From the NCBI GenBank assembly GCA_030740765.1, contig JASLWR010000028.1, positions 6,958 through 38,957 on the forward strand: a stretch of DNA of 32,000 nucleotides, given 5' to 3'. The position numbers were made by a program, and so were the translations under genes. The stretch comes from Thermoplasmatota archaeon. Lineage in GTDB: Archaea > Thermoplasmatota > Penumbrarchaeia > JASLWR01. The notes beneath the pieces are model-generated. The model saw only the letters and a program-made list of their open reading frames with translations, was not told the origin of the DNA and did not search any database. Shown here piece by piece: positions 1 to 32,000 of the stretch (position 1 is its first letter; each line of letters opens with the position of its first letter).

Positions 1-457
1 TCTTTTTAATATCCAATAATCTCTTGAAAAAGTTATCCCGGCCGGCAGGCCCCACCGTGGAAAGCGATGGGATAAATCCGGGGGCGTCATATCGCTCGGG
101 GAACTCGTCCAGAACAGTGAGAACTTCATCGTTGTAGGCCGGCTCGCCCATCCTGGAGAACTGGACCTTGAACTTCGCAACTGGAATCCGGTCTCCACCA
201 AAGCGCTTCCTAACTACGTGGTCGATCTGTGCGAACATATCTTCGGTACTGATCTTTCCCCCGAATGAACCCCCTGCATCGCACATTATACAGCCAACGG
301 GACACCCTAGAAGGGTGGATATGATCATCACCATCTTCTGATTCCGGTCGAATGGCGGTTGTAACGATTCCACGAACTCGATGTAATGACCTTGATCGGT
401 TTTGGCCAAATATACGGTTGCCAGGTCGTCCCTGCCGTACTTTTCGATTATTTTCAT
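1..457 (-). CDS. Radical SAM enzyme, N-terminal 152 codons only (gene runs off the left edge); RlmN/Cfr-like layout
   Basis: I translated the minus strand from the ATG at 457-455: MKIIEKYGRDDLATVYLAKTDQGHYIEFVESLQPP...STLLGCPVGCIMCDAGG...QFSRMGEPAYN...PSLSTVGPAG. It has a CX3CX2C iron-sulfur motif, then a GEP motif, then an STxG motif, in the order and spacing I recall for RlmN/Cfr. It is absent from the ORF track because it is open at the window edge. A GGAAGGA SD lies upstream, and the start forms an ATGA overlap with the upstream stop. Confidence 0.8.
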   Translation of the reverse strand, partial: MKIIEKYGRDDLATVYLAKTDQGHYIEFVESLQPPFDRNQKMVMIISTLLGCPVGCIMCDAGGSFGGKISTEDMFAQIDHVVRKRFGGDRIPVAKFKVQFSRMGEPAYNDEVLTVLDEFPERYDAPGFIPSLSTVGPAGRDNFFKRLLDIKK

Positions 458-1362
458 TCAACCGTCCTTCCATCTTCGTTTTCCCTAAGATAGATATCCA
501 TTGCACTGCGCATACCATCGCCTACGGATACCGAGGCTTGCCTCATCAGACCACGGACGACGTCTCCAGCGAAATACAGCCCTGAGATTTTTATTTTTCC
601 ATTAAAACAATCCCCAATAACAGGGGAGAGGAAGTCAGTTGACGGGACACGTCCTATTGCTGCCAGAAGATAATCGGCGCGGATTGTCGTTTCCCTTTTT
701 TCCGGGTCCGATCTCAACAGCAAAGACAAGCTTTCCGCTTCCTGGACGACATCAACCACCCTGGTTGACGTCAAGTATTCGATATTGTCCGCCACGGACA
801 CCCTTTCATAAAGCAGTGGGAGGCATTTACTGCTCGACCCGCGATTCAAAAGGACCACTTTGTTCTTACGGGCAAGGTTTAGAGAGTAATCAAAAGCTGC
901 GTCTCCGGCCCCCACAACAGCGATTCTTTTGTCTCTTATCCCCTTCAGATGAACTACCTCGTAGAACAATCTATCCTCCACCGTCTCCTTTTTGACCCCC
1001 CATTCGAACTTTCTGGGCCGGGTACCGGAAGCTATAACAAGATTCTTAGAACTAATGATGCCTGATGAGGCAGTTAACGTGTGGAATAATCCATCTTTGT
1101 GATCCGCATTTATTACTGTATCCTCGAGAATATCCACATGAAGCCGGTATAACTGTCCTATAAATAACTTAACCAGGTTCTGTCCGGATATCCCCTCAGG
1201 GAAACCCGGGTAATTCTCAACCAGATTGGCATTTCTCAGCAGCCCGCCGATCTCATTATTCTCAATTATGACAAAATCGATGCCGCATCTTTTCAACTGT
1301 ATAGCGGCTGTGATACCCCCCGGGCCCGCGCCGATTATACAGGTATTTACCGTCTCTTTCAA
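454..1362 (-). CDS. FAD/NAD(P)-dependent oxidoreductase, thioredoxin-reductase-like fold but lacking the CxxC redox pair
   Basis: 302-aa ORF. It has an N-terminal IIGAGPGG (GxGxxG) motif, a second dinucleotide fold VVGAGDAAFD, and a C-terminal YFAGDV motif. No CxxC occurs anywhere. The TTG start at 1362-1360 is preceded by GAAGGAGG, and TTGA overlaps the upstream stop. Confidence 0.88.
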   Translation of the reverse strand: MKETVNTCIIGAGPGGITAAIQLKRCGIDFVIIENNEIGGLLRNANLVENYPGFPEGISGQNLVKLFIGQLYRLHVDILEDTVINADHKDGLFHTLTASSGIISSKNLVIASGTRPRKFEWGVKKETVEDRLFYEVVHLKGIRDKRIAVVGAGDAAFDYSLNLARKNKVVLLNRGSSSKCLPLLYERVSVADNIEYLTSTRVVDVVQEAESLSLLLRSDPEKRETTIRADYLLAAIGRVPSTDFLSPVIGDCFNGKIKISGLYFAGDVVRGLMRQASVSVGDGMRSAMDIYLRENEDGRTVE

Positions 1363-2063
1363 TGGAAAGCCTCCTTCAATCGGCGCAATTCAGTTATTGT
1401 CGCAAAACCATGGGAAAGATTCAAAAGAGTGGCATTGTGGAATGATTCGTTGTAAGTGGCAGTACCGTCAATTGGGAAAAAAACGTTGAAATTTCTGTTA
1501 AAGGCACTTCTGGCGGTACTCTCGCAGCAGAGGTGGGTCATGACTCCGCAAATAACTATATCCGTAATCTCTTTAGAGCGAAGGATATTTTCCAGATCAG
1601 TATTGATGAATGCATCGTAGGTCGACTTTTCCAGTATTATCCCTTCAGTGGTATCCAGCGAGGATATTATCTCACTTCTCTCATCATCCCCGGGCGTCGA
1701 GTCCTTCCACCAATTTAGCATTGTTGCAGGGGAGTCGTCAGATAAGTGCCTTGTAAATATCACAGGGCGCCCGCCTTTGTGGAACAGATCGATGATTTCT
1801 TTCATGCCTGGAATTATGGCTGGAGCCGACGGAACGAAAGCATGTGAACTCTCTGCAAGAAAATATTTCTGCATATCCATTATGAGAAGTGCTGAATCAG
1901 CTGGTTCAAACGGATACCTTTCGTACCTGTGTTGGAAAATCTCCTTTCTTGCGTACCATTCGGCCACCTTTTCCTCTATGTTGTGGCTGGTGAAATAAGC
2001 GGTTTTTTCCATTAATTGGTGTATTCTCAAGTACGATATACGTTTTACCGTTGTATTTATCAT
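1359..2063 (-). CDS. Isochorismatase-family cysteine hydrolase
   Basis: 234 aa. LLIMDMQKYF (Asp region), VIFTRH, and VICGVMTHLCCESTARSA (Cys nucleophile region) are typical of isochorismatase/nicotinamidase-like hydrolases. ATG at 2063. Confidence 0.88.
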   Translation of the reverse strand: MINTTVKRISYLRIHQLMEKTAYFTSHNIEEKVAEWYARKEIFQHRYERYPFEPADSALLIMDMQKYFLAESSHAFVPSAPAIIPGMKEIIDLFHKGGRPVIFTRHLSDDSPATMLNWWKDSTPGDDERSEIISSLDTTEGIILEKSTYDAFINTDLENILRSKEITDIVICGVMTHLCCESTARSAFNRNFNVFFPIDGTATYNESFHNATLLNLSHGFATITELRRLKEAFH

Positions 2064-2405
2064 GGCATACGTTTTGGGGTGAACGGTTCCGTGAAGTCGG
2101 ACTGGTTCACTTTCAACAGGCTCCGTGAAGAATAACTTGGGCCAATCACGTCGGGAAAGCTTCCATTTTTTCTATTATTCACTGTGTTGGTAAAAGAGAT
2201 ATTCCACAACACTTATATAGCTGTAAAAATCATGCTCCAATTTTTTATTTATACACAATGGTGTTATACTATCTCTTGGAAACCATGGATGTACAGTGTG
2301 GTGAAATCGATATACAAGGAAAAAGACCTAACTTATCCTCAAGCAATTTCCATATGTTTGGATGGAGGAGGTCGAAGGTCGATTTAATATTTATGGAGGA
2401 ATAAA

Positions 2406-2849
2406 ATGAACAGATTGGATATTGCCAAAAAGGTAAGAAGAAAGATACTTACGCATATCAAGAACAACCCAGGAAGACATTTCAGCGAGATATTGAGACG
2501 ATTGAAGTTATCGTCGGGTCGTCTGACCTACCATATTTTGAAACTGGAAGAGGCTGAAAAGATCTTTGCGAAATACGATGGATACTGGAAGAGATTTTAT
2601 CCCATATCCGCGGTGAACGATGTTATACCGAAATCACTCACGCCCAAGCAGGCGGAGATACTGCGGATCATAACTAAACATCCGGGTTCGACCTACATGA
2701 AGATCGTTGATCGTTGCGGAAAAACGCGTCAGGCGATATATTATCATATGAAGAAACTCGCTGAGACGGGAATGATCAGAATTGATTGCGTTAAGGGCAA
2801 ACATTTTTTCTACCTCGGAAAAGCGGGAGAAGGGTCCAATGGAAAATAA
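2406..2849 (+). CDS. Transcriptional regulator with two ArsR-like winged-helix domains
   Basis: 147 aa. There are two wHTH units: NNPGRHFSEILRRLKLSSGRLTYHILKLEEAEKI and KHPGSTYMKIVDRCGKTRQAIYYHMKKLAETGMI. A GGAGG SD lies 6 nt before the ATG. Confidence 0.85.
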   Translation: MNRLDIAKKVRRKILTHIKNNPGRHFSEILRRLKLSSGRLTYHILKLEEAEKIFAKYDGYWKRFYPISAVNDVIPKSLTPKQAEILRIITKHPGSTYMKIVDRCGKTRQAIYYHMKKLAETGMIRIDCVKGKHFFYLGKAGEGSNGK

Positions 2850-3249
2850 AGGGATTTACAACAAAAACAGATGTAATATATTCAATTTCATTATAGAAAA
2901 TCCCGGAAAACATTTTAGCGAGATAAAAAGACGGTTGAACCTGACCAAACGCGGATTGGGTTATCACCTGGAGAAAATGGTGAAAGAGGGTTTGATCGCA
3001 GAGAAACCCCTGGGAATATTCAAGTTCTATTATCCAGCCAGTATGGAACAACCCGCAACGAAACTGACACCCATGCAGCAAAGGATATTCGATATCATTA
3101 ATGAAGAGCCCTGTACCACCGATGAAATCGCGGATGTTATGGGAAAATCCAAACGCTCGGTAGAATATCACCTGGGTAATCTATCGAAGCAGGGGTATAT
3201 ATTAAAAAAGAAAGCCAAAAAGAAGGGCTTTTACTGGCATGCGGAATAG
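2839..3249 (+). CDS. Transcriptional regulator with two winged-helix domains, paralogue of the preceding gene
   Basis: Colinear with the upstream protein: ENPGKHFSEIKRRLNLTKRGLGYHLEKMVKEGLI and EEPCTTDEIADVMGKSKRSVEYHLGNLSKQGYI. I prefer the ATG at 2839 (MENKGIY) over the track start at 2782. This start overlaps the upstream gene end by 11 nt. Confidence 0.82.
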   Translation: MENKGIYNKNRCNIFNFIIENPGKHFSEIKRRLNLTKRGLGYHLEKMVKEGLIAEKPLGIFKFYYPASMEQPATKLTPMQQRIFDIINEEPCTTDEIADVMGKSKRSVEYHLGNLSKQGYILKKKAKKKGFYWHAE

Positions 3250-3321
3250 GTGGAATAACGTTCATCCTGCTATTTACATAATATCCTTGGGTATGGTAAG
3301 CAGTCCAACGGAAAAATAATT

Positions 3322-4812
3322 TCAGGAAATGGCTTGCTTCAACCGGTCATACATAATGTCGGCGCTTCTCCACCGATCCTCTTTGCGTTTTTCGAGGGCT
3401 CTCAGGATCACAGTGTCCACTCTTGGAGAAACCTCTGGGTTGTAATAGGAAGGCGGTTGTACTTCCTCGTTTATAATTTTTCCCATAATACCCACCGGGT
3501 CGTCTTCCCAGAACGGATTATAATCAGTTAGCATCTCGTAACCAACGATACCTATCTGGAAGATATCGGTGCTCCAATCAATCTGGCCGTACTTCTTTCT
3601 GCTGATCTGCTCGGGAGCGCTGTAAGCGAGAGTACCCTTTGTCCCCACCGTCTTGGAGGCGGATTCGGCCGCCATAAGCTTTCCGATTCCCCAGTCGGTG
3701 AGCTTGGGTACGCCGTCCCTGGTAAAGAGAATATTTTCCGGTTTTATATCCCGATGGACCGAGGCCATTCGGTGTGCGTATGAAATTGCATCCACCAGTT
3801 GAATGAATATACTCAATGCCTCCTGTGTTGACAACCTTCTGTCGTCCAGAACATCCTTCAGGCTGCCTCCTTCCATTAACTCCATTACTATACTGGGGAT
3901 GGGATCCAGATTGTAATCATAAAAAAACACGATGTTATCGTGCTCCAGCTTGTTCCACATCTTAGCCTCTGATTCGAATTTGTCGTATATGGATGAATCC
4001 AGCGTCTGGTCAATGAATTTAGGCATTTTTATTGCAACCTCGCGGCCTGTGTCATCTGTGGCCTTATACACGGTGGCAAAACCACCGGAACCGAGTTTAT
4101 AGGATATGGTGTAACCAGGAATTGTATTGGCAATGGAGGGTGGAACCCTCTTTTTAGGGGATCCGATATTCACCTTGATATTTCGGATAATGGGACCTGT
4201 TCCGCCACCAACGGAAGGCGGGGCCGGTCTGATATCGGCTCTTTGTACCGAGGGTGGTGAAATGGGGGGCGCACGATTTAAATCCAGGCCTCTGGGTGGG
4301 CGCGGTACCGTGGGACTTGATGTCTGATTTGTCTGCATGTTCATTAACGCTCTTTGCTGCGCCTGTATCTGCTCCATCTGGGAATTGTACATCCACCTCT
4401 CATTCTCATCTTTCCAGTATTGGGCCCAAAATATTAATGCGATAAGACCCGGTATGGCACATACCAGATAACCGCTAAGCCCGATCACCATGTTTAAAAT
4501 GGCTGCGAAATAGACGAAACCTTTGGATTTCCCATTCAAGGCCTTCACGCCCCCGATTATACCGATGATGCCGGTGGCCAGGTAAATAAAACTAAAACCC
4601 AAGCAAAAAGACTTCTCCATATCAAAAAAACTAGTGCTTTCATCCCCGTTACCGGAAGAATAGATGGATCCATCATCGGATGAATAGTCATCTTCGCTTT
4701 CGGAACCTGGGCCATAGGTTCCTATCCCTAACATGAGAATGCCAACGAAAGCTAGGAGGGCAATAGAACCCGAGACTATCAACAGCACTCCAACCGCTTT
4801 ATTTTTCCCCAT
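3322..4812 (-). CDS. Membrane-anchored Hanks-type Ser/Thr protein kinase
   Basis: 496 aa. The N-terminal part has about 4 hydrophobic helices, followed by a Pro-rich linker (PTVPRPPRGLDLNRAPPISPPSVQRADIRPAPPS). The kinase core has GSGGFATVY, AIK, HRDIKPENILF, DWG and SAPE motifs. A GGTG SD is present. Confidence 0.9.
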   Translation of the reverse strand: MGKNKAVGVLLIVSGSIALLAFVGILMLGIGTYGPGSESEDDYSSDDGSIYSSGNGDESTSFFDMEKSFCLGFSFIYLATGIIGIIGGVKALNGKSKGFVYFAAILNMVIGLSGYLVCAIPGLIALIFWAQYWKDENERWMYNSQMEQIQAQQRALMNMQTNQTSSPTVPRPPRGLDLNRAPPISPPSVQRADIRPAPPSVGGGTGPIIRNIKVNIGSPKKRVPPSIANTIPGYTISYKLGSGGFATVYKATDDTGREVAIKMPKFIDQTLDSSIYDKFESEAKMWNKLEHDNIVFFYDYNLDPIPSIVMELMEGGSLKDVLDDRRLSTQEALSIFIQLVDAISYAHRMASVHRDIKPENILFTRDGVPKLTDWGIGKLMAAESASKTVGTKGTLAYSAPEQISRKKYGQIDWSTDIFQIGIVGYEMLTDYNPFWEDDPVGIMGKIINEEVQPPSYYNPEVSPRVDTVILRALEKRKEDRWRSADIMYDRLKQAIS

Positions 4813-4877
4813 TTAATAATACACCTTTTTCTTCCTTTATGATGATCGATGAGTTGAATATTACCATTCGATATTGT

Positions 4878-4901
4878 GATTTATGGATTTATGGATTTAT
4901 G
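4878..4901. repeat. Perfect 3 x 8-nt tandem repeat (ATTTATGG) in a divergent intergenic region
   Basis: Read directly as g-atttatgg-atttatgg-atttatgg-aaaatg. It lies between the kinase start (4812, minus) and the DUF63-like start (5125, plus). Confidence 0.9.
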
Positions 4902-5124
4902 GAAAATGTCGTTTTTACCCTCGGGACAATGTATTTTATTTTATATATTTTTATTTATCTCATGTAAAATGATTTTTCGGTTAGCATTTGGACTGGCCTC
5001 AATTCTCCGAATGGGATTGGCCACCTTCGTTTAGATTTCCTGAAAAGGTATCGATGGAAATGAAACGCATAAGTAAAAGAATTCTGGGATTTATTTAAAT
5101 ATTCATTAGCCGTTTGCAAGAGCA

Positions 5125-6336
5125 ATGATTGATTCGCCCCCCAATCTGGAAAATGAATCATCCAATACGTCCAATAAAAAAGGGATTATAATCATCTCTA
5201 CCATTATCGGGCTGCTGATTCTTTTCTCTCTCCTGGTCATCCTGTTCCCTGAAACGTTCTATGACGGTTTTCTCTACAAGTATTACATAAAGAGCTTTCT
5301 AGAGGATGGTGAATACAATCCGGTTGATACCACCACTTACGGCCTTATGATCGCCGGGGCCATATTCGGCATATATAAAATGCTGGGCAGGCATAATATC
5401 AAGGTTGACCGGCGCGCCGTGCTGGTAATCCTCCCGTGGATGTTCATCGGAGGAAGCTACCGGGCTCTCGAAGACGCGGAATTCTTCCAAAAACCCGTAA
5501 TCTATCTTTTCCGCTCTCCAATGATCTATTTTACCATTGCCATTACCGTCGTGCTGATCATAATTTACTCACACTGGGTCCAGGTCTTTTCAAGGAAAAA
5601 GAATTGGAAGATCGGTTTTATTCTTTCCGTAGCCATGCTTGGCTTCTTCGACTGCTTGTATCTTATCTATTACTATTCCACTGACAAGGGCATCTCATAC
5701 CAGTTCACTCCACTTTATCCCCTACTCCTCTCGCTTCCCCTGGTCTATCTTCTCTATGTCGATTCCAGGCGAAGAGGATATGGCGATATGAAAACGAACA
5801 TCCTTTCGTCCGGCCTCTATTTTCTCGGACTTTCGGCATTGCCCATTGCGGTCTGGCCCGGGATTGCTACTTGGGAAACCCATTTCATTTCTACCAGAAC
5901 CATCAATCCGCTTGCATGGAGCTCCTTCATATACGTTTTTCTCATTGCTGCGGCAGCAACGGTTTTACTGGCAGGTGTTTTTTTTCTGCTTAAACGAAGA
6001 AATAAGAAACTAGTTGTTTTCACAAAACCACTGGCCCTGTTGATAATATTCGGCCATTTTCTTGACGCAACGGCAACCGCTGTGGGTATTGAATACTTCT
6101 CCTATGTGGAAAAACACGTCGTACCACATTTTATGATCGAACTGACCGGAAACGCATTTGTTATGTTCCTGCTGAAACTGCCGCTGGTCCTTCTTGTCAT
6201 ATTTGCCCTTGACATCTGGTACGCGGAGGAATTCCGAGATAATAAAAATCTGCTGAACCTCGTAAAGATGGGTATAATCATTCTTGGCCTCGCTCCCGGT
6301 ACCAGAGATGCCCTGAGGATGGCAATGGGAGTCTGA
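5125..6336 (+). CDS. Polytopic membrane protein, DUF63-like C-terminal half (family name tentative)
   Basis: 403 aa with about 9-10 hydrophobic spans. The segment FGHFLDATATAVGIEYFSYVEKHVVPHF resembles archaeal DUF63 proteins as I recall them. Confidence 0.75.
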   Translation: MIDSPPNLENESSNTSNKKGIIIISTIIGLLILFSLLVILFPETFYDGFLYKYYIKSFLEDGEYNPVDTTTYGLMIAGAIFGIYKMLGRHNIKVDRRAVLVILPWMFIGGSYRALEDAEFFQKPVIYLFRSPMIYFTIAITVVLIIIYSHWVQVFSRKKNWKIGFILSVAMLGFFDCLYLIYYYSTDKGISYQFTPLYPLLLSLPLVYLLYVDSRRRGYGDMKTNILSSGLYFLGLSALPIAVWPGIATWETHFISTRTINPLAWSSFIYVFLIAAAATVLLAGVFFLLKRRNKKLVVFTKPLALLIIFGHFLDATATAVGIEYFSYVEKHVVPHFMIELTGNAFVMFLLKLPLVLLVIFALDIWYAEEFRDNKNLLNLVKMGIIILGLAPGTRDALRMAMGV

Positions 6337-6552
6337 ACTTCTTTCTTACATGTTGTATTATTGTAAAATATCGTGGATAGTTCAATTCCATGCCAGAGTG
6401 AATCTACCAAACATGCTTATGAGAGGCGGCTCCAAATCAGAGAAAATCGGAAAAAAAAGGGGATTTGTTCAACGCAGTAGACAGGTGAAAAAGTATATAA
6501 ATCAGAAATGAGAATTAAGTTCTGATAGGACGAATTGGCAAATTGAGGAAAA

Positions 6553-7305
6553 GTGGTTATTGTGGAATCGAAGATACTGACAGTGATTCTGGTTTTGATC
6601 TTACTCGTGATTTCATATTCCATGGGATGTACTGATGATGAAAAGAAACCGGAAGTTTTCCCCGATCTGAAGTCTCCTATAGCAGTTATTGAAGCCAGTG
6701 CAACCAGAATAATCGAGAATGAGACCATCGTATTCAACAGCTCAAAATCATCCGATCCGGATGGCAAAATAACCACGTACATTTGGGACTTCGGAGACGG
6801 TCATAAGAATACCACTAATTCCACGAACGTGTCCCATCGATACGAAACGCTCAACCTGGACGGAGAGCCCTACAATGTTACATTAACAGTAATAGATGAC
6901 CATAGTCAGGATAACAAGACCAGTATTAATATTACCGTAATTCCCATGCGGTATACTGCTGATAGTGCCACCTGGCTGCTTTCAAGAGATATTCCTGGAA
7001 CTCAACACCAATTGAACGTATCATTCGAAAAACAACCCTTCGATGCTAATTTTACACTAAACCTCAGCCTCTTGGGAGGTGCCTTTGACTTGGACATCAA
7101 CATCAAGGCCAATCTGTCCGTTGCCATCACCGATCCGGAAAACCAGGAGATCTATTCCAACGAATACGATATCACGGGATCTGGTAGCGATAATATCTAT
7201 CTTCCCGTGGATGATTTCTCAAAAGCAGGTACCTACTCTATAACCATGGATTGTAAGAAAGGTGCTGTTCGAGTAACCTATGTTTTGACCATAAATTATC
7301 TATAG
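6553..7305 (+). CDS. Secreted/lipid-anchored PKD-domain protein
   Basis: 250 aa with a GTG start after a GAGG SD. The signal peptide ends in a lipobox-like SYSMGC. The PKD signature is IVFNSSKSSDPDGKITTYIWDFGDGH...VTLTVIDDH. There are many N-x-S/T sequons. Confidence 0.85.
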   Translation: MVIVESKILTVILVLILLVISYSMGCTDDEKKPEVFPDLKSPIAVIEASATRIIENETIVFNSSKSSDPDGKITTYIWDFGDGHKNTTNSTNVSHRYETLNLDGEPYNVTLTVIDDHSQDNKTSINITVIPMRYTADSATWLLSRDIPGTQHQLNVSFEKQPFDANFTLNLSLLGGAFDLDINIKANLSVAITDPENQEIYSNEYDITGSGSDNIYLPVDDFSKAGTYSITMDCKKGAVRVTYVLTINYL

Positions 7306-7446
7306 GTCCGTTATTTCAAGTAAAGTTTCACAAAAACAAGCCTTGGTAGGTTTGGAAACTGAACATTGAGGAATTTTAATAAAAAGACACTTATGATTCC
7401 GGAGTTTATCTCTCTCTCAGTACGAGGGTCTCAAAGGGGAGGAAGT

Positions 7447-8463
7447 ATGGAAATGATCAAGGATTTTATTAAGATGATGCGACTTCATCCGCCCTCCTGG
7501 TGGGGCGAATACGCTTTATTTTCGATCATCGTTCCCTGCGCCCTGCTGTTCCATGAAAACCAAATGTCTCTCGATATTTCGAAGCTCCTACCGTTGCTCG
7601 GAATACTTTTTACCGGTTATTGCTCCACCTTCGTGCTTAACCACATTACCGATGTGAAGGAAGATAGTTACAAGGAAAACCAACCGTTGATGACTGATGG
7701 AAAGATAAGGCGAGCCCTATTTCTATGGATCTCGTTGATTATCGCAGAAATCGCTATGGCTTTGATATTTTTCAATATAACGGCATTGGTGCTTCTGGGT
7801 ATACTCCAACTTCTTTCCATCCTTTATTCGTGGGGGATACGTCTCAAAGAAAGCATTGCAGGTCCTCTGGTAGGCTCCACTTTCTACTGGGGACCAATAC
7901 CTCTGGTTGTAGTGGTATTGCTTGGAACGAGTGGATTTGGAATATGGAAATGCTTCACCACGCCAATGATGATCCACATCCTCGCCATGTTCTTTTTTGG
8001 GATTGAACGTGAACTTACACATAATCTCTTTGATTTTGATATCGACCGGAAGGCCGGGATCACCACCTTTGGACAGATCGTCGGCGTTAAGCGAACGAAA
8101 ATCATTATTCGAGTCATGAAAGGTTTCTTTCTTATATCGATGCTAGCCCTGGGTTGGGCCATATCCCTCTCGTTTTCAGTGCTGGTGCTGCTCTTCGCTT
8201 TATTGGGTGTCGCAGGATTTATCCCTTCATTCTATTTCTTTTCCCTATTAGCTGTGGGACTATTATTATCAGGAAGAACAGGTGTGGCTGAGATCCTTCT
8301 CCTGTTCTGCATGATACCTGCTATTTCAATGTACGTCACAAAATTGGTTGAAAAAACGAGAGCCGGGATCCACCAGGGCACAGCTGCGGCGAGAAGGATA
8401 TTAAACGATATTCATGCACAGCATCGCAAATTAATTTTTACAATCTTTGAGAGAATCAAATGA
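7447..8463 (+). CDS. UbiA-family integral membrane prenyltransferase
   Basis: The first Asp-rich motif is LNHITDVKEDS (NxxxDxxxD with His in place of the usual Asp/Gln) and the second is DFDIDRKAG. The protein is multi-TM. I prefer the ATG at 7447, which follows a GGGGAGGA SD, over the TTG at 7366 in the track. Confidence 0.8.
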   Translation: MEMIKDFIKMMRLHPPSWWGEYALFSIIVPCALLFHENQMSLDISKLLPLLGILFTGYCSTFVLNHITDVKEDSYKENQPLMTDGKIRRALFLWISLIIAEIAMALIFFNITALVLLGILQLLSILYSWGIRLKESIAGPLVGSTFYWGPIPLVVVVLLGTSGFGIWKCFTTPMMIHILAMFFFGIERELTHNLFDFDIDRKAGITTFGQIVGVKRTKIIIRVMKGFFLISMLALGWAISLSFSVLVLLFALLGVAGFIPSFYFFSLLAVGLLLSGRTGVAEILLLFCMIPAISMYVTKLVEKTRAGIHQGTAAARRILNDIHAQHRKLIFTIFERIK

Positions 8464-8551
8464 AAACGCCTGTCGACCCGCAGCGGAAAAAAAGAAAAAA
8501 AATGTTAAAATACATGCAAAACATTATCCACTACAGATTGGTGATGACAAA

Positions 8552-9856
8552 ATGCAAAGATTGAATTATTACGAAATACTCGGCGTCTCCTCCGGAGCAG
8601 AGACGAAGGAAATAAAGAAAGCTTACCGGAGAATGGCCGAACTTCATCACCCGGATAAAATGAATACCAATGATGTCAAGCTAATCGAACTTGCCACAGA
8701 GGAAATGATTTTGATCAACGAGGCCAAAGATATTCTTCTCGACGACCAAACCCGCCGTAAATATGATCTGGAAATGCAAAATACGAGTTACATCTCGGGG
8801 CGGCAAGAAGAGGAAAATGCTCTCGTAAAGATGATAGTGCAGTCCCAAAACGTCCTTTCCAGTATCGGGGAATGCGGGGTGGATATTAAGGAAGCTGAGA
8901 AGTATTTCTTTCAGGCCAAGTATGCTTTCCAGAACCGATACTACAGGAACGGTCTCGAGCTTCTTCAATATGCTGTAAGATCGGCAAGAGATGCTCATTA
9001 CCAGTTTGCAGTGAGAGAGATCCTTGCGGCCCGAAACCGGATATTGGCGGTGGCTGAAGAAGGCTACAACGTGGATTTTGCAAAGAACATTCTCATCCAG
9101 GCAAAACCAGCCATAGAGGACGGGAACTACGAACAGGCTACAGAGTTCGCAAAAGCGGCTGTGAAAGCATCCAAAAAGATTAAGGAAACGGAAAAGGAGA
9201 TAACAAGGCAGGGTTACACGCCACCATCGGAAGAGGATGTATTTGCTGCAACTGCTGCGAGTCCAAAAAGTATGAACGTGAGTTGGGATGCGGCACCAGT
9301 TTCTGAAAAGGAAAAGATGGAAATATCCATCACATCAGCAAAGGATTACGTTGACCATCTGACTGAGGACGAGTTCAATGAAGTGAAGATACTCATGGCG
9401 GAAAAAGAGAAGGAAATAAGGATGAAGAAAAGGCTTGAGCGGGATTTCATAAAGATAGAGATCGCCTCTAGATACAAAGATATCATGAAGAGGTTTCAGG
9501 AATACCAGCGAATGGAGGAGGAGACCATCCATGAGATCCTCGAACGGTATGAAGGGGGGAAGAAGGATGAAATGGATTTCGACCTGGACCTGGGCAATAT
9601 GGAGTTCATCGATGACAAAGACATTCCCAAGGAGGACAAGGAAGTCATCGGAGCCGATTGGGATGAGGCGGAGAAAACGAAGAAAAAACTTGTCTATAAA
9701 TCCGTACTGACCGAGGCATGGGCCGACGGCGTGGTGACAGAGGATGAGGAAGCCATGCTGGAACAGCTCAGGGCTTCTCTTGACCTTCCCATTGACGAAC
9801 ACCAGAAAATGGAAGAGGACATAATAAAGAAATTACTGCTGAACAATTATCTATGA
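8552..9856 (+). CDS. J-domain protein with long helical middle and TerB-like C-terminal segment
   Basis: The J domain is NYYEILGVSSGAETKEIKKAYRRMAELHHPDK (HPD present). The C-terminus, LTEAWADGVVTEDEEAMLEQLRASLDLPIDEHQKM, resembles TerB/DjlA-type helices. The ATG at 8552 follows a GGTGAT SD; the track start at 8447 overlaps the UbiA gene. Confidence 0.88.
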   Translation: MQRLNYYEILGVSSGAETKEIKKAYRRMAELHHPDKMNTNDVKLIELATEEMILINEAKDILLDDQTRRKYDLEMQNTSYISGRQEEENALVKMIVQSQNVLSSIGECGVDIKEAEKYFFQAKYAFQNRYYRNGLELLQYAVRSARDAHYQFAVREILAARNRILAVAEEGYNVDFAKNILIQAKPAIEDGNYEQATEFAKAAVKASKKIKETEKEITRQGYTPPSEEDVFAATAASPKSMNVSWDAAPVSEKEKMEISITSAKDYVDHLTEDEFNEVKILMAEKEKEIRMKKRLERDFIKIEIASRYKDIMKRFQEYQRMEEETIHEILERYEGGKKDEMDFDLDLGNMEFIDDKDIPKEDKEVIGADWDEAEKTKKKLVYKSVLTEAWADGVVTEDEEAMLEQLRASLDLPIDEHQKMEEDIIKKLLLNNYL

Positions 9857-10965
9857 GGTTGGGAACCATCGCAATACGTTATAATAAACTCTTTTTTGAA
9901 TTTTTCGAAATTACCCTTGTCAATGGAAGCCCGAATATTTTTCATCAAGCGCATCATGAAGTGAAGATTGTGGACGGTTAATAATCTCATTGCCAGCAGT
10001 TCCTTGACGCCAAAGAGATGGTGAAGATAGGCTCGCGAGTAACATTTGCATGTGGAGCAATCGCATTCTTCATCGATCTTTTCTATTCGTCCCTTGAAGC
10101 CTGACGAGTTGATGTTCACGGATCCCTTATTCGTAAGCATGGTCCGGTGCCTCGCATTCCTGGTGGGATAGACACTATCGAATATATCAACTCCCTTTTC
10201 CACCGCCAAAATAATATCCACCGGCGTTCCCACACCCATCAGATATTTCGGTCTGTCGCGGTGCAGGATGTCCAATTGGTACCCTGTGGCCTTGTGCATT
10301 TCCACTTTGGACTCCCCCAGGCAGAGGCCTCCTATCCCGTATCCATCGCATTCGATTTTATTCAATTCTCTTGCACTCTTCTGGCGGTAACTGCGACTGG
10401 TGCCTCCCTGGGCAATGGCAAATTTCATCTGGTCCGGTTTTTTATGGGATTCAGAGAACTCTCGGGCCCACCTAGTGGTTCTTACAACTGCCTTCTCTAC
10501 CCGGGCGTCGTTGCTGTTAAGGGGAGCGCAGTCATCAAGGAACATAGCGACATCAGCTCCAATCTTCTCCTGCATACCGGAGGAAAAGTCGGGTGTTATC
10601 AACTCCTGACGTCCGTCAAAGGGACTCTTCAGCATTATTCCTTCCTCTGTCACCTTTGGTTTGAAACCGTCTCGAACGATCTGAAACCCCCCCGAATCGG
10701 TGAAGCTACTTCTTGGCCAGTTCATGAAACCGTGAAGCCCACCCGCCTTGTCTATTACCTCCGTTCCCGGCCTGAGGTGAAGCAGGTATGCATTCGCAAT
10801 AATGTTCTGCACGTCTAGCTCCAGAAGATCGCCTGCGGACATGGTTTTCACCGATGCCTTGGTTGCAACCGGCATGAAAACCGGTGTTCTTACATCTATA
10901 TGTGAAGTATGAAGAATGCCCGTCCGGGCCCCCTGGGGGCCAGCTTCATTTACCACCGTAAACAT
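9847..10965 (-). CDS. tgt: tRNA-guanine transglycosylase, bacterial (queuine/preQ1) type, 372 aa
   Basis: Colinear with E. coli Tgt from memory: ARTGIL, TPVFMPVATKASVK, LHLRPG, GLHGFMNWPRSSFTDSGGFQI, FLDDCAP, AIAQGG, DGYGIGGLCLGE, PKYLMGVGTPVDI, FDSVYPTRNARH, zinc site CDCSTCKCYSRAYLHHL, LTVHNLHFMMRLM. The ATG at 10965 follows GTGAGGA. The GTG at 10977 in the track is an alternative start. Confidence 0.9.
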   Translation of the reverse strand: MFTVVNEAGPQGARTGILHTSHIDVRTPVFMPVATKASVKTMSAGDLLELDVQNIIANAYLLHLRPGTEVIDKAGGLHGFMNWPRSSFTDSGGFQIVRDGFKPKVTEEGIMLKSPFDGRQELITPDFSSGMQEKIGADVAMFLDDCAPLNSNDARVEKAVVRTTRWAREFSESHKKPDQMKFAIAQGGTSRSYRQKSARELNKIECDGYGIGGLCLGESKVEMHKATGYQLDILHRDRPKYLMGVGTPVDIILAVEKGVDIFDSVYPTRNARHRTMLTNKGSVNINSSGFKGRIEKIDEECDCSTCKCYSRAYLHHLFGVKELLAMRLLTVHNLHFMMRLMKNIRASIDKGNFEKFKKEFIITYCDGSQPHR

Positions 10966-11031
10966 GTAATTCCTCACGAATGGTTTATCGTATTTACTTC
11001 TGGTTGTCGTAATTCTTACGAAAACGTTATT

Positions 11032-12204
11032 ATGATTATTTGTATATTGTGCGCTTCGATATTCATGGATTTTAATGATAGTCTCAATATCATACGTTTA
11101 CTGGTCGGCCTTATAGTACTTGTGATAGGATCAGTTACGGACATCAGGACGAGAAAGGTCCCGAACCGGCTCTGGCTTATCTCCGGTGCGATCGCGTCAC
11201 TGCTCCTGGTGGCGTACATCGCTCACGAGAGTTCGAACGTTATACCAGTTCTATTGACATTGACCGTCATTTTCTATTACTATTATTTCTACTCCGACCT
11301 GGAATTCAATGGACTGCCAAAGGGAAACGACAGGTTCTTTGCGATCTTGGGTGTTGCATCCATAGGCTTCTACATATGGGCCATTTTTTATTACGATATA
11401 CCTATGAATATTTCAATCCTTCTATTGATTACCTTCGTCCTTCTCATGATAAACGAGGTCATGCTGCTCCGAAAAGGAACCAGCTCCCGGATGGCATGGC
11501 TGATATTATTAATAATGTGCTTCATAACCCTGGGATTTCTTTCTCAATACGACATCAGCTCCATCGAAAAGGGGGTGCCCATAGCCGCAACCGGGACACC
11601 TGGCTTAGACTCCTCGTTCATGCTGATCACTTCTATATTCCTTATGATAACTGCCATTTACGCGATGTACTGCTCCGGGATAATCATGGGTGGGGCCGAT
11701 GCAAAAGGATTGATGCTGGTTTCACTGCTTCTTCCTGCATACCCGGCTGTATCCGGACTTCACATGGATACCTATTTCTATGAAGTCCTTGATAAAATAC
11801 CGCTTCAAGCCTTTATTTTTCCATTCTCAATGACTATACTCATCAACGGCGCGTTGCTACTTCTCCTATATCCATTATTCTTTCTAGGATTGAACCTCAT
11901 ACGAAAGGATTTTAAATTCCCATACTGCCTATTCGGTTACCGGCTCGATCTCGATAAATTCGAAAAGAAGTTCGTATGGCTCCTGGAGATCATAAAGGAC
12001 GGAAAGAGAAAGATGGTTCTATCCCCCCCCAGGGAGAAGGCTGAGGAAAAGAAGCTATTAAAGCAGTTGGTGGATGCCGGTGAAAAGAGGATATGGGTGC
12101 AACCCAAGATACCATTCCTTGTTGCAGTGACCGTGGGCTATTTGATCGCCATCGTATTCGGCAACGCCATACATCTCATCATCAACCTGATTCCTAAGAT
12201 ATAG
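11032..12204 (+). CDS. A24-family aspartic peptidase (archaeal prepilin/preflagellin peptidase, long form with C-terminal extension)
   Basis: The two catalytic Asp motifs are GSVTDIRTRKVPN and IIMGGADAKGLM. The protein is multi-TM, with a soluble insert (KFEKKFVWLLEIIKDGKRKMV...EKRIWVQPKIPF) before the last TM, as in archaeal FlaK-like enzymes. The start is set at the ATG at 11032. The track ORF from 10909 overlaps tgt. Confidence 0.85.
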   Translation: MIICILCASIFMDFNDSLNIIRLLVGLIVLVIGSVTDIRTRKVPNRLWLISGAIASLLLVAYIAHESSNVIPVLLTLTVIFYYYYFYSDLEFNGLPKGNDRFFAILGVASIGFYIWAIFYYDIPMNISILLLITFVLLMINEVMLLRKGTSSRMAWLILLIMCFITLGFLSQYDISSIEKGVPIAATGTPGLDSSFMLITSIFLMITAIYAMYCSGIIMGGADAKGLMLVSLLLPAYPAVSGLHMDTYFYEVLDKIPLQAFIFPFSMTILINGALLLLLYPLFFLGLNLIRKDFKFPYCLFGYRLDLDKFEKKFVWLLEIIKDGKRKMVLSPPREKAEEKKLLKQLVDAGEKRIWVQPKIPFLVAVTVGYLIAIVFGNAIHLIINLIPKI

Positions 12205-12248
12205 GTAGGATCCCGCTGGCGAAACGACATTTTTTATGGGAAACGGTA

Positions 12249-14243
12249 ATGTATATGGAAATAGAGATACTAGACCAGGAAGGATTTGCCTCTGTAAAAG
12301 AGCTTCGTTTTCGATCCAACGATGATGCTGAGTGTTTCACCACTCCCGCAGCGGTATTCGTTCCTTTTCTATGGAACGGAAAACGGATGAATGATGACGA
12401 GTCTATAAATAATATTTTTGAGAAGATATATTCATTATTTCCTATCGCTAACATATCGGGTATTGCACATCATAACTTCAATGATCAGGATTTTAAATTA
12501 TTTCTATCATGTGATGATGCACCGGTGGGTGAACCGTTTGCTCCCCCGAAGACCCTCTTTTGTCAGCCCACGGGATTTCTCTATCCTCCAGAGCTTGCCC
12601 AAAATGACACAAAAGGGGGTGATATTGCTTATTTTCAGATGAGAGATTCAGAAAAGAGCCCGGTAAACGGACCCGGTGTGGTGGCCCCGACGCATCTATC
12701 TCACATTTACGGGAAACCGCGCCAGATTATCGAGTTGGTCCGCCGACTGAGAACCCAATACAAGGAGGAAAACCTTTTTTATGCACCTGGTATCGCGGAC
12801 CCGTACCGGCTACCTTATCTCGTTTATCTTGGTTTCGACCTCTTCGATACGGTGAAGGCTGCCAGAGATTCCAGTTCATTGATATACTGGGACACACTGG
12901 CCTCCCGCCAACTGTCAGATATTACGGGTCAGGATCTTGATGCCTGTAAATGCGGGGGCTGCATAAAGCTTAATGAAATACTGAATAATGCCGGGTCATT
13001 CGGGAAATTACCGAATCTCAGCGGGGATGTCATGTATACAACGCTGGCAAGTTATCTTTACGTACACAACTGTCTTAGGCTTGCAAATGCAGTTCGTGAA
13101 ACCGGAGAAATTATCAAAAACAAAAATCTCTACAGCTACGCTTATAGCCATTCCATTCATAGCCCACCTGCAGCTGCTGCCTTGAGGTTTTTCCACTGTG
13201 AACTGGCTTCGGATCTGGTGAAGGTATCTCCCAGAGTGTCAAGTCATACCATAATTGTGGGTCAGAGTGAAATGATCCATCTGCCAGACATCTTCAGTTA
13301 TGCATCTCGATTGAAAGAAACCTATGTGCCGCCAAAACGTGATATTCTCCTGCTGCTGCCCTGTTCATTTAAAAAACCCTATTCCCGCTCAAAGACGCAC
13401 CGGATAATTAGAAGGGTTATTGACAGCCATCCGTTGAGGTGGAACCTTCATTGTGTGGTGGTGACCTCCCCCTTGGGCATCGTGCCCATTGAACTCGATA
13501 ACAGCTATCCGGCAAAGAACTACGATATACCGGTGACAGGTGACTGGGACACAGGTGAAAGACTGAGAGTGGATGAACTTCTGGTGCGCTTGATCGAGCG
13601 AGGAACTTACGAACACGTCATAGGGTACCTTGGGAAGGAGAATTATATTATAAGTGATAATCTGGAAAAATACTTTCCGGACCGGTACCTCATTGATGAA
13701 GAACCGACCTCGCCCGAAGCTCTTAACCGTTTGAATGATATACTGAACTCCATCATGGAGAACGCTAATCTTGTACCGAACAACAAGAAAAGAACTCGAT
13801 CGGGAATACCATTCAAAACAAGGGATGCTTGGGGTGTTTTGACATTTCAGTTCGATGCAGACATCGCCGAAAGACTATTGAAGGATTCAAACCTGAAAGG
13901 TAGATGGCCAATGTATTCGCTGGTGGACGGCGAAACCGGGGGCCAGATCGCAAAGTACATCCCGGAGCGGGGCATGTTCTCACTGGGAAAAGGCGCGGCA
14001 AAGAGATTGAGCGGGATATCCAGCAATCGGGTATTTATCGAGGATTTTCATCCCAAGGGAACTATTTTCTGCGTAGGGATCTCCGGAGCGGATACGAATA
14101 TCCGGCCGCTAGATGAGGTTTTGGTCTATCACGGTGACGATCTCCGTGCCATTGGAAGAGCACTGGTCACTGGGGACGCCATGAGCCAGAGAACACGGGG
14201 ACAGGGCGTTAAGGTCCGACATCGAATATCAATGAGGGTATGA
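12249..14243 (+). CDS. arcS: Archaeosine synthase ArcS (TgtA2): degenerate TGT-like N-domain, ArcS-specific domain, C-terminal PUA
   Basis: 664 aa. LLPCSFKKPYSRSKTH is an exact match to the published ArcS motif PC-X3-KPY-X2-S-X2-H. YAPGIADPYRLPYLVYLGFDLFDT is TGT-like. The C-terminus, VFIEDFHPKGTIFCVGISGADTNIRPLDEVLVYHGDDLRAIGRALV, is PUA-like. Confidence 0.88.
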   Translation: MYMEIEILDQEGFASVKELRFRSNDDAECFTTPAAVFVPFLWNGKRMNDDESINNIFEKIYSLFPIANISGIAHHNFNDQDFKLFLSCDDAPVGEPFAPPKTLFCQPTGFLYPPELAQNDTKGGDIAYFQMRDSEKSPVNGPGVVAPTHLSHIYGKPRQIIELVRRLRTQYKEENLFYAPGIADPYRLPYLVYLGFDLFDTVKAARDSSSLIYWDTLASRQLSDITGQDLDACKCGGCIKLNEILNNAGSFGKLPNLSGDVMYTTLASYLYVHNCLRLANAVRETGEIIKNKNLYSYAYSHSIHSPPAAAALRFFHCELASDLVKVSPRVSSHTIIVGQSEMIHLPDIFSYASRLKETYVPPKRDILLLLPCSFKKPYSRSKTHRIIRRVIDSHPLRWNLHCVVVTSPLGIVPIELDNSYPAKNYDIPVTGDWDTGERLRVDELLVRLIERGTYEHVIGYLGKENYIISDNLEKYFPDRYLIDEEPTSPEALNRLNDILNSIMENANLVPNNKKRTRSGIPFKTRDAWGVLTFQFDADIAERLLKDSNLKGRWPMYSLVDGETGGQIAKYIPERGMFSLGKGAAKRLSGISSNRVFIEDFHPKGTIFCVGISGADTNIRPLDEVLVYHGDDLRAIGRALVTGDAMSQRTRGQGVKVRHRISMRV

Positions 14244-14244
14244 C

Positions 14245-14958
14245 ATGGTCATAGAGGTCATGGAACTGAACTGGGATGCTGAGGGCATCTTCAGGTCCAG
14301 GCCGAACCGATTTCTCTCTATTGTTGATATTATTGGACCGGAGGAGATCAAGGGAGAAATGGTTCATGTTCACGATCCCGGACGGTTGAAGGAATTGCTT
14401 TATCCCGGGAACCGAATATTGTTGAAAAAGGCGTTTGGTAAGAAAAGAAAAACGAAATGGGACGTTATAGCGGCACGATTCGAAAACGAATGGATATTGA
14501 TTCATTCAGGATACCACAGGGCAATATCGGAGAGGATATTGAGAGGGAATAATAATCCGCTGGGGCCTTTGAAGGATATCCGGCCCGAGGTGACCGTAGG
14601 GCACAGCAGATTGGATTTTGTTTGCAAGGACGAGTTTGATACGGTAATTGGAGTGGAAGTGAAAGGATGCACCCTTGCGGTGGATGGAGTGGCATTATTC
14701 CCGGACGCGCCTACCAAAAGAGGTAGAAAACATCTTGAGACGCTGATGGAGATGAAGGCATCTGGAAATAGGGCGGCCTTGATGATTCTTATATTCAGAC
14801 ATGAGGCCCGATGTTTTTCACCGAATGAGGAGACCGATCCCAGATTTACCGAAACTTTCAGAAGTGCCATGGAAGCGGGAGTCGAGGTACATCCGGTTGT
14901 ATTTCGCTATGATGGTGTGAATGTATCGTATTTGGGCACTGTACCCGTATGTGAATAA
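14245..14958 (+). CDS. sfsA: SfsA-family nuclease-like protein
   Basis: 237 aa. RPNRFLSIVDI, HSRLDFV and VEVKGCTLAVDGVALFPDAPTKRGRKHLETLM are colinear with E. coli SfsA. The ATG lies 1 nt after the arcS stop. Confidence 0.9.
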   Translation: MVIEVMELNWDAEGIFRSRPNRFLSIVDIIGPEEIKGEMVHVHDPGRLKELLYPGNRILLKKAFGKKRKTKWDVIAARFENEWILIHSGYHRAISERILRGNNNPLGPLKDIRPEVTVGHSRLDFVCKDEFDTVIGVEVKGCTLAVDGVALFPDAPTKRGRKHLETLMEMKASGNRAALMILIFRHEARCFSPNEETDPRFTETFRSAMEAGVEVHPVVFRYDGVNVSYLGTVPVCE

Positions 14959-15114
14959 TTTTCCCCGATAGGTTCGCTGGAACCGCACTTCAACGACTCG
15001 ATAAATTCAAATCATTATCCCTTTTCTATAAATACGGACAAAGCATTATATATACTACCCATAAATAATTTTTTTCACTATTGCCAGTGATCCCGTCCCT
15101 GTGGCGGGTGTGTT

Positions 15115-18100
15115 ATGGTGGGCCATATGGAAGAGAATAAACCAGAAGAGGAGAGCAAACCAGAAATGAAGGGCAATCCGGGTGTGGATAACGATCCAGA
15201 AGATGAGAACGGTCCGGGTATGGATAACGATCCGGAAGTGGATGGCGATCCGGAAGTGGATAACGATCCGGAAATAAAAAACAAGCCAGTGCAGGGTTTC
15301 ACTCCAAAAATTGGAATGGAACTGAAGCCTCTCGTGGACAAGGAGAACGATTTCATCGTCCTTGGCAGGACAAAGGGCGAGCACGAGGAATTCGGCTTGA
15401 GAGGTCTTATGGACATCGGCGTTGTGGGAGAGAGCCAGACCACGGGAGAGGACCATCTTTCTCACAAGATAATGATGGATAATCAATTCCCACACATCAT
15501 GTTCATTTGCGGCAAACGTGGTTCCGGAAAATCATATACTCTCGGTCTTATAGCCGAGGAATTGGCAAAGAGCGCAGAAGGTATTGGAACCATTCTTATT
15601 GATCCTATAGGTATCTTCTGGTCATTGAAGCGGGAGAACGTTTCGAAGAATGAATTGAAATTGCTTGACTCCTACGGGCTTAATCCCATGAACTTCGAAA
15701 ATGTGAAGGTAATTACACCTCTTGGATATGAGGAAGGGATGGAGGCGATACTGGACGGGTCGTTCTCAATATCAGTGGCCGAGATGACCGCAGGCGACTG
15801 GTGTACCGTGTTCGATATCAGAAGATTCAAGGCCCAGGGACTTTTGATCGGTGATGCCTTAACCAAGGTCCGGGAGGGCTATATTGCCATCTACGGGAAC
15901 CGAAATATCGAGATGCCAGGAAAACCCGAGTATTACTCAATAGGCGATATCATACAATGCATCGAGCACGACGAGGACATGCAGTCCAAGAAAAAAGGTT
16001 ACGCTACCTCTACCAGGCGTTCCATTGCCGCAAGGTTTCAGGCAGTTGGAAATTGGGGACTTTTTTCCCGTGAAGGAACGCCTATACAGACCATCGCTGC
16101 ACGCAACAATGTTACAGTTATCGATGTCTCACATCCGAAATTGGACAATGATAAACGCTCCCTGATAGTAGGGATCGTAGCAAGAAAGATACTGGAAGGC
16201 CGAATTCAAGCATCTAAGAAGGAGGAAGCAAGATCATTGGGAATGCCCGTCTCAATGGAAGGAACCTTGCCGGTTACCTGGCTCCTCATCGATGAAGCCC
16301 ATCTCATCCTGCCCCGAAGCGGTTCGACGGCCGCCACCGATGCTCTAGTTAACTACGCAAAGCTTGGGCGAAGACCGGGATGCGCCTTGGTTCTTGCTAC
16401 CCAGAGACCCGCTGCCACGGACGATAACGTATTGTCCCAGGTGGATATGATGATCAGTCACAACCTGGCCCTGGAGGAGGATATGGTCTCTCTTCGAAAG
16501 AGGCTCCCGTCAAAAGTTCCACCTTCGTTGGTCACTTCCGATTTCATCCGGGCAATACCTATTGGCATGGGAATACTTGCCGACCAGAAGACGCAGAGCA
16601 GGACCATGATGGTGAAATTCCGTCCCAGGCAGTCCTACCACTCGGGAAAAGCGGCAGTACCTACCAATGAGGTTCCGGATGAGGGAATTATGGAAGGAAC
16701 CCCCGCTCAGGTCTCACCCATTTTGAAATTTAAGGTCGAAAGACGTGAAGGCTCGATATTGAGACCATCCCTGAACGTAGATCAACTGCTTATAAGGATC
16801 GATAGTACATCCCAGGAAAGGGGCGTGAAAAAAGAACCTGTTTTTGTAATTCAGGGTGAGGACCTGCTTTTCAGGGACAAGGAGGAGCGAGAAAAGGCGG
16901 AGAAAGAGAAATTGCAGAAGGAAAGGTTGGAGAAAGAGAAATTGGAGAAGGAGAGGTTGGAGAAAGGGAAATTGGAGAAAGAGAAATTGGAGAAGGAGAA
17001 GTTGGAGAAGGAGAAGTTAGAGATGGAGAAGTTGGAGAGGGAGAAGTTGGAGAAGGAGAAGTTGGAGAAGGAGAAGTTAGAGATGGAGAAGAGGTTGGAG
17101 AAAGAGAAATTGGAGAAGGAGAGGTTGGAGAAAGGGAAATTGGAGAAAGAGAAATTGGAGAAGGAGAAGTTGGAGAAGGAGAAGTTAGAGATGGAGAAGT
17201 TGGAGAAGGAGAAGTTGGAGAGAGCCGCCGAAAAAACGCATAGTAAAAAGATAAGTCCAAAAAAGGTATTGGACAATATTGTCGATGATATGGAGGAACT
17301 GGGAGGACCGAAAGTAAAGAAGAAAGTAACGAAAGGGCCGAAGACAAACGTCAAGGATAAGTCGGTAAAAGAAAAAACCGCAAAGGAAAACGCGGACCAA
17401 TGGATCAGGAAAGCTGTAATCGAGAAAGTAAAGCAGGCTGAACTTCCCGACATTATGAAAGAAATACTTGGTCTCGGTCATCACTATCTTTTTAAGAACG
17501 AGGATCGGTCCTTGGCCCAGCAGTTCACTAGCGAGATCATCGATATGGGGAAAAGCAGTTTCCTTGTCATCTCAAGATCACCCCCGGCTAGATCGAAGAG
17601 TCTATTCGAAGGTAGGCAAAGCAAATCGTATTGGCTGTCGAAATCCGAAACGAAAGAGAGCCTGAACCCACATAACCTTGAAAAGATATCCTTCACTATT
17701 GGCCGATTTTTAGAGCAGAATCGGGGTGCGGTCATATATTTCGACGGGTTGGAATTCCTGATCTCAAACAACGATTTCAATAAGGTAATGAGGTTTATAG
17801 AGACCGTGCATGAAAAATGCCAGTTGATGGAGGGAGCGGTGATATTTCCCTTTACGCCGGAGATCATAAGCAAACGGGACATGTCCAGGGTCCAGACGGA
17901 GATGGACGTGTTGTTCGAAAAAGAGGATCTTTTACCTTTCTCTCTTGGCAGGTCCGGAAGCGAAGGAGGAAAAGAGACGGTGAAAAAGGCGGAAGCGGAA
18001 GGGGAACACGGGAGGGAAATGAGGGAGGAGAAAGAAGATTCCCCCGAAGGGATCATAAGCTGGGACGAGGATGGTAACGAGGAAATGGAGGCCGTAAAAG

Positions 18101-19452
18101 CCGATGGAAATGCTTCCGAACCCTTCAAGGAGCCTGGGGCCAACGGATCCGACCTGGATGATGGAATGATCGCTGAAGAACCGGTGGCTGTTTCCGATAT
18201 GCCTGAAATGGGAGGTCTCGATATTGATTATTTCGCGCATCTCATCGAGATCACGAAACAAAAGAAGAAAGAACAAGGTAGGAGTGAAGTCAGAAGAGCA
18301 GGTCCGCCAAGGGTGCGTATTCCCCTGAAGGAGGAACGGGAACAGAATATCTACCCCGAAATTGGACTGAAAAAGAGTTATATTGAGCGGACAAGGACCA
18401 GCGATCACGTTCGTGGAACCGATTTCCAAACCATAAAGGTACCAAGAGTAGAGCCGGTGAAAATGATCGATGCGGAATTCACAGAAATAAATGACTCTTA
18501 CGGACGGCCCATAATTCCCGAACCGGAAAAAAAGACATCTCGAAAAACAGATGAGAAGATCACCGCCTTCAGCACTCCAAGCAAGTCACAGGAGATACAA
18601 AAAAGGCTGGACACTGAGATAACAGAGTTGAAAGAACCGGTAATGAAAGAACCCGAATGCGAGTACGTGACCGAAGGAAAAGGACATTTCTACATAGCAC
18701 CGGTGCTCTCGGAGATGGATATCGATAACTATGCCCAGCGGTCCCTGGAGGGAAAGGGTATATTGAAACAGAAAAAGATCGAAATGGTCTCGGAAGTAAA
18801 CATCACGTTCATTCCCATGATCCGTCTGTACTTCAGCAAGCTCGCAGGTTTCATAAAAAAGAAGAAAAAGGTATTCACCCTTTTCTTCGACCCTGTATCG
18901 GGAGAGCTGGTAAGGAAATATAAAAAGGGTCTCGCCCGAACCATGAACTTGCCGGTTTTGTTCGAGTATTCAAAAACCCAGGTGGACCTCCTTCTGGCTT
19001 TGCGCTCCAGTGCATTGACCGATATCGAATTGGGTCTGAAAACCAAGTTACGTTCCCAGGACCTGAAAAGGGCTCTCAATGCCCTTGAGAAAAAGGGCAT
19101 GGCGGAAAAGCGGGTCACTGGTGACGGATCATACACATATCGCAGAAAGATGGAATTCACATTGCCGGGAAATTTAACACGGGCGATCCCGGACATGCCG
19201 CATATCAGGGAAGGTAAATTATGCGTGGGGGCCGTAATGCCAAGGTACAAGGTGAAAGACGCGGAAAAGTTGATCCGGATAATGGATGACGGGATGACCC
19301 TGGAGGACCACGACACCGTCTACTATCCTTATTACATGGTGGAGATAGAGGGAAAAAGGGGACCTCGAAAGATATTCATCGATGGGATAAACGGCGGGGA
19401 GGACGAGGTATTGGGAGTTATAAAAAACCTGGAGATAAAGATTCCCAAATAG
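15115..19452 (+). CDS. 1445-aa multidomain protein: HerA/FtsK-superfamily (DUF87-type) P-loop ATPase + KLEKE coiled coil + DUF835-like module + acidic linker + C-terminal wHTH-containing module
   Basis: - ATPase: Walker A FICGKRGSGKSYTLG (about 15511-15534), Walker B WLLIDEAHLILP (about 16283), LATQRPAATDDNVLSQVDMMISHNL, and RPRQSYHSG, which is typical of archaeal COG0433/DUF87 ATPases.
- DUF835-like: SFLVISRSPP...SYWLSKSE...LNPHNLEKISFTIGRFLEQNRGAVIYFDGLEFLISNNDFNKVMRFIETVHEKC (about 17470-17925).
- wHTH-like: TQVDLLLALRSSALTDIELGLKTKLRSQDLKRALNALEKKGMAEKRV.
- No TM segments. Confidence 0.9.
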   Translation: MVGHMEENKPEEESKPEMKGNPGVDNDPEDENGPGMDNDPEVDGDPEVDNDPEIKNKPVQGFTPKIGMELKPLVDKENDFIVLGRTKGEHEEFGLRGLMDIGVVGESQTTGEDHLSHKIMMDNQFPHIMFICGKRGSGKSYTLGLIAEELAKSAEGIGTILIDPIGIFWSLKRENVSKNELKLLDSYGLNPMNFENVKVITPLGYEEGMEAILDGSFSISVAEMTAGDWCTVFDIRRFKAQGLLIGDALTKVREGYIAIYGNRNIEMPGKPEYYSIGDIIQCIEHDEDMQSKKKGYATSTRRSIAARFQAVGNWGLFSREGTPIQTIAARNNVTVIDVSHPKLDNDKRSLIVGIVARKILEGRIQASKKEEARSLGMPVSMEGTLPVTWLLIDEAHLILPRSGSTAATDALVNYAKLGRRPGCALVLATQRPAATDDNVLSQVDMMISHNLALEEDMVSLRKRLPSKVPPSLVTSDFIRAIPIGMGILADQKTQSRTMMVKFRPRQSYHSGKAAVPTNEVPDEGIMEGTPAQVSPILKFKVERREGSILRPSLNVDQLLIRIDSTSQERGVKKEPVFVIQGEDLLFRDKEEREKAEKEKLQKERLEKEKLEKERLEKGKLEKEKLEKEKLEKEKLEMEKLEREKLEKEKLEKEKLEMEKRLEKEKLEKERLEKGKLEKEKLEKEKLEKEKLEMEKLEKEKLERAAEKTHSKKISPKKVLDNIVDDMEELGGPKVKKKVTKGPKTNVKDKSVKEKTAKENADQWIRKAVIEKVKQAELPDIMKEILGLGHHYLFKNEDRSLAQQFTSEIIDMGKSSFLVISRSPPARSKSLFEGRQSKSYWLSKSETKESLNPHNLEKISFTIGRFLEQNRGAVIYFDGLEFLISNNDFNKVMRFIETVHEKCQLMEGAVIFPFTPEIISKRDMSRVQTEMDVLFEKEDLLPFSLGRSGSEGGKETVKKAEAEGEHGREMREEKEDSPEGIISWDEDGNEEMEAVKADGNASEPFKEPGANGSDLDDGMIAEEPVAVSDMPEMGGLDIDYFAHLIEITKQKKKEQGRSEVRRAGPPRVRIPLKEEREQNIYPEIGLKKSYIERTRTSDHVRGTDFQTIKVPRVEPVKMIDAEFTEINDSYGRPIIPEPEKKTSRKTDEKITAFSTPSKSQEIQKRLDTEITELKEPVMKEPECEYVTEGKGHFYIAPVLSEMDIDNYAQRSLEGKGILKQKKIEMVSEVNITFIPMIRLYFSKLAGFIKKKKKVFTLFFDPVSGELVRKYKKGLARTMNLPVLFEYSKTQVDLLLALRSSALTDIELGLKTKLRSQDLKRALNALEKKGMAEKRVTGDGSYTYRRKMEFTLPGNLTRAIPDMPHIREGKLCVGAVMPRYKVKDAEKLIRIMDDGMTLEDHDTVYYPYYMVEIEGKRGPRKIFIDGINGGEDEVLGVIKNLEIKIPK
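15175..15275 (+). repeat. In-frame acidic repeat (GATAACGATCCRGAAG units, peptide (V)DNDPE) at the N-terminus of the giant ATPase
   Basis: GGATAACGATCC[A/G]GAA occurs at about 15186, 15222 and 15258, with a GATGGCGATCCGGAAG variant at 15241. The peptide is NPGVDNDPEDENGPGMDNDPEVDGDPEVDNDPE. Confidence 0.85.
16897..17223 (+). repeat. In-frame 15-nt (pentapeptide K/R-LEKE) tandem array, about 22 units, with a 168-nt higher-order duplication
   Basis: The peptide reads EKEKLQKERLEKEKLEKERLEKGKLEKEKLEKEKLEKEKLEMEKLEREKLEKEKLEKEKLEMEKRLEKEKLEKERLEKGKLEKEKLEKEKLEKEKLEMEKLEKEKLER. By my alignment, nt 16924-17052 and 17092-17220 are identical except for one position (17039 G vs 17207 A). Confidence 0.92.
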
Positions 19453-19564
19453 ATGGCAGGGTTAATGGTTAATTTTAGAGGTTGGCTCTGAAATTTATGG
19501 AATCGAATTCAAAAGTGGACGGACCCATGAATGATAATTAACAGAAGGATCAAATGGTAATTGG

Positions 19565-20251
19565 GTGAGTATGATAAGCAAGAACATCATCGAAACGGAA
19601 AACCTGTCTAAGACCTACAAGATTGGGCCGAATCCGGTCCACGCTATCAGGGACCTGTCGCTTTCTATTCCACGGGGGGCCTTCTGGGCAATAGAAGGGA
19701 GTTCGGGATCGGGGAAATCGACACTCCTGAACATGCTGGGATGTATCGACAGGCCTTCAAGCGGAAAAGTTATTTTCGACGGCGAGGACGTTTCGAAGAA
19801 GAGCGATTCCATGCTCACCAGGCTTCGATTGATGAACATAGGTTTCGTTTTCCAGCAGTTCTACCTGATACCCACGCTGAAAGCTATAGAGAACATAACG
19901 CTTCCCATGAAGGAAGCCGGTATTGGTAGGTCAAAGAGACGGGATCGGGCCTTGGAGCTTCTGGAAATGATGGGACTTCGTAAAAGGGCCAATCATCATC
20001 CAAATCAATTGTCCGGGGGTGAACAGCAAAGGGTGGCCATAGCCAGAGCCCTTGCGAACAATCCAAAGGTGATCCTTGCAGACGAGCCAACAGGTGAACT
20101 GGATTCAGGGACTGGTGGGAAGATCGCCGAACTTCTTGCTATGCTCAACAAGGAAAAGGGGATAACGGTGGTGGTAGTCACCCACGACCGTGCAATGGCT
20201 TCGAGGGCATCTCGGAGAATTTCACTCACGGACGGACGGCTGGATGCTTAA
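19565..20251 (+). CDS. ABC transporter ATP-binding protein, MacB/LolD-like (COG1136 type)
   Basis: Walker A GSSGSGKSTL, Q-loop, signature LSGGEQQRVAIARAL, Walker B ILADEPTGELD, H-loop VTHD. The start is ambiguous between the GTG at 19565 and the ATG at 19571. Confidence 0.9.
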   Translation: MSMISKNIIETENLSKTYKIGPNPVHAIRDLSLSIPRGAFWAIEGSSGSGKSTLLNMLGCIDRPSSGKVIFDGEDVSKKSDSMLTRLRLMNIGFVFQQFYLIPTLKAIENITLPMKEAGIGRSKRRDRALELLEMMGLRKRANHHPNQLSGGEQQRVAIARALANNPKVILADEPTGELDSGTGGKIAELLAMLNKEKGITVVVVTHDRAMASRASRRISLTDGRLDA

Positions 20252-20261
20252 TAACTAAACC

Positions 20262-20975
20262 ATGATGAGTGTGAATATGCTTCTGAAAGATAATTTGAAA
20301 GTTGTTGTGACGGATGTTGATGCAACCATTACTGATGATCATCGGAGGATCGACCTGGAATCCATTGGAATGATCCGTGCGTTGAGGGATGTAGGAATCC
20401 CTACAATACTGGCCTCCGGAAACGCATATCCGGTTATTTTATATCTCGCAAAATTCATCGGAACCGCATCTCCTGTGGTGGCCGAGAATGGCGGCGTTGT
20501 GGGCTGGGAAGAACGGGACATAAAAAAAGTACTCGGCAGCAGGGAGAAACCTCTTGCCTTCGTGGAAGACCTGAAGAAAGAATATCAAATAACTCATCTC
20601 GAAAGTGACGCTTGGAGGGAAAGCGAGGTAGTTATCACCAGAGATTTACACTACGAAAACCTTTCTGCCCTGGCGGCAAGTAGTGGTCTTAAGGTGGAGG
20701 ATACGAAATTCGCCTATCACATCTCGCAGCCAGAGGTGAGGAAAGCCGCAGGTGTGCTTGTTGCCCTGGGTCTCCTGGGCCTCGAAGCCTCGGATGCTTT
20801 TGCCATTGGTGACTCCCAGAATGACGTCGAAATGTGCGAGATGTGTGGGCAGGGAGCGGCTGTTGCCAATGCCACCGACGAAATGAAGAGTGCTGCGGAC
20901 TACGTCGCACTGGGCTCTCACGGGGCTGGTTTTGTGGAGATCATAAGGAGATTCTTCCCAGTCCTTACCAAATGA
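20262..20975 (+). CDS. HAD-IIB hydrolase, archaeal phosphoglycolate phosphatase-like
   Basis: Motif I VVTDVDATITD (DxDxT), ASGNAYP, and motif IV GDSQNDVEM. The size and layout match archaeal PGP/SPP-like HADs. The gene starts 10 nt after the ABC gene. Confidence 0.85.
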   Translation: MMSVNMLLKDNLKVVVTDVDATITDDHRRIDLESIGMIRALRDVGIPTILASGNAYPVILYLAKFIGTASPVVAENGGVVGWEERDIKKVLGSREKPLAFVEDLKKEYQITHLESDAWRESEVVITRDLHYENLSALAASSGLKVEDTKFAYHISQPEVRKAAGVLVALGLLGLEASDAFAIGDSQNDVEMCEMCGQGAAVANATDEMKSAADYVALGSHGAGFVEIIRRFFPVLTK

Positions 20976-21065
20976 ATAATTGGAAATATTTTGGAGAAAC
21001 TCCGTTTTTCGACCACAATTATATTAAAACAGCTCAGTATTTCTCCCCTCCGTACCATTATCTGT

Positions 21066-21164
21066 GCCGGGGTGGCTCAGCCTGGCGGAGCGTCGGACTC
21101 ATAGGGAACTACAATCAGCTCCTGGGCTATCCGAAGGTCGCGGGTTCAAACCCCGCCCCCGGCA
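21066..21164 (+). tRNA. tRNA-Met(CAU), elongator type (or Ile2-CAU), with a 25-nt intron at 37/38 (21104-21128)
   Basis: Hand fold:
- Acceptor GCCGGGG/CCCCGGC.
- D stem GCTC/GAGC.
- Anticodon stem TCGGA/TCCGA, loop CT-CAT-A|intron|A.
- T arm GCGGG-TTCAAAC-CCCGC.
- Discriminator A; no encoded CCA.
- The intron forms a canonical BHB: a 4-bp helix C32-U33-C34-A35 with intron UGGG, flanked by 3-nt bulges UA|G and CU|A. Confidence 0.9.
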
Positions 21165-21223
21165 CTTTTCCTATTTTTAAGGGACGATAATCCGATTCAG
21201 TTTATCCGTAGGAAACAGCAGAA

Positions 21224-21299
21224 GACCCCCGTTTTTAAATGGGGGATCAATGCTTCTTCGGATGTTTCCGAGGATGATACCCACATTTCAAATGTGGGT
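21224..21299 (+). promoter_or_regulatory. Three consecutive hairpins, including a perfect 10-bp-arm palindrome, between tRNA-Met and pth2
   Basis: - CCCCC(21226-30)/GGGGG(21241-45).
- CTTCGGA(21256-62)/TCCGAGG(21267-73), with one G-U pair.
- ACCCACATTT-c-AAATGTGGGT (21279-21299), perfect.
The function is unknown. It could be an operator, an RNA element or a terminator. Confidence 0.35.
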
Positions 21300-21349
21300 T
21301 GTTCATTTTCTATTGTTGACCTCACACAGGATAAAAGGATGTGTAAGTA

Positions 21350-21703
21350 ATGAAGTACAAATTGGTCGTGGCGGTTAGAAGAGACCTTGGTCTCTCAAAG
21401 GGTAAAACGGCGGTACAGGTTGCCCATGCTGCTGTCTCCTGCGCACTAGCGGCCCAGAAACAATACCCGAAGATAACGGAGGAATGGCTCGGGGAAGGCC
21501 AAAGAAAGGTAGTTGTCCGGGTTCCAGGTGTAAAGGAGATATTCGAACTGAAAAGATTGGCCTCCAAAATGGATATTGTAAACTATGTGGTGGCCGATGC
21601 GGGACTCACGGAGGTGGAACCTGGCACGATTACCTGTATCGGGCTCGGCCCCGACAAGGAAAGTCTTCTTGACCCTTTTACGGGCGAATTGAAATTGATG
21701 TAG
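21350..21703 (+). CDS. pth2: Peptidyl-tRNA hydrolase, archaeal/eukaryotic Pth2 type
   Basis: 117 aa. KLVVAVRRDLGLSKGKTAVQVAHAAV...VVVRV...VADAGLTEVEPGTITCIGLGP is the classic Pth2 pattern. Confidence 0.92.
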   Translation: MKYKLVVAVRRDLGLSKGKTAVQVAHAAVSCALAAQKQYPKITEEWLGEGQRKVVVRVPGVKEIFELKRLASKMDIVNYVVADAGLTEVEPGTITCIGLGPDKESLLDPFTGELKLM

Positions 21704-22291
21704 ATGTGCGTGTGTAAAATGAATAAGAACCGGAGAATCCTGGCTATCGATGATGGGCCGTTCAAGTTTGGGGACGAAATGACGGATATTGTAGGTGTGA
21801 TCTCTCGTGGGCCCTCCTATCTCGAGGCGATCATGAAGGATTCAGTGCAGGTGGACGGACGAGATTCTACAGAAAAGATAATTACCATGATCAAAAGCAG
21901 TAGATACCTGGAGCAGGTGAACGTCATAATGCTTGACGGGGGTGCTTTCGGTGGATTCAATGTTTTCGATATATTCGAGATCAACGAGAGACTGGACATT
22001 CCGGTAATGACTGTTACGCGCAGACTCCCGGATCATGAAAGGATAAAAAAGGCACTCTCCGCCCACTTTGAGGACTGGGAAGAGCGATTTGCTATAATAT
22101 CAAAAGGGAATATTGATGAGCTTCCGGTAAAACGTGGTAAAGCTTATGTGAAAAGGGCCGGATTGGATATTGGTAGGAGCAAGGCTCTTCTTGCAAGGTT
22201 CACGGTGCATGGCGTCATCCCGGAGCCTTTACGTATGGCACACATGGTGGCTACTATACTTAAAAAGAATATTTGCACGGGAAAAGCCTGA
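21704..22291 (+). CDS. DUF99 (UPF0215) family protein, EndoV-like fold
   Basis: 195 aa. ILAIDDGPF, VGVISRG, VDGRDSTEKI and IMLDGGAFGGFNVFD are typical of archaeal DUF99. The ATG abuts the pth2 TAG stop. Confidence 0.85.
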   Translation: MCVCKMNKNRRILAIDDGPFKFGDEMTDIVGVISRGPSYLEAIMKDSVQVDGRDSTEKIITMIKSSRYLEQVNVIMLDGGAFGGFNVFDIFEINERLDIPVMTVTRRLPDHERIKKALSAHFEDWEERFAIISKGNIDELPVKRGKAYVKRAGLDIGRSKALLARFTVHGVIPEPLRMAHMVATILKKNICTGKA

Positions 22292-22303
22292 ATTTCAGGC
22301 TGA

Positions 22304-23065
22304 TCATTCCTCGGTCTTCGTTCTGACCTTTCGTCTCTTCGTGGGTCTTTTCGACAGATCCTGTGACTTGTATATGGAATAAGGCACTTTCGAACGTTTT
22401 CTTGTGGTCTTAGGACTTTCTAGCTCGTCTTCCACTTCCTCGACAACAATGGGCTCCACTATCAAAGATTTGAAGGTTTCATCGAACTCGCGCATGATTT
22501 CACGTTTGAACAGTTCCAGTTTTCCCTGCCCCTGCTCCCACTCAAGTTCCAGCTGGGAAAGAGTTCCCACTGCCATGGAGTCGAAATAAGTTTTCAGTAT
22601 CTTTTCAAAAAAGAAATCTTTGAGAACTTCGAACTCCAAACTTGATATGTTCTTATTCATGGCGAGATACCGACTGCCCAAATATTTACATAGCTCCCTG
22701 ACGCTGACGTTCTCATATGAAAAGAATCCCTGCGCCATTTTTATTCCCGGAAAGATGCTTTTAAATCGGGTCTGGTTCTCGGTACTTTCCATTATCGATA
22801 TGAACTTCCTAACCGGAGTGATGTTCTTTTTCATGAAATATTCACTCATGTGTGTGAGATTCTTCAATTCCCGGATGTCGGTTTTCTCCTCAATGTTGGT
22901 TATGTCAAGATTATGCATCAGGACGACTCCGAGAAACAAGCTGGTAGTGTCCTCGATATTGCGATAAAATATCTTTGAAAGAGGATGGCCCGATTCCTTT
23001 GAGATGAATTCCATGGTTCTCTTTAATTTTGAGGGGACCTTTAACGCGAATATTTTTTTTGCCAT
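22304..23065 (-). CDS. Hypothetical protein, possible N-terminal ribbon-helix-helix, basic C-terminal tail
   Basis: 253 aa, with the ATG at 23065 preceded by an AGGTG SD. The N-terminus KIFALKVPSKLKRTMEFISKESGHPLSKIF looks like a beta-strand plus helix RHH start. The C-terminus is TTRKRSKVP...KRPTKRRKVRTKTEE. I recognise no family. Confidence 0.7.
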   Translation of the reverse strand: MAKKIFALKVPSKLKRTMEFISKESGHPLSKIFYRNIEDTTSLFLGVVLMHNLDITNIEEKTDIRELKNLTHMSEYFMKKNITPVRKFISIMESTENQTRFKSIFPGIKMAQGFFSYENVSVRELCKYLGSRYLAMNKNISSLEFEVLKDFFFEKILKTYFDSMAVGTLSQLELEWEQGQGKLELFKREIMREFDETFKSLIVEPIVVEEVEDELESPKTTRKRSKVPYSIYKSQDLSKRPTKRRKVRTKTEE

Positions 23066-23111
23066 ATTTCACACCTGAGGCTCGAAATAATAAGTACTAT
23101 TGTTTAATAAA

Positions 23112-23174
23112 CGTTAAACTATTTATCAATATTCGTTAAATATATTTATATCATATAGTTTAAGATTAGTTTAA
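23112..23174. promoter_or_regulatory. Two pairs of helically phased direct repeats in the divergent promoter region
   Basis: CGTTAAA occurs at 23112-18 and 23134-40 (22-nt phase). TAGTTTAA occurs at 23156-63 and 23167-74 (11-nt phase). Both pairs were read directly. Confidence 0.4.
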
Positions 23175-23185
23175 TATGCCTACCA

Positions 23186-23198
23186 AAATATTTATATT
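23186..23198 (+). promoter_or_regulatory. TATA-like box for the giant surface-protein gene
   Basis: AAAATATTTATATT lies about 50-60 nt upstream of the ATG at 23248. A GAGGT SD is at 23236-40. Confidence 0.4.
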
Positions 23199-23247
23199 CC
23201 AAGGAAAGCGATTAGGGGTATAATGAATTTTTTCAGAGGTAGATAAA

Positions 23248-26200
23248 ATGGGAACTAACGAGACAGCAAAACGAACGATAAACATAATGATAGTCATCAG
23301 CATGATTTTGGGATCCCTTTCCGCAATGATATTCCTGGCGGACAGGGTGAGCGCAGGACCGATAGTTGTAATCGAGGTGACAGGTCAGAAGAGCGGCACG
23401 GCCACGGAGAATGGAGACCCCGGCGATGATATACTCTTCAACGTGAGAGTTGAGAACAATGGAGACTCAATTGCCACCATAAACCTCACAATACTCGGCG
23501 CGCCAGGGGGGTGGTCATCAACGTTAACGGGAATTAATTTCACAGTAAGTGCCGGTAATCATCAAACAGAGATACTCCGAGTAAGCATTCCAGCCAATGC
23601 CGTCGAGACTGCATCGGCATCATTAACCGTAAAATGTACCACAAATAACAAACAGGATACTTGCGAGGTTTTGGTTGACCAGGTTTACGGGTTAATCTTC
23701 GAATCGGCAGATACGATAGAATCGTCCCTCCCGGATAAAACTATCACATTCACCCTGCCGGTAAACAATACCGGAAACGGTATCGATACTACATCCTTTA
23801 CAGAAAGCGGAGCTCCTGGTGCTTGGGCTGTTTCATTCGATTCCACTAAGAACCTACCTGCATTCACGGTTGCAAATCTCGAGGTTGCCGTATACATACC
23901 TGAAAGCGCCTCCACTGGAACATACAGTATAACAGTCAGGGGAACTTCAGAGGACACGGTTACCTATTCGACAAAGACACTGACCGTAACGGTCCTTGCA
24001 GAATACGGGCTTACCGTGAGTACACTGCCTTCGGGGAACCTGGAAACCAAACCCGGGGGAAAAGTGACTTACACTTTGAACGTAGAGAACGTGGGCAATG
24101 CGAGGGACCGATTTAATCTTGCAATAGATACCGGTAACAAAACAGCAGGGTGGACCGCCACTCTGGGTACTGCCAGAACCCCTCAGGTTTCCGCCGGAGC
24201 TAAATATAATGTATCTTTATACGTGACAGCTCCAATTGGTGCCAAGGATACAGATCTGGGATATGTCAATGTAACCGCGACATCTCATAACAACGGCAGC
24301 CAATCCGAAATGGCATACACCATCACCAACGTGCTTCAGGAAAGATACCTATCCCTATCTGTTGATAATTCCTCGGTGGAGGGACCACAGAAGGGCACGG
24401 TCCGTTTCACTTTTACCCTTACCAATTCCGGAAACGGCCAGGATCGGGTGGATATAACAGGGACGCCTCCGCAGGGATGGTCCTCTCCGAACATTTCCCC
24501 TACCTATTTTGCACTCGGTGCAAGTGCCACTGGGCAGTTCACGGTGGATCAGGCCATACCTTCTGACGCACTTCACCAGGGTTATACCCTGATCGTTACG
24601 GCCAAATCCAGGGATGACAATACCAACAGTACGTCCAGCGTCACCGTTGACGTTACACAAAAATACGGGATACAGGTGACGGTGCCCGGCTCGAACTCAA
24701 AGGATTTCAATCCGGGGGAAACAAAGGTATACAACTTTACCGTGAAGAACAAAGGCAACGGTGAAGACACGTTCTCGATTTCCCAGAGCGGGATACCTCA
24801 AGGGTGGTCATGGGCATTATCGGACAGCAGCGTAACCCTTGGAGCAGCAAAGGAACAGAATGTGGGATTGGCTGTCACCGTACCAAACAACTACGAGAAC
24901 TTCGGCCCCCTGGAAGTGGAACTGATAGCAGTATCGGACGGCAACGCTACAGCCAGGGACAACTCCACCAAGATAATCATTAACGTTCAGAAGTCTTACA
25001 GCGTTGTACTGACCTGCAATAACCCGAACAAGAACGGATTCCCTGAGGATACGATATATTATGAAATAACAATCACAAACGACGGTAATGCGGAAGATCT
25101 TATCGAAATATCCATTGACGCAGGAGATTACAGCGATTGGTCTTCCATTAATGATACGCTATACACAATCGCACCCAACACATACTCCACCGTGAACCTG
25201 ACTGTAACCATACCCGCGGATCAGCCCGCTGGATATTATCATGTTAACATAACAGCCACCTCCAAACGGGCTGAGGATCAGGGAGATGATAAAAAAGATA
25301 CAATGGCCACCCGCACCAGGGTCAAACCGCTCTTCTCTGTTTATCTCTTTCCCGACGGAGGCAACGTTTCCGATGTCGCCGCCGGTATGAGCCACACTTA
25401 CCTACTTGGAGTGCAGAACCGGGGGCTGGATACCGATACCTTTGATATTTCCATTACTGGTGACAACCCGTTCACGAACTGGGTTAACATGGAGTTTAAT
25501 AATTATACTATTGAGAATCTTGGTAGAGATAAGATCGAAAGGATATCCTTTGACACGACCATCCCGGCAAATGTCTATGAAAACTATCCCAACATCAACT
25601 CTGGCACTATTACTATAACCGCTGCATCACGAGGCAACCCCGCCAGTACTTTTGCTCTCAATTTCGAAACCACCGTGAAGGCTAAATTCGGAGGTTCCCT
25701 TACATCCGAGAGCGACTACGACAGCGCATTGCCCGGGGAAAACGTCACCTTTATAGTATATCTTAAAAACACCGGATCGCTGGCAAACGATACCTTCGGG
25801 TTGAAATCACCCGACTGCCCCTTTGACCAGATTACAATCACACCGTCCCAGGTAGTGGTCAATCGTTCCGAATTTCAGGAATTCCAGATTGTTGTATTGA
25901 TAGACGATGATGCGAAAGAGGGAAATCACTTATTCAACGTTTCAGCAAGAACCGCGGGATCTGACCGGGTACTCTCGAGAGATGATGAGATCATTGCGAC
26001 ACTCCAGTTAAAGATTGGCGTTATCCAGAGATACGGTGCCAGAGCCTCCTGCGCGCTCCAAACCCAGAACGTGGCACCGAATGACTGGGTCACCTACGAG
26101 ATAGAAATCGAGAATGAGGGAAACGGTCTGGACACCTTCGATATCACCAAGGATTCCACCGTCGTGGGCCACATAGGTTGGGCCAAGATCAACATTTCCC

Positions 26201-29200
26201 GGGTTTATCTAAAGAGCGACGATACTATAAAGGTGGAGCTGAATGTATCCATCCCCAATTCCGTCGAACCCATCAATGTGATCATCTACGTGAATGCTAC
26301 TTCAAGAGGTGACAACTCGGTGGTTGCAAGCATACGGACCGTTACCACCGTGACCCAGGACTTTGCCATTCGTCTTACCACCAGCATTAATACGAAGACA
26401 ACAGACCCGGGGGCCATGGTCAAATTCTACATTGACGTTAAGAACAGGGGTACGGGAAGCGATGAAATAGAGGTATCCATAGTGAAAGAGTTGCCCGCCG
26501 GAGCCAATTCGGATTGGGCTAATATTCCCTCTGAGATGCTTGTATTCACCCTTGCACCAAATGCCATAAAGAGAATCACTGTGAACGTGACTCCTCCCGA
26601 GGACCAGGAGGTGGGTAACTTCCCAATTACTATCAAGGCGGAATCCCAGGACGACCCAGAGAAAATCTTTGAAGAGATAACTGTGACCACGCGGGTCAAT
26701 CCCAAGAGGGATTTGGCTCTGGAAGTGGCCGAGAATCGAAAGGAGGTCATCCCCAATCTCAGCGGCAGCAAGGCAACCGTAACATACTCCCTGAAGGTAA
26801 CCAACAAGGGAACGGACTCGGATACCTTCAAGCTGGAGATCAGAGGATCCGGCGACACCCCGAATTCCGATCATCCATCCTGGGTAAAACTATCTACTTA
26901 TTCAATAGGTTCTCTCGCCGAGGACAGTGACAACACCGTTACTGTCACTGTCACTATTCCCAATAACCAGGCACCCACCAATTCCGATGGATTCAATACC
27001 ACCATTTACGTTTACTCCGGGAAGAAGGGTACCGCGGATGAAATCGGTGCCACTATAACCATGGTCACCGTGATCGATACGGCATACGGGCTGGAATTAT
27101 CGGCGTCTAAAAAGCGCATGGAAACGGCCGACCTCACAAGCTTATCCGCCAAGAACCGGGAGGTGCAATTTTCCTTCAAGGTGAAGAACATCGGTACCGG
27201 TGACGACACGATCAAGTTCGATATAAACCAGAAACCCACTGGCTGGGAAGGGATCTCATTCGACGTCGGCACCGAGGATATTCTCAAGGGAGTTACCTCG
27301 AGCCATGTGCTGACGGTGAGGATAGACCGTGATGTGGCGGTTGACGATTACGACATCGAGATCAAGATAATCTCTAGGGGGGACGATACGCTTTATGAGG
27401 ATACGGATGTATACGAGACAATGAAATTTACGGTGGAAGTGACGCAGATACACCAGATCAAGATCAGTGCTGCCCAGAGCTCCAAGGAGGCAAAACCGGG
27501 GGATACGGTTACTTACACCCTTACCGTGAAGAACCGAGGTAATCAGATGGACTCCATTACCCTCGATCTACCCAACGAGATAATATACTGGAGTACTAGG
27601 ACCATATCGCCCCGGACCGTGGATATCGAACCAGACGGCTCTATAGACATAACGGTAACTTTCCGTGTTTCCAGTGACTATACCGAGGCTCTAGAGGATA
27701 CATACTATACGAACATAACTGCCACAGCAGGCGAGGGCACCGATGAGTACAAGGCATACGTGGAGCTTACTACCCTAATAGCCCAGGAGTACCTTTTCGA
27801 GGTTACCAGCAGCGATTGGGCCTCGGAAGGGAAGGTCGATGTCAATGGTGTTAAAAAGACCACGGATATTGAATTTTTCTTCGAGATCAAGAACAAGGGT
27901 AACGGTAAGGACAGTTTCAAGTTCGATCTAACAGGCGACTACTACAAGTGGGGAACTATCACGCCTCAAACTTCAGCTGAACTGGATGCTGGTGAAACCC
28001 AAAAAATAACTGTCACTGTAACCATAGGAGACGATTTCGATAAATACATGGCAAAGGATTATGAAATTGGTCTAACCGTTAAATCGGTGGGTGATGAAGA
28101 GGTTGAGGATACCGATAAAAGCTTTACGCTGACGATTGAAGAGGTGTATTCTCTGGTGATGACGAAATATCCGTCCATAACCATTAATCTCGCAGAGAAA
28201 TCCTCAGCCACGCTGGATGTGGAGGTGGAAAACGCTGGCAACAAGGATGACACCATCCGCTTCACCGTTAGGCCGGGCAGCCCTGACGATTGGGTTATAA
28301 ACATTCTACCATCCACCAAGATGATCAAGATGGGCAACGTTCAGACGGTATCCATCGAAGTCACCCCCGACGACAATGTGGAAGAGAACTATGACGACGA
28401 CGATTACAGTATAATCATTCGCGCTACCAGCGATGATGGTACTTACAAGGATTTCTCATTCAATGTAATTATCGAAATGCCTGTCCTGAAGATCACGGGG
28501 GTCACTTTCAAGGAAAGTGTTAACGCAGGTGAGGAAACCACCATAACCGTCACCGTGGAAAACAGTGGAAAAGCCGATGCGGAAGATGTTCTGATCACGT
28601 TATATGACAAGACAAAGAAAATAACCATAGGGTCCTTCGAGATTTCGATAGACGGAGTGGGAAGTGACGGAAAAGTAGTAAGTGAAACATACGATTTCAC
28701 CGATTGGGACAAGAATAAGGTAACAAAGGGCACTCACAAGGTAGAGGCAAGCCTAACCAACGAACCCTCGGGTGATACTGATGATCTTGAAAAACCAGTT
28801 GAAGTGATTGAAGAGGGAGGTGGTTGGATCTATGAGAAAGGAGCCCAGTACACAATTGGCGGACTGGTGGTCTTCTTTATAGTGGTGATAATCATCGTGC
28901 TGCTCTTCTCCCGCTCGCAGAGGCCCATACCCGAGGACTTAAAGGAAGAGATCGCAAAGGCCAAAGCCGAAGCCGAGAGGGAACGACCGAGGGAAAAGGC
29001 GGATGACGAGAAGGATGTTAAGAAGGTCAAGAAGGACGACATCGAAAAGCTCCTCACAAAAAAGACCCTGCCTTCGAAGGCACAGGCGGCATTACCACAG
29101 AGCACAAAGAAGGGAAAGGATGATAAGAAACCGGTAAAACAAGTGAAAATAAAGTGTCCCAAATGTGAGATCATACAGACGGTCACTTCCCAGAAACGCC

Positions 29201-29253
29201 CACTGGAATTCGAATGTGACGACTGCGGGATGAAATTGATCCTGAAAAAATAG
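23248..29253 (+). CDS. 2001-aa surface protein: signal peptide, 16 CARDB/NEW3-like (COG1470-type) beta-sandwich modules, one TM helix, charged cytoplasmic tail ending in a zinc ribbon
   Basis: The signal peptide is INIMIVISMILGSLSAMIFLADRVSAG. A recurrent module core, [FY]x[FLIV]x[VI]xNxGNxxDTF, occurs 16 times (VENNGD, VNNTGNGIDT, VENVGNARDRF, LTNSGNGQDRV, VKNKGNGEDTF, ITNDGNAEDLI, VQNRGLDTDTF, LKNTGSLANDTF, IENEGNGLDTF, VKNRGTGSDEI, VTNKGTDSDTF, VKNIGTGDDTI, VKNRGNQMDSI, IKNKGNGKDSF, VENAGNKDDTI, VENSGKADAED). The TM helix is YTIGGLVVFFIVVIIIVLLFS (about 28849-28911). The zinc ribbon is CPKC...CDDC (29155-29226). There are many N-x-S/T sequons. Confidence 0.92.
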   Translation: MGTNETAKRTINIMIVISMILGSLSAMIFLADRVSAGPIVVIEVTGQKSGTATENGDPGDDILFNVRVENNGDSIATINLTILGAPGGWSSTLTGINFTVSAGNHQTEILRVSIPANAVETASASLTVKCTTNNKQDTCEVLVDQVYGLIFESADTIESSLPDKTITFTLPVNNTGNGIDTTSFTESGAPGAWAVSFDSTKNLPAFTVANLEVAVYIPESASTGTYSITVRGTSEDTVTYSTKTLTVTVLAEYGLTVSTLPSGNLETKPGGKVTYTLNVENVGNARDRFNLAIDTGNKTAGWTATLGTARTPQVSAGAKYNVSLYVTAPIGAKDTDLGYVNVTATSHNNGSQSEMAYTITNVLQERYLSLSVDNSSVEGPQKGTVRFTFTLTNSGNGQDRVDITGTPPQGWSSPNISPTYFALGASATGQFTVDQAIPSDALHQGYTLIVTAKSRDDNTNSTSSVTVDVTQKYGIQVTVPGSNSKDFNPGETKVYNFTVKNKGNGEDTFSISQSGIPQGWSWALSDSSVTLGAAKEQNVGLAVTVPNNYENFGPLEVELIAVSDGNATARDNSTKIIINVQKSYSVVLTCNNPNKNGFPEDTIYYEITITNDGNAEDLIEISIDAGDYSDWSSINDTLYTIAPNTYSTVNLTVTIPADQPAGYYHVNITATSKRAEDQGDDKKDTMATRTRVKPLFSVYLFPDGGNVSDVAAGMSHTYLLGVQNRGLDTDTFDISITGDNPFTNWVNMEFNNYTIENLGRDKIERISFDTTIPANVYENYPNINSGTITITAASRGNPASTFALNFETTVKAKFGGSLTSESDYDSALPGENVTFIVYLKNTGSLANDTFGLKSPDCPFDQITITPSQVVVNRSEFQEFQIVVLIDDDAKEGNHLFNVSARTAGSDRVLSRDDEIIATLQLKIGVIQRYGARASCALQTQNVAPNDWVTYEIEIENEGNGLDTFDITKDSTVVGHIGWAKINISRVYLKSDDTIKVELNVSIPNSVEPINVIIYVNATSRGDNSVVASIRTVTTVTQDFAIRLTTSINTKTTDPGAMVKFYIDVKNRGTGSDEIEVSIVKELPAGANSDWANIPSEMLVFTLAPNAIKRITVNVTPPEDQEVGNFPITIKAESQDDPEKIFEEITVTTRVNPKRDLALEVAENRKEVIPNLSGSKATVTYSLKVTNKGTDSDTFKLEIRGSGDTPNSDHPSWVKLSTYSIGSLAEDSDNTVTVTVTIPNNQAPTNSDGFNTTIYVYSGKKGTADEIGATITMVTVIDTAYGLELSASKKRMETADLTSLSAKNREVQFSFKVKNIGTGDDTIKFDINQKPTGWEGISFDVGTEDILKGVTSSHVLTVRIDRDVAVDDYDIEIKIISRGDDTLYEDTDVYETMKFTVEVTQIHQIKISAAQSSKEAKPGDTVTYTLTVKNRGNQMDSITLDLPNEIIYWSTRTISPRTVDIEPDGSIDITVTFRVSSDYTEALEDTYYTNITATAGEGTDEYKAYVELTTLIAQEYLFEVTSSDWASEGKVDVNGVKKTTDIEFFFEIKNKGNGKDSFKFDLTGDYYKWGTITPQTSAELDAGETQKITVTVTIGDDFDKYMAKDYEIGLTVKSVGDEEVEDTDKSFTLTIEEVYSLVMTKYPSITINLAEKSSATLDVEVENAGNKDDTIRFTVRPGSPDDWVINILPSTKMIKMGNVQTVSIEVTPDDNVEENYDDDDYSIIIRATSDDGTYKDFSFNVIIEMPVLKITGVTFKESVNAGEETTITVTVENSGKADAEDVLITLYDKTKKITIGSFEISIDGVGSDGKVVSETYDFTDWDKNKVTKGTHKVEASLTNEPSGDTDDLEKPVEVIEEGGGWIYEKGAQYTIGGLVVFFIVVIIIVLLFSRSQRPIPEDLKEEIAKAKAEAERERPREKADDEKDVKKVKKDDIEKLLTKKTLPSKAQAALPQSTKKGKDDKKPVKQVKIKCPKCEIIQTVTSQKRPLEFECDDCGMKLILKK

Positions 29254-29266
29254 TTTTTTACGTAAC

Positions 29267-29303
29267 GGGGGGATGTTTCCCCCCAATTTCTTTCTTTTTT
29301 TTG
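29267..29303 (+). terminator. Hairpin plus T-rich tract after the giant gene
   Basis: GGGGGGA(29267-73)-tgtt-TCCCCCC(29278-84), followed by aatttctttcttttttttg. Confidence 0.55.
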
Positions 29304-29363
29304 TTCGCAAAGTAATATCGAAAATAATAATATCGAGGAGTTATATTTCCCAAAATACCTCAT

Positions 29364-29437
29364 GGCTGAGATAGTGTAGCCTGGCAGCATATGGGACTGT
29401 GGATCCTCTGGCCCGGGTTCAAATCCCGGTCTCGGCC
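29364..29437 (+). tRNA. tRNA-His(GUG) with genomically encoded G-1
   Basis: Hand fold:
- G-1 (29364) opposite discriminator C73.
- Acceptor GCTGAGA/TCTCGGC (one G-U pair).
- Anticodon stem TGGGA/TCCTC, loop CT-GTG-GA.
- T arm CCGGG-TTCAAAT-CCCGG.
- No encoded CCA. Confidence 0.88.
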
Positions 29438-29438
29438 C

Positions 29439-29447
29439 TTTTTTTTT
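29439..29447 (+). terminator. Oligo-T archaeal terminator after tRNA-His
   Basis: A run of 9 T lies 1 nt after the tRNA 3' end. Confidence 0.6.
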
Positions 29448-29486
29448 AACGAATATGTTAGATAATCCAAAAAGTTCCCATTTGCA

Positions 29487-29577
29487 GTTACGGTGATGAA
29501 AACTAACGTGGACTGAATCATTGGAACCGCCTACTGGCGTATCCCAAGGGTGATGACTGACGGGCAGTCTGAGTAAC
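29487..29577 (+). ncRNA. Candidate box C/D sRNA (2'-O-methylation guide) with an unusually long D'-C' insert
   Basis: - Terminal stem GTTAC(29487-91)/GTAAC(29573-77).
- Box C GTGATGA 29493-99, then a 13-nt guide AAACTAACGTGGA.
- Box D' CTGA 29513-16, then a 33-nt insert that can fold (TTGG..CGCC-tact-GGCG..CCAA).
- Box C' GTGATGA 29550-56, then a 12-nt guide CTGACGGGCAGT.
- Box D CTGA 29569-72.
All four boxes match the consensus exactly. Confidence 0.55.
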
Positions 29578-29608
29578 AAGATTACAAGGAATTAAAGGTG
29601 ATGTAGAG

Positions 29609-30448
29609 GTGTCATTGATAGACATGATGAAGAGCTTGCAGGATTCGGGCAGCCCTTATGCTCTCATCACGGTGGTCAAGGCAAGTTCTTCCACTCCTCG
29701 AAAGCAGGGAGCCCGGATGATCGTGGAAACAGGAGGCAGGGCAACCGGGACAATCGGGGGCGGTCCGGTGGAGAAGCGGGCTATGGCAGCAGGACAGGAA
29801 ATGCTATTTGCGGGTAGTGAAGCAGCCTTTATGGAATTTTCGCTGGATGATCCGAATGAAGTATCCTCCAATGCCTTGGAGATCGACTCCATATATGGTG
29901 GAAGCATGTCTGTATTCATCCAGTGTTTTCATCCACCGGCCAGCTTGCTCATCGTCGGTGGAGGGCATATTGCGAAATTCCTTTACGAACAGGCACATGA
30001 TATGGATTTCGGAATCACAGTTGTAGACAACCGGGAGGAATTCGCTTCGCAAAACCGTTTTCCCAAGGCATGTGTCATTAATGGAAATTACCGTGAGACC
30101 CTTAGTACCATACCGTTTAATTCCCCCGCTTATATTGTGATAATGACCCATGGGCATGAGTTCGACGAAATGGTGCTGGACACGGTATTGGAACGGGAAT
30201 GTGATAAGATTTGTTATGTGGGAATGATCGGTTCAGCGCGAAAGGTGAAGACGATTCTTGAGAATTTGCTTGAAAAAGGAGCAGACCCCGCAAAGATTGG
30301 CAGGGTCCGGGCACCAATTGGGTTGAAGATTGGGGCTGCCACACCTCAGGAGATCGCTATCGCCATAATGGCGGAGATAATTTCCGTCCGTCGCGGGATG
30401 GACTTTAATAATTCTCATATAATGAGCATCGACGGGCCCTTATGCTAA
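29609..30448 (+). CDS. XdhC/CoxI-family molybdoenzyme maturation factor-like protein
   Basis: 279 aa. The N-domain is YALITVVKASSSTPRKQGARMIVETGGRATGTIGGGPVE. The Rossmann-like domain has LLIVGGGHIA, VIMTHGHEFD and YVGMIGSARK. The GTG start at 29609 follows an AGGTGAT SD. Confidence 0.85.
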   Translation: MSLIDMMKSLQDSGSPYALITVVKASSSTPRKQGARMIVETGGRATGTIGGGPVEKRAMAAGQEMLFAGSEAAFMEFSLDDPNEVSSNALEIDSIYGGSMSVFIQCFHPPASLLIVGGGHIAKFLYEQAHDMDFGITVVDNREEFASQNRFPKACVINGNYRETLSTIPFNSPAYIVIMTHGHEFDEMVLDTVLERECDKICYVGMIGSARKVKTILENLLEKGADPAKIGRVRAPIGLKIGAATPQEIAIAIMAEIISVRRGMDFNNSHIMSIDGPLC

Positions 30449-31089
30449 TCTTTAGCATTAACTATCTTTTTGACCATTGAAAAGAACAATGCAGCCGTGA
30501 CCTGGACATCGTGCAGGGCTGAATGATAAACGGCGGCATCGAATTCGTCCACCTTTTCCCTTCTTGCGCAATCTGACAGTCTGTGTTTCACGTTCCGTCC
30601 GTACATTGTACGGCTGATCTTCAAGGTATCGATTATCTTTTCGGGGTTCACGAGATCAAAGCCCGCCCTGGTCATCTCGGCATTCAGGAAACGGAAATCG
30701 AAACTTACGTTATGGCCTACTACCTTGTATTCTGAAATGAATCCGGCAATTTCCGGTAGCAACTCATCAATGTACGGTTTATCCCGAACGTCTATATCGC
30801 TTATGCGGGTAAGGTTCGTGATCCGCCGAGGGATAGGTCTTCCGGGATTGACATATTTATTGAATGCCTCGCCAGCCAACATATCTCCCTGGTCGATTTT
30901 ATACTTACGGAAGGCCACCTCGATTATCCGATCACCGCGATTGGCGCAGAACCCGGTTGTCTCAAGGTCCAGTACAATGAAATCCTCCATGGTTTCAAAG
31001 ATCTGCATGGCCTTGAAAATATCCGATGATCTTTTAGAGGCTTCCTCATCCACTTTTTTCCAGTATATTTCTTCAGATCCTTTGGACAA
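30445..31089 (-). CDS. DEDDh 3'-5' exonuclease (DnaQ/epsilon-like)
   Basis: 214 aa. Exo I FIVLDLETTGF, Exo II VVGHNVSFDFRFL, Exo III YHSALHDVQVTA. Confidence 0.88.
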   Translation of the reverse strand: MSKGSEEIYWKKVDEEASKRSSDIFKAMQIFETMEDFIVLDLETTGFCANRGDRIIEVAFRKYKIDQGDMLAGEAFNKYVNPGRPIPRRITNLTRISDIDVRDKPYIDELLPEIAGFISEYKVVGHNVSFDFRFLNAEMTRAGFDLVNPEKIIDTLKISRTMYGRNVKHRLSDCARREKVDEFDAAVYHSALHDVQVTAALFFSMVKKIVNAKD

Positions 31090-31113
31090 AACAACACCCT
31101 TAATGAGAACAGA

Positions 31114-32000
31114 TCACCTGATGAAGATCATCTCGGTGGAGTTCAATATTCTTCTCGCTCGCCTGAGCTTGTCCGGATTCCCACAATATACCGTTGCAAG
31201 AATCTCACCCTCCGCTACCATATCCTCGAACTTGTGATGGAAGAAAATACCACAGCCATGGTTTTGAGGGGCTCCTGCTATCCTCGCCACCTTTGCCACC
31301 ACCTGATTCTGGATGTCTATAATCATACCGGACTTATCGGCAACGATATCGAAAGTATGGGTTGCAAGACGCTTTCTCAAGTCGTCCAAAGACACTTCAG
31401 GATTCCCTTCCTGCGCCGCTATTATCTCTCGGAACTTCTCATAGGCTTTACCGCTGTCGATGACGCCGGCCATAAGCTCCGCACCGGTACCATTATAGTC
31501 AAATCGATCCATCCCGATAAGTTCCAGCAGCTTGCCTCCCACCATCAATGCCTTTTCGCGCAGATCTGCCGGAGCGTCCGGAGTTGAGCGCAGTACCTTG
31601 ATGACATCCATTGCTTCCAGTACCGGCCCCACTCCCTGGCCTATGGGCTCGTCCCCGTCGCTTATCACCACGGCTGCCTTCATCCCCAGCCTGCTTGCTA
31701 TCTGTATCAACTCCCGCTCCAGTAACTTTGCCTCTCCGATATTATTGTATCTGGTTTCAAGTCCCAGGGGTATGTCGAGCATGATGTGAGTGGCTCCCAT
31801 GGCGTATTTTTTCGATAAAATGGAGGATATCAGAAGCCCCTCGGGATCGGCCTTCAGCGGTTTTCGTACGGTAATAAGTTTGGCATCGGCGGGGGCGATC
31901 TTAAGTCCGCCGCCCCATATGATACAACCGTTGGTCTTAGAAACAATATCCCTTATCTCTTCCTTTGTGAATGTGACCCGGCAGAGAACCTCCATGACAT
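31114..32000 (-). CDS. deoA: AMP phosphorylase / thymidine phosphorylase family protein, C-terminal about 295 codons (N-terminus beyond the right edge)
   Basis: CIIWGGGLKIAPADAKLITVRKPL, ISSILSKKYAMGATHIMLDIPLG and DEPIGQGVGPVLEAMDVIKVL are typical of type-II nucleoside phosphorylases, including archaeal AMP phosphorylase. The frame is open to position 32000. Confidence 0.85.
   Translation of the reverse strand, partial: VMEVLCRVTFTKEEIRDIVSKTNGCIIWGGGLKIAPADAKLITVRKPLKADPEGLLISSILSKKYAMGATHIMLDIPLGLETRYNNIGEAKLLERELIQIASRLGMKAAVVISDGDEPIGQGVGPVLEAMDVIKVLRSTPDAPADLREKALMVGGKLLELIGMDRFDYNGTGAELMAGVIDSGKAYEKFREIIAAQEGNPEVSLDDLRKRLATHTFDIVADKSGMIIDIQNQVVAKVARIAGAPQNHGCGIFFHHKFEDMVAEGEILATVYCGNPDKLRRARRILNSTEMIFIR

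Follow-up and report, generated by a model that had tools for sequence, protein, structure and literature searches.

The question raised by this locus is which base is inserted, and at which tRNA position, by an apparently bacterial tRNA-guanine transglycosylase (Tgt) encoded in an archaeal genome next to a gene of archaeosine synthesis. Textbooks describe archaeosine as the archaeal modification and queuosine as that of Bacteria and Eukarya. The tgt gene lies in a 32,000-nucleotide stretch of contig JASLWR010000028.1 from a Thermoplasmatota archaeon (here called the window), the relevant features of which are collected in Table 1. An initial annotation had offered two readings: horizontal acquisition of a G34-type insertion system, or a bacterial-type catalytic core that had replaced the archaeal enzyme in archaeosine synthesis. 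The results described here favor a working G34-type Tgt that would carry out base exchange within a complete pathway for de novo queuosine synthesis, beside an ordinary archaeosine pathway, and we assign this reading a probability of roughly 85%.

Table 1. Features of the window that bear on tgt and its putative substrates
Feature	Coordinates	Strand	Evidence or remark
tgt, G34-type (queuosine-type) tRNA-guanine transglycosylase (predicted)	9847..10965	(-)	372 aa; TIGR00430 and Pfam TGT
Short, AT-rich spacer between divergent tgt and A24-peptidase genes	10966..11031	.	Presumed promoter region; function inferred only
Archaeal A24-type (FlaK-like) prepilin/preflagellin peptidase	11032..12204	(+)	Pfam Arc_PepC_II, 58.5 bits; outside the tRNA pathway
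arcS-like, archaeosine synthase alpha subunit, 664 aa	12249..14243	(+)	NF040592; Pfam DUF5591 and PUA
sfsA	14245..14958	(+)	TIGR00230, 181 bits (cut-off, 126); tightly 3' of arcS
tRNA-His(GUG), predicted Tgt substrate	29365..29438	(+)	ARAGORN and Rfam

The window gene resembles G34-type tgt in score and architecture

The product was scored against the profile models for both kinds of transglycosylase, as the initial annotation had proposed. The NCBI equivalog model for G34-type Tgt (TIGR00430) gave 409.1 bits, above its cut-off of 306.75, whereas the model for the archaeal enzyme ArcTGT (TIGR00432) gave 137.6 bits, far below its cut-off of 350. Pfam detected a single TGT domain (440.8 bits, residues 12 to 363 of 372) and neither a C2 nor a PUA domain, in agreement with the earlier description of a protein of bacterial length that has no C1/C2/PUA extension. 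The length is counted from ATG; it becomes 376 aa if a GTG upstream at 10977 is used. The motifs that had been read as colinear with bacterial Tgt (TDSGGFQ, DDC, AIAQGG, GYGIGGLCLGE, YLMGVGTPVD, PTRNARH, CDCSTCKCYSRAYLHHL, and VHNLHF) were all found in the translation. The five best PDB matches are all bacterial; the closest solved structure is Thermotoga maritima Tgt (2ash; 313 bits, residues 13 to 367), and Zymomonas mobilis Tgt (1enu) aligned over its full length with 294 bits. A dN/dS value of 0.10 relative to the orthologue in a genome of the same genus (G001) indicates purifying selection; it comes from that one comparison, dS being saturated relative to two further genomes (G002 and G003). 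As judged from its sequence, the gene is an intact G34-type tgt, predicted to be of the anticodon (queuosine) type.

Active site and base pocket

Residues of the active site were compared with those of Z. mobilis Tgt (Zm). Both catalytic aspartates, D90 (Zm D102) and D263 (Zm D280), are kept; of the 73 aligned rows, every one has D280 and 72 have D102. Conservation extends to six residues of the base pocket, with D144, C146, Q186, G213, L214, and E218 in the places of Zm D156, C158, Q203, G230, L231, and E235, and to the zinc ligands C301, C303, C306, and H332 (Zm Cys318, Cys320, Cys323, and His349). C146 is the cysteine of the DEC/DDC motif, the retention of which had been recognized at the outset. 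The designation of GGLAVGE as the bacterial consensus needs correction: position 232 is mostly Ser (31 of 37 sampled bacterial Tgts, with Ala in 5), and the real difference lies at Zm V233, which is L216 in the window Tgt. Ile or Leu occupies this position in all 36 archaeal rows, and Ile is also found there in T. maritima Tgt.

Three other pocket-side substitutions extend across the archaeal clade besides V233 to I/L, namely, L68 to I, L283 to F/Y, and E157 to D/H, and together the four changes could mean that the preferred base differs from preQ1. In the eukaryotic pocket, which is enlarged and accepts queuine, Val replaces Cys158 and Gly replaces Val233. With C146 and L216, the pocket of the window Tgt is of the bacterial small type.

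Genes for both queuosine and archaeosine are present in the genome

The initial annotation had suggested a search of the same genome for a canonical ArcTGT and for queC, queD, queE, and queF. Profile searches recovered ArcTGT on a separate contig (C36; 528.7 bits, cut-off of 350), QueC (211 bits, cut-off of 150), next to which lies a QueD-like gene, and QueF (TIGR03139, 88.8 bits, cut-off of 86.9), all over their cut-offs. A QueE-like radical SAM protein had QueE models as its five best matches; the QueD-like and QueE-like proteins score under their respective cut-offs. For the later steps, QueA scored 368 bits with NF001140 (cut-off, 324) and QueH scored 200 bits with its Pfam model, and no QueG over the cut-off was found in the genome. 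QueA, QueH, and ArcTGT reside on short contigs of the metagenome-assembled genome (MAG) (4.3 kb, 9.5 kb, and 1.6 kb, respectively), the binning of which rests on orthologues in related genomes; the ArcTGT orthologue in G001 has TGT, C2, and PUA domains. Since ArcTGT co-occurs with QueA, QueH, QueF, QueC, and the QueD-like and QueE-like proteins, the genome most likely makes both archaeosine (at G15) and queuosine (at G34) from one preQ0 pool.

Candidate substrates of Tgt were also located. In addition to the tRNA listed in Table 1, tRNA-Asp(GUC) is encoded on the same contig just beyond the window and tRNA-Asn(GUU) on another contig (C114). No tRNA-Tyr was among the 35 tRNAs reported by ARAGORN, an uninformative absence, since ARAGORN also missed an intron-containing tRNA(CAU) at 21066-21164.

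The pathway may thus be outlined as follows: (i) GTP would be converted to preQ0 by the QueD-like and QueE-like proteins and QueC; (ii) in one branch, preQ0 would be inserted at G15 by ArcTGT, and ArcS would then form archaeosine; (iii) in the other branch, QueF would convert preQ0 to preQ1; (iv) Tgt would exchange G34 of tRNA-Asp, tRNA-Asn, tRNA-His, and tRNA-Tyr for preQ1; and (v) QueA would add the epoxycyclopentanediol, and reduction by QueH would give queuosine. For Tgt, catalytic activity, the base used, and the position modified in tRNA are all predictions drawn from genome data, as is any co-regulation with arcS. An experimental demonstration of queuosine in any archaeon was not found in our literature searches.

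An active Tgt might also act at G34 with another base or with a base from another source, that is, with preQ0 or a salvaged base, relying on scavenged precursors instead of preQ1 made de novo. The clade-wide substitutions beside the pocket would be compatible with such an enzyme, as would the distribution of QueF, which was recovered from no more than 11 of 41 close relatives, and from none of 24 members of one family (f7) in which tgt and queA are kept; in the present genome, QueF passes its cut-off by a mere ∼2 bits. Nevertheless, QueF and the preQ0 genes are here, and in G001, QueF and tgt share one 145-kb contig. No YhhQ/Vut_1-type importer was found in the genome, which is 94% complete, and QueA, which is over its cut-off, requires the aminomethyl group of preQ1. 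Cys146 and the bulky side chain in place of Zm V233 disfavor the use of queuine; in T. maritima Tgt, V233 is likewise replaced, by Ile. We consider a different base or source improbable.

tgt is probably an old trait of the lineage

Horizontal acquisition had been put forward as a notable event for this genome, but G34-type Tgt proved to be already common in its lineage. Tgt scored over the cut-off in 34 of the 41 close relatives, making it near-universal in the class, and in 81 of 301 sampled Thermoplasmatota genomes; QueA and QueH were found in 35 and 29 of the 41 relatives, respectively. The tgt gene adjoins queA in 28 of 34 relatives and is unlinked from queA in the family of the window genome.

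A tree of bacterial and archaeal Tgts placed the 37 bacterial sequences in a clade with 100/99 support, and the window protein and every archaeal row fell outside it. The bacterial sample consisted of named records from the homologue search (41 to 46% identity), from which records of the window lineage were left out. The window protein is an orthologue by predicted function and score that sits on a separate archaeal branch. With ArcTGT catalytic domains as the outgroup, on a branch of ∼6 changes per site, archaeal monophyly received only 73/58 support, and the tree gave no firm root or direction of transfer.

A recent import from Bacteria, or a bacterial or chimeric contig misbinned into the genome, would account for the 41 to 46% identity shared with many bacterial Tgts, and the source is a MAG of 158 contigs with 1.8% estimated contamination. 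Against this, the nearest relatives (59 to 84% identity) come from the same family, the bacterial clade contains no archaeal rows, and GC over tgt (0.47 to 0.48) lies within the range of the window (0.42 to 0.50). The flanks are archaeal, with ArcS and an A24 peptidase that has an archaeal C-terminal domain, and independently assembled genomes from two other genera show the same gene order, which also disposes of the chimeric or bacterial contig that the initial annotation had allowed for. Recent import or misbinning is thus very improbable, and we conclude that the lineage has carried tgt for a long time and has passed it on mostly by vertical descent. Of the first reading proposed initially, a G34-type insertion system in an archaeon survives, with Tgt accompanied by QueA, QueH, QueF, and the preQ0 genes; acquisition survives in an ancient sense only.

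A broader proposal, that archaeal G34-type Tgts as a whole are an old lineage branching outside all sampled bacterial enzymes rather than recent imports, is tentative, and we give it somewhat less than even odds. If it is true, archaeosine and a wobble modification of the queuosine type have existed side by side for a long time in much of Thermoplasmatota and in other archaea, drawing on one preQ0 pool; for these groups, the textbook separation of queuosine and archaeosine would then be mistaken, and the term "bacterial-type" inappropriate.

Neighborhood of tgt

The earlier account placed a bona fide, PUA-bearing arcS 1.3 kb from tgt in divergent orientation. The PUA domain, the distance (1.28 kb, start to start), and the orientation were confirmed; the protein is ArcS-like and scores 332 bits with NF040592, below the cut-off of 440. 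The domain assignments of the ArcS-like protein come from Pfam, and its translation contains the motif PCSFKKPYSRSKTH (tested as the pattern PC-X3-KPY-X2-S-X2-H). Homologues with 29 to 38% identity are named archaeosine synthase in Thermoplasmata or Thermoplasmatota MAGs, and those beyond its own family align over only ∼76% of its length.

The peptidase between the two genes also matched Peptidase_A24 (21.1 bits, below the cut-off of 26.5) and NF040695 (48.8 bits, below the cut-off). Its start near 11032 was set by how far the orthologue in G001 aligns; the longest frame spans 10909..12204. A sigma-70 promoter scan of the tgt intergenic region has little meaning for an archaeon. In addition to the A24 peptidase, arcS, and sfsA, a DnaJ-like gene is among the neighbors of tgt. 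The local gene order around tgt, as well as the order arcS-sfsA, is conserved in G001 and G003, and the tgt-arcS adjacency is found only in the family of the window genome.

This adjacency is what could support the second reading of the initial annotation, in which the bacterial-type core took over insertion of preQ0 at G15, and ArcS or other PUA proteins provided the RNA-binding domains in trans. The genome has its canonical ArcTGT, however, and ArcTGT-type open frames of ∼640 to 740 aa occur in nearly all close relatives. Moreover, it is QueA, not arcS, that accompanies Tgt in the 28 of 34 relatives noted above, and G002, in the same family, is without the arcS adjacency. A takeover at G15 can hardly be credited. 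Equally implausible is a paralogue that acts on DNA (DpdA-like) or has another non-tRNA role: bacteria and phages have enzymes of the TGT superfamily by which preQ0 is put into DNA (bioRxiv 10.64898/2026.04.08.717055), but the window Tgt matches tRNA Tgt at the equivalog level, matched none of the PADLOC defense-system models (which include DpdA), has no dpd-like neighbor genes, and is found together with QueA and QueH, both of which have tRNA as their substrate.

Comparison with known systems

As a genomic observation, the archaeal queuosine gene set is already known. Castelle et al. (2021; PMC8204110) described QueA, QueH-like, and Tgt genes co-localized in 34 archaeal genomes of DPANN and Methanosarcinales, and some archaea were inferred there to make queuosine. 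Genes of this kind are already annotated publicly in MAGs of Thermoplasmata and in Aciduliprofundum. What the present case adds are the de novo genes, QueF among them, the separation of queA and tgt in one family, the clade-wide pocket-side substitutions, and a tree in which the archaeal enzymes lie outside the sampled bacterial clade. The genome appears to make both modifications and is thus a clean candidate for an experimental demonstration of archaeal queuosine; one may also ask how preQ0 would be shared out between the two tRNA positions within a single cell.

The systems of Castelle et al. have the same three enzymes in an archaeal genome context. Here, in contrast, the host belongs to Thermoplasmatota, and the genes are dispersed rather than clustered, with tgt beside arcS; with QueF and the preQ0 genes in addition, the pathway appears to be a complete, de novo one. 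Bacterial Tgt (1enu, 2ash; TIGR00430) shares with the window Tgt the single TGT domain of ∼370 aa, D102/D280, the pocket residues D156/C158/G230/L231/E235, and the Cys3His zinc site, and its partners QueA, QueF, and QueH are encoded in the same genome. Unlike bacterial Tgt, the window enzyme has an archaeal host with ArcTGT and ArcS, lies outside the 37-row bacterial clade, carries the substitutions L68I, V233I/L, L283F/Y, and E157D/H, and belongs to a family in which tgt is unlinked from queA. ArcTGT (Pyrococcus horikoshii 1iq8; TIGR00432) is related through the TIM-barrel TGT superfamily and the 7-deazaguanine base, with 68 bits to 1iq8; it differs from the window Tgt in having C1, C2, and PUA domains, in the score of the latter with its model (137.6 bits versus 350), and in being encoded separately in this genome. 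Eukaryotic QTRT1/QTRT2 (6h45, 7nq4) would have the same target position, and QTRT1 scored 288 bits, about equal to bacterial Tgt, but the pocket of the window Tgt has Cys146 and Leu216 rather than the Val and Gly familiar from the eukaryotic enzyme.

Family assignment of the tgt product

The tgt reading frame encodes 372 aa from an ATG, or 376 aa from a GTG four codons upstream, and its translation contains every motif that the initial annotation had quoted in likening the product to bacterial Tgt. The protein scored 409.1 bits (cut-off, 306.75) against the NCBIfam model for tRNA guanosine(34) transglycosylase Tgt (TIGR00430), versus 137.6 bits (cut-off, 350) against the ArcTGT model (TIGR00432). 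Pfam returned one TGT domain (residues 12 to 363) and nothing else, in agreement with the reported absence of an ArcTGT-type C-terminal extension. The dN/dS of tgt relative to the orthologue in G001, a genome of the same genus, was 0.10, with dS (∼1.06) close to saturation. A DnaJ-like gene, encoded on the opposite strand, has its stop inside the 3' end of tgt, and this 10-nt convergent overlap (window 9847-9856) leaves no space for terminators.

Queuosine and archaeosine genes in one genome

G000, the genome of the window, encodes proteins of both 7-deazaguanine branches (see the table); QueG and the YhhQ importer were not found in it. The ArcTGT of G001, 83% identical to the truncated G000 protein, comprises 660 aa with TGT, C2, and PUA domains (TgtA, 560 bits). 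In the simplest reading, a single preQ0 pool would supply two branches: ArcTGT and ArcS would produce archaeosine at G15, and QueF, Tgt, QueA, and QueH would produce queuosine at G34. It had been proposed that a bacterial-type core replaces ArcTGT in archaeosine synthesis; an ArcTGT gene is present in G000, and its predicted ArcTGT/ArcS branch would stand beside the QueF/Tgt/QueA/QueH branch, which eliminates that proposal. The tgt gene almost certainly specifies a working G34-type enzyme inside a full queuosine pathway.

Features of G000 and residues of the window protein aligned to Z. mobilis Tgt (Z. mobilis numbering; C-numbers are contigs)
Feature	Location or window residue	Match or remark
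DnaJ-like gene	window 8447-9856 (+)	
tgt	window 9847..10965 (-)	
arcS	window 12249-14243 (+)	
tRNA, anticodon CAU	window 21066-21164	Rfam; 27-nt intron in anticodon loop
tRNA-His(GUG)	window 29365-29438	
tRNA-Asp(GUC)	C79:4995-5072	∼1.9 kb ahead of window start
QueA	C16	NF001140, 368 bits, cut-off 324
QueH	C152	Pfam, 200 bits
QueF, unimodular	C144	TIGR03139, 88.8 bits, cut-off 86.9
QueC, QueD-like gene upstream	C77	211 bits, cut-off 150
QueE-like radical SAM	C31	top five matches all QueE models, each below cut-off
ArcTGT, truncated by contig end	C36	TIGR00432, 528.7 bits, cut-off 350
Z. mobilis D102	D90	
Z. mobilis D156	D144	
Z. mobilis C158	C146	
Z. mobilis Q203	Q186	
Z. mobilis G230	G213	
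Z. mobilis L231	L214	
Z. mobilis E235	E218	
Z. mobilis M260	M243	
Z. mobilis D280	D263	
Z. mobilis C318/C320/C323/H349	C301/C303/C306/H332	zinc ligands

Contig origin and gene neighborhood

The window contig (C79, 40 kb) belongs to a 3.59-Mb MAG of 158 contigs (completeness, 93.7%; contamination, 1.8%). A chimeric or bacterial contig is contradicted by archaeal flanking genes (ArcS and an A24 peptidase with an archaeal type II C-terminal domain), by a GC content over tgt (0.47 to 0.48) inside the window range (0.42 to 0.50), and by a gene order repeated in two relatives. This order, DnaJ-like gene, tgt (opposite strand), A24 peptidase, arcS, and sfsA, also occurs in G001 (Tgt 82% and ArcS 69% identical) and in G003, of a different genus (65% and 42%); G002, of the same family, lacks it. 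The divergent placement of arcS 1.3 kb from tgt was confirmed, with starts 1.28 kb apart and the A24-type peptidase gene between them. The gene, described earlier as a bona fide arcS, is arcS-like, with DUF5591 and PUA domains and an NF040592 score (332 bits) below the cut-off of 440. Those homologues of Tgt and ArcS that carry names belong to Thermoplasmata/Thermoplasmatota MAGs, Aciduliprofundum, and Methanomassiliicoccales; G000 is accepted here as a probable Thermoplasmatota archaeon.

ArcS proteins of this family exceed the usual ArcS length by ∼80 to 100 aa. Alignments with homologues from outside the family cover only ∼76% of the window's ArcS, at 29 to 38% identity, and ∼150 of its N-terminal residues lie outside the ArcS model match.

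Distribution and linkage among relatives

In a set of 41 relatives, drawn from the genus, family, class, and phylum of G000, Tgt exceeded the equivalog cut-off in 34; QueA was detected in 35, QueH in 29, and QueF in 11. All 15 high-quality relatives matched TIGR00430, a tally that includes weak ArcTGT cross-matches. In an even phylum sample, Tgt was above the cut-off in 81 of 301 genomes, and a match at E ≤ 1e-60 was present in 49 of 137 genera. With Tgt this common, the idea of a notable acquisition by G000 falls. Tgt(34) is already named in public annotation of Thermoplasmata MAGs, Methanoperedens, Methanocellales, and Aciduliprofundum; the G34-type Tgt is a lineage-wide trait, reported before. 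Castelle et al. (2021, PMC8204110) described colocalized genes for QueA, a QueH-like protein, and Tgt from 34 genomes of archaea (DPANN and Methanosarcinales). A literature search yielded neither an experiment that detected queuosine in an archaeon nor a paper treating archaeal queuosine for Thermoplasmatota. The points of value are that this group may bear Q34 together with G+15 and that archaeal Tgts may form an ancient sister group to the bacterial enzymes.

Both genes were located in 34 relatives; in 28 of these, queA and tgt are same-strand neighbors, whereas G000, G002, and G003 (one family) have them on separate contigs. The placement of tgt next to arcS is therefore a family-level rearrangement and not a general link.

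Several further arrangements were observed. Family f7 (within G009-G036) keeps the tgt-queA pair, with Tgt above the cut-off in ∼19 of 24 genomes and QueF in 0 of 24; its preQ1 could come from salvage or another reductase, or preQ0 could be inserted instead. In family f8, queH also adjoins queA/tgt (G010:C280 and G014:C201; loci L005/L009 and L010/L104), and it is matched as two HMM segments (profile positions 1-71 and 62/74-174) separated by ∼195 bp, which suggests an insertion within QueH. Elsewhere in the phylum sample, a number of Tgt matches from other families (e.g., G267, G234, G264, G226, G105, and G114) contain one in-frame TAA or TGA; these matches may extend beyond the gene end, or the stops could reflect recoding or broken genes.

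Phylogeny

In a 73-row tree (IQ-TREE, LG+C20+F+G4 PMSF), all 37 bacterial enzymes, selected because they matched the window protein best by tblastn and covering ∼15 phyla with T. maritima and Z. mobilis included, fell on one side of a single branch (support, 100/99; 100% of 200 bootstrap trees). On the opposite side were the window protein and all archaeal-genome rows (Thermoplasmatota relatives, Aciduliprofundum, Methanoperedens, Methanocellales, and Iainarchaeota), five metagenome proteins being counted as archaeal solely from their clustering position. The split also appeared in a rapid 130-row tree. Horizontal acquisition by an archaeon, as first suggested, is supported as to the presence of a G34-type system with its pathway genes. 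We conclude from the tree that the donor is probably not among the sampled bacterial phyla and that the gene is likely old in archaea; the tree covered bacterial and archaeal rows, its root was not placed by the ArcTGT outgroup, and no direction or date of transfer is claimed.

Predicted substrate tRNAs

G000 has genes for tRNA-Asp(GUC), tRNA-His(GUG), and tRNA-Asn(GUU), that for tRNA-His lying within the window. ARAGORN counted 35 tRNA genes, tRNA-Tyr not among them; these counts are too low, since the intron-bearing tRNA(CAU) of the window was missed. Contig C79 encodes tgt and two of four predicted Tgt substrate tRNAs, probably a coincidence.

Active site and comparison with known enzymes

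The change from GGLAVGE to GGLCLGE had been described as a departure in the pocket. At position 232 this did not hold, as the residue varies in both groups (of 37 bacterial rows, 31 have Ser and 5 have Ala; archaeal rows have Ser or Cys), but position 233 separates the two groups (Val in 35/37 bacterial rows; Ile or Leu in 36/36 archaeal rows). Further clade-wide differences of archaeal Tgts are L68I, L283F/Y, and E157D/H. Together, window residues 56, 145, 216, and 266 (Z. mobilis 68, 157, 233, and 283) set the 36 archaeal rows, without exception, apart from almost all of the 37 bacterial ones; these substitutions, with V233I/L, could serve as an archaeal-branch signature, and the four pocket-side positions may tune base or ribose binding.

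Cys158 and Val233 form a small preQ1 pocket, which eukaryotic enzymes enlarge with Val and Gly to accept queuine. The retained Cys and bulkier residue 233 point to preQ1 or a smaller base, not queuine, as the probable substrate. T. maritima Tgt also has Ile233, and its structure (2ash) was the top solved-structure match of the window protein (313 bits, residues 13 to 367), compared with 294 bits for Z. mobilis Tgt, 288 bits for mammalian QTRT1, and 68 bits for P. horikoshii ArcTGT.

Follow-up and report, generated by a model that had tools for sequence, protein, structure and literature searches.

Described relatives

In FtsK a ring motor is joined, over a long linker, to a winged-helix domain that recognises DNA. 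To our knowledge, Archaea lack FtsK, and most archaeal ATPases of the HerA/FtsK superfamily, outside HerA-NurA and the motors of secretion and packaging, have no role that we know of. HerA, whether paired with NurA or in the Sir2-HerA and DUF4297-HerA systems, is built without the long linker and the tail containing a winged helix-turn-helix (wHTH) that distinguish the protein considered here. Charged single alpha-helices (SAH) of the ER/K type are known as spacers, for example in myosin VI, myosin X and caldesmon. DUF835 belongs to yet another domain family: it is classed as an iKaiC by Galperin et al. (2018; PMC5847659), and is the output domain of archaeal response regulators (REC-DUF835).

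All of these bear on a single gene in the window, the 32,000-nucleotide stretch of DNA from a Thermoplasmatota archaeon that was analysed. The ORF (15115..19452; this and all features below are on the + strand) is uninterrupted, starts with ATG and specifies 1445 aa of a multidomain HerA-like ATPase, for which full-length orthologues exist. The protein is predicted to be cytoplasmic: there is no transmembrane segment anywhere in it (the maximal Kyte-Doolittle mean over 19 residues is 1.34).

A conserved archaeal family

The gene is real and belongs to a conserved family of archaeal HerA/FtsK-superfamily ATPases without prior characterisation. Three parts make up the family core: an N-terminal motor whose catalytic motifs are intact, a linker that is long and of low complexity, and a basic module at the C-terminus. 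In a Thermoplasmatota-centred clade that includes the 1445-aa gene, an inactivated KaiC-like domain, DUF835, is inserted into the linker, the remainder of which is filled by fast-evolving ER/K-type charged helices and, in distant members, also holds a SAP motif.

An earlier note on this DNA, made from the sequence alone, had presented as an oddity that a HerA-type ATPase, normally a stand-alone protein, continues in frame for some 900 aa. That was overstated: the protein search yielded 1440 homologues of the ATPase and the genome search 494 loci, and a C-terminal wHTH module is standard in its clade, in proteins of ~800-900 aa from dozens of lineages. A one-off fusion is accordingly ruled out, ATPase plus C-terminal module being the usual form of a widespread archaeal family. 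Its range takes in Thermoplasmatota, Theionarchaea, Methanofastidiosa, Hadarchaeota, Asgard-type variants and core forms in DPANN, where there is also an ATPase-only form of ~440 aa without any wHTH. The 800-900 aa "DUF87 domain-containing" proteins of Theionarchaea, Methanofastidiosa, Hadarchaeota and some Thermoplasmatota are true homologues of the window protein (39-56 % identity in the ATPase, 20-28 % in the C-terminal module), but they lack DUF835, whereas the window protein's clade has it, together with extra spacers in the linker.

The complete ATPase-DUF835-C-terminal module architecture is found in 16 cluster representatives and, as one ORF, in at least 30 GTDB species-level genomes, nearly all of them Thermoplasmatota MAGs: the fusion that the note reported is conserved. 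Its closest relative, at locus L006, is syntenic and ~75 % identical. In a crude neighbour-joining tree, a single clade takes in every DUF835-bearing form and, besides these, 16 forms that have no DUF835; one origin for the insertion was considered and set aside, since gain cannot be told from loss in this mixture. At the loci that were read, the family gene is single-copy and has housekeeping surroundings.

Is the family a new one? The note knew of no described family with this architecture, and this holds insofar as no dedicated Pfam or NCBIfam model spans the whole architecture or the alpha/beta units that flank the wHTH, and a literature search found no paper on the ATPase-DUF835-wHTH arrangement; the proteins themselves, however, are already in public databases under the generic names "DUF835 domain-containing protein", "DUF87 domain-containing protein" and "ATP-binding protein". 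A look-up of the window protein by exact sequence gave no record; its closest relatives come from "uncultured archaeon" MAGs and Thermoplasmatota.

The N-terminal motor

The protein begins with an acidic, Pro-rich tail (aa 1-60; 15115..15294) that is 33 % Asp/Glu and hypervariable between orthologues: an acidic 18-nt tandem repeat (5.4 copies) occupies 15176..15273, and the orthologue P0121 has a different repeat, GDNMS, at the same position. The P-loop ATPase of the HerA/FtsK superfamily follows (aa 61-570; 15295..16824). Its Walker A (GKRGSGKS, aa 133-140; 15511..15534), Walker B (LLIDEAH, aa 390-396; 16282..16302) and ATQRP (aa 428-432; 16396..16410) motifs, all pointed out in the earlier note, are present and, like H449/L451, show no variation among 16 aligned full-length relatives. 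The HerA/DUF87 assignment is borne out by an above-threshold match to Pfam DUF87 (PF01935; aa 129-359, 37.9 bits vs a cutoff of 23.2), accompanied by a weak, partial match to HerA_C; the nearest sequence relatives in the PDB are solved HerA chains (8xau, 4d2i, 8ziq; E 2e-8, 36 bits). HerA and the window protein thus share a P-loop clade, with Walker A, Walker B and the QRP region conserved. The NCBIfam HerA equivalogs score far lower than their cutoffs (21-38 bits vs 800-970), and the similarity to characterised HerA, as judged from sequence, is so remote that mechanism should be transferred from one to the other only weakly. Residues 61-125 could form a HAS-barrel domain like the N-terminal one of canonical HerA. 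Unlike the HerA systems, the window protein has no NurA, Sir2 or other effector partner; neither the window nor the annotated flanks of nine homologue loci contain a NurA, Mre11 or Rad50 gene.

A comparison with FtsK/SpoIIIE is inviting: here, too, one polypeptide would join a ring motor of the same superfamily to a long low-complexity linker and a candidate winged-helix DNA-recognition domain. The resemblance is one of analogy, not membership. The protein has neither an FtsK_SpoIIIE Pfam match nor a membrane anchor, its order of motor, linker and wHTH differs from that of FtsK, and the duplicated alpha/beta domain that encloses its wHTH has no counterpart there.

Charged segments and the DUF835 insertion

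Between motor and DUF835 lies a highly charged segment (aa 590-705; 16882..17229), most of it encoded by a 15-nt tandem repeat specifying KLEKE, of which there are 21.3 copies at 16899..17221 in the assembly, the exact number being a matter for sequencing reads. The earlier note had seen a recently expanded charged coiled coil. The expansion stands: the array contains a 168-nt higher-order duplication, which involves ~130 nt and shows a single mismatch. The coiled coil does not. Hydrophobic residues are distributed evenly modulo 7 and concentrated modulo 5, so that the periodicity is that of a pentad instead of a heptad; the segment is 74 % charged; and the closest orthologue (P0121) has EKAER repeats at this position, with Ala replacing Leu. 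A two-stranded coiled coil was rejected on these three grounds. The stretch is probably an ER/K single alpha-helix spacer. Like the SAH segments of myosin VI/X and caldesmon, it is dominated by Glu, Lys and Arg, is free of Pro, is dense in i/i+4 pairs of opposite charge (55 of 112) and has no hydrophobic seam; unlike the typical ER/K helix it has Leu at every fifth residue, and the likeness is one of sequence.

A Lys-rich basic linker (aa 706-787; 17230..17475; net charge +9 for aa 706-775) leads to DUF835 (aa 788-935; 17476..17919), which the earlier note had located at aa 760-930 and read as a probably degenerate KaiC/RecA-like domain. The assignment withstands the refuting condition that the note had set, a placement of aa 760-930 outside this domain family: PF05763 matches aa 803-930 with 86.2 bits vs a cutoff of 33.1, covering profile positions 10-136 of 136, and scores 91.4 bits when the region is scanned alone. 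The Walker A position reads FLVISRSPPARSK, which is no P-loop: GxxxxGK[ST] does not occur in aa 788-935, and the subfamily consensus at that place is L.ISR.HP.K. In the 16-relative alignment only WLS, G878 and E929/D931 are conserved. The output domains of the REC-DUF835 and iKaiC type (PMC5847659) are the same Pfam domain and likewise have no P-loop; what sets the window protein's copy apart is that its fusion partners are a motor of HerA type and a tail with a wHTH, in place of the REC, PAS or membrane sensors found elsewhere. Relatives that share only DUF835 are ~25-35 % identical (full HMMER search); a word-indexed search with DUF835 alone produced 19 candidates and no scoring match.

The second linker (aa 936-1187; 17920..18675) opens with the acidic low-complexity stretch that the note had described; its second half retains short motifs in close orthologues (GGLDIDYF..., VRIP..., DAEFTEI). 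SAP exceeds its Pfam threshold in the distant orthologues P0128, P0129 and P0134; the window protein has no SAP match in Pfam.

The C-terminal module

The protein ends in a winged helix set between two homologous alpha/beta units, an arrangement conserved across the 800-900 aa family. On the evidence of an AF2 model (pLDDT 87, pTM 0.81) and the family alignment, unit 1 (aa 1188-1277; 18676..18945) comprises a helix and four antiparallel strands and ends in FFDPVSGELV; the wHTH (aa ~1280-1344; 18952..19146) is nested between the units; unit 2 (aa 1360-1445; 19192..19449) contains YYPYYMVEIEG...IFIDGINGGED. The earlier note had recognised a winged-helix-like segment bracketed by two beta-hairpin motifs. 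Both motifs are conserved in the family, and hhalign shows homology between the units containing them (95.5 %, E 1.3e-8). The module carries a net charge of +14.

The wHTH assignment draws on several sources. A three-helix bundle with a beta wing is predicted in the confident model; the top 50 Foldseek matches to model residues 101-165 are all wHTH proteins (MarR/ArsR/TFE-alpha; prob 1.0), with a best E of 2e-3 and none at 1e-3. In Pfam the window protein has a weak wHTH match (aa ~1286-1341), and TrmB, MarR_2 and TFIIE_alpha match 13-15 of 23 family members, TrmB reaching E 1e-6 among the homologues. With MarR_2 at 15.8 bits vs a threshold of 27, the window protein falls outside the MarR/TrmB family proper.

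The flanking units are a different matter. They find no sequence match in the PDB at E<=10, and in the BFVD viral library nothing but the wHTH had matches. Foldseek ranks cystatins and BamE highest for them (E 0.8-1.1), on a model of only pLDDT 72; a PepSY/cystatin-like fold, considered for the units, drew no Pfam, PDB-sequence or significant Foldseek support. The units have no solved structural relative and constitute a new duplicated alpha/beta domain.

Proposed mode of action

These features can be assembled into a nucleic-acid-directed ring motor with a wHTH tail for targeting and an inactive KaiC-like domain as a regulatory or interaction module, a proposal to which we attach no more and no less belief than disbelief. 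The ATPase would assemble, like HerA and FtsK, into a (hexameric) ring that draws on ATP for the translocation or remodelling of nucleic acid, DNA being the most likely substrate. The wHTH module on its tether, together with SAP where that is present, would serve as a targeting or loading domain, by the logic of the FtsK motor and its gamma winged helix. Having no P-loop, DUF835 would be unable to hydrolyse ATP; it would most likely provide a surface for regulation or oligomerisation, through which the motor is coupled to partners in KaiC-type signalling. The ER/K helix would be a stiff spacer of ~15-20 nm (about 116 residues with a rise of 0.15 nm) that sets the reach from ring to tail. Hexamer formation, ATPase activity and the choice of substrate (DNA, RNA or protein) are all extrapolated here from membership of the superfamily, and the wHTH can serve protein-protein contacts instead of binding DNA.

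The family is of interest for coupling a pumping ATPase to a predicted DNA-binding tail through the new duplicated alpha/beta domain. Its DUF835 branch would be the first case known to us of an inactivated KaiC-like signalling domain in such a motor, and gives the idea of KaiC-like domains as hubs of archaeal signalling something concrete to be tested on. In practical terms the gain is moderate: experimenters have a family with defined domain limits to work on, rather than a new mechanism, and none of the relatives that these searches found comes from an archaeon that is in culture or open to genetics. One can go further and imagine this pan-archaeal family as an unrecognised chromosomal DNA motor, an archaeal counterpart of FtsK loaded by its own winged helix, wired in Thermoplasmatota to KaiC-type signalling through DUF835 and maybe linked, as recurring Tgt, ArcS and QueCDE neighbours hint, to the 7-deazaguanine (preQ0/archaeosine) modification of nucleic acids; we think it quite unlikely that this extended version is right.

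Gene surroundings and alternative explanations

The earlier note had given the positions of two neighbours correctly: an SfsA gene ends 156 bp upstream of the ORF and an ABC ATPase gene starts 112 bp downstream. It had also found them suggestive of a nuclease partnership. Both are retained only in the closest syntenic relative, L006, and are absent in L007, L008 and all other loci, so that a partnership with SfsA is unsupported; SfsA and the ABC ATPase were both rejected as partners. No nuclease recurs beside the family gene at the homologue loci examined, and ORF clustering of 38 loci, in which the recurrent clusters were scanned with Pfam, yielded no recurrent partner gene. The window gene appears to be a stand-alone chromosomal gene, outside any operon with SfsA or the ABC ATPase, and its surroundings give no clear pointer to function. 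A lead comes from four or five lineages in which genes of the 7-deazaguanine (preQ0/archaeosine) pathway occur close to the family gene.

What other explanations deserve weighing? The protein might be an ATP-dependent regulator of transcription or signalling, its wHTH bound to promoters and switched by the ATPase ring and the iKaiC domain DUF835, with input from an archaeal KaiC-type network and no DNA translocation. Its wHTH does resemble those of the MarR, TrmB and ArsR repressors and of TFE-alpha, one source names a family member "predicted transcriptional regulator", and DUF835 is a known response-regulator output domain in archaea (PMC5847659). Nevertheless, this reading is unlikely: the motor falls in the HerA/FtsK pumping-ATPase clade and not in the STAND or AAA+ clades of regulators, the ~440-aa DPANN form dispenses with the wHTH altogether, and SAP and ER/K spacers are atypical of repressors. 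Very unlikely, in our estimation, is a role in the synthesis or insertion of preQ0/archaeosine, for instance as a motor presenting nucleic acid to a transglycosylase, loosely after the manner of DpdA/DpdB, which act in bacterial DNA modification. Separate lineages do have different genes of the pathway close to the family gene: the window and L006 have Tgt and ArcS-like genes; 16 loci of Thermoplasmatota have QueD-QueC-QueE ~3 kb downstream; in two loci of Methanofastidiosa a TgtA-like gene is the immediate neighbour, in divergent orientation; L083 and L085 have Tgt ~4 kb upstream; and in one Theionarchaeon an ArcS-like gene is found 9.4 kb upstream. A rough estimate of chance, reasoned and not a computed test, is ~1e-3 if one assumes ~3 % per lineage and 15-20 independent lineages. 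Yet direct adjacency is confined to the Methanofastidiosa pair, unrelated genes intervening elsewhere; L007-L014, Hadarchaeota, Asgard and most DPANN loci have no such neighbour; the window's Tgt scores as an ordinary enzyme of the tRNA type and not as DpdA; and housekeeping genes may sit anywhere.

An anti-phage HerA working with the adjacent SfsA, a PD-(D/E)xK nuclease, in the way of Sir2-HerA or DUF4297-HerA, is highly improbable: the lack of conserved linkage just described largely refutes it, and no effector gene recurs at the homologue loci. The window gene is flanked by housekeeping genes (Pth2, HAD, ArcS, Tgt), and the weak PADLOC HerA matches that might be cited in favour (best 60.7 bits) are confined to aa 328-467, the Walker B and sensor region. 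PADLOC and PHROG matches are at superfamily level only, and a defence-system or viral origin was dismissed on that count. Finally, the ORF might be an artefact of assembly, in which the low-complexity repeat has stitched two or three genes together. The array at 16899..17221 and the acidic linkers are indeed the kind of sequence in which assemblers err, and the 130-nt near-identical duplication makes the copy number of the repeat uncertain. The order of ATPase, DUF835 and C-terminal module, on the other hand, recurs within a single ORF in each of at least 30 independent assemblies, with linkers that are quite different in sequence; together with the syntenic ~75 % identical relative, this refutes a chimera, against which the note had cautioned, as far as domain order is concerned, and leaves the artefact with a next to negligible claim. 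What looked like a free-standing gene for the C-terminal module (P0123, 289 aa) proved to be a fragment, situated where a 1.4-kb contig ends.

Domain organization of the protein

The gene is a single unbroken ORF (15115..19452, + strand, ATG start) of 1445 aa. In Pfam, residues 129-359 match DUF87, the helicase HerA central domain, with 37.9 bits (gathering score 23.2), and residues 803-930 match DUF835 with 86.2 bits (gathering score 33.1); HerA_C stays below its threshold at aa 386-451, and a winged helix is weakly matched at aa ~1286-1341. No transmembrane segment was found in the protein. The ORF and domain reading offered in an earlier note is thus largely right, and the ATPase motifs quoted there, GKRGSGKS (133-140), LLIDEAH (390-396) and ATQRP (428-432), are all present and invariant across 16 aligned full-length relatives.

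The DUF835 assignment also holds: the match spans almost the entire Pfam profile. Galperin et al. (PMC5847659) count DUF835 among the output domains of archaeal response regulators, in Methanomicrobia and Thermoplasmata, and class it as inactivated and KaiC-like ("iKaiC"). In the window protein its P-loop is absent, the corresponding position reading FLVISRSPPARSK; conserved residues of the subfamily come down to a WLS motif, one Gly and an E.D pair.

Among solved structures, HerA hexamers (8xau, 4d2i and 8ziq) are the nearest in sequence, but the match is only ~36 bits and is confined to the half with Walker B and the sensor. NCBIfam HerA equivalogs score the protein at 21-38 bits (cutoffs 800-970), and PADLOC and PHROG searches matched at the superfamily level only. 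The protein is a member of the HerA/FtsK superfamily, but not a HerA in the narrow sense.

A family across the archaea

How singular is this fusion? The ATPase domain alone, used as query, has 1440 homologues, the best of them 51-56 % identical. Among the matches listed, the majority are archaeal proteins of ~800-900 aa (Thermoplasmatota, Theionarchaea, Methanofastidiosa and MAGs later labelled Hadarchaeota) whose C-termini share 20-28 % identity with the window protein over its last 265 aa. For this ATPase clade, then, the usual build is a motor, a linker and a tail that contains a wHTH. Asgard and Bathyarchaeia homologues are similar in length; the one Asgard sequence read (P0046) has an extended N-terminus and a C-terminus of another kind, and its Asgard/Bathyarchaeia relatives are classed as having no C-terminal-module match.

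HMMER, run with aa 775-1445 over 1.84 billion cluster representatives, recovered proteins matching DUF835 and the tail together, and BLAST with the parts taken separately yielded 15 complete proteins of 1180-1652 aa, in the order ATPase-DUF835-C-terminal module. The closest full-length orthologue (P0121, 1417 aa) is 86 %, 79 % and 86 % identical (BLAST) in these three parts. A scan of GTDB species genomes gave 494 loci. Profile searches of the best 80 recovered all three parts within one reading frame in about 30 species, almost all of them MAGs labelled Thermoplasmatota or Thermoplasmata; in DPANN lineages the scan shows a ~440 aa core form, ATPase only. The recurrence of one domain order in a single frame in about 30 species genomes rules out an assembly join as its origin. 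What had first been taken for a singular giant fusion is thus one member of an existing and conserved, merely unannotated, family.

In a crude neighbour-joining tree every DUF835-bearing protein falls in one clade, which also holds 16 forms without DUF835; the tree thus fits both a single gain of the domain with later loss and several separate gains. Accessory domains of several kinds have been accreted by this motor: in other members of the ATPase clade (P0017, P0020, P0018 and P0019) it is joined to FHA (PF00498) or to a papain-like Peptidase_C1 domain (PF00112). P0123, the one apparently separate C-terminal module checked, is really a fragment, cut off where a 1.4-kb contig ends. A partial Thermoplasmatota homologue (P0003; loci L001 and L017) is also cut by a contig edge; over the final ~70 residues it weakly matches 3-hydroxyacyl-CoA dehydrogenase (3HCDH_N) where linker is expected, and this may be a chimeric contig end.

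The C-terminal tail

The tail was modelled with AlphaFold2 from 23 aligned sequences, with high confidence (pLDDT 87.4, pTM 0.81). A first unit of strand, helix and long hairpin sheet (model residues 12-96) is followed by a winged helix (101-165) and a second strand-helix-hairpin unit (185-256); the tail's net charge is +14. The earlier note's "two copies of a motif" bracketing the winged helix are borne out: the flanking units are mutually homologous (hhalign probability 95.5 %, E 1.3e-8). Against the PDB, Foldseek matched the winged helix alone, to MarR, ArsR/SmtB and TFE-alpha (probability 1.0, E ~2e-3, ~65-70 residues aligned), with the same outcome in a viral library; 13-15 of the 23 family members, scanned singly, have TrmB, MarR_2 or TFIIE_alpha Pfam matches. 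Profiles of units 1 and 2 found no PDB sequence match even at E<=10, and unit 1 modelled alone (pLDDT 72) gave nothing significant in Foldseek (best: cystatins and BamE, E 0.8-1.1), so a PepSY/cystatin-like fold for these units is a lead only.

Charged repeats and linkers

Tandem Repeats Finder reports a 15-nt repeat of 21.3 copies at 16899..17221 and an 18-nt repeat of 5.4 copies at the acidic N-terminus. Inside the 15-nt array lies a 168-nt higher-order duplication with ~130 bases identical except for one mismatch; such near-identity points either to a very recent expansion, as had been proposed, or to an uncertain copy number in the assembly.

Is the encoded segment a coiled coil, as first read? 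Residues 590-705 are 74 % D/E/K/R with zero proline and have opposite charges at i/i+4 at 55 of 112 positions; the hydrophobic residues follow a 5-residue, not a 7-residue, period. At the equivalent position the closest orthologue has EKAER/EKAEK repeats, Ala replacing the window's Leu, and another orthologue (P0122) is acidic and of low complexity there; distant orthologues have a comparable E/R/K helix, but on the opposite side of DUF835. A hydrophobic core is thus not required, and an ER/K single alpha-helix spacer fits better than a coiled coil.

Tandem peptide repeats differ between close orthologues at equivalent linker positions: P0122 has EEEKREGGGAGEVEGA units in linker 2 (between DUF835 and the tail), and P0121 has GDNMS units at its N-terminus and EKAER units in linker 1. 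Folded domains, unlike linkers, stay 50-86 % identical between close orthologues, and the linkers are hot spots of repeat turnover. A SAP motif exceeds the Pfam threshold in linker 2 of three distant orthologues and is absent (Pfam) from the window protein.

A tethered motor or a switched regulator?

Judged from its sequence, the gene encodes a HerA/FtsK-type ATPase with intact catalytic motifs; also present are a P-loop-less KaiC-like domain, a winged helix within a duplicated basic domain, and charged linkers, flexible or stiff. Superfamily knowledge suggests that the motor would form a ring that moves along, or remodels, nucleic acid. It would be targeted by the tethered winged helix (and by SAP in some relatives), a proposed design principle shared with FtsK, with its motor and gamma domain. 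DUF835 would offer a regulatory or oligomerisation surface, and the ER/K helix would set the distance from ring to tail. The chief alternative to this nucleic-acid motor is a transcription regulator switched by ATP, and the data fit both. No conserved partner gene was found among the loci compared. What is new is the uncharacterised family itself, the duplicated alpha/beta domain hosting a winged helix, and the inactive KaiC-like domain inserted into a pumping ATPase.

Gene neighbourhood

The window's gene order is Tgt (-), peptidase A24, ArcS-like, SfsA, the gene, a LolD/MacB-type ABC ATPase, HAD phosphatase, tRNA, Pth2 and DUF99. The SfsA (nuclease) and ABC neighbours had seemed suggestive. 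The whole gene order just given is kept exactly in the closest relative (L006, about 80 % identity); two further loci (L007, 74 %; L008, 66 %) keep the gene and none of these neighbours, and the annotated flanks of five further homologues hold no shared partner or nuclease. The linkage is therefore local synteny, not a conserved association. Flanking ORFs clustered over 38 loci show synteny only inside one group of 16-17 related Thermoplasmatota.

Elsewhere, the homologue is closely followed by a Cdc48-type double AAA ATPase, in two Theionarchaea loci (L005, 10026-12251; L089, 12812-15034) with a small PRC-domain gene between, and in an Asgard locus (L086, 13824-17199), where a Snf7/ESCRT-III gene also intervenes. 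In Methanofastidiosa a 505-aa DUF8179 gene (L004, 9420-10937; L088, 12430-13947) begins 1-2 bp past the homologue's annotated end and looks to be a lineage-specific operon partner. The window also encodes a 496-aa protein (3322-4812, -) with a eukaryotic-type Ser/Thr kinase domain in its C-terminal half (Pkinase, 164 bits) and no Pfam match in its N-terminal ~230 aa. A 2001-aa ORF (23248-29253, +) carries NPCBM_assoc, FixG_C-type Ig, CARDB and DUF11 repeats and probably encodes a giant protein of the surface or adhesin-like type. The tRNA (21066-21164, +; Rfam, 99 nt span, 56 bits), unreported by ARAGORN in default mode, probably contains an archaeal intron.

7-Deazaguanine genes near family members

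QueD, QueC and QueE belong to the preQ0 pathway. At 16 Thermoplasmatota loci these three follow an EMC6-like membrane protein and a transglutaminase-like protein as conserved downstream genes; in the window and L006, Tgt and the ArcS-like gene lie just upstream of the family member. A TgtA-like gene is divergently adjacent to the homologue at two Methanofastidiosa loci, Tgt lies ~4 kb upstream of the ATPase-only form in L083 and L085, and an ArcS-like gene (DUF5591+PUA) lies 9.4 kb upstream in one Theionarchaeon. Coordinates of such genes are 9847-14243 (window), 14345-16193 (L018), 5918-6949 (L004), 8915-9955 (L088), 2584-3741 (L083), 2978-4180 (L085) and 1-638 (L089).

Tgt/TgtA, ArcS-like or QueD-QueC-QueE genes thus occur at distances of 0-10 kb from family members in four or five lineages or synteny blocks, out of roughly 15-20 blocks examined, the pathway gene differing from lineage to lineage. 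That different genes of one pathway should recur in separate blocks speaks for a real functional link with the ATPase family; if ~3 % is expected per block, the chance of four or five is of the order of 1e-3, a rough estimate and not a test. However, direct adjacency is seen in one case only, many lineages have no 7-deazaguanine neighbour, and the window Tgt scores as an ordinary tRNA enzyme, not DpdA. The co-occurrence may be chance, and we consider a functional link improbable.

The window TGT (9847-10977, -) scores as a tRNA guanosine(34) transglycosylase of the bacterial type, with 409 bits for TIGR00430 (cutoff 307) and only 138 bits for the archaeal TgtA model. Its surroundings are otherwise archaeal, and the ArcS-like gene next to it (DUF5591+PUA; 12249-14243, +) is itself below the NCBIfam ArcS cutoffs (332 against 440). 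The L083 Tgt is likewise bacterial-type (467 bits).
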